From Ginglymostoma cirratum (lineage: Eukaryota), in NCBI GenBank assembly GCA_024137785.1, contig JAHRHZ010000002.1, positions 20,834,898-20,898,897 of the forward strand: DNA of 64,000 nucleotides. The letters run 5' to 3'. The notes beneath the pieces were generated by a model. That model worked only from the letters and a program-made list of their open reading frames with translations. It had not been told where the DNA came from and ran no database searches. The position numbers and the translations under genes are program-made. Of this stretch, positions 1 through 64,000 are shown one piece after another (the stretch's first letter is position 1; the number at the start of each line of letters is the position of its first letter).

Positions 1-382
1 CCAACCGCATCCCAAAACCAGCCCAGCTCATCTCCACCTCCCTAACCGGTTTTTCCTCTCACCCCAAGCCACACCCCCATCTCCTATCTACTAACATCAT
101 CCCGCCCCCTTGACCTGTCCGTCCTCCCTGGACTGACCTATCTCCTCCCTACCCCCCTACCTACACTCACCTTTACTGGCTCCATTCCCGCCTCTTTGAC
201 TTGTCTGCCTCCTCTCCACCTATCCTCTCCTCTATCCGCCTCCCCCTCTCTCCCTATTTATTTCAGAACCCTCTTCCCCTCCCCCATTTCTGATGAAGGG
301 TTTAGGCCCGAAACGTCGAGTTTTCCTGCTCCTATGATGCTGCTTGACCTGCTGTGTTCATCCAGCCCCATGCTTGTTATCT
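1..382 (+). mobile_element. 3' terminal repeat (pLTR) of a Penelope-like element, window-truncated
   Basis: Near-identical to the terminus of the element at 36108-38410. Confidence 0.8.
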
Positions 383-769
383 ACACTTTATTTGCTGTAG
401 CCCAGAGTGAAAAGCGGAGGGATTATGACTTTATCAACCTCTCCTAAGATTGCAGAGAGCTGTGTACAACTTTTGGAACTGATTACAGGAAGTGTGTGAT
501 CACATGAGTGAAGGTACAGAGGACATTTCAAAGGGTGTTTTGGCGTGCAGACTTTTAGCAATGGGACAGGTTTGTTTTGCTGCAGGGAGTTGATCAAATA
601 TTTCAATATTGCAATGTTACAAAGGGTGCAGGAGCATTGACGTTAAACTGATGAAAGCTCCGCTCAAAATTCTCCTGATTAAACTCAGAACTCCGTCCTC
701 CCTTTTTTTTTACGAAGTTGACGCCCGAAAATTACCAGCTGAATAGTTTATGGACAGGAGGAGTGGAGG

Positions 770-792
770 TTACGTCAAATAGAAACTGAAAG
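770..792 (+). promoter_or_regulatory. CRE-like (TTACGTCA 770-777) plus ISRE/IRF site (GAAACTGAAA 782-791), putative promoter of BTN-like gene 1
   Basis: Matches the GAAANNGAAA consensus; same module and spacing at the paralogous position 39616-39637; lies about 60 nt upstream of a conserved splice donor. Confidence 0.65.
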
Positions 793-799
793 GCTCTGA

Positions 800-849
800 T
801 CTCTGCTCCTTTATGTCGCCCTTCCCGAATTTTGGATTTTCTTTTCTGG
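800..849 (+). other. Putative non-coding exon 1 of gene 1 (5' end approximate)
   Basis: Strong donor CTGG|GTGAGT with GT at 850, conserved in the paralog (GT at 39693); the leader exon has an upstream acceptor, so a preceding exon is required. Confidence 0.5.
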
Positions 850-1309
850 GTGAGTTTGGGGGTGATTTCAACTCCTGTCTGTTTCAATGTAATTGACTCC
901 GATCTCCCTCTCAGTGGGGATCTCCTGGATCTCATACTCAATCCCGGGGGAAAGTGGGACTCAGTCCCGGAAACGAGCAGAGGCCTGTCCTGGAGACTGG
1001 GATGGCCAGGCTGTGGGAGGATTATGTTCACAGACCCAGGGTCCCGGGGAGAGTGGGTGGTAAATGGTAACCCGTCTGGGACAGGAGAATCTGGCAGTTC
1101 CCAGCTCCAAACGGATTCCCTCTGCATGATCGGGATGGTCCCAGGTTTCGCTGAACTGGAATCCCCACTTTACAACAGAGTCCGCATCTTAAAAATAAAG
1201 GTCAAATTCGAGCGTCAGACCGCCTCTTCCCCACCAATGCCCCTAGCTCCCTCCAAGTTATATCGTGAGCAGGTTATCGGGGATATTGAACAGGTTTGAG
1301 AGGGCTGGT

Positions 1310-1720
1310 CACTGGCCCAGTGTCAGCTTGAATCGTGTGTTTTTACCTGCTCCTTTACATCAGGTGGTTGTGGGTTCAAGTCCCATCCAGGGCATCACCG
1401 TAAAAACACAGACTCTCACTCCAGTGCAGTACTGAGGGAATGCTGCAGTATTGGGAGTGCAGTCTGTTCCACGAGACTTTATCCGAGATCTCTTGGTGGG
1501 GTGGAAGTCATGGTGGTGCGGAGGTAGATCTAAAAGATCCCGTGGCCACTATTTCAAAGACGAGTACCGAATAGTTCTCAATGTCCTGGTCAATATTTAT
1601 CCCTCAATCAACATTACATAACAATTCGCCTTGTTTCCTGCATTCCAACATCGATTACACATCAGAAGTTCGCTTCAGGATGTGGATGTAAGGTGCTATA
1701 TAAATGTAAACCTTTCAGCT
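1310..1720 (+). mobile_element. Deu-domain SINE (SacSINE1/AmnSINE1-like), decayed; related fragments near 6040-6480, 40170-40325, 41770-41910, 54340-54620
   Basis: CCAGTGCAGTACTGAGGGA...AAAGATCCC...GTCCTGGTCAATATTTATCCCTCAA Deu-like core. Confidence 0.6.
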
Positions 1721-2559
1721 CAAGGATGTCAATGTTATTAAGGAGCTTGGTAGGATTGGTAACAAAAACAGAACTTGCTGGAAATCCTCAGCAGGTTCTG
1801 AACTGAAGAAGGGTCACTACTCTGGTTTCTCTCCCCAGATGCTGCCAGGCCTGGTGAGCCTTCCGAGCACTTTCCGTTTTTGTTTCTGATTTCCAGCATC
1901 CGCAGTTCTTTTTCCATTTTGGTAAGGTTGGTGTTGTGGCGATGTCATCGCTAGTGTGGGTGACTGGGGTGGGGTCGGGAGGGGGGAGCGGTGATGCATA
2001 TCAGACAGTTGTTACCAATTCCAATTGCAAATTCAGCAGAAACGTCCTCACCCAGAGATAGTGACTGATCGATGTGAATAGCATCAATGTTTTTAGAGGG
2101 AAACTAGATAACACACAAGGGAGAAAGGATTGAAGGAAATCTTAATGGAGTTGGATGGAGACATTAATGGGGAGAAGGTTTTTGTTGAACATGATCATGG
2201 TCGAGATTTTTAATCAACTGTGCAAACATATTATAAAACATTGCTTGGACCGATGCCTTCTTGTCCAGATGTAGGAACAGTACCACTGACCACAAGAACT
2301 ATCTATTTAACCAAGGACTTTGCTTCTGTGCAACTTGGTAACTAATACAATGAGCCTCACAGCAGCGAGCTTGTTCCAGAAACAGCAGCTCACACTGTTC
2401 CCAGTTTCACATCTGTAATCCCTATTCTACTTTGTTGGTTTCTTCCTCCTCCCCTCTCCCCATCTCTGCTACTGATGTAAACTATCTGGAGATGTTTCAG
2501 GATGTTAAATCTCACTGTTTCCCGTGTAGTGCCCTAGGTGAACCAGAGAAAAAGTTATA

Positions 2560-3710
2560 TGACAGAAGTAGGCCATTCAGCCCAGTGTGTCTGTGCTGGC
2601 AGGATAATTGTATACCTCCAAACATTCTAGTTCCACCTTCCAGCTCCTGGTCCATAACTGTTCCAGCACATCCAGATCCAGAGTCTTTTGAAATGATTTG
2701 AGGATTTCAATCTCAAGCATCAAATTGGGCAGAGAATTCCAGATACTTATCACTCTCTACATGAAAAAGATATTCCCCATGTTCCCTGTAAGCTTTATGT
2801 CCATCACCTTCAATTTCTGTCCCCTGGTAGTTAGTTGCACAGCTGGGGTACCATGTCTTCCCTGTCCACTTTATTATACAGCCACATTATTTTTTACATC
2901 ACGATTAAGTCACCCTTCAGCCTCTTCTTATGCCAGGAAAATAAGTCTAGCCTACTCAATCTTTCCTCATTCTTGCAATTTCCAAACCCCGGCAACATTC
3001 TTGTAAATCTTTTGAATTCTGTAATTGTGTCTTTCCTGTCGACACTAACTAGAACTGTACAGAAAGCCGCTCTGTGTCCAGGGTCTTTATACAGACACAG
3101 CAATTACATCCTGCTTTTGTAATTCATTGCCTCACACAATGAAGGAAAGCTTCCACATATGCATTCTTTACCTCCTTAGCTACTTACCCTGCTGTCTTCT
3201 GGGACTGTGGATGTACACTATGAGATCTTTATTTTTGTGCACCTCAATTCCCTCCTGTTTAATGTGTATTCCTTGGCTTTGTTTTCCCTTCCCAATTATA
3301 CTTCCTCCCATCTCTCTGGATCGAATTCCACTTGTCACTTTTCCAGCCACACAAGCAAACCATTGATTTCATTCTGTAGTTGGCAGCCCTATCAATTACA
3401 TGTCCAGTTTTTATGTCTGCAGATTTCCCAATCATGCCTCCAATATTTAAATTTAAATTATTACCACTGTCATGTAAGCACCCAACACTGAATCCTGTGG
3501 AACACCATTGAAAAATGTTTCTCATTCACAAAAACACCTATTGACCATTACACTTTGTTTCATATGGTTGAGCCAATTTGGGATCCAACTCAACAAATTC
3601 CCCTTAACCCCATGGCTTTAATTTTTCTGACCAGTCTGCTATGTGGGGTCAAATGCCTTACTGAAATGCTTGTAGTCAACATCCAATGCACTATCCTCAT
3701 CATTTGTCCT
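2560..3710 (-). mobile_element. Old CR1 LINE 3' fragment shared with the paralog (40740-41740)
   Basis: RFTRMLPG...ERL..LDLFS..KKRLKGDLI motif on the minus strand. Confidence 0.7.
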
Positions 3711-3714
3711 TGTT

Positions 3715-4522
3715 ACATAGAACATAGAACATAGAACAATACAGCGCAGAACAGACCCTTCGGCCCTCGATGTTGCGCCGACCTGTGAACTAATCTAAGC
3801 CCATCCCCCTACACTATCCCATCATCATCCATATGCTTATCCAAGGACTGTTTAAATGCCCCTAATGTGGCTGAGTTAACTACATTGGCAGGCAGGGCAT
3901 TCCATGCCCTTACCACTCTCTGAGTAAAGAACCTGCCTCTGACATCTGTCTTAAATCTATCACCCCTCAATTTGCAGCTATGCCCCCTCGTACTAGCCAA
4001 CGTCATCATCCTAGGAAAAAGACTCTCGCTGTCCACCCTACCTAATCCTCTGATCATTTTGTAGGTCTCTATTAAATCCCCTCTTAGCCTTCTTCTCTCC
4101 AATGAGAACAGACCCAAGTCCCTCAGCCTTTCCCCATAAGACCTTCGCTCCAGACCAGGCAACATCCTGGTAAATCTCCTCTGCACCTTTTCCAATGCTT
4201 CCACATCCTTCCTGTAATGGGGCGACCAGAACTGTACGCAATATTCCAAGTGAGGCCGCACTAGCGTTTTGTACAGTTGCAGCATGACATCATGGGTCCG
4301 GAACTCAATCCCTCTACCAATGAAACCTAACACACCGTATGCCTTCTTAACAGCACTATCCACCTGGGTGGCAACTTTCAGGGATCTATGTACCTGGACA
4401 CCAAGATCCCTCTGCACATCCACACTACCAAGAATCTTTCCATTGACCCAGTATTCTGCCTTCCTATTATTCTTCCCAAAGTGCATCACCTCACATTTGT
4501 CTGCATTGAACTCCATTTGCCA
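3715..4522 (-). mobile_element. Young 5'-truncated CR1 LINE (ORF2 C-terminus, 3' UTR, (TTCTATG)n tail)
   Basis: ORF 3809-4516 MEFNADKCEVMHFG...VRPHLEYCVQFWSP...; tandem CATAGAA tail at 3715-3738. Confidence 0.92.
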
Positions 4523-4579
4523 CCTTCCTTTACTTCCTTTAAAAGTCTAATCGAAGGAGAGAGAAACGAATTAACTTAG

Positions 4580-4815
4580 CAAAGAACAAAGAACAAAGAA
4601 AACTTACAGCCCAGGAACAGGCCCTTCGGCCCTCCAAGCCTGTGCCGATCCAAATCCACTGTCTAAACCTATCGCCCAATTCCTAAGGATCTGTATCCCT
4701 CTGCTCCCCACCTACTCATGCATCTGTCCAGACGCACCTTAAATGAATCTACCATGCCTGCCTCTACTACCTCTGCTGGCAACGCGTTCCAGGCACCTAC
4801 CACCCTCTGTGTAAA
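4580..4815 (-). mobile_element. Short CR1 3' end with (AAAGAAC)n tail
   Basis: FTQRVVGAWNALP motif; tandem tail. Confidence 0.8.
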
Positions 4816-5589
4816 ACCAGCAAAACCAGGCTGACTGTTTCTGACCAACTCATGCCTCACTAAGAAATAGTTAGTCATTTTGATCAATATAGATTCCAGT
4901 AATCTGCCCACCAACAAGTGTAATTAGTTGGCATATATGGTACAATACTTGCAAACCTGCAATCCTCTGGTTCCTTGCCTGTATCTGGTGAGGATTGGAA
5001 AATGATCCTCAGAGGAACTGTTTTTTTTCTTAATCCATGGTTTACATCAATACTATTGGATACAATTCATCCAGCCCACCTTCAGAAATGCCGGTCCCAC
5101 CAGAACATCCCTTCTCATGAGTTTTATGCCAGTTGTGCCAGTCCAAAACAACCGTGGAACGATTCTAATTCTATTTTTCTCCACTTAGCCTTATATGCCT
5201 CGGTATTGCAAATGCACATCTAAATATTTCTTAAATATTATGAAGGATTCTGCCTCTCCCACTCTTCCAGATTCCGACCAGCTTCTGGGTGAAATAGATT
5301 TTCCTTACAACCATTGAAGCCTCCTGCCCCCTACCGTAAATCGGTAATTCCACCAAGGGGAAAAAGTATCTTCCTGTCTACCCTATCTATGTCCCTCATA
5401 ATTTTATGCATTTCAATCATATCTGTTCAGTCACCTCAGCTCCATGGAAAGCAATCTCAGTCTATACAATCTCTACTATTTTCCAGCTTTGAAAGAGTCA
5501 CATAGATGTACAAATTAGTGAAAATTCTACAGACAGAGGGGAGAATAATATGAAAATTGGGAAGGCGTGCAAGTAACTTTATGGAAGTC

Positions 5590-5790
5590 TATACGCTTAA
5601 GTCAGTATAAGTGGGTGTGTATGTCAGTACATGTGGGTGTATATTTCAATATATATGTACACATTTTTCATTTGTGTGTATATTTCAGTATATCTGGGTG
5701 TATACTTCAATTTCTGAGTACATGTTCGTACATTTGAGTGTATGTTTCAGCATCTGTGGGTGTATATGTCAGCACATGTAGATGTACATA
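5590..5790 (+). repeat. Degenerate about 24-bp tandem repeat (GTGTATATTTCAGTATATCTGTGG-like)
   Basis: Visible repeats; shorter array in the paralog at 42865-42940. Confidence 0.55.
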
Positions 5791-5955
5791 CCCTAACATT
5801 ACTGCTCTTGGTGACTGTTCAGTATGCTCATTAATTGCACTGATACCGACTCTCCTGAGTTTCCTGTTATTGATGTAAATTCTCTGGTAATATTTTAGAC
5901 AGCTATGACACGTCATTCCCTGAATCTGCTGATGCTGGATTTCTGAATTTCCAGA

Positions 5956-5995
5956 ATGCTACTTCTGCTCCAGGCTCTTATCTGGATCTCTCATG
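5956..5995 (+). CDS. Gene 1 signal peptide exon (coding part; exon starts 5899), [13 protein letters not shown]
   Basis: Hydrophobic leader; donor CATG|GTAGGG phase 1 joins the IgV exon in frame; paralog at 43103-43142. Confidence 0.8.
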
Positions 5996-8900
5996 GTAGG
6001 GAAATACATTACAAAATAATAAAAACCAGGACTCACACAGAAATTTGAGCATGTAATCTAGGGTGATAGCCCAGCTACCAAGGGAACATTGCAAAGTCAG
6101 AGTGTCAGTTTGAGTGTGTATTGCACGATAGGAGGGGCAGTGTTGAGGAGTGCTGTACCGTCATAAGGTCAGCAGTGAGGGAATACATCATTGTCATCGG
6201 GTCAGTACTGAGGAGGTGCTGCAAAGTTGAAGTTCCCAATACTTGGAGGCATTTCTGCCATCAGACATTGGCCTCATCTGTCCTCTGGTGAATATAAAAA
6301 CACTAAAAAAGGCTATCCAGTCATTTATCTCATTACGCCTTTTGGGATCTTACAATGCATAAATTGTCTGTTGTGTTTCTGACTAGGCAACATTATTTAC
6401 ATTTCAAGGCTATTTATTACTGCAAAGCATTCTAGAATAGTATGAGAATGTGACTGAGGATAAAGGAATGCAAAATAATTTATCTTTTCTCTGTTTCTCC
6501 TCTGTGTGTTTCTCTATCCCTCACTTTATTTCTGTCCCTCTCAGTCTCAGCCCCTCTTAGCACCTCTGTCCCTTCCTCTCTGTCTTTATGTCTCTCCATC
6601 CCTCCCTCTACATCTCCATCCCTCTCTGACCCTGTCTCTCCTTCTGTCTCTATCCCTCCCTGTCCCTCTGCCTCTCCTTCTCTCTTTGTTACAATCAATA
6701 ATAGTGTGTACAGCTGTAATAACCTGAGAGATGACTAATGTACCTGATTCTGTCTCCAGTGGCTACTGCAGCGGCAGATTTAGAGGTGATGGGACCATTA
6801 GTTCCCACCATGGGGGTTGTTGGGGGCAACGTGGTCCTGGACTGTCTGTTGGTCATGACAAAACCCCCAGAGAATATGGAAGTCCACTGGATCAACATGG
6901 CATATGGCCATAGCTCGCCTGTCCATACATACATGGAGGGAGCGGACGATTTGACACACCAGCCCTCGGCCTACAGAGACCGGACTGAACTGTTTCTTGA
7001 CAAAGTGGCACAAGGGAATCTCTCTCTCAGGCTCAAGGATGTCCGAGTCTCCGACAGGGGGCAGTACAAGTGCTTCGTGGCATCTGGCATCGAGCACAAT
7101 GAGTTCAAACTCACGCTGGATGTGACAGGTCAGTGACCATTTTGAAAATACCATACCTGACATCCTCAATGATGGATTTATTGAGGTGAAGGATAAACAT
7201 TGACCCAGACCCTAGCAGAACACAAATAGTTTGAGACCCTGACAAGGTCGACACTGAAGACCGTTTCTGTGATGGAGGATCTAGAACGTGGGCAAACAGT
7301 CTCAGGGTAAGGGAACGGTCAATTAACACTGAGACAGGGGGGAAGCTCTTCACTCATAATGTTATGAATCTTTGCCTTACAGTCTAATTCCATTGACAAA
7401 TTCCACTGAAGTGAGAGAAGACCATTTGCTCTCTCCAGGCTGCTCCACACTTCAGTACATTTATTTTAATTTACGAATATGACTGATCTTGAATTTCAAA
7501 TCCAAATGCAAGATCCTCACCCCACACCACTGAATACCATGAACAAAATGATTTCTGAGCTGAGTGCTCACTGACTGAGCATCCACTGGGATAGTTGGCG
7601 TCTAGCTCACCCAGCCTATGGAAACAACCTTTCCACATCTTGCCTATTTTAAATCTGTGATAGATTAATTTTTTTATTGAGCAGGGGTATTAAGGGATAT
7701 GATCCAAAGGGAGGTATATAGAGTTAGGCCACAGATCAGCCATGATCTCACTGAATGCTGTACCAGGCTCAAGGGGCTAAATGGCCTACTCCTGTTCCTA
7801 TCAAATCTCTTCAGAATGTTTTCTGTTTAGATTGAATTCACCTCACACACTTCTAACCCCCAGAAAGTACGGGCCCAGTCTGCTCAGTTCTCACAGGGCA
7901 ACCCTCTTGACCCAGAAACCAATCCCATGGAGTCCCTCTGAAGTAAGTATTTCCATTCCCAGAGAGCTGGGAATGGCCAGTCATTGAATTTATTTAAGAA
8001 AAAGCTTAATATATCTTTGGAAGCTCAGTGAATATAAGGAACATGAAGATAGATTGGGAATGTGGAATCGAGGTGGAGAATCAGCAAAGATTGTATTAAG
8101 TAATGGGGCAGGTATGAGGGATTGAATGGTCCACTCCACTCTTTTCTCTGCATTAACTCCTTTGCTTCCCACAATTTATCTGTCAGAATAGAGTCATCGA
8201 GGTCTGCAGTACATAAATGGCCTTTGACCATTCAATAACAAGCCAGCAGCTATTTTAATCTTATTTTCCTGTATTTGGCCCAAGGCCTCCTTTCCTTTGG
8301 TATCACAAATGCACATCTAAATTCATCTTCAATGTTATGAGGGTTCCTGCCTCTACTACCCTTATAGGCAGTGAGTTCTAGATTCCCACCTCCCTCTGAA
8401 TGAAGACATTTTTCCTCATATCCCCTTGAAATCTCCTGCCCCTCACCTTAAATCTAGGTCCCCTGGTCATTGGTCCCTCCAGCAAGGGAATGTACACCCT
8501 ACTTATGCCCCTCATAATTTAAGACATCTCAACAATATCCCCAGTCTCCACTGCTCTGAAGAAAGCAACCCCAGTCCATCCAATAATAAAACAAAGAACT
8601 GCATATGTTGGATATCTGAAACAAAAGTAGAAATTCTTGGAGAACTTCAGCAGATCTGGCATCATCCGTCAGAAGAAAGCAGTGTTACTCTTTCGAGTCC
8701 AGTGACTGTTCATCAGAACTGTTAGTAGTTAAGAAAATGTGGTATTTATGCTGAAGCCAAAGATTGATGAAGGGGGCAGGAAGAAATGAACGGATGAGTG
8801 GAGATGGAGCCTATGAGAGGGAGAGAGATAAAAAGTGAACATTATCAAGGAGATAATGGATAGAACTTGAGGATAGAAAAAAAAGTGATAGTTAGAGCTA

Positions 8901-11900
8901 TGAGAGAGAAAATTGCTGAACTGTACTTAATGTAATGCATATATTTTGACAGTGGGTTTAGGAATAGGTGAGAATAGGTGACTATGTTAAAAGCAACCCA
9001 TGTCAGAACAGGACCTAGTGTGTGGTGCGGAAAAAAAAGGAAGAATGTAATTAGGCTCTAAAGTTATTGAAATTGTAATTAGTCCTGGAGGCTGCAAGGT
9101 TCTCAAATGGAAAGTAAGAAGCTATTCTTTGAGCTTGCGCTGAGGGTCACTGGAACACTGCGGCAAGCCAACGACAGAAATGTTGGATAACAAGGTGTAG
9201 AGTTGGATGAACGCAGCAGGCCAAGCAGGAAATTTTCTGAAGAAGGGTCTAGGCCCGAAACGTCAGCCTTCCTGCTCCTCTGATGCTGCTTGGCCTGCTG
9301 TGTTCATCCAACTCTACACCTTGTTATCCAACATTTCTGTCGTTGACTTGAAGAAATTTTCTGAAGAAGGGTCTAGGCCCAAAACGTCAGCCTTCCTGCT
9401 CCTCTGATGCTGCTTGGCCTGCTGTCTTCATCCAGCTCTACACCTTGTTATCTCAGATTCTCCAGCATCTGCAGTTCCTACTATCTCTGACAGAAATGTT
9501 GGCCAGGGAACATGGTGGTGTGTTGTAGGGGGCAAGCGACTGGAAGTTCAATGATATTTTTATGGATAGGACATAGGTGCTCTGCAAAGCAGTTGCCCAG
9601 TCTGCTTTTTGTCTCCACAGTGTGGAGAACATCACATTGTGAACAGCAAATGCAGTAGACTAGATTGACTGAAGTGCAGGTAAATTGCTGCTTCACCGAA
9701 GGTATGTTGGACACTCTGAATAGGGAGGAGGGGGAGGTAAACAGGCAGGTAAACTGTTGCGGGGTATTGAGAATGCAGGAGAAGTGGACCAGAGAGTCAT
9801 GGAGGGAACAGTTTTGCAGAGCTTCCAATTTCCACCCTACCCTCACCTTCACCTGGTCCATCTCTGACTCCTCTTTTCCCTTCCTCGACATCTCTGTTTC
9901 CATTTTGGGATTAGGCTGGCCACCCACATTCTCTACAAACTCACCAACTTCCACAGTTACCATGATTATACAAACTTGCACCCTGCCTCCTCTAAGGACT
10001 TTGTCCCATTCCCCTCCACCTCCATCACATCTGTTCTGATGATGCCACCTTCTCCAGAGGCGAGGCAGCCTCAGAAATGCCCACCTTTTTCCTCAACTGA
10101 GGATTTCCCACTACTAAGGGCAACAGGACGCTTAGCCATGTTTAACCCATCTTCTGCACTTCAAACCAGACCTCTTTTGTCTTCCATCCCACAACAATGA
10201 TAGGGTCACTGTAGTCCTCACTTACCACTTCACCAGCTTATGGATCCAAAGGATCTTTGCCGCCATTTCTGCTACCTCCAGCAGAATGCAACCACTGGAC
10301 ACATATTCCCTTCTTTTACCTTGTCAGCCTTCCGCATGGACCGTTCCCTCTGCACACACCAGTCTGCTCGTCCTTCACTCCCAGCACTCTCCCACACCCC
10401 AAGGCACCTTCCCATGCAAGTGCAGAAGATGTAACACCTGCCAATTTACCTCCTCCTGATCCCGGGCCACAGACATACTTTCCAGGTGAACCAGTGATTT
10501 ACCTGCGCTTCAAATCTAGTCTACTGCAATTGCTGTTCACAGTGTGGTAGATGCGACGCAGACTGGGTGAATGCTTTGCAGAACACATGTTCTGTCTGCA
10601 AAAATGACCTTGCACTTCCAATTGCCTGCCACCTCAACACACCACCATGCTCCCTGGCCAACATGTCTGTCTCAGGTTTGCTGTAGTGTCGCAGTCAGCC
10701 TCAGCGCAAGCTCGAAGAATAGCATCTCATTTTCAGCTTCGGGAAGCTGCAGCCTCTAGCCTCAACAGCAAGTTCAATAACTTTAGAGCCTCATTCCATC
10801 CTTCCATGTTTTTACCCATCCCATACCAGGTCCTGTTATGACATGACTTGCTTTTAGTGCAGTCACCTTTTCCCACATACTGCGAGGTTCATTATCACAT
10901 TATTTGGATTGCTATTATACCGCTCATCCATTTCCTCCTACCCTCAGCACCTATTATTCAGCTTTTGTTCTGTCCTGGCCTGCTATCTATAATCTCTTTC
11001 TTTTCCTGCCTCTTTCATATGTCTTGCTGTCTGGGCTCTAGCTCCCCCAATCTATGCATCTCATACTTCCACACCTCCACAACTCCCCCCTTCCACCCCC
11101 CAAACTAAACTTTGTCTTCAGCGTAGATATTAGTTTTTCTGAACTGCTGTCAATTCTGCTGAAGAGTCATCAGACTGGAAGGGGTAATGATGCTTTCTTC
11201 CCACTGATGGTACCAGATTTGCTCAGTTGCTCCAGCAATTTCTGTTCTTCTTCCTAGTCTATCCAATTTCTCGTCACAACCATAACTCTTCAGCCCAGGC
11301 AGTAAAATCTCCCCTGCACCCTCTCCAGTGTAATCACATCCCTGCTATAATGTGGATTCCAGAACTGCACACAGAATTTTCTCATAGTCTTTTGAATCTG
11401 GGGAATACAATTCCACAGACTAAACGATTTGATCATAGAATCCCTACAGTGTGGAAACAGGCCCTTTGGCCCAACAAGTCCACACTGAACCTCAGAGCAT
11501 CCCACCCAGACCCATCCCCCTAATCTACACCTCCTGAACATTACAGGCAATTTAGCACAGCCAATCCACCTAACCTGCACATCTTTGGACAGTGGGAGGA
11601 AACCAGAGCACCTGGAAGAAACCCATGCAGACACAGGGAGAATGTACAAACTCCACATAGACAGTTGCCCAAGGCTGGAATCGAGCCTGGGTCTCTGGTG
11701 CTGTGAGGTAGCTGTGCTAACCACTGTGCTGCCCCCACTGGTCCTCTTGGAGAAAACATTTTTGCTGATCATTGCCTTAACAGCAAGTTAAAGTGGTCAG
11801 TTAAATGTTATTGTAATGTTTATGAACTTTAAAATGTCCTATTTTTAACATTTTTATATGGAGCCACTTTGAAGGCCCAGAAGTCATTGCCATCATTGGA

Positions 11901-14900
11901 AACTTGCCTGGTGAATAATTTGACTATGGGTCATTTCTGTCTGGATTGTCCCTCTCTCATCGCAATTCCTTGCCCTGACAGATTGTGATCGAACCCTGGT
12001 TGCCCTCCAGAAAGTACAGGTCAGCTGCGATCTGACCGAGTGGTGTAGGGAGGCCATGACAGGCTTTGCGGCCTACTCCCCTTCCTGATGTCTCTGTGAT
12101 TGCAGGTACAGGCCGCCAGCCCAGGATTGAAATGGAGGGCCAAACGGGGGATGGCATCAGACTGGGCTGTAAATCCGAGGGGTGGTACCCAAAGCCGCCT
12201 GTCCTGTGGGTGAATGGAGATGGAGAGAACATAGCAGCCCAGCAGCAAACCACGTACCAGCCGGACACTCATGAACTGCTCACAGTCAGCAGCTTCATCG
12301 AGATCCCCAAGCAGTCCACCAACAAGTACACTTGTGTCATTAATAACATGATCCTGAAGGAGAAACAGGAGGCTTACATCCAGATTGCAGGTCTGTCACA
12401 GTGGGAGAAGACCTTTACAGATACAAAGCAAACTGGGGGAAAGGACGTGAATCTGATTGTAGAGAAATATATAAAATCCTGAGGAAACTCTGTGATTGAA
12501 ACTGGCTCCTTGTGATCCTGCTCGGAGACAATTGTCAAAAATAAGCCTCTCACGGCTATGGCTTCCCCTTTGTGGCAACTAAATGCATTTCACTGGGATG
12601 GATATTGGGGAAGAGTGAGAGGCTGCGATGGAGGGAGGAGGAGAGGGTGTGATGGAGGGAGCAGGAGAGCGTGTAATGCAGATTGGATGGAGGGAGTGAA
12701 AGAGATGGAAGTGGGGCAGGATTGCATTGAATTGAGTTTGCAAAAGGTGAGTGAGGTGATGGACGGAGGGTGGGTGATGGAGGGAGAGGGAGATAGTGGA
12801 ATGGAGGTTGGAAGAGGGAGATGGCTAATCGAGGAAGAGGGGCTGATGGAGGGAGAGGGGTGATTGAACCTAGATACAGAGTGTGACAATAGGTTTGTGT
12901 TAACTCAAAAAGCTGAATGGTTCATTTTCTCACTCTATTCTCACTATCCCCTTTCTCTCCTCTGCCACCTCTGTCTCCCTTTGTATCCCCTATGCTCCCT
13001 CTCCCTTTTCTCTTAATTACTCTTTCTCTCTGCTCCTTTGCTCCATCTTCCCCTCCCTCTCCTCCTCCATCTCCCTCTCCCCCCCACCCTCACCTCCTCA
13101 CCCTTGCTCTTTCTCACTTCTCTCTCCCTCTCTCTCCCTCCTCTCCCTTCCTTTCTCCTCTCTCCCTCTCTCTCCATACAGATTCCTTCTTCCCCCATGT
13201 TTCTGGATGGCTGATAGCGTTCTGGATCCTGTTTGCTCTGATTATTGCAGCAGTCGCTCTTGCAGTGTGGTACCTTCGGAAATTACAGAATGAGATTCAA
13301 GGTGACAACCTTTGCACAAGCTCTAAGAACATTTTTTGAGAATTAACTACAAACAGAACCTTATTATTTGTTAACAGAAAATAAAACAGACAGACTTGGA
13401 AATACTCTGCACATCAGGCATAATCTGTGGAGAGAGACAGAGTTAGTGTTTCAGGGGAATAAGAGTTTATTTTTTGTGAACTGTGTAATGAGCAGTGTAA
13501 TGAGGAGCCTGTTCATTACAGTCTGACACTGACAGTATCTCCTAAAGTCATGGTGCCCATTGGATTCATTAATTTTTTTTGTTTTTCTTTTCCAGGCCTC
13601 AGGAAATCTGAGGATAATCTCGGTAAGTGACGTTTCTTCAGTCGTGGGCCATGTGCTGATGATACACTGATTTTCGCTGTTGAGAAATTTCACACTCTCA
13701 CCCTGACCGTTACAGTTTCTGTTCTGAGAGGAGCCAAACCCCTTCTATATATCACTGATCTCAACAGTCACCAGGAGGGTCGCTCTGTTTGTTTCTGCTG
13801 TAGTGTTCTGTGAGTGTATCTCTTTCCTTCAGCCACCCCGTTCCCCAGTAGACTCGCTATCTCATTCTGATTCTTCCTCTTGTGATGGTACTATGCCTTT
13901 AAGATAGATATGTTCTGTCCTGTTTCTTTTTGCAGTCTTGTTGTCACAGTGGTGCCATAATGTCTCCTTCACACAGGAAGTTGCTAAACTGCATTTGAGT
14001 TCTCCCTGGGTGTTTGTTTTGACGAATGGATGGGATCAGGGCTCACCTAGACCCAGGAAGGTTTTTAGTTTAGCTTTCATTTAATGAAATGGTTTCAGCA
14101 GGCTGCTGAGCTAAAGGCTTGAGTTCTCTGCTGCTGGAGTGACGTCTTAGACAGTGAGGCTTCCTCTTCGAAATCAAAAGAGACAGATTAGTTCTTTCTT
14201 CTGGACTGGAAAGAGACAGCACCTGAGAATCAGAACTGTATTGCTGAATTGATTTTTTGCCAAAGGGTGTCCTTGTGGGATGCTATGTTGGAACAGTTGA
14301 TGATTAGTGGCTAAATCATACATTGTCTTGTTAAGTATTTCAATCGAGCTAAAGTTATTCCAATGCTTTTTTTTTGTTGCATTTTAACTGTGTTACAAGC
14401 AGAAAGTGTGTCTTGGTTAAAGCCTAGTAATGGACCAATCGAATCACATCTGGAATACAGACCTTTCACTCGCTGTAAAATAATTACAAAAGTTAGTGTC
14501 TCTTTACAATACTTTGAATAGGGGTGGGGAGTCTGGTTTGGTCTGGTCCATAACACTCTTTCTCAAACCTTTCTCCTTTCTCCCCTGTTTCTTTCCACTG
14601 TCACCTTCTCTCTTTCCCCCCTCCCTCTTCCTTCCATCTGTGCTCCCTCTCCCCAACTCTTTCCCCGCATCTCTGCCCTGCTCTCTCTTCTATCTCACCC
14701 CTTTCTCTCACCTCTCATTCCCACACTCTCCCCTCTCTTTCTTCCCCCTCCTCTCTTTCTCTTCTTCCTCCCCTGTCTCTCTTTCCCCTCCTATCTCTCT
14801 TCACCTTCACCCTCTACTCCCTAACCTTTCTCTAACCTGTCTCTCTCATCTCTCTCATCCTCACACAATACTGTCTCTCTCTCTACCCCCAAAGCCCCCC

Positions 14901-17900
14901 CCCGGACCTCCCCCCACTCCATGCTCTTCTCCACATATCTTTCTTCCAATTCCAATTGTACAGGTTCTCTCCTTCTCCTCCTTCTCTCCCCTCTCTGAAC
15001 CTTCTTTTAAGACTCCTTTTATAGTCAGTGAGCGTAGGCAATGTGATTTGGCTGCTGTGGGAATGGGACGTGGGTCAATGTAAGGGGTAAAGGGCTGCTG
15101 CTGATTTAATGTTTTCTTTTGGCCTGTTACAGAACATCAAAGGCTGCTGGATGTAACCGGTGAGTAACCCTTAGTAACCCAGAGCTAGATGTGATGGGAA
15201 TGGGAAATCCAACGATGTGGAAATGTATCAGAGAGAAAAATTTGTGAAACAGTAATACCGAGTCTAGTGATATAACGGATAACAAATAGATTGTTTGAGT
15301 CATTCAGCATGGAGACAGACCCTTCGGTCCAACTCTTCCATACCGACCAAGTCTCCCAAACTAAACCTGTCCTATTTACCTGCATTTGGCCCATACTCCT
15401 CTAACCTTTCCCTACTCAGGTAATTAGTCCAAGGCATCAGAGAGTTGAAAGCAAGGCTCGAAATTATTTCTTCTTCATGGAATTTTTACAACACTATTGA
15501 AAGAGTCCAGAAATGTTCATTGGAAAGAAATTAAATAGTTACCTGGAAAAGAAGAATATTGATGGATAGGTTGAAGGTTTTCATGCATAAATAATAGGAA
15601 AGATTTGCATTTCTGTAGCACCTTTCACATTCTGAGGTTGTCCCAATACACTTTATCAAAAATGATGTACAGAACAAAATAAGAATTAAATGCAAGAGTC
15701 GGCCACTTTGCTTGAGCTATTCCACTATTCAGTTGGATCATGATGGATCTACTTCCCTGCACTATCCCCCGTAAAGACTCTACCGTTTTATTTTCTGTAT
15801 TTTGGATTGCTGAGGTAAAGAATTCAGAAGGTTCACAACACGCTAAGTGAAGAAATTGCTCCTCATCACAGACCTGAGTGGTTTCAGAACTGCCAGTGAG
15901 TTGGAATTGAGAGCCTGAAGTTGCAGAATACTGTCAATACAGTGTACAGGAGATAGCAAGAACTGCACATGCTGAAGTGAGAGTCAATACAGTGTGGAGT
16001 TGGAGGAACACAGCAGGTCAGGCAGCATCAGAGCAGTCTGTAAATTGGGATAATCAGTTTCTCTCCAGCTAATCTTCAAATTAGCACACACTCCTCCCTG
16101 TAATTGAGCAAAAAAACACATCTTTTATCGGGGCAAGTGTTTGTGAACCAGCTGTTTTCGCAATCAATACTCTTTGCAGTTCTACAATGAGCCAAGTAAA
16201 GTAAATCTGCCATATTTCAGTATCTTCTGATTATTTCTAACCTTCTGACATTCTGATGTGAGGAATACAAAGCGGAGAAACAATGCATTCCTTCCAACAC
16301 AGTTCAACACTCTCTGACTGGGCTCCCACATTCTAACTTGTAAACTTGAGGTCACCTGACACTCTGCTGCCCATGTCTTCACTCACCCCAGGCCCCACTC
16401 ACCTGCTGACCTACATTGTTAAACAATGTCTCCATTCTTAATTTCTTATCCAGGTTTTCCAGTCCCTTCATGTCCTTACCCTCACTACTCTGTAACTCCT
16501 CCAGACCCTCAACTCTCCAAGATGTCCAGGCTCTTCTAATTCTGACCTCTTGCACATCCGAATTACAATTGCTGCTTCATTAGGAGGTGCAGTGTCAGGT
16601 GCCTCAGTTCCAAACCCTACTCCCCCACCTCATCTCACTTTGTTCCTTCAAAACACTCCTTAAAAACCTACCTCTTTGAAAATGCTTTCGGTCACCTGAC
16701 CTAACATCTCAATGTGTAGCACAATTGTATTTTTATTCATAACATTTATATGAAGGATTTTGAGATTTTTAACAGAAAATCAGGCATTCTATAAATATGA
16801 GTTGCTATTGTGTAATATAGATGCAGTGTATTATCTGACAAGTGAGAAATGCCAAACTGGATGCGTGAGAACATAACAAATGGGAGCAGGATTAGACCAT
16901 ATGTGGCCCATCAAGCCTACTTCACCATTTAATAAGGTCATGGCTGATCTCTTCATGGACGCCGCTCCACTTACCTGCCTGCTCACCATCACCCTTAATT
17001 CGTTTACTGTTTAAAAATCTATCTTTGCTTTAAGAACATTCAGCAAAGTAGTCTCAACTGCTTAATTCAGGAGGGAATTCCACAGATTTACAACCCTTTG
17101 GGTGAAGAAGTTCCTCCTGAACTCAGTCCTAAATCTGCTCCCCTTTATTTTGAGCTATGCCTCCTACTTCTAGTTTCACCTGCCAGTCAAACAACTTCCC
17201 TGCTTCTGTCTTATCTATTCCCTTCAAATTGTATTGGTGTATAACCAAATTTTTAAAAAAATCTTCTAAGCTACATTCCCCTTCAAAAAAAACTTTTTGA
17301 TCAAGTAATGTTTGGTTTCTCGGTGACATTTCTGGTATAATTAATGTTAGATTTGAATTGCCTTGTTCCCCATATGACAAATTTCACTCTTGTCTACTTT
17401 TCTCTTTAGAATGTGAGAAACTTCAGCAGAAGTTAGGTAAGACATTATTCCCAAAACTTTCTCACTCTGGGCTTGGAATTTCATCTCATGTTCATCATTG
17501 GTTTCTTCACCAGCATGGTCCTGAAACTTTAAAGAAAACATGAAGGATTGTCTTGAATTTGTTTCTGAAGCTATCAGCTTGAAAGATGCTTTAAAAGAAA
17601 ATGTCTTCATTCATTTTAGAAAACATTGGTATGAAAGCAAAATTCATTAATGAAGTGAAGTCTGTTGAGTGAGATTTATTCTTACCTTTCCAATTCTCTG
17701 TTTCCTTTTAGAACAATGGAGACCTCTAGTCCAGTCAGGTATGTTATGTGTGTGTACGCAAAATGTAAAGGATCTTCACCCTTCAGCTTTGGTGTATTTT
17801 TTGATGTTTGCCCATGGTGATATTGGGCCAAATGGAACAGGAGGGTATGAAGATCAATGATACATTACTCTCTACCTTTCCTTAATCCATGTGAATGTGT

Positions 17901-20900
17901 GTTTCTCTGGCACATTGTCAAGGTCTAGCCAGTAGCACCCAATTGTGGGTCACCCTCAAGTCCTCGGCTCAGTACAAATGGCAATGTACTTTTATTGCTT
18001 TTCTATTTGAGAGTATTACAGATGATTAATTCTTTTTATGTTATCTTTGCAGAGTGGAACAGGATACAGAGCTATGCAGGTAAAATTCTCAGTGTAGCAG
18101 ACTCTGGGTGTCTATGTCTGTGCAGTAGTGCATGGGGAGGCTGTATGTCTACATCACCCCATTCTGGCTGATGGGGAAACTCTCCCACGCTTACCATCTG
18201 TTATTCACATATCAGAAGGATTTACAGATTGCTTATCAATTTATTTGGTGACGCTATGACAGAAATTCCATAGACGCAATTTGTGAAGTGAAACTTGAAC
18301 TTGAAGTTTCTTTCCAAGAAACAGCGAGGCTACTCACTATACCACACCACCTCTTCACGGTGTTAAGACAATTTGACAGTTCTACAGAGATAGTAAGTCG
18401 AGGAGGTGGGGGTAAGAGGGAGGGTTGATCACATCAGACAGATGTGGACCACATCAGACAGATGTTCACCTGCACATTTGCTAATGTGGTCTACTGCATC
18501 CGCTGCTCCCAATGTGGCCTTCTCTACATCGGTGAGACCAATCGGAGGCTCAGAGATCGCTTTGTAGAGCACCTGCGCTCTGTTTGTGACAAACGACAAT
18601 ACCTTCCAGTCGTGAACCACTTCAACTCCCCCTCCCACTCCCTGGATGACATGTCCACCCTGGGCCTCCTCCAGTGTCACAATGATGCCACTCGGGAATG
18701 GGAGGAGCAACACCTCATATTCCGCCTCGGGAGCCTACAACCCAATGGTCTCAATGTGGACTTTCTAGTTTCAAAATCTCCCTACCCCTGGCCTCATCCT
18801 ATGACCAACCCTCCCTCTCATCCCCACCTCCATGACCTGACACAACCTGTCCATCTTCTCTCCCGCCTATCTGCTCCTCCCACCTCACTGACCAATCCCC
18901 ACCTCTGCCTACCTACTCTCACCTGTCACCATCCCACCTACCTTCCCCAGCCCCACCCCTCTTCTCTCTAATGATTTCAGAGCTCCCTTCCCCCTCCTCC
19001 CTTTCTGAAGAAGGGTCCTGACCCAAAAGTCAGCTTTCCTGCTCCTCTGATGCTGCCTGGCCAGCTGCCTGCTCTACAGTCACTTTTGCTGACATCACAT
19101 CTTTATTCCACTGATTTGCTTTTAAATCATTTCTCAGACTATGCTGGTGGAATTGGAATTTACTTTCTCTGGGCTTTGAGTTCATCAACATGGGGAAGCA
19201 ATGCACAAACAATTAATCTAGAGAACGATGTAATGATCTGGGGACCAGTGTTCAAATCCCTCCATGGTAGATCATTGAATTTGGAGTCAGTTAAAAATCT
19301 GGAACAAAGAATCTAACAATGACCATGAAGCTGATGCCGATTGTCAGGAAAAAAGCCATCTGGTTCACTGCTGCCCTTGAAGGAAGGAAACTGCCATCTT
19401 TACCTTGTGTGTGGCCTAGATGTGACTCCAGACTCACAGCAATGTGGTTGACTCTTAACTGCCACCCGGGCAGTGAGGGACAGGCAATAAATACTGGCCT
19501 GGCCTGGCCAGCCACACCCTCATTCCATGAATTAATGTAAAAAGAATCGCGACTGACTTGTAAAAAGTGACACATTTTATAAAGCATTGGAGGAAGGTGC
19601 TAATCTGTTCAGCTATCTTTGGTATGGAGATGCAGCAAGAACTGTCAATCTTTGTTCTAATATCCTTGTTATTCAGGGAGATGCCATGAAAATACAGCAA
19701 GGAATATTTACCCCTCTCATCCTGCACTCCACCAAACCGCTCCCTGCACTTGCTTCTCTCTTCAAAGCACTGAAAGTCCCTCTCCCCACCCACTCTTTCT
19801 TCCACCCTTCCCATTCTCCCAATTCCCACACTTCCTTCTCCCTCCCCTTCCTGACCTCATACCCCACTGCCCCTTCTTGTCTGTCTCACCCCCTCCCTGT
19901 TTTCCTTGAATTGAATTGAATTAGCCCTATTGTGACCTACTCAAATGAGTAAAATGAAAAGTCTGAGGTAACATTTCGGGTCGATTCAGTTCTGGGCAGG
20001 ACCCAAAATGTGAACTCTGACTTCTCTCCACAGATGCTGCCAGACCACCTGAGTTTTTCCAGCGATTTCTGTTTATTACAGTGAAAAACTTATACGTTGT
20101 CACTTACAGTACCACCTCAGATGCAATCCTAAATAATAGAACAGACGAATGAAGAAAAGTTACATTACAGCTATACAAAGTATAACCATAGGTCAGAAAA
20201 ACAAGAAGCAAAGTTAATAAGACAAATATCCCAGTCAGTCCCTCAAGTCTCTCAGCAGCAGACCAGCGCTGGGGTTGCCTCCAGCTGGTCTGACCACTTG
20301 CTGCCCCTGTTCTCGCACCGGGCCACTACCGTCCCTGCTCCCTCACGCCCTTTGGTTCCCCTCTCCCTCCCTCTCACTGACGGTGTTATTTGATCTCTCC
20401 CCCAGCTCCAGCCTCTCTGACTCTGGATCCGAACACAGCGCATCCCCGGCTCATCCTGTCTGAGGACTGGACCAGTGTGAGACTCGTACACAAACGGCAG
20501 CCGCTCCCTGACTCCCCGGAGAGATTCGATCCCTGGGAATGTGTCCTGGGATCAGAGGGATTCACATCAGGGAGACATTACTGGGAGGTGGAGGTGGGGG
20601 AGAAGACCCGGTGGAGTCTGGGAGTGGCCCGGGAGTTTGTGGAGAGGAAAGGGTGGATCAACGCGGGGGAGGAGACCGGATTCTGGATTGTGGGGCTGAG
20701 GCCCCGAAAAGGTTATTTTGCCTCCACCTGCCCCTCATGGACCGACCTCTTCCCGAGTGTGAATCCCCAGAAGATCGGGGTTTTCCTGGACTATGAGGGT
20801 GGACAGGTGTCATTTTACAATGCGGACACCATGTCCCATCTCCACACTTTCACCCACACTTTCACTGAGAGGATCTTTCCCTTCTTCAATCCGGGACGGA

Positions 20901-20956
20901 ATATTGATGGGAAAAACTCTGCCCCGCTGACAATCTGCAGGATTGAAGGACACTGA
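5956..20956 (+). CDS. Butyrophilin-like gene 1 (spliced): join(5956-5995,6760-7128,12106-12390,13182-13301,13596-13622,15133-15159,17410-17436,17712-17738,18053-18079,20406-20956); 499 aa; SP-IgV-IgC-TM-coiled coil-B30.2
   Basis: All introns GT-AG and phase 1; joined frame is open for 1500 nt; domain order is the butyrophilin family architecture. Confidence 0.88.
6760..7128 (+). CDS. Gene 1 IgV exon
   Basis: VVLDC...MEVHW...YRDRTELF...[20 protein letters not shown], a BTN/MOG/B7-type V domain; acceptor tctccag, donor G|GTCAGT; 369 nt. Confidence 0.95.
8590..11235. mobile_element. Decayed Penelope-like element pieces in opposite orientations (minus about 8590-9790, plus about 9800-11235) with a nested young insertion at 9187-9488
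   Basis: GIY-YIG-like [10 protein letters not shown]...[13 protein letters not shown] on minus; RT thumb region [20 protein letters not shown] on plus. Confidence 0.75.
11430..11736 (-). mobile_element. HE1-type (V-SINE) tRNA-derived SINE
   Basis: GGCAGCACAGTGGTTAGCAC head; V-domain GTGGAGTTTG..ATTCTCCC..GTCTGC.TGGGTTT; CR1-like tail. Confidence 0.85.
12106..12390 (+). CDS. Gene 1 IgC exon
   Basis: [19 protein letters not shown]...YTCVINN, the BTN C-domain signature; acceptor ttgcag, donor G|GTCTGT; 285 nt. Confidence 0.95.
13182..13301 (+). CDS. Gene 1 transmembrane exon
   Basis: [40 protein letters not shown]; long pyrimidine tract and acag acceptor; 120 nt. Confidence 0.92.
13596..13622 (+). 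CDS. Gene 1 27-nt micro-exon GLRKSEDNL
   Basis: ttttccag| ... |gtaagt; paralog 49309-49335. Confidence 0.85.
13881..14555. mobile_element. Solo LTR (TGTGATG...CATAACA) with 4-bp TSD CTCT
   Basis: TG...CA termini with short inverted repeats; TSD; same family as 54681-55332. Confidence 0.8.
15133..15159 (+). CDS. Gene 1 27-nt micro-exon EHQRLLDVT
   Basis: gttacag| ... |gtgagt; paralog 53690-53716. Confidence 0.85.
17410..17436 (+). CDS. Gene 1 27-nt micro-exon ECEKLQQKL
   Basis: ctctttag| ... |gtaaga; paralog 57560-57586. Confidence 0.85.
   Translation, partial: NVRNFSRS
17712..17738 (+). CDS. Gene 1 27-nt micro-exon EQWRPLVQS
   Basis: ccttttag| ... |gtatgt; identical peptide in paralog 62122-62148. 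Confidence 0.88.
18053..18079 (+). CDS. Gene 1 27-nt micro-exon EWNRIQSYA
   Basis: ctttgcag| ... |gtaaaa; W-containing pre-B30.2 exon typical of BTNs; paralog 63400-63426. Confidence 0.88.
18388..19072 (+). mobile_element. 5'-truncated Penelope-like element (GIY-YIG endonuclease end plus pLTR)
   Basis: ORF 18444-18971 [29 protein letters not shown]; flanked by TCTACAG repeats; absent at the paralogous site near 63750. Confidence 0.85.
19215..19545 (+). mobile_element. SINE-like bipartite element sharing head and tail with the LINE at 49566-53216
   Basis: 5' part matches 49610-49855; 3' GGGACAGGCAATAAA.ACTGG tail matches 53150-53215. Confidence 0.65.
20406..20956 (+). CDS. Gene 1 B30.2 (PRY-SPRY) terminal exon
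   Basis: [17 protein letters not shown]...ERFD...CVLG...[10 protein letters not shown]...[16 protein letters not shown]; stop TGA 20954-20956. Confidence 0.95.
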
Positions 20957-21065
20957 CTGATCCATCCCATAATTTCACCCGGTCCCCCTGCCTCCTGCCA
21001 GCTGTAAACTGATGGGGGTCGGTTTCAGTAACAGGTGCAGAGAGAGGCCAGGTTAACATTCCGGG

Positions 21066-21071
21066 AATAAA
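21066..21071 (+). terminator. Candidate polyadenylation signal of gene 1 (alternative AATAAA at 21406-21415)
   Basis: AATAAA 110 nt after the stop codon. Confidence 0.45.
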
Positions 21072-23566
21072 CCGTGTATCGGAACTGGGAACTGACAGAT
21101 CAGCAAAGAGCTCTGTGGGGCTGGAGGAAAGAAGGAGGGAGAGAGAAAAAAAACAAATAGAAGCTCAATTGTCAAGAGCAACTTGTTGGGTAGAATGAGC
21201 TGTGAGCTGCAGGGACCCGGCGACCTTCCTGTCTGTAAAGTTTTCCTGCTCCTATGATGCTGCTTTACCTGCTGTGTTCATCCAGCCCCATGCTTGTTAT
21301 CTCTTCCTGTCTGTAACGTTGCTCCACAGTCGGGAGGTGGCGTTATATCTTTATTCAAACAAAAAACATCGAAGATTCACTGGAACAAATGCCAAATTTC
21401 TTAAAAATAAATAAATCCAAGAAAGAACAAGTAAACTTCCTGTTTGTTTTATTTGCAAATTTCTCCAGAGTTTGTATCCTTGCACCTGCTATTCCAAACT
21501 CACCTGGATTATTTGAAGAATCTCTAGTTGGGGCCACTGGAGTGTTAGTTGCCTGGAAATGATAGCAAATTTTCTCTGGAACTTCAGTCATTGTCATGTC
21601 GAGATGTTCATGAGGTGGCCAGCGGGAAGATCTGCCTATTTCAACATTTGAGGTTGTAGAGAGACTTGGATGAGGTTGTCCGGCTGGCACCAATCCAATG
21701 CCTGTGTCCCTGCATCCCTGCAATTTCTTTGCTCATCCAATTCAAATTAAAAGTTAGGTTTCAGAAGATTGTAATGTTGTAATTTTGTAAATTTGTAGAT
21801 GTTTCAGTTTGTTCAAAAAAGAAGTGTCAATGTAAATCGAGCAGCAACAGCCCAGTGTAATCAACCTCAGTGATAGGAACTTTTAAGAATAACCTTTGAT
21901 AGATGAGACAAGTGTTGTTTAATTAAGGAAAGCCAGTATGGGTTTATTAAAAGCAAATCACATTTAACTAAATAGATTGAGCTTTCTAATGAAGACTCAG
22001 TTAGGATCGAGATGGCAACGTATTTCTGGACTTGAAAAGGAATTTAACAAATTGTCACCTTAAAGAATTAAAAATATCACTGAAGCCTATGGAATGAAAT
22101 GACTGTGACGATATAAAAATGATTTCTTCATTGTTTTGGCAAAGGATCACTCGACCCAAAATGTCAACTCTGTTACTCTCCCAACAGCTGCTGACAGACC
22201 TGTTGAGCTTTTCCAGCAATCTCCGTATTTGTTTAGGGATTCCAGCATTTACAGTTCTTTTTTCTTTGAAGGTGAACTCGTCTGGTGACAGTAAATGAGC
22301 ATTTTTCAGATGGCATGTCTTTGGCAGTGATGTTTCCTATGGTAAGTTCCAGGAGCAGTGATTTTCTGGTATATACTAATGACTTGAGAGTGGGTATACA
22401 GCCCTGAATTTTGAATGATACAGGTGGCATCAAAGTCAGCATTCTTTAAGCACCTAAGTGCTCAGTGATAGATATCTAGAGGGCAGAGACTTGCTCATGG
22501 AATGAACTGACGTTACAGGTGTAATTTATGTGAAGTGGTACATATTGGTTTTAAACTCTTTATCTTTGTGCCCCATCATCAATGATTTGCACACATATTC
22601 ATACAAACCTCTCTGTTCCTCCACATGCTTTAGAATTTATCCTTTTGTTTGTATTGTTCATACTGCCCTTCTTTTTACGTTGAATAAATGCATTAAAGGA
22701 ACAAAACTATTAAACAATTCCATAAAACATTGCTTGACCTCCACTGGAGAACTTTATCCAATTCTGGGCGCGGCTCTTTGGGAAGGATGTGAATAGTGCA
22801 TTAAATAGTTTTGGGAATGCAACACTTTGTTTGGAAGATAGATTGGAGAGGTAAGTTATTCTCCTGAAGATAAAGAAAATTTTGAGCAGATTTACAGGAT
22901 TTGACCAAAATTATCAGGTGTCTTGAAAGAAGGGAGAAAGAATGAGGCTGTTTGTTTTGACAGAATTATCCATAACAAGAACAGATGGACTTGAAGTGAT
23001 TGGCAAATTAATCAAAGGATTAATTGAAGGACATGGAAACTTTGGAGACAGTGCAGAGAAGATTCACCAGAATGTTGCCCGGTCTCGAGGGCATTGGCAA
23101 TAAGGAAAAGTTAAAAAGACCAGGATTGTTTTCACTGGAAAGATGATGGTTGAGAGAAGACCTGATAGAGGTTGATAAAATTATGAGAGGTATAGATAGG
23201 GTGGATAGTCAAGAGGCTTTTTCCCAGGGTTGAAGTTTCAATCACAAGGGGACCGAGGTTCAAGGTGAGGGCAGAGGGAAAGTTTAAGGGCACATTGGTG
23301 ACATTTAAGAGGCATCTGGATGGTTACATGAATCATGAGGGCATAGAGGGATATGTACCAATAAGGGCAGAAGGTTTGCTTTTTAGTTTAGCCAGGGCAT
23401 GATAATTGGCACAGGCTTCGGGAGGGCCGAAGGGCCTGTTCCTGCAACGTACCTGTCTTTTGCTCTATTTTGTTTTTTGTAAAACATTTATTGATGTGAG
23501 CCACTGGGATCTGGAATCCACTACCTGAGAATTTGGTGGAAGGTGATCTAATCATGGGTGGCTATC

Positions 23567-26500
23567 TAGAACATAGAACCTAGAACGTAGACCACAGAAC
23601 ATAGAACACAGAACAGTACAGACAGTACAGGCCCTTTGGCCCACGATGTTGTGTCGAACTTTTACCCTAATCCTAATGTCTATCTAACCTCCACCCCTAC
23701 CTTATACTAACATCCATATGCCTATCTAATAGCCGCTTAAATGCCCCTAATGAGGCCGACTGCACTACCCTCTCCGGCAATGCATTCCACACCCCGATCA
23801 CTCTCTGAGTGATTCAGACCTCTGACGTCTTCCCTATATCTACCTCCACTCACATTAAAACTATTCCCCCTCGTAATAGCTGCCTCCACCCTAGGAAAAA
23901 ATCTCTGGCTATCTACTCTATCTATACCTCTGATCATTTTGTACACCTGTATCAAGTCATCTCTCATCCTTCGTCGTTCGAAAGAGTAAAGCCCTAGCTC
24001 TCTCAACCTTTCTTCGTAAGACCTTCCCTCCATTCCAGGCAACATCCTGGTAAATCTCCTCTGTACCTTTTCTAACACTTCCACATCTTTCCTGTAATGA
24101 GGCGACCAGAACTGGACACAATACTCCAGTTGTGGCCGAAACAGGCTTTTGTATAGCTGCAGCATAACTTCACGGTTCTTGAACTCAATTCCTCTATTAA
24201 TGAAAGCTAACACACCCTACGCCTTCTTCACAATTCTATCGACCTGGGTGGCAGCTTTCAGGGAACTGTGAACATGAACCCCAAGATCCCTTTACTCCTC
24301 CACACTGCCAAGATTCTTTCTGTTAACCCTGTATTCTGCTTTCAAGTTTGTCCTTCCAAAATGAATCACCTCACACTCTTCAGGGTTAAACTCCATCTGC
24401 CACTTCTCAGCCCAGCTCTGCATCCTATCAATGTCCATTTGTAACCAAGAACAGCCCTCCACACTGTCCAGAATGTGACCCATCTTTGTATTGTTCGCGA
24501 ATTTACTAATCCACCCTTCCACTCCTTCATCCAAATCATTTGCAAAAATCACAAATGGAAGAGGATCGAGAACAGATCCTTGTGGAACACCACTCGTAAC
24601 TGAGCACCATGTTGAATATTTTCCATCCACGACCACCCTTTGTCTTCCAAGGGTCAGCCAATTCTGAATCCAATCTGCCACATTTCCCCCTATCCCAAGC
24701 CTCCTTATCTTCTGCATGAGCCTACCATGGGGAACCTTATCAAACGCCTTACTTAAATCCATGTATGCTGCATCTACTGCTCTACCTTCATCCACCTCTT
24801 CAATTTGATCACCTCTTCCAGGAATTCAATAAGGTTTGTGAGGCATGATCTACTCCTCAAAATCCATACTGACTATCACGAATCAAACTGTGCCTTTCCA
24901 AGTGATCATAAATCCTATCTCTCAGAGCCCATTCCAATAATTTGCCCACCACTGACGTAAGACTAACTGGCCTATAATTTCCAGGGTTATCCCTATTCCT
25001 ATTTTTAAACAAGGGAATGATGTTTGCCTCTCTCCAATCTTCTGGCACTGTACCTGTGGACAGTGAGGATGAAAAGATCATCGCCAAAGGCCCTGCAATC
25101 TCTCCCCTTGCTTCCCATAGAATCCTTGGATAAATCCCATCCGGCCTGGGGGACTTATCTATCTTCAACTTCCTCAAAATTTCTAGCACATCATCCTTAC
25201 TAACATCGACCTCCTTTAGCCTACCAGCCTGTTTCACACTGTCCTCCTCTACAACTAGGTCCCTCTCAATTGTGAATACCGAAGAAGAGTATTCATTAAG
25301 GACCTCTTTTATCGCTTTAGGCTCCATGCAGAAATTCCCTTTACAATCCTTGATCGGCCCTACCCTTTCTCTGGTCATTCTCGTATTCCTCACGTACGTG
25401 TAAAAAGCCTTGGGGTTTTCCTTGATCCTATCATGCCCCCTTATAGCTCTCCTAAGCCCTTTCTTCAGCTCCTTCCTGGATAACTTGTTCCCCCTACAGC
25501 CTTTTCTGTTCCATGTTTCCTAAACCTTACATAAGCATCCTTCTTCCTCTTAACTAATAATTCGACTTCTCTTGAGAACCAAGGCTCCCTCACTCGACCG
25601 CATCTTCCCTGCCTGCTAGAGACAAACATATCGATCACACACAGTATGCATTCCTTAAACAATCTCCACATTTCTATTGTGCTCTTTCCTGACAGCATCT
25701 GTTCCCATTTTATGTTACCCAGTTCTTGCCTAACAGAGTTATAATTACCCTTCCCCCAATTATAAACCTTACCCTGCAGTATGTATCTATCCTTTTCCAT
25801 GACTGTTTTAAAAGTAACAGAGTTATGATCGCTATCACCAAAGGGTCTCCTACCAACAGGTCTAACACTTGGCCCGGTTCATTGCCAAGCACCAAATCCA
25901 AAGTGGCTTTTCCTCATGCTGGTCTATCTACATACTGTGTCAGGAATCCTTCCTGAATGCACTGGACAAAATCCGCTTCATCTAAACGATTACATCTAAA
26001 ATGTTTCCAATCAATATTTGGAAAGTTGAAGTCACCCATGACTACAACCCTGTGACTTCTGCACCTTTCCAGTATCTGCCTCCCAATCCACTCCTCTACT
26101 TATCTGCAACTATTAGGGGGTCTGTAAAAAGCCCCCAACAAAGTGACTGCTCCTTTCTTGTTCCAGACATGAACACAAACGACTCTGTAGACATACCATT
26201 CTCGAACTGCCTTTCAGTAGCTGCTATACTAGCCCTGACTAGCAATGCCATTCCCCCGCCTCTTTTTCCACCTTCCCTATTTCTTTTAAAACATCTAAAT
26301 CCCAGAACTTCCAACAACCACTTCTGTCCCTGAATTACCCAAGTTTCTGTAATGGCCACAACATCGTAGTACTGACCCATGCTCTAAGTTCATCCGCCTT
26401 ATTTCTGACACTTCTAGTATTGAAGTATACATACTTCAAACCATCTCGCCCCATCGACTGCATTTCTTTATAAACAACCTCACTCCCTGTTGTGTCTGTT

Positions 26501-27416
26501 GGAAGGCTGAATACCTCATGCTCTGAATTACAAATCCGGTTCCCCACCCCCTGCCAATCTCGTTAAAACCATCCCGTATAGCTCGAGCAAACCTCCATCC
26601 CAGAATATTTGTGCCCTTCCGGTTCAGTTGTCCTTACTGTACAGGTCCCACCTTCCCCAGAATGTGCTCCAATTATCCACATAACGGAAGCCACCCCTCC
26701 TACACCAGCCCTGTAGCCACGTGTTTAGCTGCACTCTCTCCCTATTTCTTATCTTATTATCACGTGGCTCTGGTAGTAATCCAGAGATAACTGCCCTGTT
26801 TGTCCTGGACTTTAGCTTCCAACTTAACTCCCTGTACTCGCTTTTCACATTCTCTGTCCTTTTTCTCCCTATGTCATTGGTACCGATGTGTACCATGACT
26901 GCTGGTTGCTCACCCTCCCCCTTAAGGATCTTGAAGACACGATCCGAGACACCACGGACCCTGGCACCCAGAAGGCAACATACCATCCGTTCATCTTGTT
27001 CGCATCCACAGAACCACCTGTCTGTGCCTCTTACTACTGAATCCTCCCAATACAATTGCTCTCCTTTTCTCCCCCCTTCCCTTCTGTGCCACAGGGCCAG
27101 GCTCAGTGCCAGAGACCTGTCCGCCATGGCATTCCCCTGGTCGGTCGTTCCCCCCCGACAGTATGCAAAACGGTATACTTATTATTGAGGGGAATGGCCA
27201 CAGGGGATCCCTGCACTGTCTGCCAATTCCCTTTCCCCTTCCTGACAGTCACGCAGCTACCTTTCTCCTTTTCCTTGGGTGTGACCACCTCGTTATAACT
27301 CATCTCTATCACCCCCTCAGCCTCCCGAATGATCTGGAGTTCATCCAGCTCCAGCTCCAGTTCCCTAACACGGTTTTTGAGGAGCTGGAGTTTGTTGCAC
27401 TTCTTGCAGGTGAAGA
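23567..27416 (-). mobile_element. Near-complete decayed CR1 LINE: ORF1 (zipper plus SGNH esterase) and ORF2 (APE endonuclease plus RT), frameshifted
   Basis: ORF1 EDSVVRGTDR...VHIGTNDIG; ORF2 YDVVAITETW, NYRPVSLTSVVGKLLE, DLSKAFDKVPH, GVPQGSVL; CATAGAA tail at the left end. Confidence 0.92.
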
Positions 27417-29804
27417 AACAATCACAGTAAAATGGGAATGAAAATATTAATGATTATGTCAACATGACATTAGACAGAGACATGCTATTGATATTCAGCA
27501 TGAGAGGAATGGAAGAACATTACTAGAGGGCTATAATCAATATTCTACGTACCGGAATGTTAATAAAGCGTTTACAGGGTTCACTGAGAGGCAGATAATA
27601 GGTGCTCACAGAGAAGGTAAAGACAGAAATGCATTAGGTTCAGAGCAGGAATAGTCTAGCTCAGTTAAAGCAGCATCTAAAAGGCAGTGCAGACACGCAA
27701 TTTCCAGGCTTCATGGCACCCAAGTCAGAAAGCAAAATGATCTGCCAGGCAAAAGACATGGCAACGGATCTGGGTGAATTGCTCCTCTAATGTGTCAAGA
27801 CAAACACGATCGGCTAAAAGGCCTCTTTCTCTATTGACCATTCTACATTTCAATGAAATTGTGAACAGTTTTGGGCCCTTTACCTAGGGAAGGATGTGCT
27901 GACCTTGGAGGATGTCCAGAGGAGCTTTACAATAATGATCCTTGTGATGAAGAGATTGTCATATGAGGAGGGTCAAGAATGTTGGGTCTGTACTCGATGG
28001 AGTTTAGACAAATGAAAGGGTGTCTGATTGAAACTTAGAGAATACTGAAAGGCCTGGATAGAGTGGCTGCAGGGAAGATGAGGGCCCATAGGCACAGCCT
28101 CAGTGAAGAAACGACCTTTTAGAACTGAGATGAGGAAGAATTTCTTCAGCCAGACAGTGCTTAATCTGTGGAACTTGTTGTCGCAGAAGGCTGTGGAGAT
28201 CAAGTCATTGAGTGTTTTTAGGATACAGATAGATAGGTTCTTGATTAGTAAACAGGTCTAAGGTTACAGAGAGAAGTAGAGAGACTAGGATTGTGTAACT
28301 CTGAGGCATGATTGAATGGCGGAGCAGATGGCCTAATTCTGCTCCTATATCTTACGGTCTTGCAGCCATTAGTGTGGCATGAATGTTACTTGTCACTTGT
28401 CAGCCCTAGCCTGGATATTGTCCAGATCTCATTCCATTTGAAGCTGGACTTCTTCAGTATCAGCGAATGGTGCTGAATATTGCAAAATTATCAATGAACA
28501 TCCCCATTTCAGACCTTATGATGGAATGAAGGTCTTTGATGAGGCAGCTGAAGGTGGTTGGGCCTAGGACACTACGCTGAGCTAGTCATGTAGAGATGTC
28601 CAGGAGCTGAGATGAGTGAGACTCTGTGATCCAGAATACAGCCATTGGACTGCTCTATGCCTCTGGTTCACTATCCCTCTAATTTGAACCCTAGAACAGT
28701 GATGTCTGTCAATAAGATAATGATATCTGCCATTTATAGGTGTCCAGTGGACAGTTAGAAGTTCTGATTTTATTCCACTTAAAAGGCACAAATCAGGTTG
28801 ATGGGACAATCACTGCTTGCCTGAATCAATGCACCTTCCAGAACACTAAAAAAGGTTGATACTATCCAGGACAAAGCAGCCCATTTGATTGGCACCATAT
28901 CCTTCCCTCCCTCCACTCTTGGTGCTCGGTAGCAGCAGTGAGTTCTATAAAATGCACTGCAACAACTCTCCAAACTTCGGAACTATTGGCCACTGCTCAT
29001 CTTTGATGTGTCTGTTCTGGATTTTTTTTCAGAGGAGCTTCAGAACAATGTTAGAAGTTTTCGAATTTAGAGTTTTTCCTTGACCATTGAGTTGACCTAT
29101 ATCCACATCGCCAAGGTGGATATTTTCTGTTGGTTTCTCTCACTTTAATTGATAGATTCTGACTCCAATACAGGAACGATCTTTCACTGTACAGTAACTG
29201 TGTGGGCTGCCAGGCAGATTGATTTGGTGAGTACAGGCATTCTGCTTCACCCAAGGCCTGACTGAGCTTTGAACTAAATACTGGGCTAGGCCACGGCAGA
29301 GCTCTGATCCGGTTACTAGGCAAAGACCAGGCAGAGCTCCAGCACAAGCCCCGGACCGGAACCTGAGATCCTGTCAGCAGCCAGTTACAGGGTGGGAAAG
29401 AAACCACTGGGGGCTTGGAAATAATTGGTTTCTTTCAACACGTTCATTCGCTTGGGGTTCTGAAAATGTGAAAGTTGTTTGGCATCAGATTGAGAAGGAT
29501 CTGCTCACTCTCTTATTGGCTGGGTACAGGTGGTTACCATGAGGATAAGTGACCAATGATGGGAGAGAGAAGTTGGAATTGGGAAGGTTGGGCAGTTGAT
29601 GAATGCATCCAAGCACTGTCAGCAATGCCCATGTCTTCATGGTAATCGAGATGTGGAATCAGTTAGATCAGTTGGCTGGATGGCTGGTTTGCAATGTTAT
29701 GTGAGGCTGTAGTCCTTTGTTTTATTGGTAGACCCAATGTTATTAGGAGGGAGTTTCGTGATATCTTTCTAATGATGTTGAAGGACTGACAATATAGTTC
29801 AAAG

Positions 29805-31045
29805 TCAGTGTGGAGCTGGAGGAACACAGCAGGCCAGGCAGCATCAGAGGAGCAGGAATGTTGCTGTTTCGGGTCAGGACCCTTCTTCAGAAAGGGGGAG
29901 GGGGAAGGGAGCTCTGAAATAGATCGAGAGAGGAAGGGTGGGGCTGGGGAAGGTAGGTAGGATGGCAATAGGTGAGTGCAGGTAGGCGGTGGAGGGGATT
30001 GTTCAGTGAGGTGGAAGGAGCGTATAGGTGGAAGAGAAGATGGACAGGTTGTGTCAGGTCAAGGCGGCGGGGATGAGAGGGAGGGTTGGTCATGGGATGA
30101 GGCCAGTGGTGGAGAGATTTTGAAACTGGTAAAATCCACATTTAGGCCATTGGGCTGTAGGCTTCCAAGACGGATTATGAGGTGCTGCTCCTCCAGTTTC
30201 TGGGTGGCGTCATTGTGACACTAGAGGAGGCCTAGGATGGACACATCACCCAGGGAGTGGGAGAGGGAGTTGAAGTGGTTCGCAACCGGAAGGTATTGTT
30301 GTTTGTCTCAAACAGAGTGCAGGTGCTCTACAAAGCAGTTTCTGAGCCTCCACTTAGTCTCATCGATGTAGAGGAGGCCACATCGGGAGCAGCAGATGCA
30401 CAGGACCACATTGACAGATGTGCAGGTGAACCTCTGTCTGATGTGAAAGGTTTGTTTGGCGCCTTAATCATCACCTCATCACCTTAGGTGACTTCCAACC
30501 CTCAGCCTCCAACTTCATTATTTCCCAACTCCATACCACCCAGTTCTATCTCCTTCCCAAAATCCACAAACCTGCCTGTCCCAGTCGACCCATCGTCACT
30601 GCCTGCTCCTGCCCCACTGAACTTATCTCCGCTTATCTCGGCTCTATTTTCTCTCCCCTGGTCCAGGAACTACGTCCAGGACACCACCCATGCCCTCCAC
30701 CACCTCCAAGACTTCCAATTCCCTGGACCCCAACACCTCATCTTCACTATGGATGTTCAATCCATTTACACTTGCATTCCCCATGCCGATGGCCTAAAAG
30801 CCCTCGGCTTCTTCCTCTCCCACAGGCCTAACCAGTCCCCCTCAACCGGCACCCTCATCCGCTTAACCAAACTCGTCCTTACCCTTAGCAACGTCTCCTT
30901 CAACTTCTCCCACTTCTTACAGACTAAGGGGGTGACCCTGGGAACCCGCATGGGCCCAAGCTATGCCTGCCTTTTCGTAGAATACGTGGAACAGTTCTTC
31001 TTCCGCTGCTACACTGGCACTAGCCCCCACCTCTTCCTCCAGGTA
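29805..31045. mobile_element. Penelope-like element with internal inversion (minus 29805-30460 endonuclease/pLTR; plus 30465-31045 RT)
   Basis: YVQDTTHAL...FTMDVQSIYTCIPH...GTRMGPSYACLF on plus; pLTR on minus. Confidence 0.8.
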
Positions 31046-31599
31046 GGCATAACTGAAACCAGGGGAAGGGATCCAAGTGGCAAGTGAATACTGGAGGTGA
31101 GTGAAGGGATCAGTGGAATGGTCTTGGGGGAATGGTTGGGGTGTGGGGGAGGTGGCGGAGTGGGATTCCTGCCCAACGAAGTGAGCATGGAGACTCAGGC
31201 TGCAGAAAAACAGTTCAATGTCATGGCAAGCCCGAAATTCATGAAGGTGGAGGTGTAACGGTATGAAACTGAGTTCTTGGCTGAAGACAATATGTCACCC
31301 TCATAGAGGGGCACATCAGGAGGTATGGTGAACACTCGGCAAAGGCTGGAGTTTGGGGGAGTGACTTCTAAGGGACAGAAAGGGATGACATTTGAGGGCT
31401 GAGAGGAGGTGGGTGTTAAACGATGGTGGTGCTCCCTCTTACTCTTTCCTCTCCACCTTCCTTTCCGTCACAGGATATTAACAGGAAAAACCAAAGTAGG
31501 TAGAGACAAACTATTTCCACTGGTTGGGGATTGCAGAAATAGTAAGCATAGGGCCAGACAGTATGGGAGGGATGTTAGGCAGCACTGCACAGAATTATT

Positions 31600-31925
31600 G
31601 AATTCCCACAGTGAGGAAGCAGAACATTCTGCTCATTGAGTCTACACTGACTCTGCAGAAAATCTCACCCAGACCCCCGTATTTCCTATGCCTAATCCAT
31701 CTTGCTTGCACATCCCTGAACACTCTGGGCAATTTAGTATGGCCACTCCACCGAACCTGCACATCTTTGGACTGTAGGAAGATACTGGAGCACCTGGGGG
31801 AAACCCAGGCAGACACACGGAGAATGTGTAAACTCCACACAGACAGTCACCCAAGCCTTGAATCTAACTTGGGCCCCTGGTACTGTGAGGCAGCAATGTC
31901 AATCACTGAACAACCATGCGGCCGT
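31600..31925 (-). mobile_element. HE1-type SINE
   Basis: Same V-domain and tail as 11430-11736. Confidence 0.8.
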
Positions 31926-32319
31926 ACTTCTACACACAAAGGGTGGCAGATATTTGGAGCTGTCTTCCACAAATGGCAGTGAATGCAGGATCAGTTTTTA
32001 ACATTAAATCTTAGATAGTTGAGTTTTTGTTAAGCAAGGGTATTAAGGGATATGGGTAAACGGCAAGTATGTGGAATTAGGGCACAAATCAGCCATGGTA
32101 TCTTTGAATGGTGGAACAAGCTCGAGGGGCTGAATGGCCTACCCTATTCTTAATTTTATCTCTTCACTTTCATATAGTGTTATTTTATTTTTCCAGAGGC
32201 CTGATCTAATAATACAGAGTATGTGAGCTTAAATACCATATGGCATATTGAGAATTTCAGTTCAGTTGTACAGATCTGGAAGCAGTTAATGTGATGATCA
32301 TTGTTGTAAATTGCTTCCT

Positions 32320-32631
32320 GTAGAATCCCTATAGTGTTGAAGCAGGCCATTCTGCCTATCGAGTCCACAACAACCCACCCAGACCCACTTACTATGCTAT
32401 CCTTACGTTTGTCATAGCTAATCCACCTAACCTACACATCATTGGACACTGAGTAATTTAGCATGACCAATCCACCCTAACCTGCACATCTTTGGACTGT
32501 GGGAGGAAACTGGAGCACCAGAGGAAACCCACGCTGAAATGGGGAGAATGTGCAAACTCCACACAGACAAGTCGCCCGAGGGTGGAATCGAACCCTAGCC
32601 CTAGTGCTAACCACTGAGCCACCATGCTGCC
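32320..32631 (-). mobile_element. HE1-type SINE
   Basis: GGCAGCATGGTGGCTCAGTGGTTAGCAC head on the minus strand. Confidence 0.8.
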
Positions 32632-32633
32632 AG

Positions 32634-33443
32634 TGCTGAGGTTCTTTTAAGTGACTGCAACAGATGAAGCATGAACCTGTTTGCTCAGAACAATCTACCC
32701 TTGGACCTCTGCGATTGCTGGCTACGGTTATTGGCTTGTACATATAGGAGAAGTGTCAGTTCTCTTGTAACTCCCAAGTCATTTTATTAATGTTGTCAGG
32801 CAATACACGTGCGTAGCTTATATATTTTTAGGCATAAACCAAAAACTGGAACCTGTTTGTCCTCAATTAGGCCCTCTGACACTCCCTGAGTAGTCACAGA
32901 ATAGTAAAGCTAATACCGGAGCAGGATAGCTGCTGATGCTGATAAGGGCTGACGCTGGCCAGGCGTTCCATTCCATCTCTATCTCGATGTCACCACCACG
33001 TTCCTGACGTAGGGTCCTCTTCAGCGATGGTTAGTGTCTAGAGTTTTCACTGGCACCACACCTGAGAGTCCTCATTCTTATCCTTTTCCATATCTCTTTC
33101 GAGCTATGCTGTTTCTTTCCTGCTGGCTCAGGCTCGTTCACTTATTGCATGTCTTTTCCTTATTGACCTGGCCCAAGAACTTAGGTAGCATTATTTCATT
33201 ACTCCTTGTTAAAATAGGCTTTTGCATTAACTTCATCATCCTTGCTTTCCACAGGATTTAATTAGTTCAAACTGGTTTCAGTCAGCTCAGACTAGTAGCC
33301 AGACTCTGGTCATTTTTAGTTCACAAAGTGCTTTTTCCTACTTGTCAGCAGTTTTGCATTCAGTATTTTCTGCAGCATGTCGGTGGCTTGTATCTCTCTC
33401 TCTCTTTTTCTCTGCAGCGCCTGGCTAACATCTCTTCCCTCTT
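32634..33443 (-). mobile_element. Putative 3' LTR (about 32634-33430) preceded by a polypurine tract (33431-33443)
   Basis: Minus strand reads AAGAGGGAAGAGA|TGTTAG...; TATATAA at 32818-32824 and AATAAA at 32783-32788 (minus); candidate ...CA end at 32634. Confidence 0.55.
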
Positions 33444-33719
33444 GATCCAAAGATACTTAACTTAGGATCATGCTCTGTCTCTTTCTGTGGACCTCTCCTG
33501 GGATTGTCAGTGGCCCCCAATGGGTGTATCACATCTTCAGTGTTATGCCATTGTAGTAAAATAGAGAAAAGAATATATAAAAATATTAATGAAAATAAGT
33601 AATATCAAACATGTATATAAAATGTGTATAAAAAATACATAACTTAATTCACAGTGTCTTCATAGTGTTCCTTCTGTTTCATTATAGCCTCAACTTTCAA
33701 TCTTTGCAAATTTTATTTT

Positions 33720-34775
33720 GTCAATTTCTGAGCTGACAAACATTGAGTGTGACAATTTTTAATGCACATAGAATCACTACTACAGCAACATACAACAGAA
33801 TTCTGACCCATGGATGTATTTGAACATTGTCTGTCCAATTCCAGAACTTATCCCACAACCCAGGGTCCTGCAACAATTGTTTTGTTTTGTCAACATGAGT
33901 TCTAATTATTTTTGTGTGTTTGGTCCATCGATGACATCTCTTTTGCCTCTCCCACTATACGTGTCCAATCTGCGGTCAGGTGCGGAATGGCTGCTAGTTC
34001 AGTGACAACATACCTCCATACATCTTGGTCTGTATCAGTACGTTGGATCGTGAGGTTTTCTTTTATCACTGTCCTGGTCATTGGCTGAGGCAGAACTCAC
34101 CCACCAACTACCATATCAGAGTTCACATTGTTAATGGCTACGTTGTGTCCTTACAGAGGACACTATCTCCATCCCTTGCTGTAGTTCATAGCTGCTGTGG
34201 CTATATAATACGTTTGCCACAAGGGGATTTTGTAGAAAGGACTGGTTGTTAACAGGGAGAATGGAGAGTGGATAATTTTCATAAGTGCTGAAACTGCAAT
34301 CTGTAAGTCTCTGTCTTGTTATCTCTTCTGGGCAGGCCCAATGATCCTTCCTTTGGTGGCATTTTGACAAATCTACCCCTTTCTCAGCACCATCTATTAC
34401 AATAGCATGAGGTGGTGGGTTACTTAAAGATATCCAAGTATTTGCCAACGTTATGGACTCTCTGCAAAGGGTACGTCAGATTGTTTCCATGTCAGGGAAC
34501 ATGAAATACTGCCCCAACATAATATTTCCCCTTATCCTTGTCACAGGTACCTAAAACCCTAAAAGTAAGGTCAAACCTCTGAGGTTTTCCTATTCTCCAA
34601 CTCACCTTATCAATTGTTCATCCGACACCTAGTCTGGGGCTAGGTGAGCATGCAGTTGTAACAAATTAGCCCTAAACATCGTCAACACCCAGGTAGTATA
34701 TTTGGCACACACCTTGGCCTTATGGGCCTTCTCAGAAATAGTAGCTATACAATCAATGATTAAATTCACTATACC
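33720..34775 (-). pseudogene. Decayed viral envelope/fusion glycoprotein gene (C-terminal about 350 codons, stops and frameshifts)
   Basis: Manual minus-strand translation gives a Cys-containing ectodomain (GVDLSKCHQRKDHWACP), a helical segment, a Trp-rich membrane-proximal LWDKFWNW and a TM ILLYVAVVVILCALKIV, directly upstream of PPT and LTR. Confidence 0.6.
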
Positions 34776-35279
34776 CTAGACACACAGAGTGGGTGGAATC
34801 TGAACCCAGCCTCCCAGTTCAGGGGTAGGGACACTATTACTGCCCCACAAGAGTGCCCCATCCCAACCTGTTTCCTCCTTTTGTGAATGCGTTTTGTTTA
34901 TTGTTCGAAGATCTGAAAGATTTTTAAGTAATTTATTTTTGTTTACACATCTTTGAGTCAGCTTCATTTATGTTCCTTTCCTAATTTTGTAATCATCATG
35001 TTCACATATGTTATTACACATCTCTGGAGCAGGTGGAACTTGAACCTGGGCCGTCTGATCCGAAGGTAGGGACATGATCCCTGTGCTAAAAGAGGGCCCC
35101 ATCTCAATCTGTTCATTCATGTCCATCAGGAATTGAATGCTGCTCTCCTGAATTTTGATTCTTAGGCTCATATTTTGCCTGCACAAAAAACCCAGTTCTC
35201 ACCACGAGTGACCACGTAATCATAACACCATGCAAGTAATATCACTGATCTGTGCATGCTCAGACGTGATTGGATTTTG

Positions 35280-35600
35280 GGGCAGTATGGTGGCCCAGTG
35301 GTTACCACTACCGCCTCACAGCACCAGAGTCCTGGGTTTGATTCCATCCTCAGGTAACTGTCTTTTTGGAGTTTACACATTCTCCCTGCATCCATGTCAG
35401 TGTCCTCCCAAAGCCCAAAGCTGTGCAGGTTAGGTGAGTTGGCCATTCTAAATTGCCCATAGTGTCCAGGGATCTGCAGGCAGGTGGGTTAGCCGCTGGA
35501 AATGCAGGGATAAGGTCAAGGTGGGATGGTCTTTGGTGGATTGGTATACATTCAATGGGCTGAGTGACCTGCTTCCACACTGTTGGAGTTCTATGATTCC
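35280..35600 (+). mobile_element. HE1-type SINE
   Basis: GGCAGTATGGTGGCCCAGTGGTTA head; TTCTATGATT tail. Confidence 0.8.
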
Positions 35601-36107
35601 CTTAAATTACATCTGCTGTATTTTCCACATTTTAATTGATACTGAATCATGGAAAGAACCAATTTCCCGTGTCCAGTGTTGAGGTTCTTTTACGTGCCAG
35701 TGCAAAAGCTCAAGCACAAACGTGTTTGCTCAGAACAATTTACACATCTGCCAATATCAACGGACTATACACAGCAACCAGCTGTATTCGACATTGCAGG
35801 ATTATCCTGAAAACAGAGACATGTTTCTGCATTTTTTTTCATGCCCTATTCCTTCAGGACAAATGCAAGAATGCTAAATTTCAAACCATCACAACTTCCG
35901 GAGAAAAGTGGTGCCGCTTGGTTGGCACGTTGATTCTGTGCAGGAATCCCAGTGGAACGCTGATTTTTACAGCCCGGAATTGGTCAGAGTGTACAAACAC
36001 CTTGCATCCAGTCCCTAAAGTACCTACACAGGCAGCTCAGGATAATTTGCCTTTCTGAAATTCAAGAGAAGGGGACAGCGACAAAATGGGTTCCATTCCG
36101 ATGAGGG

Positions 36108-38410
36108 ATAAAAGGTACTGCAGATGCTGGAGAATCCGAGATAACAAGTTGTGGGGCTGGATGAACACAGCAGGCCAAGCAGCATCATAGGAACAGGAAA
36201 GCTTGACGTTTCGGGCCGAGACCCTTCATCAGAAATGGGGGAGGGGAAGAGGGTTCTGAAATAAATAGCGACAGAGGGGGAGGTGGATAGAGGATGGATA
36301 GAGGAGAGGATAGGTGGAGAGGAGGCAGACAAGTCGAAGAGGTGGGGATGGAGCCAGTAAAGGTGAGTGCAGGTGGGGGGGTTAGGGAGGAGATAGGTCA
36401 GTCCAGGGAGGACTGACAGGTCAAGGGGGCGAGATGATGTTAGTAGATAGGAGATGGGGGTGGGGCTTGAGGTGGGAGGAGGGGATAGGTGAGAGGAAAA
36501 ACAGGTTAGGGAGGTGGAGATGAGCTGGGCTGGTTTTGGGATGTGGTTGTGGGAGGGGAGATTTTGAAGCTTGTGAAATCCATATTAATACCATTGGGCT
36601 GCATGGTTCCCAGGCTGAATATGATTTGCTGTTCCTGTAGTCGTCGGGTGGCATCACTGTGGCATTGCAGGAGGCCCAGGATGGACATGTCATCTGAGGA
36701 ATGGGAGGGGGAGTTGAAATTGTTCGCGACTGGGAGGTGCAGTTGTTTGTTGCGAACTGAGCGCAGGTGTTCTGCAAAGTGGTCCCCAAGCCTCCACATG
36801 GTTTCCCCGATGTAGAGGAAGCCACAAAGGGTACAGCAGATGCAGTACACCACATTGGCAGATGCGCAGGTGAACATCTGCCTGATGTGAAAAGTCTTCT
36901 TGGGGCCTGGGATTGGGGTGAGGGAGGACGTGTGGGGGCAGGTGTAGCACTTCCTGCGGTTGCAGGGAAAAGTGCCGGGTGTGGTGGGGCTGGAGGGGAG
37001 TGTGGAATGGACAAGGGAGTCGCAGAGGGAGTGGTCCCTCCCGAAGGCAGATAAGGGTGGGGAGGGAAAAATGTCCTTGGTGGTGGGGTCTGATTGCAGA
37101 TGGCGGAAGTGTCGGAGGATGATGCGTTGGATCCGGAGGTTGGTGGGGTGGTACGTGAGGATGAGGGGGATTCTTTTTTGGTTATTATTGCGGGGACGGG
37201 GCATGAGGGATGAGTTACGGGAAATGCAGGAGATACGGTCGAGGGCGTTCTCAACCACTGTGGGGGGAAGTTGCGGTCCTTGAAGAATGAGGACATCTGA
37301 GATGTACGGGAGTGGAATGTCTCATCCTGGGAGCAGATGTGGCGGAGGCGAAGGAATTGGGAATAAGGGATGGCATTTTTGCAGGAAGGTGGGTGGGAGG
37401 AGGTGTATTCCAGGTAGCTGTGGGAGTCAGTGGGCTTGAAATGGACATCGGTTTCGAGGTGGTTACCCGAGATGGAGACAGAGAGGTCCAGGAAGGAGAG
37501 AGAAGTGTTGGAGATGGTCCAGGTGAACTTCAGGTTGGGGTGGAAGGTGTTGGTGAAGTGGATGAACTGTTCGAGCTCCTCGTGGGAGCACGAGGCGGCG
37601 CCGATTGCAGTCATCAATGTAACGGAGGAAGAGGTGGGGTTTAGGGCCAGTGTAGGTACGAAAGAGGGATTGTTCCACGTAACCTACAAAGAGGCAGGCA
37701 TAGCTTGGGCCCATGCGGGTACCCATGGCCACCCCCTTTGTCTGTAGGAAGTGGGAGGAATTGAAAGAGAAGTTGTTGAGGGTGAGGACGAGTTCGGCTA
37801 AGCAGATGAAGGTGTCGGTGGAGGGGGATTGGTCAGTTCTGCGGGAGAGGAAGAAGCAGAGGGCCTTTAGGCCATCTGCATGGGGAATACAGGTGTATAG
37901 GGACTGGACGTCTATAGTAAAAATGAGGTGTTGGGGACCGGGGAATTGGAAATTCTGGAGGAGGTGGAGGGCGTGGGTGGTGTCATGGATGTAGGTAGGG
38001 AGTTCCTGGACCAAGGGGGTGAAAATGGAGTCTAGGTGGGTCGAGATGAGTTCGGTGGGGCAGAAGCAGGCAGAGACAATGGGTCCACCAGGGCATTCAG
38101 GTTTGTGGATTTTGGGCCCACCCCCTTGACCTGTCCATCCTCTCTGGACTGACCTATTTCCTCCCTACACTGCACCTACACTCACCTTTACTGGCTCCAT
38201 CCCCACCTCTTTGACCTGTCTGTCTCTTCTCCACCTATCCTCTCCTCTATCCATCTTATATCCACCTTCCCCTCTGTCGCTATTTATTTCAGAACCCTCT
38301 TCCCCTCCCCCATTTCTGATGAAGGGTCTCGGCCCGAAACGTCAAGCCTTCCTGCTCCTATGATGCTGCTTGGCCTGCTGTGTTCATCCAGCCCCACAAC
38401 TTGTTATCTC
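36108..38410 (-). mobile_element. Penelope-like retroelement (RT plus GIY-YIG), 5'-truncated, with inverted terminal pLTR copy and TSD CATTCCGATGAGGG
   Basis: RT motifs DVQSLYTCIP, GVAMGTRMGPSYA, RYIDD; endonuclease VVYCICC..CGFLYIGET; two frameshifts; 36138-36430 is the reverse complement of 38120-38410; TSD at 36094-36107 and 38411-38424. Confidence 0.92.
38316..38343 (+). ncRNA. Minimal hammerhead ribozyme-like motif in the PLE terminal repeat (also 290-317, 36205-36232 minus and others)
   Basis: CUGAUGA, short GGG/CCC stem II, GAAAC-GUC; PLEs are known to carry minimal hammerheads; stem I is weak here. Confidence 0.45.
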
Positions 38411-39615
38411 CATTCCGATGAGGGTTAGGTATTCAGGGAGGGCGGGAAGGACGGCGGGTGCATATGGAAATAGCTGGATGCTGAAAACTAAAGAGGCCTA
38501 GAAGCGCAAAAACAGGCTTTGCTGGAGAAACTCAGCCGCCTGGCAGCATCTGCAGAGAGTAAACAGAGTCAATGTTTCGGGTCCAGCGACCATTCTTCAG
38601 AACTGAGCAGAGAAAACTTGGCTGTATATCCTCAAATTTTTGCAGGTAGCAGGGCTCCTAGATGCCGTGGTTAAATGGTGACAAACAAATGCCAAAGGAT
38701 TTTACAGAACAGGAACAGGCCATTCGGCACACCGAACTACATGGGCACATGATGCCTTTCCAAGCAAAAAAGCGTTTTGCCTCTACACTGTCCGTATTCC
38801 TCTACTCTCTGCCTGTTCATTTCTCTGAATCAGGGATACTTTACTTGCCATATCCCAGAGTGTAAAAGAAAGGAAATTATTACGATATAAACATCTCGTG
38901 AGACTGCAGTGTTGCGCGCAACTTTTGAACTCGTTGCAGGAAGGGTATGATCGCACCAGTGAGGGTGCAGAGGACATTTAAAACAGTGTTGTAGGCCTGG
39001 TGACTTTTAGCAATGCGATAAACTTGTTTGAAACTGAGAAGATGTTTAAATGAGGTGTAGAAATAATGAGAAAGGCCTAGGCAAACAGTATAGTCTGATC
39101 CGACAACAGACAGGGCAATAACCAAAGGCAAGGGATGTAAAGTAATAGGAGGATATTGAGGAGTGTTTAGACCCAGAGACTGGGAATCCGGATCAGGACC
39201 TCACTGTCTGAAAGGGGGATAGAGGCAGAAATCCTCCTCATTACTTAATTAAAATAAAAATGATCTAAGTACCTGAGGGGACAAATAAAATTTTGGAAGG
39301 TGGCTTTAGGCTAGATGGGTGCTTACCGACTTGATGGGCTGATTGGTCTGTCTCTATGCCCCGCGTGTAGTGGAGCAGGGAGTGAAACAGCAAATGAGGG
39401 AATGTAATCCGAGCGGGACTCCCGATGGGGCAGGAATTTGAACAAACATTTCAATATTGCAATGTGACAGGGTGCAGGAGAACTGGAGATTAACTGGTGA
39501 AAACTCAGTCCAAAATCTCTGGATTAAACGCTGAAACGCAGCCGTCCTTCCGCTGTTCTTGAGGTTAACGCCCTCAAACTTTCCGCTCAAACACTTGCAG
39601 AAGGGGAAGCGGAGG

Positions 39616-39638
39616 TGACATCAAATAGAAACTGAAAG
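39616..39638 (+). promoter_or_regulatory. CRE-like (TGACATCA) plus ISRE (GAAACTGAAA 39628-39637), putative promoter of gene 2
   Basis: TCAAATAGAAACTGAAAGG is identical to the gene 1 module while the flanks have diverged. Confidence 0.65.
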
Positions 39639-39644
39639 GATCTG

Positions 39645-39692
39645 ATCGCTGCTTCTGTGTTTCCTTCCAGATTTTTGGATTTTCTTTTCTGG
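39645..39692 (+). other. Putative non-coding exon 1 of gene 2 (5' end approximate)
   Basis: Donor CTGG|GTGAGT with GT at 39693; paralogous to 800-849. Confidence 0.5.
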
Positions 39693-42600
39693 GTGAGTTT
39701 GGGGGCAATTTCAGCTCCTGTCTGTTTCAATGTAATTCACTCCGATCTCCCTCTCGACGGGGGTCTCCTGGATCTCATACTCAGTCCCGGGGAAGATAAG
39801 TGGGACTCAGTCCCAGAACCGAGCAAAGGTCTGGTCCGGAGACTGGGAGGGCCGGGCTGTGGGAGGATGAAGGTTCACAGACCTTGGGTGAAGGGGAGAG
39901 TGGGTTCCGGGGACAAGGGTGGTAAATGGTAACCCGTCTCTTCCCTTGTGACTCCATGCTGGTGTTCCCAGCTCAAAACTGATTCCCACTGCATAACCGG
40001 GATGGTCCCGGGATTCGCTGAACTGGATCCCCACTTTCCAACAGAGACCGGATGATTAAAAAAAGACTTTTAGTTCTTGCATGAGACCGCCCTCCCAATC
40101 TCTCCAAGTTGTAAAAGGAACAGGCTATCGGGAATATTGCACAGATTCAAGAAGCCCGGTAATTGGCTCAGCGGTGAATCGGGTGTTGTTACTCGTTCTT
40201 TTACATCAGGAGGTTGTGGGTTCAAGCCCTCCTCCGGGACTTGGCCATGAAACCTCAGACTGAGACTCTTGTGCAGTACCGAGGGAGTGCATGTGGCTCT
40301 AAGGTGCTACATAAATGTAAGCCTTTCCACCAGAAGCTGTCAACGTTATTAAGGAGATGGTAGGAACTGATTTCTGAAGAAGGGTCTAGGCCCGAAACGT
40401 CAGCCTTCCTGGCTCCTCCGATGCTGCTTGGCCTACAAGCTCTACACCTTGTTGTCTAATGTTATTAAGGAGCTTGCAAAGGTCTGTGTTATGGACATGT
40501 CACTGCTTGTGTGGGTGGCTGGGGGTTATCAATGGAAGACAGTCATAAATAAATCCAGCTGGCAATCCAGCAGAAACTTGCTCAATCAGAGAGAGGGGAT
40601 GGTTGATGTGAATGGTATCACTGTCTCCCTCCTCCACTCTCCTCATCTCTGGTCCTGATGTAACCTATTTGGATATTTCAGGATGTTAAATCTCACTGTT
40701 TCCTGTGCCCTGCCCCAGGCAAACCAGAGAAAAGTTACAGGATAGAAAAGGGCCACTGCAGAATAAATTTTTACACTCCCAAACATTCTAATTCCACCTT
40801 CCAGCTCCTGGTCCATAGCCGTGCAGGTTCAAGCACATCCAGATCCACGGTCTTTTTAAAGGAGTTGAGGATTTCCTCTGAGTGAAAATGACACTCATGT
40901 CCCCTATCGTCCTTTGTCCATCACCTTCAATCTGTGTTCCCTGGTGATTGATTGCACTGCCAAGGGAACAATGTCTTCCCTGTCCACTCTATCCCGGAAC
41001 CTCATTATTTCGTACACCTTAATTAAGTCACCCTACAGCCTCCTCTGTTGACAGGAAAACAAAACTAACTGACTCAATCTTTCATTCAATTATTGCAATT
41101 TCCAACCACTGGCAACATTCTTCTAAATCTTCTGAATTACGTCTAGAACTATTGTGTCCTTCCTGTAAGGACCTAACTAGATCTGTACACAAAACTCCCA
41201 TCTCTAGTCAGTGTCTTCATACAGATCTAGCAATTATTTCCTGCTTTTGTGCTCAGTGCCTCACCCAATGAAGGAAAGCATCCCGTCTGCCTTCTTTACC
41301 TCCTTGTCTACGTGTCCCACTATCTTGAGAATGTGGATGTGCACTTTGAGATGTTCGCTTTTGCGCCCGTCAGTTCCCTCCTGTTTGTGGTGTATTCCTC
41401 AGCTTTGATTGCTCTTCCCAAGTACATAACCTCACACTACTCTGGAGGGAATTCCATTAGCCACTTTTCTGCCCCCTCAACCAACCATTGATATCATTCC
41501 GTAGTTGACAGCCATTCTCTTCCCTGTCAATCACAGGGCCTATTTTTCATGCATGGAATTATCCCAATCATGCTTCCAACATTCATGTCTAAATTAATAA
41601 TAGGTACCATTATCAGGTAGGGGCCCAACACTGAGCCCTATGGAACACCATTGAGAAATGTTTCCCATTCACAAAAACACCCATTGACCATTACCTTTGT
41701 TTCCTGTCGCTGAAACAGTTTTGGATCCAACTCACCAGGAATATTGAACAGGTTCAAGAAGGCTGGCAGCAGTCCCAGTGTCAGCTGTGAGTCAGTTGTT
41801 CTTACTCCCTCCTTTACGTCAGGAGATTGTGCGTTCATGTGGCACTCCAGGACATGATCATAAAACCCCAGACTGGCACTGCAGTGCGGCACTGAGGGAG
41901 TGCTGCAGCATTAGAAGTATACTCTTATCAGTGTGATTTTATCAAAAAATTTATTTGATCTCTTGTTTTGCCCACCCTCAGAGATGTCAGTCCCTCCAGT
42001 AGTTCTGCTCTCATTTTGATTATACTTAGGCACCCACAACTCCATAACAGTTACGTTTTGAAAATGAATATGGTGCATTGGTATGAACAAAGATTCTTCA
42101 TTTATCATTTACAGATTTAGTTTGCATGAAGTAGGAATATTCTGATGCACATTGTAAATTCCTGTGGATCTACATCTTTTATAAAATGCGCACCCAGAGA
42201 TGCACATTTGATTATGTCAGATAGCTCCCACGATATGCTCCTGCATCATTTTTAGATAGGTTTAATAGCTAACTACACAAGCAATAATAATTGGGTTAGA
42301 ATGAGGCGTATTAAATTATGTTGTTTGACACATGAGCCATGGAGGTCCACAGGAGAAACAAAGACCCTTTGCTCCATTGAGTTTGTGTCGGTCCAAAATA
42401 ACCACCGAAATGTGTTTTAATCCCACGTCCCGGCACTTGGCCTTGTATGCCTTGGCCTCACAAGTGTACATCTGTATACTTTTCAAATCTTATGAGGATT
42501 TCTTCCTCTACCATACTTTAGTGAGTTCCAGATTCCCACCACCCTGTGTGTGAAAAAGATTTTCCTTGCAACCTGTCTAAACCTCCTGCCCCTTACCTTA

Positions 42601-43102
42601 AATCTCTGGCCCCAATGATTGATCACTCCACCAAGGTGAAAAGTTTCTTCCTAACTACTCCGTCAGTGTCCCCAATCTTTTTATACATCTCAGTCATGTC
42701 TCCACCCAGTATCCTTTGCCCCAAGGCAAGCAACTTCAGTCTATCAAATTTCTATTATTTGCCTGTTTTGGAAGAGTCATACAGATGCCCAATTTGTAAT
42801 TAATTATAAACAGAGAGGAGAAAAATATGAAAATTGGGAAGGCATACAATGGAACTACATGGAAGCCTCCATGTGTATGTCCGTACATGTATTGTATATT
42901 TCAGTATATTTATGTGTTATGCTGGTACACTTGGATGTACCTACCCAAATGTTGCCGTTCTAGTTGACTGCCCAGTGTGCCTGTTGATTGCTGACTCTCC
43001 CCAGTGTCTATGTTATTAATGTAAAATTCTCTGGTAATATTTTAGAAAGCTACGATATTTTATTCCCTGGATCTGCTGATGCTGGATTTCTGAATTTCCG
43101 GA

Positions 43103-43142
43103 ATGTTTCTCCTGCTCCAGATTCTCGTTTGGATCTTTCATG
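43103..43142 (+). CDS. Gene 2 signal peptide exon (coding part; exon starts 43046), MFLLLQILVWIFH
   Basis: Hydrophobic leader; donor CATG|GTAGGG. Confidence 0.8.
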
Positions 43143-46100
43143 GTAGGGAAATAAATTTGAAAGATAACGGAAACCTGTTTTCTCTTTCATATTGTTGGGA
43201 TCATTGCACCCTGAGCTAAAATTTCCTCTGTTTCTCACTTTTCGTGTTTCTCTATTCCTCGTTTCTGTTTTTTGGCCCTCTGTCTCCAATCTCCATCACC
43301 ATACCTCGCTGTCCCTCTGCCTTCCCCTCTCTGCCCCTCTATCCCTCCCTGCCTGTCTCTCTGATCCTCCCTCTCCATCTCTATCCCCTGCTGCCTCTCT
43401 CTCTCTCTCTCTTTCTCTGTTAAAAACATCAGTATATAGCTGTAATAACCTAAGTGGTGAGCAATGGATCTGATTCTCTCTCCAGTGGCTTTAACCGAGG
43501 CATTGGTAGATTTTGCGGTGACAGGATCACTTGAACCCATAGTTGGGGTTTTCAGGAGCAATGTTGTTCTGGAATGTCAACTGGTGCCATCCAGAATCCC
43601 ACAGAATATGGAAGTTCGCTGGATCAATGTGGCATATGGCTACAACTCACCTGTCCACATGTACAAGGAGGGAGTGGACGATTTGACACATCAGCCCTCG
43701 GCATACAGAGGCCGGACCGAGCTGTTTCTTGACAAAGTGGCACAGGGGAATGTCTCTCTTAGGCTCAAGGATGTCCGAGTCTCCGACAGGGGACAGTACA
43801 AGTGCTTCGTGGCATCTGATGAAAATCACCAGGAGTTTAAGCTCACGCTGAATGTGACAGGTTAGTGACCATTTTGGAAACACCCTATTTGACCTGCTCA
43901 GTGATGAGTTTGTTGAGCTAAAGGACATTGACCTTGACCTTGATAGAACACAAATAGTTCGAGACCCCTACAGGATCGACACTGAGAGGCTGTTTCTGCT
44001 GACGGAGGAATCTAGAGCACAGGCGCAGTCTCAGGATAAGGGGATGATCACTTAGCACTGAGACGGGGAGGAATTTCTTCAGCCTGAGGGTGTTTAATCT
44101 ATGGATCTCATTGCTGCAGAGGGCTGTGGAGGCCACGTCATTGAATGTATTTAAGACAGAGATTTATAGGTTCTTGACTGGCCAGGGGATCAAGTGTTAT
44201 GGGGAGAAGGCAGGAAAACGGGTCTCTGAAACATATCAGCCATGATTAAATAGTGGAACAGACACGATGGATCAAATGGCCTAAATTTGCTCATATACCT
44301 TATGGTCCAACACTTAGCCCGTAGACTTGTATGCTTTGGCATTGCAAGTGTACATCTAAATATTTCTTACATGTTTTGAGGATTTCTGCCTCTACCACCC
44401 TTACAGAGTTCTGGGTTCCCACCATCCTCTGAGTGAAAACATTTTTCCTCACATATCCTCGAAACCTCCTACTCCTTCCCTTAAATCCGTGTCCACGGGC
44501 CATTGATCACTCCACCAAGGGAAAAAAAAGTTGCTTCCTGTCTACCTTGTCTTTGCTCCTCATAATTTAATGCACCCTTTAATCATTGTGTTTGTCCCCC
44601 TCCGTAGTTGCCTCTGCTCAAAGGAAAGCCACTCCAGTCTGTCCAATCTCTCTTCATAACTGAAACTCTTCAGCCCAGGCAACATTCTGGTAATTCTCCT
44701 GTGCACTCTCTCCAATGCAAAATGACATCCCTCCTATAACGTAGATTCCGGAAATGCAAACAGAATGTCTGAGTGGTTGTTTTGGATGTGGGGAATACAA
44801 TTCCGCATACTAAATGATCTTATAAGAGAAAACATGTTTCTTCATCTCTGCCTTAACTGCAAAATCATGTACTTTTAATTAAAAGAAAAGCATTGTAGAT
44901 GCTGAAAACCTGAAATAAAGACAGGAAGTGCTGGAAAAATTCAGCAGGTCTACCAGCATCCGTGGAGGGAGAAACCAAGTTAAGATTTCAAGTGTAATAT
45001 GGCTCTTCAAAGAGGGAAATATTCGGAGGATTCCATCCATTCTTCCCTTCTGGGATTGAGACTTTACTTCTTTGAAACTTTGGTCTAGAGTTTTGGTCTT
45101 CAGCATAATTGCCAGTCCAGTCTTAACTTACTCTTAAAAAAATTGTGTCTTTGGTCTGAGTTGAATTATATGAGTTTCAGGAAAATCCATTTGTGATTTG
45201 CGAAACACTAAACAGCTCATGGGCACCTGCAAATATGTTTAGTCACCGAAATTTTGAACTGAGACTGGAGTCCACCTTTTGAGGTTGTGCGCTTTTTATT
45301 GGAAGGTTAGAGGTGTAGACTATTTTCTCAATGGGGAAAAGGTTTGGAAGTCTGAAGTATAAAAGACCATCGGAATCCAAGTCAGGATTCTCTTAAGGTT
45401 AACATTCAAGTTCAACCGGCAGTTTGGAAGGCAAATGTAATGTTGGCATTCATTTCAAGGGGATTAGAATACAAGAGTAGAGATGTGCTGCTGAGGTTGT
45501 ATATGGCTCTGCTCAGACCTTATTTCGAATATTGTATGGGGTTTTAGGCCCTATATCTAAGGAAGAATGTGCTGGCGTTGGATGGGGTTCCAGAGGACGT
45601 TATAGTGACGACCATGGGGATGAAGAACTTTTCAAATGAGGATCAGTTGAGGACCCTGGGTTTGTACTCAGTGAAGTTTGCAATGATGGTGGTGGGGGTG
45701 GGGTCTGATTGAAATTTACAGAATACTGAGAGGCTTGGATAGAATTTCTACTAGTAGAGGAGGTTAGGACCCAAGGGCTCAGCCTCAGAGTGAAAGTATG
45801 AATCTTTAGAACTGAGACATGGAGGCATTTCTCCAGCCAGTGTACGGTTAATCTGTGGAATTCATTGTCACAATGGGATTTGGAGGCCACATCATTGAGT
45901 GCATTTAAAATAGAAATAGATAGACTCATAGGGAGATCAAGGGTTATGGAGAGAAGGCAAGAGAATGGGGTTGAGGAACATATCAGCCATGACTGAATGT
46001 AGTGCAGACTCAATGGGCTGAATAACCTAATCCTGCTCCTAAATCTTGTGATCTTTTGGAGTATTCCAGATTCAAATCTGGTTAAAGTTACTTTAAAACA

Positions 46101-49100
46101 ATGCCAGAGAACAATTTTATGGTGCACGCAGGTCAACTTCATAGTGAATTAAATGTTTCTGCAATGTTTATGAGCTTTTAAAAGGTCCTGTTCGAGAGTT
46201 TTAAAAAACAATGTTGATCCTGGAGCCTCTTTGAAGGCCCAGAAACGAGGGCCATTTGTAGAAACTTTGTCCTGATGAATAATTTGACTATGGGTCATTT
46301 CTGTCTGGATTGTCCCTCTCTCATCTCTCTGAATGCAGTGTCTTCTGCCCTCCCCCAACTTCTTGCCCTGACAGATTGTGATTGAATCATGGTTGCCCTC
46401 CAGAAAGTACAAGTCAGCTACGATCTGACCGAGTGGTGTAGAGAGGCCATGACAGGCTTTGCGGCCTACTCCCCTTCCTGATGTCTCTGTGATTGCAGGT
46501 ACAGGCCGCCAGCCCAGGATTGAGATGGAGGGCCAAACGGGGGATGGCATCAGACTGGGCTGCAGATCCGAAGGGTGGTACCCAGAGCCACCCATCCTGT
46601 GGACGGACGGAGACGGAGAGAATGTAGCAGCCCAGCAGCAAACCATGTATCAGCCGGACACTCAGGAACTGTTCACAGTCAGCAGCTTCATCGAGATCCC
46701 CAAGCAGTCCACCAACAAGTACACTTGTGTCATTAATAACATGATTCTGAAGGAGAAACAGGAGGCTTACATCCAGATTGCAGGTCTGTCACGGTGGGAG
46801 AAGACCTTTACAGATACAAAGCAAACTGGGGGAAAGGACATGAATCTGATTGTAGAGAAATATATAAAATCCCGAGGAAACTCTGTGATTGAAACTGGCT
46901 CCTTATGGCCCTGTTTAGCCAGAAGTGTCAAAGAGAGGCCCCTCATGGCTTTGGCTTGCCTCTTGTGGCAACAGAAGACATTTCACGGGAGGGAGAGAGA
47001 GAGTGATGGAGTTTGAGGAAGAGTGTGAAGCTGCAATAGAGGGAGAAGGAGTGGATGTGATGCAGGTTCAGGGGAGGGAGTGAGTGTGATGGAAGTGGGG
47101 AGGGAGAGGGTTGAATGGAGTTTTCAAAAAGGGAGAGATGTGATGGAGAGAGAGTGTGTGGGTGATGAAGGGAGAGGGAGGTAGTGGAACGGATGTTGGG
47201 AAGAGGGAGACGAGTAATGGAGGGTGAGGGGCTGATTGAATTTGGGTACATAAAGGGCATGGATAGGTTGAAGAGTCAAGGTCTTTTCCCCAGGGTAGAG
47301 CAGTCCAAAATCAGAGGGCATAGATTTAAGGTGAGAGGTAAAAGACTTAAAAGGGACCCAAAGGGCAATGTTTCATGAGAGGATGGTGCAAGTATGGAAT
47401 GAGCTGCCAGAGGAGGTGGTGGAGGCTGGTACAATTACAACATTTAAAAGATATTTGGATGGGTATTTGAATAGGAAGAGTTTGGAGGGATTTAGGCCAA
47501 TTGCTGACAAATGGGACTAGATCCGTTTAGAATATCTGGTTGGCATGGTTGAGTTGGAGTAAAGGGTCTGTTTCCATGCTATACATTTCTATGACTCCTT
47601 ATCATTCTAAAGGGTGTGACAATGGGTTTGTGTTAACTTAAACAGTTGAATGGTTCATTTTCTCACTCTCTCCCTCCTCACTGTCCACCCCCTTCTCCTT
47701 TCCCTCAACCCCGATCTCTGTCTGTCTCTCTTCTCCCTTCTCACCCTCTCCTTCTTCCTCCCCTCCATCTTGCCACCTCTCCGCCTCAAACTCTTATTTT
47801 CACTTTCTTTCTCTCTGTCTCTTACTCATTCTCCATCCTTCCCCTCTCCCTCTGTCCTCAATGTTTATGCCCTCCCCACTCTCACTGTCAAATTTGTCTG
47901 TCCCTCTTCCCTCTTCCCGCTTACCCTTGCCACCTCCTGCTCTGTCTCTCTTCTCTCTCTCTCCCTCTTGCTTACTCCCTCTTCCCCCTCCTCCTCCCTT
48001 TCCCACACAATCTTCTCCCCTCCCTCTCCTCCTCCCTCTCATTCCCTCTCTCTTCCCCCGCTCTCCCTTACATCCACACAACCTTTCCCCTCTCCCTCTC
48101 CTTCTCCCACTCTCTCTCCTCTCATTCTCTCTCCTCTCTGTGTCCCTCTCTTCCCCTCCCCTTCCTTGCCTTCCTCTCTTCACCTTCCCTTTCTCTCCAT
48201 ACAGATTCCTTCTTCCCCCATGTTTCCGAATGGCAGATAGCATTCTGGATCCTGTTTGCTCTGATTTTTGCAATAGTCGCTGCCGCAGTGTGGTACCTTC
48301 GGAAATTACAGAATGAGATTCAAGGTGACGACCTCTGCTCAAACACTGACAACTCTTCTCTAAGAATAGAATACTGCGTACAATCTGGTCACCCTTCTGT
48401 AGGAAGGATGCTGTTAAACTTGAGAGGGTCCGGAAAAGGATTTACAAAGATGTTGCCAGGTTTGGAGGGTTCAAATTATAGGGAGAGGTTGAATATGCTG
48501 GGACTTTTTCCCTGGAGTGTCAGTGGCAGGGGCAATCTTATAGAAGTTTATACAATCATGAGGGGAACAGATAGTGTGAATAGCTAAGGTTATTTCCAAG
48601 GGTGGGGGAGTCCAAAACTAGAGGCCATTGGTTTAAGGTGAGAGGGGAAAGATTTAAAGGGGACCCGAGGGGTAACTTTTTCACACAGAGGGTGGCGCAT
48701 GTATGGATTGAGCTGCCAGAGGAAATGGTGGAGGCTGGTACAATTACATCACTTAAAAGACATCTGGACGAGTACATGAGTAGGAAGGGTTTAGAGGGAG
48801 GAGCAAATTACAGCAGATGCTGGAATTTGTACTGAAAACAAAAAGTGCTGGAGATCAAGCAGATCATAGCGGGTCAGGCAGCATCCATGGAGAGAAAGTA
48901 AACTAAAGTTTTGAGTCTAGATGACGCTTCATCAGAGCATCACTTCGAGGGATGTGGCCCAAATACTGATGAATGGGACCAGGTTAGATTGGGATGTATG
49001 GTCGGTATGGACGAGTTGGACCAAAGGGTTTGTTTTCCAGCTGTATGACTCTGATGAATCTATAATAATCCATAAACAGAATCTAATAATTTGTTAACAC

Positions 49101-52100
49101 AACCTAAAACAGACAGTGCTGGAAATATTCCATAGATCATGCAGAATCTGTGAAGAGAGAGACCAAATTAATATTTGAGGGGAAATAAGGATTTATTTTT
49201 AGTGAGGTGTATAATGAGGAACCAGTTCATGATAGTCTGATATTGACACCATCTCCAGAGGTCATGGTGCCCATTGGATTCATTCATTTATTTGGTTTTC
49301 TTTTCTAGGCCTCAGGAAATCTGAAGATTTTTGTGGTAAGTGATGTTTCTTCAGTCTGTGGGACATGTGCTGATGTTATATTGACTCTCCCTGTTGAGGA
49401 ATTTCACACTGTCATCCTGACCTTTACTGTTTCTGTCTTGAGAGGGGCCAGACCCCTCCTATATGTTACTGACCACAACGGTCTCAGGAGGTTCCCTGTG
49501 TCAGTTCCTAATCCTACTCTCAATTATCTTGTCAGGGTATTCTATGAGTATAAATCCTACCTGTAGGGGATCGGTGATGGCCTAGTGGTATTATTCCTAG
49601 ACTATCGCAACCAACTAATGTTCTGGGGACCTGGGTTCAAATCGCACTAATCGATGGTGGAATTTGAAATCAATAAATTTAAAAATAAGTCTGGAATTAA
49701 GAATCTACTAAACACCATGAAATCATTGCCGATTGTTGGAAAAACCCATCTGGTTCACCAATGCCCTTCAGGAAAGGAGATCTGCCACCATCACCTGGTC
49801 TGGCCTACATGTGACTCCAGACTCACAGCGTGTGGTTGACTCTCAATTACCCTCTGAAATGACCTAGCAAGCCATCCATCATAGAATCCCTACAGTGTAG
49901 AAACAGGCCCTTTGGCCCAACGAATCCACACCGACCCTCAGGGCATTCCATCCAGACCCAACCCCTATCACCCACCTAAGTTACACATCCCTGAACACTA
50001 CAGGCAATTTAGCATGGTCAATCCACCTACCCTGCACATCCTTGGACTGTGGGAGGAAACCCGAGCAACTGGAGGAAACCCACGCAGACCCTGGGAGAAT
50101 GTGCAAACCCCACACAGACAGTCACCCTAGAGTGGAATTGAACCCAGGTCCCTGGCGTTATGAGGCAGCAACGCTAACCACTGTGCCACTGTGACGCCCC
50201 ATTCAGTTGTACCAATCGCTACAAAGTCTTAAAGAAATGAAACTGCGCGGATCACCTGGTATCAACCTCGGCACCGGAAAAGGCAACGGCAGAAACAGCC
50301 CTGTTGATCCTGCAAAATCCTCTTTGCCAACATCTGGTGGTTAGTGCCAAAATTGGGAGAGCTGTCTCAAAAGCTAGTTAAACAACAGTCTGACATAGTC
50401 GTACTCACAGAATCGTACCTTAGAGACAATGTTGCAGACACTACCATCTGCAGGACAGACCCAGCAGAGGTGGTGGCACAGTGGTATACAGTCGGGAGGG
50501 AGTTGCTTTCGGAGTCCTCAACATTGACTCTGGACACCATGAAGTCTCATGGCTTCTTAAACATGGGCAAGAAGCCCTCCTGCTGATTACCACATACCTC
50601 CCTTGGTTGATGAATTGGTACTCCTCCACACTGAATAAGTCTTAGATGAAGCACTGAGGATGGCAAGGGCACAAAATGTACTCTGGGTGGGGAATTTCAA
50701 TGTCCACCACCAAGAGTGGCTTGGCAGCAGTGCTACTGATGGAGCAGGTTGGGTCTGAAAGGACATAGCTGCTAGTCTGGGTCTGTGGCAGGTGGTGAGG
50801 GAAAAACATACTTTACCTCATCCTTACTAATCGGCCAGCCGCAGTTGCATCTATCTATGACCGTATCACAAGAGTGACCATTGCACAGTCCTATGGAGAC
50901 GAAGTCCCACCTTCACATTGAGAATAACCTCCATCTTGTTGTGTGGCACTATCACCGTACTAAATGGGACAGACTTCGCACAGATCTAGAAACTTAAGAC
51001 TGGGCATCCATGAGGCGCTGTGGGCCATCAACAGCACCAGAATTGTACTCTAGCACAATCTGTAACCTCATGGCCCGGCATATCCCCCACTCAGCCATTA
51101 CCATCAATCCAGGGGATCAACCCTGGTTCAATGGGGAGTGCAGGAGGGCATGACAGGAGCAGCATTAGGCATACCTGAAGATGCAGTATCAATCTGATGA
51201 AGCCACCATATAGGACTACTTGCATGCCAAACAATGAAAGCAGCAAGTGATAGACAGAGCTAAGTGATCCCACAACCAACGGATCAGATCTAAGCTCTGC
51301 AGTCTTGCCCCATCCCGTCGTGAATGGTGGTGGACAATTAAACAACTCACTGAAGGAGGAGGCTCCACAAATATCCCCATCCTCAATGATAGAAGAGCCC
51401 AGCACATCAGTGCAAAAGATAAGGCTGAAGTACCGAATGGATGATCCATCTCAGCCATCTGCAGTGGTCCCCAGCATTACAGATACCAGAGTTCAGCCAA
51501 TTCGATTCACTCCACGTGATATCAAGAAATGGTTGGAGACACAGGATACAGCAAAGGATACAGTCCCTGGCAACATTCCGGCAATAGTAACTAAGCACTT
51601 GTGCTCCAGAACTTGTCATTCTCCTAGCCAAACTGTTCCAGTACAGTTACAACGCTGTTATCTTCCCGACAATGTGGAAATTTATCCAAGTATGTTCTGA
51701 ACACAAAAAGCAGGAGAAATCCAACTCAGCCAATTACTGCCCCATCAGTCTACTTTCAATAACCAGTAAAGTGATGGAAGGTGTCATCAACAGGGCTATC
51801 AAGCAAAACCTGCTCAGCAATAACCTGCTCAGTGACGCCCAGTTTGGGCTCCTCCAGGGCCACAGATCCTGACCTCATTACATCCTTGGTTCAAACGTGG
51901 GCAGAAGAGCTGAATTCCAGAGGTGAGGTGAGAGTGTCAGCCCTTGATATCGAGGGTGCATTCGACTGAGTGTGGTATCAAGGAGCCCTAGTAAAACTGT
52001 AATCAATGGGTATCAGGGGGCAAAATCTCCGACACATACCCGACACATAGAAAGATGGTTGTAGTCGTTGGAGGTCAATCATCTCAGCTCCAGGACATCT

Positions 52101-55100
52101 CTGCAGGAGTTCCTCAGGGTAGCGTCCTAGGCCCAACCATCTTCAGCTGCATCATCAATGAACTTCTCTCCATCATAACGTCAGAAGTGGGGATGTTCGC
52201 CGATGATGTTTGCACAATGTTCAACACCATTCGTGACTCCTCAGATACTGAAGCAGTCCGTGTTCACGTGCAACAAGATCTGGACAATATCCAGGCTTGG
52301 GCTGACAAGTAGCAAGTGACATTCGCACCACACAAATGCCAGGCTATAACCATCACCAATAAGAGACAATGTAACCACCGTCCCTTGACATTCAATGATG
52401 TTACCATCACTGAATCCCCCACTATCATCATCCTGGGTGTTATCATTGACTAGAGACTCAACTGGATTCGCTGCACAGACACAGTGGTTAGAAGAGATAA
52501 CAAGGCGTGGGGCTGGATGAACACAGCAGGCCAAGCAGCATCATAGGAGCAGGAAAACTTGACGTTTCGGGCCTAGACCCTTCATCAGAAATCAGAAATC
52601 TTCTAACAGTGGTTAGAAGAGCAGGTCAGAGCCTAGGAATACTGCGGTGAGTAACTCACCTCCTGACTCCTCAAAGCCTGTCCACCATTCTACAAGGCAC
52701 AAGTCAGGAGTGTGATGGAATACTCCCCACTTGCCCTGGATGAGTGCAGCCCCAACAACACTCAAGAAGCTTGACACTATCCAGGACAAAGCAACCTGCT
52801 GGAATTTCACTACATCCACAAGCAACCACATCCTCCACCACCAATGCTCAGTAGCAGCAGTGTGTACTATCTACAAGATGCACTGCAGATATTCACCAAA
52901 GACCCTTAGACAGTACATTCCAAACCCACAACCACTTCCATCTAGAAGGACAAGGGCAGCAGATATATGGCTACACCACCACCTTCAGGTTCCCCTCCAA
53001 GCTACTCACCATCCTGACTTGGAACTATATCGCCGTTCCTTCACTGTTGTTGGGTCAAAATCCTGGAATTCCCTCCCGAATGGCATTGTGGGACAACCCA
53101 AAGAAGGAGGTTCAAGAAGCTAACTCACCAACACCTTCTCAAGTGCAACTGGGGACAGGCAATAAACACTGGGATCCAGCGACACCCACATCCCACAAAT
53201 GAATAGAAAAAAGAAACATGCAACCCCATGCTCCAAGATTCTCTATCCCTTTCTGTCTCTTCCTCTCTCACAACTCTCTCTCTTTCTCCCCTCTCTTTTG
53301 GCCCCCTTGCCTCCACTCTTCCACCCACTCTTTCCCCCCTTTCTCTTCCCCCCCCCCCCTCCCCCCCTCTGTCTCTTTCCCCCTCCATCTCTTTCTGGCA
53401 CATCTCTTTTTCCCCACCTCTCTCTTCCCCACCTTCCCACACTTCTTCCCCTTCTTCTCTCTTCTTCCCTTTCTCCCCCCTCTCTCTTCCCTTCTCCATG
53501 TCCCCCTTCTCCTCCTCCTTTCTCCGTACTCCTGCTTTCTCTCTCCTCCTCCTCTCTCCCTCTGATCTTACAATGTGAGAATGGGCAATGTGATTTTGGT
53601 GATGCGTGCTGCATTGGGAATGGAACAGGGTTCAGTGTGAGGGGTGAAGGGCTGTTGCTGATTTAATGTTTTCGTTTGATCTGTTACAGAACATCTAAAG
53701 CTGATGGAAGAAGTCGGTGAGTAACCGTTCAAAGCAGAGAGTTAAATGTGATGGGAGTGGGAAACCCAGTGATGTGGACATATCGTCACATCTGGGTGAA
53801 AAACATTTGTGTAACTGTAATTCTAGGTCTGGTGATATAATGGATTACAAATAGATTGGGTTTGAAGGTCTCCATGGCGTGAATAATAAGAAAGATTTGC
53901 ATTTTATGGCACCTTTCACATTCTGAGGATGTCCCAATGTTCTTTGTTAAAAGTGACGTACATAACAAAACAAGGACTGGGAGTAAGAGTCGGCCACTTG
54001 ACTTGAGCTGTTTCATTGTTCAGTCTGATCATGATGAATCTACTTCCCTGCACTATCCCCCATAAAGACTCTACCATTTTATTTTTCTGTATTTTGGCTT
54101 GATGAGGTAAAGAATTCTTAAGATTCACAACCCTTTCAGTGAGGAAATTCTCTTCACCACAGACCTGAATGGGAAAGATGGGTTTCAGAATGGCCAGTGA
54201 GTTAGCTTTGAGAATCTAAGGAGACTGTCAATACAGTGCAATGTTAGAATGGTCAGTTTCTGTCTGTTGGAAAGGTGAACTCTATGTCATGGGTGAACTG
54301 AGGTTCCGTCATGAGCTTTTGGCATCAAGTCACAGTCCAAGATTTGGGTACAATGCTGTTGCTGACACTTCAGCGCATAGCTGAGGGAGTGCTACACTGT
54401 CAGAGGCACTGTCTTTTACATCAGACTTTAATGCAAGACATTGCATGCTTTTGAATGTTTTGTAGCTCTTAGCTGTATCTCTAGGAAGAACAAAGAACTT
54501 CTCCCCAGAGTCCTAGCCAATATTTACCACTCTGTAGTGGAATCACAGGAATCTGTTGATTTGGTAATTGTCCTGGTTACTGTTTTGTGGAATCTTCCTG
54601 TGCACAGATTAGTTGCTGCAGAAGGACACAGTACAGAAGAGGCCTTTCAGCCCATCAAGTCTATACTGATCTGTTTCCTTTGTGATGAGATATGCTTTTG
54701 AGAGGGATTTGTTTTGTCTTGGTTCTTCTCAGATAGGACTGTTGTAAACCTGCTGACAAGGTGTCTGCTCCTGGAAAGCAGAGTAAATAACTTTGAGTTT
54801 ATTTTTATATTAGGCAAAAGCAGCATGAATGTGTGGAGTCAGGCTCACAGAGACCTAGGGTTTTAGTCTTCGTTTTGCTTTCACTTGTTGAAGTTGGGTT
54901 TTGGAATGAAGCTGCTAAATACAGTCTCTCTCTTTAGAGCTGAAAATGCTTGAGTTTTCTCTCTGCTGCTAGATTCATTCTGTCAGTGTTCCTTCTCCTG
55001 GACTGGAGGACATAGCACGTGAGGGAAATCTGTTTTACCGAACTTGCCTTTGAAAGGGTGTGTTTATGGGGTGCTGCCATATTAGAACATTTGATGAGTT

Positions 55101-58100
55101 GTAATTAAATGATATATTATTTTGTTAAGTCTTCTAGGAGAATTATTCTTTGCTTTTCTTGTATTTTAGCTGTGATATAGGAATAAAGTGTGTTTAGCTT
55201 AAAGCCTAGTAATTTGAACAATCAAATCACATCTTCAAAGTAGTGCCTTACCTTGCCTTGAAATAAGATAAAAATTAAGGTCTATGCTATCTCCTTGATA
55301 TATTTGAGGGGGTTTGAGTCTGGTCCATAACACCTTAATTCGACAGTTCTGTTTCTACAAGACACTGGAGGACACACTGTAACTGTTACTTAAATCTAAA
55401 TTAATCCTCAGTATTTCTCACATTGATTTTTTTTAAACTTTCAGAGCAAGAAAAAATGAAGGCAGATAAAGGTAAGTGATCAGAAACCCGGGGATGGTGG
55501 AGGTGGTTCCATTGAGATCCTGACTGTGTATCTGTGTGTCCGGGCAGTTCACAGCACATCCAAGACTCGGGTCAATTTCAAACGGAGATAACAAATGGTC
55601 ATTTTATTTGTCATCTCACTGAGGTGATTTTACTTTTTTTTTGCAGAGTATGGAAGACTTCACCAGAAGATTGGTAAGAACTTGAAACCAATTGGATAAA
55701 GGTGATGGAAGAGAGGGAGTTGTGGATGGATTAACCCCACAGTAAGAGAATGGGAAAGCAATGGGGAAGGCTGGATGGTAACTCTGACTGGGACCAGACC
55801 CTAGTAGGAGAGAAGCAGTTTTGGAATAACGTGGAAGTCCTGCAGATCCTCCAATGGGTCTGCCGTAAAGTGGGTGATGGGTGAGGGAGTGGGTTTGGGC
55901 CTCTGTCATTCTGGGAGTAAGAGTAAGACAAGAGTTGACCTGGTTACTGTCAACTCTGAATCACATTGTTGTTTGTTTTACATTTCAGAGATCGCTAAGC
56001 AAAAAGGGAAACAAGGTGAGTTATGAGAACACACATTATTTGGATTGTAGTATTTTATTTCAGTGTCAGAATGTCTGAACACAATTTAACAGGTTTGTGA
56101 AAAACTATTAATGGCCTTATCACAAATTGTTCCATTAAAGCCAACGCCAAATTATAATGCTCTCCTGTGACTATTGGTGAAGTGGGCGAGTTAACTCAGC
56201 CAATCCTTCAATGTGAGCTGTTCACATTCACCAATCTCAGAACTGGGGTCCTCGAGAAGCTATTTTCCCAGGAATTTCCTGAGCTGATACAAACAGATCT
56301 GCGGATATCTGGAAACACATGCATGTTGAAATGAGCAAGTTTCAATATCAACAGTCTTCAGCTATTTATTAATAGTGCAATGAGACCACTGGCTTCACCA
56401 ATCCGTAAAGTGCTCGCTGATCAAAACCGTCAGCAAATGCTGGAAGGACAGAGTCAACATTGGTTTCAAAAGAAGCATTGGTTTACGTGGGTAGAGTCTA
56501 AACAGAGCATAAACGGCAAAATTATTCTCCAGATTCCTGCGATTTTGTTGACTTTGATATAAAGACTTATGAAACTTGAGCAGGATGCCTGAAGCTCATC
56601 GCAAGGTTCTAACCAGAGGGATAATCTTCACATTAACACACACTCCTCCTCCTCCCTGCAAATCAACAAATCACATGTCATTTTTTAAAATTTGGGCATG
56701 TGTTTGTGAATCAGTCATTGATTTCACAATCGATTCTCTTCATAGTTCTATAAATAACCAAATAAAGTAACGTCTACCATATTTCAGTATTTTCTAGTTA
56801 TTTCTAATCTTTGATATTCTGATGTGAGGAATACAAACCTCACTACAGCAGGAGAACAGTGCATTCCTGACAACACACAATTTCATCTAATTCTACACAC
56901 CCTGACTGGGTTCTGACATTTTAACCTGTAAACTTGTGGCCATCCAACACTCTGCTGCCCATGTCTTCACTCATCCTAAGTTCCACTCACCTGCTTACTG
57001 ACCTACATTAGCTCCTCGTAAGACAATGTCTCCATTCCTAATTTCTCACTCAAGTCTTGCAGTCCCTTCATGTCCTTGCCCTCTCTACTCTGTAACTCTG
57101 AGATTCCTGTGGTCCTTTAATTCTGGCCTTTTGCACACCAAAAATTATAATGTTACTTCATTGGAGAATGTAATTTCAGTTGCCTCCGTTCCAAACTCTA
57201 CTCCTGCATCCTCAATTCACTTTCATCTTTAAAACACATCGTAAAAACATCCCTGTTTGATAAGCTTTTAGTTACCTCTCATATTTTTATTTATAATATT
57301 TGAAGCATTTTGAGATATTGTTGAAGAAAAACAGCCACTCTAAAAATGTAAATTGTTGTGTAAAATACGTACAATGTATTGTCTGACAAGTGAGCAATGT
57401 CACACAAGGATCATTCAGATAACAATTTCTTTTAACTGCTTTTTTTTTCTAAACTATATTCTCTTTCAAAAAATCTCTGATTGGGAAATGATTTTCAGTG
57501 ACTTTTTTGATATAATCAATGATCTGGTTTTAAATTGCCTTGTCTATTTTTCTCTTCAGAATGTAAGAAGCTTCAGCAGGAGTTTGGTAAGAGATTATTT
57601 CCAAATCATAAACACTCTGGGATTGGGTTTTCAACTCGTGTTCAGCACTGGTTTCTTCACTAGCATCACATGGCCATTGAAAGCTAAAAGCAATGTGGAG
57701 GACTATCCCAAGTTTGTTTCTGGTGCTATCAGCTTAAATGGGTTTGTTGTTGCTGGATGTATCTAGGGGTAATTGATGGGAATAGCGTAGTGAGAGCTTT
57801 ACTCTATATCTAGCCCATGCTGTACATGTCCTGAGAGTATGTGATGGGACAGTGTAGAAGGATAAGGTTTAGTCTGTTTCTGACCTGTGCTCTACTTGTC
57901 CTGGGAGTGTTTGATGGGGACACTGCAGACAGAGCTTTACTCTGATTCCAACCCTGTAGTTTACCTGACCTGGCGGTGTGTGATGGGATAATACAGGGGG
58001 AGCTTCACTCTCTGTATAGTCCATGCTATATACCTGTGACTATTTAATGAGACAATGTGAAAGGATGGGTTTTACACTGTATCTAACCTGTGCTGTAACT

Positions 58101-60836
58101 GTCCTGACAATGTCTGAAAGGGACAGCGTTGAGGGAGTTTAGCGCTGTCCTGTCCTGGGTCTCCTGATACTGCTAATGTTTTAATTTTGTGCCCTGACTC
58201 TCAGCCTCAGACTCTCACCCAGTTAGTGTAATATTTTGGTAGGGTTAATGACAGACACAACGGTGGTATGTGCTACCTGAGATGGTTTTGCTTGCCAGGA
58301 CAATATTGAGTTAACCAATTTAGCTCTTGCTGCCCTTTCCCTCTGAGGGAGTGGTGGGGGTGGGGATTGGGAAACGTTGGATAATGTGGATCTCTGAGGA
58401 ATTAAGGTTCCACACTGACATTCCTGGCAGGGATGGGACAGAACAGTGGGTGGTGGAATGGATAATCTCATCGCTGACCTGTGCAGGGTGAGGGGAGGCC
58501 CGAACAGTGTTCACACCAAGTGGTGACTCCTTCTGGAAGCTTCTATGCTTTAATATGTCTGTTTCTTTATCCTTCTACAGAAAAGGAGAAGGCTGCCATT
58601 CATGCAGGTAAGCAGAGAGCTGAGGAATGGGAGTTCCTGTTGTAGGAGAGGACTAGCAGATGTGTTACCAATTCTGATTTGATGCACTCCTGGAGGTTTC
58701 AACATGTGACTTTGTGCCTCCAATTCCTTGTAGCCAATCAAACAGGCCTTCCCTATTCTCCAGTTTGTTTTAGGAGTTCAAAAACATTCAAATAATTCAC
58801 ACACTGTGTAATGTCTGTGAGCTTCCATTCCTGGGCATTGGTCACTGTGACAAAGATATTGGCCAGTCATTTCTGGAGAGTTGGTTCCCCATGGCAGGGA
58901 AGGATGGGTGGTGAAGATCTGTTTATGTTACAAATATTTAACGTCAGGGTTATTGCCTTCTGGTCACTTCCCTACTCTGGAGGGAAATGAGACAGAGTCA
59001 TAGAGATGTACAGCATGGAAACAGACCTTTCAGGCCAACTAGTCCATGCTGACCAGATATCCTAAATTAATCGAGTCCAATTTGCTGGCATTTGGTCCAT
59101 ATCCCTCTAAACCCTTCCTATTTATATACCCTAAATGTTGTAATTGTACCAGCCTCCACCTCTTCTTCTGGCTGTCCATTGCATACACTCACCACCTTCT
59201 CTGCAAAAAAATTGCCCCTTTGGTCCCTTTTAAATCTTTCCCCTGTCATCTTAAACCTATGCCTTATAGTTCTGGACTCCCCTACCCTGGGGAAAACATC
59301 TCGGCCATTCACCCTCTCCATGTCCTTCATGATTGTATAAACTCTTATAAGGTCACCCCTCAGCCTCTGACGCTCCAGGGAAAATAGCCCCCACCTCTTC
59401 AGTGTCTCCCTATAGCTCAAACCCTCCAACCCTGGTAACATCTTTGTAAATCTTTTCTGTACCCTTTCAAGTGTCACAACACCTTTCCTATAGCAGAAAC
59501 TCTTCACTCCCCAGCTAACACCAATGTTGGCCTGACCCAATGGTGACCCTGGCATTTGGGTAGATGATTCCTGATGTAGTGGGGGGCTTGCAGTACGGAT
59601 ACAGCTGGCACAGAGAGCAGTCCAATGGATCGATGTTGCACTACCCACTGCTCCAGCTTGTGGTGGTTGGTGCTACCACTGGCCACTGCTGGTTTCTCAC
59701 AGGCCGAGTGAGACTAGCTGATGGAGACTGAGCTCAGAGCAGAGAGTTCAATATGGAGTGCAGAGGGCAACAAAGAATAGAAGATGGTGACATTGTGAAA
59801 TTAAGGTTTGTAATTGATACTTCTCCCTTGTCTGTTACAGAACATGAGCAGTTCAAGAAAGAAGTTGGTAAGTGGTTATATCGAATTTTGAATTTACATC
59901 GATGGTCACTTTGGACGAAATGCATATTTGCTGCAGCTGTTTCTCAGTCTGTGCTTGGACAGGGGGCTGTTTTCTCAGTCTGTACTCAGACTGGGGGCTG
60001 TTTCTCAGTCTGCACTCAGGCTGGGGGCTGTTTCTCAGTCTGTGCTCGGCCTGGGCCACTTTGTCAGTCTGTGGTTGGGTTGGGGACTGTTTTCTCGGCC
60101 TGTGCTTGGGCTGGGGAGCTGTTTCTCAATCACATTATCAGTGTTGAGGAGCACACATTTTAGCCTTGCTTTACCCTTTTCACTAGCACTGTATAAAGTC
60201 TCACCTGGTTTATTGTTCCATGTTGTTGCTAAGCTCTTGATTCTGTCTTACAGATGAAGCGAGGGAGTCAGACAAAGCAGGTATGTGACTGTGTGTGGGC
60301 CTTGAGGAGTAAACTTCACCTCTACACTAGGATGGGGAGGGGACTGTGATCGTGTATGCTCTGACAGAGAACAGGTAGAAAACCCAGGCACAGCAAATGC
60401 TTCTCTCTTCACTAATTTTTATTTTCAATCTCTCAGTCTCACTCTCTTTTTGTGTTTTTTCTCGCTTTCCTCTCCCATTCTCACCCTCTGCTCCTCAGCA
60501 TCTCTTCCTCTCTCTCTGCTCTTAATGCTCCCCATGTCCTTTCTTTCTTTCTCTTTTTCATTCCTTCTCTTTCTATTTCTTCTTTGCCTTTGCTTTCTCT
60601 TCTCATGTTTCCCCATTGCCCCCTCTCTTCTCATCCTACTCATATCTCTCCATCTCCCTCTCTCTTCTCCTCCTAGTCATGTCTCTCCATTTCTCCACTT
60701 TGTTCATTCCCTCTTCCCTATATTCTGTCTTCTCAAATCTCTCTCTCTGTATTCTTTGTCCACTTAACTCTGTCTGTCTGACTGTCTTACTCTGTCTGCC
60801 TGTCTGTGTCTCTCTTGCTGTCTCTGCCTATCCATA

Positions 60837-60867
<31 letters not shown>

Positions 60868-63426
60868 GTGTCTGTCTCTTACCTTGTGCAAAATGATTGG
60901 TTAGTGATTTAAAACAGAAAGTGCTGAAGAAAGTCAGCAGGTCTGGGAGCATCAGTTGAGAGAGAAAAACAGAGTTACAGTTTGTTTCAAATCAACGTCA
61001 TTATCTTTGTACTATCATTTGTAAATCACTTGGTAAAGTGTTAGAAGATAGTATATGAATACAGGTCAGTTAATTTCCGTTTGAAGTCAGCATTTGGAAA
61101 TGTCTGTTGATATTGAAACTTTTACGTGTTGGTAATATCATATAGTCAATTGTTTATAAAATCATTCATTTTGTTTGAAGATTTTAGCTTTCTTGCTCTA
61201 ACTATTTCTGATCATTCCTTACTTGCAGATTATCAGAAGCTACTCACTGAATTTGGTGAGTTGTTTGTCATTAAAAATGTGGCTTCATCTTCAGCTTGGC
61301 TACAGTTAGTAAATGAGCATAAAACCAGGTTCTGGTCTGGACCATTCTTTTCCTCACTCGGGTATAACAAGCTTGGAATGACTGGTTTCCCTCCTGATGT
61401 TGCAATCAACCTGTCTCCTGACACATATTTGTAGGCAGAGCTGCAGACTTTCATGACAGTATGAACATCTAGAGATCACCATGGCTTCAAATGGTGGCTT
61501 TGTGAAAAATGACTTGAGCATTGGACCCCTCGTTTTCAGCTGAAATTATAGAGTTTGAAATAATTCAAACTGTAGATTCACTTTGAATTGATCATGTGAG
61601 ATTCTTCACATCCCAGTTCATGATCATGGATTTGATTTTTAATTTGCATCAGGGTGGCAAGGCTAGCTTTTATAAAATGACTCTGGGCAATGGGTCCAGT
61701 TTTGTTCGAGATGGAAACTCAGGCAATTCTATAGCAGGTGGCTAATCCTCAAGTGCTTCATGGAAAATATACTCTTACATGCTCTTTATCAAATATCTAC
61801 ATAACAACAGATTTGAAGTGGGGAACTTCTGAAACTCACTCCATGGTGCCACGAGGTGGCTACATGTTGACGTAGGAAAATAGAATGGGAACTGCTGGCA
61901 TCGGTATTTACAATGTTGATCAGAAATGCTGCCCAGAGGTCGGGACACCACACCCTCGCAAGATTTGCTTAACAACGCATCAGTTATTGCTGCCATAACT
62001 TAAAAAAGATGTGACTTTTATTCATTAAGAAAACTCTGGCATGAAAGGAAAATTTGTTGATAATGCGAAATCTGTTGAGTGGGCTTTATTCACACTTATT
62101 CATTTCACTATTTCCTTTTAGAGCAATGGAGACCTCTGGTCCAGTCAGGTATGTTCCCTGTATGAACGCACTCGAAAAAAAAATCTTCACTTGTTATTTC
62201 TATTAATGATTTGGATGTGAATATTGGAGGTATGCTTAGTAAGTTTGCAGATGACACTTGGTGGTGTAGTAGACAGTGAAGAAGGTTACCTCAAAGTACA
62301 ACGGGACCTTGGTCAGATAGGCTGATGGGCTGAGGAGTGGCAGATGAAGTTTAATTTAGATAAATGTGAGGTGCTGTATTTTGGAAAGGGAAATCAGGGC
62401 AGGATTTTTAAAGTTAATGGGACAGTCCTAAAGGGGTGTTGTTGAACAAAGAAACCTCAAAGTACAGGTTTATAGTTCCTTGAAAGTGGAGTCGCAGGTA
62501 GACAGGATAATGAAGAAGGCATTTGATATATTTGCCTTTATTGGTCAGTGCATTGAGTATAGGAGTTGGGAGGTCGTGTTGTGGCCGTACAGAACACTTT
62601 TGGAATACCGTGTTCAATTCTGGTCTCCCTGATATAGGAAGGATGTTCTGAAAGTGGAAAGGGTTCAGAAAAGTTTTACAAAGGTGTTGCCAGGATTGGA
62701 GGGTTTGAGCTATAGGAAGAGGCTGAATAGGCTGGGGCTGTTTTTCCCTGGAGTGTCGGAGACTGAGGGGTGACCTTATAGAATTTTATAAAATCATGAG
62801 GAGCATGGATAGGGTGAATAGCCAAGGTGTTTTCTGCAGGGTAGGGGAGTCCAAAACTAGAGGGCATAGGTTTAAGGTGAGAGGTGAAAGAATTCAAAGA
62901 GACCTAAGGGGCAACTTTTTCACACAGAGGGTGGTGTGTCTATGGAATGAGCTGCCAGAGGAAGTAGGTGGAGGCTGGTACAATTACAACATTTAAAAGA
63001 CAGCTGGATGGATATATGAACAGGGATATGGGCTAAAAGCTGGCAAATAAGACTACATTAATTCAGCATATTTGTTTGGTATGGACGAGTTGGGTTAAAG
63101 GGTCTGTTTCTGTGCTGTACAGACTTGAATGAATCTATTAGCATATGTGTATTGTTTGACGTTTGTCCAGGATAATGTTGAAAAAAATAGAATAGGAGGG
63201 TGTGAAGATCAAAATTATGTTAATCGCTACTTTTACTTAATTTAGTCCAGGGGTTTTGTGTTTGCGTGTCTTTGCTTGTCACTACCCACTGTGGGTCAAC
63301 CTCACATCCGTGGTTTACTGAAAACCACAATGTACTTTAGCTGTTGTCTTATTTGAGAGTATTACAGATTATTAATTACAGATGTTACTGTTTCTGCAGA
63401 GTGGAACAGGATACGGAGCCATGCAG
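43103..63426 (+). CDS. Butyrophilin-like gene 2, 3'-partial: join(43103-43142,43486-43860,46499-46783,48205-48324,49309-49335,53690-53716,55445-55471,55647-55673,55989-56015,57560-57586,58581-58607,59841-59867,60254-60280,61229-61255,62122-62148,63400-63426); B30.2 exon expected beyond 64000
   Basis: All introns GT-AG phase 1; open frame of 381 codons; collinear with gene 1 to the window end (63770 region matches 19090 region). Confidence 0.85.
43486..43860 (+). CDS. Gene 2 IgV exon
   Basis: VVLEC...MEVRW...YRGRTELF...[20 protein letters not shown]; 375 nt. Confidence 0.95.
46499..46783 (+). CDS. Gene 2 IgC exon
   Basis: GIRLGCRSEGWYPEPPILW...YTCVINN; 285 nt; 9 of 95 residues differ from gene 1. 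Confidence 0.95.
47240..47600 (+). mobile_element. CR1 3' fragment
   Basis: GLFPRVEQSKIRGHRFKVRG motif; absent from gene 1. Confidence 0.8.
48205..48324 (+). CDS. Gene 2 transmembrane exon
   Basis: [40 protein letters not shown]; 120 nt. Confidence 0.92.
48365..49060 (+). mobile_element. CR1 3' fragment with a small nested PLE-terminus piece (about 48800-48940)
   Basis: TRGHWFKVRGERFKGDPRGNFFTQRV motif; absent from gene 1. Confidence 0.8.
49309..49335 (+). CDS. Gene 2 micro-exon m1 GLRKSEDFC
   Basis: ttttctag| 27 nt |gtaagt. Confidence 0.85.
49566..53216 (+). mobile_element. Decayed CR1-group LINE (APE plus RT) with a tRNA-like 5' end, interrupted by an HE1 SINE (49878-50200, minus) and a PLE terminus (52497-52605)
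   Basis: QSDIVVLTESYL, NYCPISLLSITSKVMEGVIN, GVPQGSVLGPTIF, MFADD; ends in GCAATAAA and an A-rich tail. Confidence 0.85.
53690..53716 (+). CDS. Gene 2 micro-exon m2 EHLKLMEEV
   Basis: gttacag| 27 nt |gtgagt. Confidence 0.85.
54681..55332. mobile_element. Solo LTR (TGTGATG...CATAACA) with 4-bp TSD CCTT
   Basis: TG...CA termini; TSD; homologous to 13881-14555. Confidence 0.8.
55445..55471 (+). CDS. Gene 2 micro-exon m3 EQEKMKADK
   Basis: actttcag| 27 nt |gtaagt; no counterpart in gene 1. Confidence 0.75.
55647..55673 (+). CDS. Gene 2 micro-exon m4 EYGRLHQKI
   Basis: ttttttgcag| 27 nt |gtaaga; no counterpart in gene 1. Confidence 0.78.
55989..56015 (+). CDS. Gene 2 micro-exon m5 EIAKQKGKQ
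   Basis: catttcag| 27 nt |gtgagt; no counterpart in gene 1. Confidence 0.75.
57560..57586 (+). CDS. Gene 2 micro-exon m6 ECKKLQQEF
   Basis: ctcttcag| 27 nt |gtaaga; paralog of 17410-17436. Confidence 0.85.
57765..58160 (+). repeat. Degenerate minisatellite, about 60-65 bp unit (GTGTTTGATGGGACAGTGTAGAGGGAGCTTTACTCTGTATCTAACC...), about 6 copies
   Basis: Recurrent GATGGGA..., AGCTTTACTCT and CCTGTGCTGTA motifs at regular spacing. Confidence 0.75.
58581..58607 (+). CDS. Gene 2 micro-exon m7 EKEKAAIHA
   Basis: cttctacag| 27 nt |gtaagc. Confidence 0.75.
58995..59500 (-). mobile_element. CR1 3' fragment
   Basis: LERVQKRFTKMLPGLEGLSYRE...RLRGDLI. Confidence 0.85.
59841..59867 (+). CDS. Gene 2 micro-exon m8 EHEQFKKEV
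   Basis: ctgttacag| 27 nt |gtaagt; resembles m2, including acceptor context. Confidence 0.78.
59935..60130 (+). repeat. About 31-bp tandem repeat (CTGTTTCTCAGTCTGTGCT...GGGGG), about 6 copies
   Basis: Directly visible repeats of TTTCTCAGTCTG. Confidence 0.85.
60254..60280 (+). CDS. Gene 2 micro-exon m9 DEARESDKA
   Basis: tcttacag| 27 nt |gtatgt. Confidence 0.72.
61229..61255 (+). CDS. Gene 2 micro-exon m10 DYQKLLTEF
   Basis: acttgcag| 27 nt |gtgagt. Confidence 0.78.
62122..62148 (+). CDS. Gene 2 micro-exon m11 EQWRPLVQS
   Basis: ccttttag| 27 nt |gtatgt. Confidence 0.88.
62200..63140 (+). mobile_element. CR1 ORF2 3' fragment
   Basis: SKFADDT through [10 protein letters not shown]; absent from the paralogous gene 1 intron. 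Confidence 0.85.
63400..63426 (+). CDS. Gene 2 micro-exon m12 EWNRIRSHA
   Basis: ttctgcag| 27 nt |gtaaga. Confidence 0.88.
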
Positions 63427-64000
63427 GTAAGATTCTCAATGTATAGGACTACCCTAAACAGGAACATTTGTACCAAATGTGTGCGTGTGTGTGTGTGCGT
63501 GTGTGTGGGCATGGGTGTGGGCAGGCATTGTCACGCATGAGGGGGCTATCTACATCAAACTAGCTGACCAGAAAACATTCCCACCCTTACCTCCTGCTAT
63601 TGGAGCATCGGAAGAATTTACAAGATTGCTTAACAATTTGATTGGCCATATTATGATTGAAATTCCCCAGACACAAGTTGTGAAGTGTCCCAGAGACAGG
63701 GAGTCTACTCACTTTAACACAAGACCTCCTTAGGATTTTAAGACAATTGACAGCTCGATTTGCACTTTTTCTGACATCACATCTTTATTCCTCATTTTTT
63801 CTTCTAATTTGAATTCAAATTCTCAACTACCCCGGTGGGATTTGAACTCATCTTCTCTAGGCTTTGGGTGCAGCAGCAGAATCAGTACAGACTTGTAATA
63901 AAATATACTGTTCTATACAGCATGAAAGGAAGGTGCAACTTGGTTGCGCCATCTTTGTTGTAGCAGTGCACCAGGAATAGTTAACTGTCAATCATTATTC

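What the first reader, a model, noticed from the sequence alone, without database searches (positions are those of the whole stretch)
49309..63426. Modular cytoplasmic stalk built from twelve 27-nt phase-1 micro-exons
Seen: twelve exons of exactly 27 nt spread over 14 kb, each with a pyrimidine tract, AG acceptor and strong GT donor, none with an in-frame stop, encoding 108 charged helix-prone residues; gene 1 has five. Known: mammalian BTNs have only a few small exons here (mostly 21 nt heptads plus one of 27 nt), chicken BG genes have long arrays of mostly 21-nt exons, and the juxtamembrane coiled coil governs BTN3A pairing and signalling. Inference: an all-nonad, length-variable stalk that sets B30.2 distance from the membrane and partner choice. 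Any exon can be skipped in frame, which allows combinatorial isoforms. I know of no description of this, but cannot search the literature.
Basis: partly seen in the sequence, partly recalled or inferred. Interest (0 to 1): 0.85.

Follow-up and report, generated by a model that had tools for sequence, protein, structure and literature searches.

The report
Shark butyrophilin stalk of 27-nt exons
A shark butyrophilin immune gene builds the rod between its membrane anchor and its inner sensor domain from twelve separately spliced 27-base exons; eight of them are seen joined one after another in RNA, and all twelve are kept in the same order in six shark species, so this is a real, longer and differently phased version of the small-exon stalks already known in butyrophilins and chicken BG genes, not a new kind of system.

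Summary
The window carries two tandem butyrophilin-like genes on the + strand. Gene 2 has twelve exons of exactly 27 nt (49309-63426) and gene 1 has five. All are phase 1, end in G and have no in-frame stop. Strong AG-N27-GT pairs number 19 on the + strand, against 0-4 for any other length, 0 on the - strand and 0.17 in shuffles of the region. PolyA RNA reads join m3 to m10 consecutively at exactly these borders, and an RNA contig joins m1-m2-m3. No skipping was seen. Automated RefSeq models of five other sharks (two orders) carry the same twelve 9-residue units in the same order. Paralogues carry 2, 4 or 5.

The units alternate between a hydrophobic type and a polar type. This gives an 18-residue, five-turn period (about 3.6 residues per turn). 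AlphaFold2 models one continuous helix from the membrane span through the stalk. The first three units and the last one align with the human BTN2A1 juxtamembrane region, which is a solved coiled coil.

Most likely this is an elongated helical, probably dimeric, spacer. Combinatorial splicing is unsupported. Dimerisation is inferred, not shown.

The scan had already noted the 18-residue alternation on this stretch (s1-879794) and a neighbouring butyrophilin pair with the same tiny-exon layout (s1-879193).

The parts
43486..43860 (+). Gene 2 IgV exon (375 nt, phase 1-1)
   Evidence: Pfam V-set E=3.5e-9. 75% identical to P0153. Borders from splice sites.
46499..46783 (+). Gene 2 IgC exon (285 nt, phase 1-1)
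   Evidence: Pfam PF22705, butyrophilin-type Ig-C, E=1.6e-23. Borders.
48205..48324 (+). Gene 2 connecting peptide and transmembrane exon (120 nt); ends in G before gt
   Evidence: 83% identical to the TM region of Stegostoma BTN2A2-like P0151. Borders.
49309..49335 (+). m1, first 27-nt exon (starts with a Gly codon); counterpart of gene 1 exon 13596
   Evidence: 21/27 identical to the gene 1 exon. Its end is joined to m2 in an RNA contig of run X5 (loose end at 55444).
53690..53716 (+). m2, type A (hydrophobic) unit; counterpart of gene 1 exon 15133
   Evidence: The X5 contig reads m2 directly before m3.
55445..55471 (+). m3, type B (polar) unit; absent from gene 1
   Evidence: RNA joint m3>m4: 3 reads plus one contig.
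55647..55673 (+). m4, type A unit; absent from gene 1
   Evidence: RNA joints m3>m4 and m4>m5 (5 reads).
55989..56015 (+). m5, type B unit; absent from gene 1
   Evidence: RNA joints m4>m5 and m5>m6 (9 reads).
57560..57586 (+). m6, type A unit; counterpart of gene 1 exon 17410
   Evidence: 23/27 identical to the gene 1 exon. RNA joints m5>m6 and m6>m7 (6 reads).
58581..58607 (+). m7, type B unit; absent from gene 1
   Evidence: RNA joints m6>m7 and m7>m8 (7 reads).
59841..59867 (+). m8, type A unit; the best conserved unit (8-9 of 9 residues across three species)
   Evidence: RNA joints m7>m8 and m8>m9 (5 reads). Conservation.
60254..60280 (+). m9, type B unit; absent from gene 1
   Evidence: RNA joints m8>m9 and m9>m10 (5 reads).
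61229..61255 (+). m10, type A unit; absent from gene 1
   Evidence: RNA joint m9>m10. 6-7 of 9 residues conserved.
62122..62148 (+). m11, the Pro-containing unit; counterpart of gene 1 exon 17712
   Evidence: 25/27 identical to the gene 1 exon. 8-9 of 9 residues conserved in P0153 and P0155. Not covered by the one reads call.
63400..63426 (+). m12, last unit before the B30.2 exon, which lies beyond the window end; counterpart of gene 1 exon 18053
   Evidence: 25/27 identical to the gene 1 exon. Its orthologous residues in P0153 align with the last juxtamembrane residues of human BTN2A1. Not covered by reads.
6760..7128 (+). Gene 1 IgV exon
   Evidence: Pfam V-set. 79% identical to P0151.
12106..12390 (+). 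Gene 1 IgC exon
   Evidence: Pfam PF22705 E=4e-22.
13182..13301 (+). Gene 1 transmembrane exon (120 nt)
13596..18079 (+). Gene 1 stalk: five 27-nt phase-1 exons (13596-13622, 15133-15159, 17410-17436, 17712-17738, 18053-18079)
   Evidence: The same five units, in the same order, appear in the annotated Stegostoma protein P0151.
20406..20956 (+). Gene 1 B30.2 (PRY-SPRY) exon with stop codon
   Evidence: Pfam PRY E=1.9e-26 and SPRY E=2.1e-21. 83% identical to P0151.

Best explanation
Gene 2 is an intact, transcribed butyrophilin-family gene of an orectolobiform-like shark. Twelve constitutively spliced 27-nt phase-1 exons encode its cytoplasmic juxtamembrane region.

Together they give 108 residues that continue the transmembrane helix as one long alpha-helix. 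That is about 16 nm if fully helical, against about 7 nm for the five units of gene 1.

The units alternate between two types:
- Type A is hydrophobic: E-[H/Y/C]-x-[K/R/Q]-[L/F]-x-x-[E/D]-[V/I/F].
- Type B is polar: [E/D]-x-[E/A]-K-x-x-[A/I/G]-K-A.

The real structural module is therefore an exon pair of 54 nt, or 18 residues, or five helical turns. It places a hydrophobic patch on the same helix face every ~27 A.

By homology with human BTN2A1 and BTN3A, whose TM and juxtamembrane regions form a continuous dimeric coiled coil, the stalk most likely forms a nearly straight (18/5) parallel dimer. That dimer would hold the B30.2 domain at a fixed distance from the membrane.

Evolution acts on whole exons. 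The twelve-unit array is kept exon for exon in two shark orders. The tandem neighbour, gene 1, differs from gene 2 by two clean blocks holding m3-m5 and m7-m10.

Shown: the exons, their splicing (m1-m10), their conservation, their periodicity and the helix prediction. Inferred: dimerisation, the spacer function and the direction of exon loss.
For: - Exon anatomy and statistics.
- Consecutive RNA joints whose lengths equal the introns m3/m4 to m9/m10, plus m1-m2-m3 in an RNA contig.
- Family: V-set, BTN-type Ig-C and PRY/SPRY.
- The same twelve units in the same order in H. ocellatum (P0153), C. punctatum (P0158), C. plagiosum (P0159), Cetorhinus maximus (P0155) and Carcharodon carcharias (P0160). 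Unit-by-unit identity is highest for m6, m8 and m10-m12.
- Paralogues carry 5 (P0151), 4 (P0161) and 2 (P0157) units.
- Hydrophobicity power peaks at period 3.56-3.64 in the window gene and in both orthologues. Only 14-18 of 2000 residue shuffles reach it. The A/B alternation is shown.
- AlphaFold2 on P0153 gives a single helix over residues 244-378, with pLDDT 82-92 over about residues 290-360.
- HMMER aligns P0153 with full-length human BTN2A1 through the TM, the first ~30 stalk residues and the last unit.
- A cryo-EM preprint reports continuous TM and juxtamembrane coiled coils of ~120 A for BTN2A1 and BTN3A1-3A2 (bioRxiv 10.1101/2024.10.02.616253).
- An 18/5 periodicity is an accessible coiled-coil periodicity, whereas a bare 2-residue insertion into a heptad is not (PMC4786415).
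- Gene 1 and gene 2 are collinear except for gene 2 segments 54238-56622 and 57738-62017.
Against: - No direct evidence of oligomeric state. The homodimer test of the P0153 stalk gave no verdict.
- The type B units put small or polar residues in the would-be core, so a two-stranded coiled coil would be weak there.
- In the window gene the power at 3.45-3.55 (54.9) is almost as high as at 3.55-3.70 (56.7), so 18/5 versus 7/2 is not separated for this species.
- m10>m11>m12>B30.2 splicing was not examined in this species, and the gene 2 B30.2 exon is outside the window.
- RNA depth is low (3-9 reads per joint), from one library of unknown tissue.
- The direction of the exon change (loss in gene 1 or gain in gene 2) rests on weakly supported single-exon trees.
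Confidence: 0.7

Rival explanations
1. The array is a cassette system. Because every exon is phase 1-1 and ends in G, cells skip subsets of the twelve exons and produce many stalk lengths.
For: - Frame and split codon are preserved whichever exon is skipped.
- An older Chiloscyllium punctatum model (P0154) has 8 units and lacks exactly m4, m5, m9 and m10, that is, two 18-residue pairs. The RefSeq model of the same species (P0158) has all 12.
Against: - Every listed GT..AG joint between m3 and m10 is between neighbours. No skipping joint reached the listing threshold of 3 reads; one unlisted joint remains unknown.
- RefSeq gives the twelve-unit form in five species.
- Splice sites are uniformly strong, as expected for constitutive micro-exons.
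- P0154 may simply be a gene model that missed micro-exons.
Confidence: 0.15
2. The stalk does not dimerise. It is either a stable single alpha-helix (ER/K-like) acting as a monomeric spacer, or an amphipathic helix that lies on the inner membrane leaflet.
For: - 44% charged residues, many E and K/R at i/i+4, and a sparse hydrophobic seam.
- A period of about 3.6, typical of an unsupercoiled amphipathic helix.
- AlphaFold2 models a confident helix for a single chain.
Against: - E+K+R make up only 40%, well below what I recall for ER/K single helices (own knowledge, not tested).
- The hydrophobic positions 2, 5 and 9 of type A units are the conserved ones.
- The homologous human region is a solved dimeric coiled coil.
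- Net charge is near zero (25 acidic, 23 basic), which is not favourable for binding an anionic leaflet.
Confidence: 0.2
3. The nine-residue units form alpha/beta coiled-coil breaks (beta-layers), as nonads do in trimeric autotransporter stalks.
For: Nonads inserted in heptad coiled coils form beta-layers (PMC4786415). Some type B units contain K-A-D-like triplets.
Against: - Beta-layers were described in trimers with a specific motif.
- Here the units alternate so that an 18/5 helical period results.
- AlphaFold2 models an unbroken helix.
- The human homologues are dimers.
Confidence: 0.03
4. The 27-nt intervals are chance pseudo-exons in introns.
For: None beyond the two stray candidates at 7916 and 34388, both of which carry in-frame stops.
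Against: - 12 observed against 0.17 expected.
- Length and strand specificity.
- RNA joints.
- Presence in annotated proteins of five other species.
Confidence: 0.01

Closest known systems
Chicken BG genes (butyrophilin family): cytoplasmic tails of 13-36 micro-exons (PMC4046983, PMC5938342)
   Same: - A long array of tiny phase-1 exons after the TM exon, with a split first codon.
- Each exon encodes one repeat of a charged helical tail.
- Exon number differs between paralogues.
- The hydrophobic core positions sit inside the exon, not at the split codon.
   Different: - BG exons are 21 nt (a few of 18 or 24) and give true heptads. Here they are 27 nt in two alternating types, giving an 18-residue period.
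- BG has one Ig domain and no B30.2. Here the layout is IgV-IgC-TM-stalk-B30.2.
- BG exon number varies even between haplotypes. Here twelve units are fixed across two shark orders.
Human BTN2A1 and BTN3A1/A2/A3 juxtamembrane coiled coil (PDB 8zk1, 8zhr, 8za9; bioRxiv 10.1101/2024.10.02.616253; PMC10665462)
   Same: - Same family and same domain order.
- P0153 aligns with BTN2A1 through IgV, IgC, TM, the first ~30 stalk residues, the last unit and B30.2.
- The TM and juxtamembrane region is a continuous helix.
   Different: - Between the two aligned blocks, human BTN2A1 has 9 residues where P0153 has 67.
- The predicted continuous helix is 135 residues, or about 200 A, against about 120 A in the human complexes.
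- The sizes of the mammalian small exons were not checked here.
18/5 coiled-coil periodicity (heptad + heptad + stutter) and nonad beta-layers (PMC4786415)
   Same: 18 residues over five turns is a recognised, nearly straight coiled-coil periodicity. The A+B exon pair has just this length, and the hydrophobicity spectrum peaks at 3.56-3.64.
   Different: Here the 18-residue period is built from two separately spliced 9-residue exons. No structure shows knobs-into-holes packing for it.
Automated RefSeq models of shark butyrophilins (for example XP_060706870.1 H. ocellatum, XP_078422643.1 C. maximus)
   Same: They contain the same twelve units, so the protein sequence as such is already in databases.
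   Different: They are unnamed 'BTN1A1-like' or 'BTN2A1-like' predictions. In the searched library I found no paper that describes the 27-nt exon array or its 18-residue period.

Membership tests
Butyrophilin (BTN/BTNL) family | N-terminal IgV (V-set) domain | tested here: met
   Pfam V-set for both genes, E=1e-9 to 4e-9. Aligns with human BTN2A1 IgV via P0153.
Butyrophilin (BTN/BTNL) family | Membrane-proximal butyrophilin-type IgC domain | tested here: met
   PF22705 E=1.6e-23 (gene 2) and E=4e-22 (gene 1).
Butyrophilin (BTN/BTNL) family | Single transmembrane helix followed by a juxtamembrane region encoded by small phase-1 exons | tested here: met
   120-nt TM exons. 12 and 5 exons of 27 nt. 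Helix 244-378 in the P0153 model.
Butyrophilin (BTN/BTNL) family | C-terminal B30.2 (PRY-SPRY) domain | tested here: inconclusive
   Met for gene 1. The gene 2 exon lies beyond the window end. Its orthologues P0153, P0155 and P0158 have PRY/SPRY.
Chicken BG-type heptad-exon tail | Cytoplasmic exons of 21 nt, each encoding a heptad | tested here: not met
   No strong 21-nt candidate on the + strand. All stalk exons are 27 nt.
Chicken BG-type heptad-exon tail | Phase-1 micro-exons with a split first codon, in a long array | tested here: met
Chicken BG-type heptad-exon tail | Single Ig domain and no B30.2 | tested here: not met
   IgV plus IgC, with B30.2 in gene 1 and in the gene 2 orthologues.
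Canonical left-handed heptad coiled coil | Hydrophobic period 3.5 (a/d) | tested here: inconclusive
   P0153 and P0155 peak at 3.58 and 3.64, with clearly less power at 3.45-3.55 (38.6 and 13.2). In the window gene the two bands are nearly equal, 56.7 against 54.9.
Canonical left-handed heptad coiled coil | Two or more chains packed knobs-into-holes | not testable with these tools
   The one complex job gave no verdict. The homologous human region is a solved dimeric coiled coil.
ER/K single alpha-helix (SAH) domain | Very high E+K+R content with few hydrophobic residues | tested here: not met
   E+K+R are 40% and 25 of 108 residues are hydrophobic. The threshold for SAH domains comes from my own knowledge, not from a tool.

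The most novel reading that the evidence does not exclude
The two-exon, 18-residue module works as a 'phase-preserving ruler'. Each exon pair adds five full helical turns (~27 A) to a nearly straight dimeric stalk without rotating the B30.2 domain. Each single exon adds 13.5 A and a half-turn flip. Whole-exon gains and losses (2, 4, 5 or 12 units among paralogues; 7 units between the two tandem genes here) would then set both the depth and the orientation of the sensor domain. That would decide which butyrophilin chains can pair in register, so exon count would be a genetic code for homo- versus heteromer formation. A more remote variant: the five hydrophobic patches at ~27 A spacing dock onto a periodic cytoskeletal partner. 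A BG tail is reported to displace tropomyosin (PMC5938342).
Probability: 0.15. Interest if true: 0.7.

Novelty: new variant of a known kind. Interest (0 to 1): 0.5.

Why it matters
Butyrophilins signal 'inside-out'. In humans the juxtamembrane coiled coil decides which chains pair and how the B30.2 sensor talks to the ectodomain. Sharks show that this rod was built from splice-modular units early in jawed vertebrates. The unit length is 27 nt and the period 18 residues, which differs from the textbook 21-nt heptad exons of chicken BG. The array has been held at exactly twelve units in two shark orders, while neighbouring paralogues carry 2-5.

This offers a natural length series for testing whether stalk length and register control butyrophilin pairing. 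It is also a clean example of how exon size, splice-site consensus (the G|AR split codon gives Glu or Asp) and helix geometry constrain one another.

It is not a new kind of system. The sequences already sit in automated annotations, so the value is descriptive and comparative.

Tried and rejected
- **Homodimer prediction** of the stalk of orthologue P0153 (residues 262-385, two copies): no verdict, score 0.01, controls not run. This is no evidence either way.
- **ESM Atlas look-alikes** for the stalk: no usable hit.
- **B30.2 of gene 1 against 1.8 billion representatives**: the best hits are mostly TRIM-like proteins and short-stalk BTN models. None has a nonad stalk, so this search did not help.
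The exon sizes in the other sharks' genomes could therefore not be read directly. Conservation is judged from protein models only.
- **Stalk-only protein search with P0153** found only hemiscylliid relatives. Rays, skates and chimaeras remain unsampled.
- **Single-exon trees** (IgV, IgC) to decide whether gene 1 lost or gene 2 gained seven exons: poorly resolved. The short-stalk genes group at 86/90 in IgV. IgC shows 90% identity between the two window genes, which may reflect gene conversion.
- **Relics of m3-m5 or m7-m10 in gene 1 introns**: none found. The blocks are cleanly absent.
- The database orthologue P0153 served as proxy. The twelve exon peptides were put in genomic order only inside local scripts, for the periodicity and composition counts.
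- **Literature**: no description of 27-nt exon arrays in shark butyrophilins in the searched library. Subscription journals are not covered.
Full report
**What is in the window**

Two tandem genes lie on the + strand with the layout IgV - IgC - TM - micro-exons - B30.2.

- Gene 1: IgV 6760-7128, IgC 12106-12390, TM 13182-13301, five 27-nt exons (13596, 15133, 17410, 17712, 18053) and a PRY-SPRY exon 20406-20956.
- Gene 2: IgV 43486-43860, IgC 46499-46783, TM 48205-48324 and twelve 27-nt exons from 49309 to 63426. Its B30.2 exon lies beyond the window end.

Pfam finds V-set, the butyrophilin-type Ig-C family PF22705, and PRY plus SPRY. All exons are phase 1-1 (375/369, 285, 120 and 27 nt).

The DNA between and inside the genes is full of decayed retrotransposon copies.

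**Check of the observation**

I scored every AG-N(L)-GT interval with one fixed acceptor and donor threshold.

- L=27 gives 19 hits on the + strand and none on the - strand. Every other length from 9 to 60 gives 0-4.
- Seventeen of the 19 are the claimed exons. The other two (7916, 34388) lie outside the stalks and have in-frame stops.
- Dinucleotide shuffles of 49201-63500 give 0.17 such intervals on average (maximum 3), against 12 observed.
- At a laxer threshold, no other stop-free phase-1 candidate of 15-36 nt with comparable sites lies inside either stalk.
- All 17 exons end in G and begin with A or G. The split codon is therefore G|NN whatever exon precedes. It reads Glu or Asp in 15 exons and Gly in the first exon of each gene.
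- The exons are purine-rich (mean 0.65 against 0.48 for the window). The introns are 175-4354 nt.

**Are they used?**

One reads call was allowed, and I laid it on 55400-61300 (m3-m10).

The polyA RNA-seq run X13 gives GT..AG joints that skip 175, 315, 1544, 994, 1233, 386 and 948 nt, with 3-9 reads each. These are exactly the seven introns between m3 and m10.

A contig of run X5 that ends on m3-m4 continues upstream with the end of m1 followed by m2. The spelling is that of gene 2, not gene 1.

No exon-skipping joint was listed. Depth is low, one joint was not shown, and the tissue is unknown.

m10>m11>m12 was not covered. Run X14 laid no reads.

**Relatives**

A search with the TM exon led to Stegostoma tigrinum 'BTN2A2-like' P0151. 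Its stalk is the same five units as gene 1.

Searching with the P0151 TM and stalk, and then listing cluster members, gave these 'BTN-like' RefSeq models:

| Model | Species |
|---|---|
| P0153 | Hemiscyllium ocellatum |
| P0158 | Chiloscyllium punctatum |
| P0159 | C. plagiosum |
| P0155 | Cetorhinus maximus |
| P0160 | Carcharodon carcharias |

All carry twelve 9-residue units between the TM and B30.2, in the same order as m1-m12. Unit by unit, the window gene shares 72/108 residues with P0153 and 60/108 with P0155. m6, m8 and m10-m12 are the best kept.

The array therefore predates the split of Orectolobiformes and Lamniformes.

Paralogues have 5 (P0151), 4 (P0161) and 2 (P0157) units. Two Chiloscyllium gene-1-like models have 24 residues where three nonads would give 27, so not every relative is 'all-nonad'.

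An older C. punctatum model (P0154) lacks m4, m5, m9 and m10, while the RefSeq model of the same species has all twelve. This is either a missed-exon artefact or a hint of skipping in pairs.

The 27-nt length in other genomes is therefore inferred from the proteins, not read from DNA.

**Internal structure**

The units fall into two alternating types.

- Type A (m2, m4, m6, m8, m10): E-[H/Y/C]-x-[K/R/Q]-[L/F]-x-x-[E/D]-[V/I/F].
- Type B (m3, m5, m7, m9): [E/D]-x-[E/A]-K-x-x-[A/I/G]-K-A, polar with small residues.

Five A+B pairs give an 18-residue period. m11 (with the only Pro) and m12 close the array.

At the DNA level, type A exons are still recognisably related to each other (16-19 of 27). 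Type B exons and all intron flanks are not. The duplications are therefore old.

The hydrophobicity spectrum peaks at period 3.56 (window), 3.58 (P0153) and 3.64 (P0155). Only 14-18 of 2000 residue shuffles reach this.

Coiled-coil theory explains the alternation. A bare two-residue insertion into a heptad (a nonad) strains a helix most, and in trimers it yields beta-layers. By contrast, 18 residues over five turns is an accessible, nearly straight periodicity (PMC4786415).

**Fold and homology to solved structures**

AlphaFold2 was run on P0153 with an 11-sequence alignment. It gives one helix from residue 244 to 378, covering the TM and the whole stalk, with pLDDT 82-92 over roughly residues 290-360.

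HMMER aligns P0153 with full-length human BTN2A1 in two blocks.

- The first block runs through IgV, IgC, TM and the first ~30 stalk residues (m1-m3 and the start of m4).
- The second block starts at the last unit (m12) and runs into B30.2.
- Between the blocks, the human chain has 9 residues and the shark chain has 67.

[quoted passage not shown] Juxtamembrane contacts control which BTN3A chains pair (PMC10665462).

The shark stalk is thus best read as an elongated homologue of that rod: 108 residues, about 162 A if helical.

Whether it dimerises is inferred, not shown. The single complex job returned no verdict.

**Gene 1 versus gene 2**

The two genes are collinear at 71-82% nucleotide identity through exons and introns, except for two blocks present only in gene 2.

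- 54238-56622 holds m3-m5.
- 57738-62017 holds m7-m10.

The twelve-unit form exists in lamniform sharks. In the IgV tree the short-stalk genes group together at 86/90. Loss of 3+4 exons in the gene 1 lineage is therefore the more economical reading. The trees are weak, however, and no outgroup beyond sharks was sampled.

The gene 1 B30.2 domain is only 42-45% identical to that of the twelve-unit orthologues, but 70-75% identical to another BTN lineage. Gene 1 may be a mosaic.

**Verdict**

The exons m1-m10 are shown in RNA.

Combinatorial splicing is not supported. 'Partner choice' is untested.

The closest known systems are the 21-nt heptad-exon tails of chicken BG genes (PMC4046983, PMC5938342) and the mammalian BTN juxtamembrane coiled coil. 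The shark array differs in exon size (27 nt), in its two-type 18-residue period, in its length, and in its strict conservation.

The sequences already sit in automated annotations. I found no paper that describes the exon array. I rate it a new variant of a known kind, of moderate interest.

The orthologue P0153 was used instead. The exon peptides were ordered only inside local scripts.

Noticed in passing
window 23737-27127 (- strand): Decayed non-LTR retrotransposon between the two butyrophilin genes. It has a reverse-transcriptase ORF (RVT_1, 24292-24795) and an ORF with a GDSL-esterase-like domain (26624-27127). Further RT-like ORF debris without a Pfam hit lies at 3809-4516, 36421-37617 and 59118-59648.
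   Followed up: partly
window 57764-58157 and 58946-59536: RNA depth peaks inside gene 2 introns, with many variant letters, odd non-GT/AG joints and very high contig depth in runs X5 and X6. These look like reads from expressed repeat copies elsewhere in the genome, not butyrophilin exons.
   Followed up: no
window 12106-12390 and 46499-46783: The IgC exons of the two tandem genes are 90% identical in protein. They are closer to each other than to their orthologues in other sharks, whereas the IgV exons are not. This may be local gene conversion between neighbours.
   Followed up: partly
window 20406-20956: The gene 1 B30.2 domain is 70-75% identical to another BTN lineage (P0037, P0025) but only 42-45% identical to the B30.2 of the twelve-unit orthologues. 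Yet its 5' half is collinear with gene 2. Gene 1 looks like a mosaic of two butyrophilin lineages.
   Followed up: partly
window 12917-13180, 14496-15083, 47646-48200, 53199-53666, 60450-60912: Long CT-rich low-complexity tracts (reading as S/L/P-rich ORFs) lie just upstream of both TM exons and inside stalk introns. Their role, if any, in recognising the micro-exons is unknown.
   Followed up: no
P0154 versus P0158 (Chiloscyllium punctatum): The older gene model lacks exactly m4+m5 and m9+m10, that is, two 18-residue pairs. The newer RefSeq model has all twelve units. This is either missed micro-exons or a transcript-based hint of pairwise skipping.
   Followed up: partly
window 33720-34775: Another first-stage note calls this a fossil viral envelope gene. 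I saw only a stray strong 27-nt interval with a stop at 34388 and did not examine the region.
   Followed up: no

Follow-up and report, generated by a model that had tools for sequence, protein, structure and literature searches.

The locus examined here raises the question of what protein is built from a row of 27-nt exons, and whether the two types between which these exons seem to alternate reflect the geometry of a helix. The window, i.e., the whole stretch of DNA that was analyzed, comprised 64,000 nucleotides of a Ginglymostoma cirratum contig. The initial annotation had read the row as a stalk with an 18-residue repeat, in which even exons carry a hydrophobic pattern and odd exons are mostly polar.

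Gene B and Its Micro-Exon Array

A splice-site scan of the window returned 12 units of 27 nt between 49309 and 63426 and five more at 13596-18079. Across ~455 kb of the contig (both strands), 27-nt candidates numbered 40, with 0-10 at each of the remaining lengths in the range 12-51 nt. All ten peptides quoted in the initial annotation were located where it had placed them on the plus strand, each encoded by 27 nt in phase 1 between AG and GT.

The twelve micro-exons from 49309 to 63426 (m1-m12) are part of a butyrophilin-like immune-receptor gene (gene B) with the order IgV-IgC-TM-rod-B30.2 (Table 1), a gene family that the initial annotation had left unnamed. The joined gene B exons encoded 553 amino acids with zero internal stops, and 433 residues were identical to those of a 553-aa Hemiscyllium butyrophilin-like protein. 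Its relatives indicate a carpet shark. Type I features were present, namely in-frame leader and TM exons and a helix at residues 242-268 in the model. The best PDB matches of the gene B orthologues were BTN2A1 and BTN3A, both by sequence (E 2.6e-99) and by fold. The micro-exon array is a cytoplasmic juxtamembrane rod, because the TM exon precedes the array in gene order. An extracellular stalk or the neck of a C-type lectin was ruled out by the same order.

The IgC donor of gene B (46784-46864) looked weak and the frame was open into the intron; the same was seen from 12391 onward. Two database models (P0014 and P0016) ran into the IgC intron, which either truncates the protein or inserts 26 residues.

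Table 1. Positions of gene A, of the gene B exons and of the last gene B intron (window numbering unless a locus is given).
Feature	Position	Strand	Evidence or content
Gene A, tandem duplicate of gene B, 499 aa, open	5956..20956	+	Leader, IgV, IgC, TM, five 27-nt exons, TRIM-type B30.2 exon
Gene B leader (signal peptide) exon, coding part, phase 1	43103..43142	+	tblastn 12/13 to Hemiscyllium P0004; GT donor
Gene B IgV exon	43486..43860	+	Pfam V-set PF07686, E 3.6e-9; AG..GT borders
Gene B IgC exon (butyrophilin C2-set_3)	46499..46783	+	PF22705, E 1.4e-23
Gene B transmembrane exon	48205..48324	+	Hydrophobic helix in orthologues and model
m1, 27 nt, predicted hinge, off-phase relative to rod	49309..49335	+	Helix break, pLDDT <50 at residues 266-278 (orthologue model)
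m2, even type	53690..53716	+	AG/GT borders; m2-m3 joint in RNA
m3, odd type	55445..55471	+	AG/GT borders; RNA joints
m4, even type	55647..55673	+	AG/GT borders; RNA joints
m5, odd type	55989..56015	+	AG/GT borders; RNA joints
m6, even type	57560..57586	+	AG/GT borders; RNA joints
m7, odd type	58581..58607	+	AG/GT borders; RNA joints
m8, even type	59841..59867	+	AG/GT borders; RNA joint
m9, odd type (predicted exon)	60254..60280	+	AG/GT borders; orthologue alignment
m10, even type (predicted exon)	61229..61255	+	AG/GT borders; orthologue alignment
m11, conserved end exon with W and P; rod-phased, outside odd class	62122..62148	+	Splice-site scan; cross-species scoring
m12, conserved W exon preceding B30.2; outside even class	63400..63426	+	Aligns with pre-B30.2 segment of human BTN2A1
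Last intron of gene B (3163 nt), its start	63427..64000	+	B30.2 exon beyond window
Gene B B30.2 (PRY-SPRY) exon	L001:4590-5107, 2.6 kb past window end		Best PDB match BTN3/BTN2A2 B30.2, E 5.6e-42

RNA aligned to 53620-59900 gave spliced GT..AG joints for all six successive pairs from m2-m3 to m7-m8. In poly(A) reads (run X14) the joints from m2 to m8 were covered by 2, 3, 5, 9, 6, and 7 reads, while contig depth at these joints was 22-39 in run X2 and 65-134 in run X3; run X15 gave no alignments. All gene B micro-exons were symmetric phase 1, so that skipping any of them keeps the frame. No micro-exon-skipping joint occurred among the 15 listed joints between m2 and m8 in three informative runs, where read depth was low and 47 weaker joints lay outside these 15. 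All eight listed skate orthologue sequences were full length, seven of them from transcript-sized contig sources (15 of the 21 cluster members were listed). Isoforms had been expected to differ mostly by even numbers of exons; no skipped isoform was seen in these joints and skate sequences.

The 315-nt m4-m5 intron (55645-56015) was retained in contigs of two runs at a depth of 8-11. The depth of the spliced contig in run X3 dropped by half after m4, from 134 to about 66.

Two Alternating Exon Classes

The alternation of two exon types described initially held for the nine exons m2-m10 and not for m1, m11, and m12. Even/odd labeling of m2-m10 was the best of 126 at both the DNA level (identity) and the protein level (BLOSUM score), and parity was again the best of 126 with nine sequences (gene B and eight orthologues from chimaera, sharks, and skates). 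Within gene B, DNA identity per 27 positions was 14.7 for even-even, 11.2 for odd-odd, and 10.3 for even-odd comparisons of m2-m10. Mean cross-species scores for the nine sequences were 7.1 (even-even), 4.0 (odd-odd), and -3.0 (even-odd). Large hydrophobic residues made up 33% of even exons and 12% of odd exons, and 54% of odd-exon residues were charged (E/D/K/R). Across species the odd class read E/D-x-E-K-x-A-A/I-x-A, a pattern that was hard to discern in this genome alone.

The W exon m12 (EWNRIRSHA) had been counted among the even exons and has to be removed from that class, its mean score being 0.9 against even exons, compared with 7.1 among the even exons themselves. The hydrophobic m11 was not odd-type, and m1 was off-phase by about 167 degrees. 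Despite belonging to neither class, m11 and m12 shared the helical face of the rod. The likeness of m2 and m8 noted at the outset was confirmed, with 15 contiguous bases shared across the acceptor and only 8 in the runner-up of 66 pairs; across species, it was the weakest among the even pairs (2.6).

Growth of the array by duplication of exon pairs, as first proposed, is plausible; comparison of introns and flanks gave no trace of pair duplication. Parity was absent from the flanking intron bases (rank 90 of 126), and blastn found no intron homology between the exon-pair units of gene B, only dispersed or local repeats. Because introns and splice-site flanks carry no trace of parity or homology, the order of the duplications is unrecoverable.

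Helical Period and Predicted Structure

Eighteen residues in five turns, at 3.6 residues per turn, was the period put forward in the initial annotation. The top Fourier peak of orthologue-averaged hydrophobicity over m2-m12 lay at 3.59-3.60, in agreement with it, and single orthologues peaked at 3.58-3.62 in seven of seven cases. The rod did not follow the canonical heptad period of 3.5, at which the amplitude was 0.051 versus 0.135 at 3.6 (core fraction) or 0.061 versus 0.244 (Eisenberg). Whole-exon shuffles matched the 3.6 amplitude 9, 1, and 12 times in 20,000 (the last for gene B alone), i.e., the hydrophobic period depends on exon order. The direct 18-residue Fourier peak was weak, with shuffles equaling it in 9-96%, and the signal was carried by its fifth harmonic at 3.6.

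Core positions 2, 5, and 9 of the 18-mer were hydrophobic in fractions of 0.56, 0.91, and 0.93, while the fraction at positions 12, 15, and 16 was weak (0.27-0.42). Position 7 of m7 and positions 3, 6, and 7 of m11 mapped to the face of the even-exon core. Almost nothing was contributed to the core signal by m3 and m9. A hydrophobic stripe with polar odd exons had been envisaged; the stripe was recovered at 3.6 and the odd exons were indeed charged, but they added little to the stripe. It had also been argued that skipping one exon would turn the register by about half a turn and that skipping a pair would preserve it. Exon loss in silico bore this out: the signal was kept after loss of two or four exons (mean 0.14) and lowered to 0.10-0.11 after loss of one or three.

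AlphaFold2, given 13 sequences for the Hemiscyllium orthologue, predicts a single helix at residues 280-378 (pLDDT blocks of 72-87) instead of the disordered stalk that had been named as evidence against a helical rod. Homodimer prediction for the 120-residue rod of Hemiscyllium P0004, run without alignment, returned no verdict (score 0.01) and speaks neither for nor against a dimer. A period of 3.6 fits any straight amphipathic helix and is no proof of a dimer by itself. The 18/5 period is described as a recognized coiled-coil period, a heptad plus a hendecad, in which 7+7+4 gives 18 residues over five turns, near the straight-helix value of 3.63 (PMC4786415).

Conservation and Length Changes in Cartilaginous Fishes

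A 108-residue rod without indels was found in 11 named species: Hemiscyllium, two Chiloscyllium, Mustelus, Scyliorhinus torazame, Heterodontus, Cetorhinus, Carcharodon, Leucoraja, Amblyraja, and the chimaera Callorhinchus. Orthologue exon borders were inferred from protein alignment. The split between chimaeras and elasmobranchs is placed at ~420 million years ago in PMC6238376. In the B30.2 tree six candidate orthologues (Hemiscyllium, Heterodontus, Mustelus, Leucoraja, Callorhinchus, and Hemitrygon) grouped with gene B at 99/96. Left out of the orthologue count were P0010 (fused, without the part from TM to m5), P0025 (ends after TM), and P0106 (a fragment).

Four stingray/manta proteins lacked 18 residues, best fitted by m8-m9 (one event), and Narcine lacked 18 residues, best fitted by m4-m5 or m5-m6 (a second event). 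The Narcine protein (P0088) was assigned by rod similarity, outside the tree. The period stayed at 3.58-3.63 in both shortened ray lineages. Both reliable losses (2/2) were exact pairs, which is suggestive and not significant, the chance being 1 in 4 under coin-toss parity. The older Chiloscyllium punctatum model P0002 was without m4-m5 and m9-m10, and the newer model P0011 was complete; P0002 was treated as doubtful and stood outside the reliable loss events.

Orthologues had been expected to differ in length mostly by even numbers of exons. This held in the orthologue group (two ray lineages, one pair each) and broke down in the gene A paralog, where three exons were lost. Lasting length change in the gene B orthologue group thus appears to have proceeded mostly via whole exon pairs.

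Gene A and Neighboring Paralogs

The five 27-nt exons of gene A matched m1, m2, m6, m11, and m12 by exon and intron homology with gene B. Gene A had lost m3-m5 (three exons) and m7-m10 (four exons), which makes it a natural deletion control for the gene B rod. Its m2-m6 junction was off-phase in this genome as well as in Stegostoma and Hemiscyllium. The single exon m11 was absent from two gene A models of Hemiscyllium. In the gene A models P0006 and P0015, both from Chiloscyllium, the m1 and m2 segments had 8 and 7 residues. The Chiloscyllium m2, two residues shorter, returned core residues to the downstream face (one event, seen in database models), so that the core becomes heptad-like again despite the loss of three exons. 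Odd losses are therefore tolerated in this short, re-capped duplicate.

Gene A was chimeric: its ectodomain, its TM, and a portion of its rod are copies from gene B, whereas its B30.2 is TRIM-like; genes of the same type were found in Stegostoma, Chiloscyllium, and Hemiscyllium. The gene A B30.2 exon had 89% identity over 636 nt to a RING/B-box TRIM gene ~230 kb upstream and grouped with three neighboring TRIM B30.2 exons at 99/99 (stretches compared: L043:9365-10000, L045, and L047). It seems that this exon was taken over from the TRIM cluster, by capture or by conversion. The region C2:19.97-20.92 Mb was a dense cluster of ~30 or more B30.2 matches, some of them pieces of one exon and many with stops, and three of its stretches carried RING and B-box motifs.

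Two butyrophilin paralogs lay upstream (C2:20785930-20791070 and 20817722-20826023; L008, L005, and L004) with rod exons of 27/27/21/21/27/27 nt. The second had a B30.2 match with one stop, possibly its end. Another butyrophilin formed an inverted pair at C2:11480-11489 kb (minus) and 11730-11735 kb (plus), with six and four 27-nt exons, the second region including N. In the inverted pair, odd/even alternation was visible by eye and an even exon joined the W exon directly; Scyliorhinus P0101 was its likely orthologue (B30.2 100/99). A third IgC copy at C2:21840010-21840300 (21.84 Mb) was 82% identical to the gene B IgC, and no micro-exon array was found within 40 kb of it (including 5 kb of N).

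Interpretation of the Rod

Taken as a whole, the rod is probably a helix of 18-residue hydrophobic repeats, likely a near-straight 18/5 two-chain coil, with length changes made pair-wise. One nine-residue exon makes 2.5 turns at 3.6 residues per turn, so that by arithmetic only an exon pair is phase-neutral. Even exons carry the core at positions 2, 5, and 9; where odd exons come into phase, at 12/13 and 16 of the 18, they place residues that are small or charged, a contrast likely to produce alternating firm (even) and loose (odd) segments. The predicted continuous helix of ~99 residues likely pairs with a second chain, and the resulting nearly unwound two-chain coil would be hinged at m1. 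With 99 residues at 0.15 nm, the B30.2 domain would sit ~15 nm from the membrane.

A dimer formed through the juxtamembrane coiled coil is suggested by analogy with mammals. The TM/juxtamembrane regions of mammalian butyrophilins are described as coiled-coil dimers (bioRxiv 10.1101/2024.10.02.616253; PMC10665462), those of BTN2A1 and BTN3A as continuous coiled coils of ~120 Å (bioRxiv 10.1101/2024.10.02.616253), and BTN juxtamembrane coils have been proposed as B30.2 spacers (PMC11969061). By analogy with mammalian butyrophilins, the gene B rod is likely to transmit binding at B30.2, in the cytoplasm, to the Ig domains. Selection probably preserves the register, so that lasting gene B length changes would come in pairs, by evolution and not by routine alternative splicing.

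An alternative that we regard as unlikely is that an ancient duplication of two exons left the alternation behind as a relic, and that the rod is a loosely paired or single charged spacer helix, with selection on length and not on register. The highly charged odd exons with few large hydrophobic residues (54% and 12%), the odd losses tolerated in the gene A lineage, the number of solid pair losses (only two), and the mixing of 21- and 27-nt exons in other paralogs of this genome are consistent with such a spacer. It fits poorly with even-exon positions 5 and 9 being hydrophobic in 91-93% across nine sequences from chimaera to skates, with the common face shared by position 7 of m7 and positions 3, 6, and 7 of m11, and with exact pairs in both ray losses.

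Less likely still, the stripe packs on a different partner, which may be a cytoskeletal protein or the rod of a paralog (as a heterodimer or within a four-helix bundle), and the polar odd exons set specificity. The retrieved cartilaginous-fish paralog rods had ~32-78 residues versus 120 here, which leaves no full-length parallel match among them, although gene B adjoins other butyrophilins here and, judging from a fused model, also in a skate. Precedents for both kinds of partner are described in other species: charged core residues set BTN3A partner choice, favoring hetero- over homodimers (PMC10665462), and the chicken BG tail regulates actin-myosin (PMC4046983).

It is very improbable that cells skip exon pairs and thereby tune rod length and partner choice. 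In favor of such tuning, any skip of these phase 1 exons stays in frame, model P0002 is without two pairs, the depth of run X3 halves after m4, and skipping of a single heptad exon is described for macaque BTN3A (PMC6790196). Against it, the 15 listed m2-m8 joints of three informative runs of low read depth contained zero skips and the eight listed skate sequences were all full length.

The favored 18/5 reading can be extended to cartilaginous-fish butyrophilins in general, an extension that is tentative and may well not hold. They would follow an exon-level phase code, in which half-turn-shifting nonamer exons are gained or lost only as pairs. The rod would then be a quantized ruler with steps of 2.7 nm, with a register that has been maintained since chimaeras diverged and that is needed for the relay from B30.2 to Ig. 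If such a code is true, the 18-residue losses in rays, the odd loss in gene A, and the two-residue re-phasing in Chiloscyllium form a ready test series for rod length and phase in inside-out signaling.

Comparison With Known Systems

According to PMC12841164, butyrophilins occur throughout the jawed vertebrates and vary in their number of heptads; by the same source they control gamma-delta T cells via a juxtamembrane coiled coil in which pairing and spacing matter, and they are little studied beyond mammals. The butyrophilin family, short rod exons, and 18/5 geometry are each already known separately, and the surprise of the present locus is limited because of this. In the openly available papers searched, no account of shark butyrophilin rod exons or of an 18/5 rod in nonamer-exon pairs was found; a description may exist elsewhere in print.

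Gene B shares with mammalian BTN2A1 and BTN3A1-3 the order IgV-IgC-TM-juxtamembrane helix-B30.2, and very short ‘heptad’ exons between TM and B30.2 are described as usual for butyrophilin genes (PMC6790196). Unlike the mammalian genes, gene B has twelve exons all of 27 nt and a long regular 3.6 period, and its rod has ~120 residues compared with 44-72 in the BTN2/BTN3-like proteins retrieved. Exons of 27 nt also occur in some mammalian BTN rods. Gene B is placed among the butyrophilins at the level of the family.

Chicken BG genes belong to the butyrophilin family as well and encode a long cytoplasmic coiled coil from 13-36 tiny exons per gene, as described in PMC4046983. BG exons are 21 nt long, in some cases 24; each encodes one heptad and is phase-neutral on its own, whereas the phase-neutral unit of gene B is the nonamer pair. 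Exon number varies between BG genes, which have one Ig domain; in gene B it has hardly changed since chimaeras branched off. Gene B is not a BG-type gene with a single IgV and 21-nt tail exons, having IgC and B30.2 domains and 27-nt exons.

The period of the gene B rod is that of 18/5 coiled coils, from which gene B differs in that one structural period corresponds to two exons in the genome; its proposed dimeric state is suggested by analogy. Gene B represents an old cartilaginous-fish orthologue group; its rod is roughly double the length of those in mammals, and its non-heptad period corresponds to exon pairs. Exon structure and helical phase agree cleanly in this gene, and there are natural deletion variants in which selection on register can be tested against selection on length.
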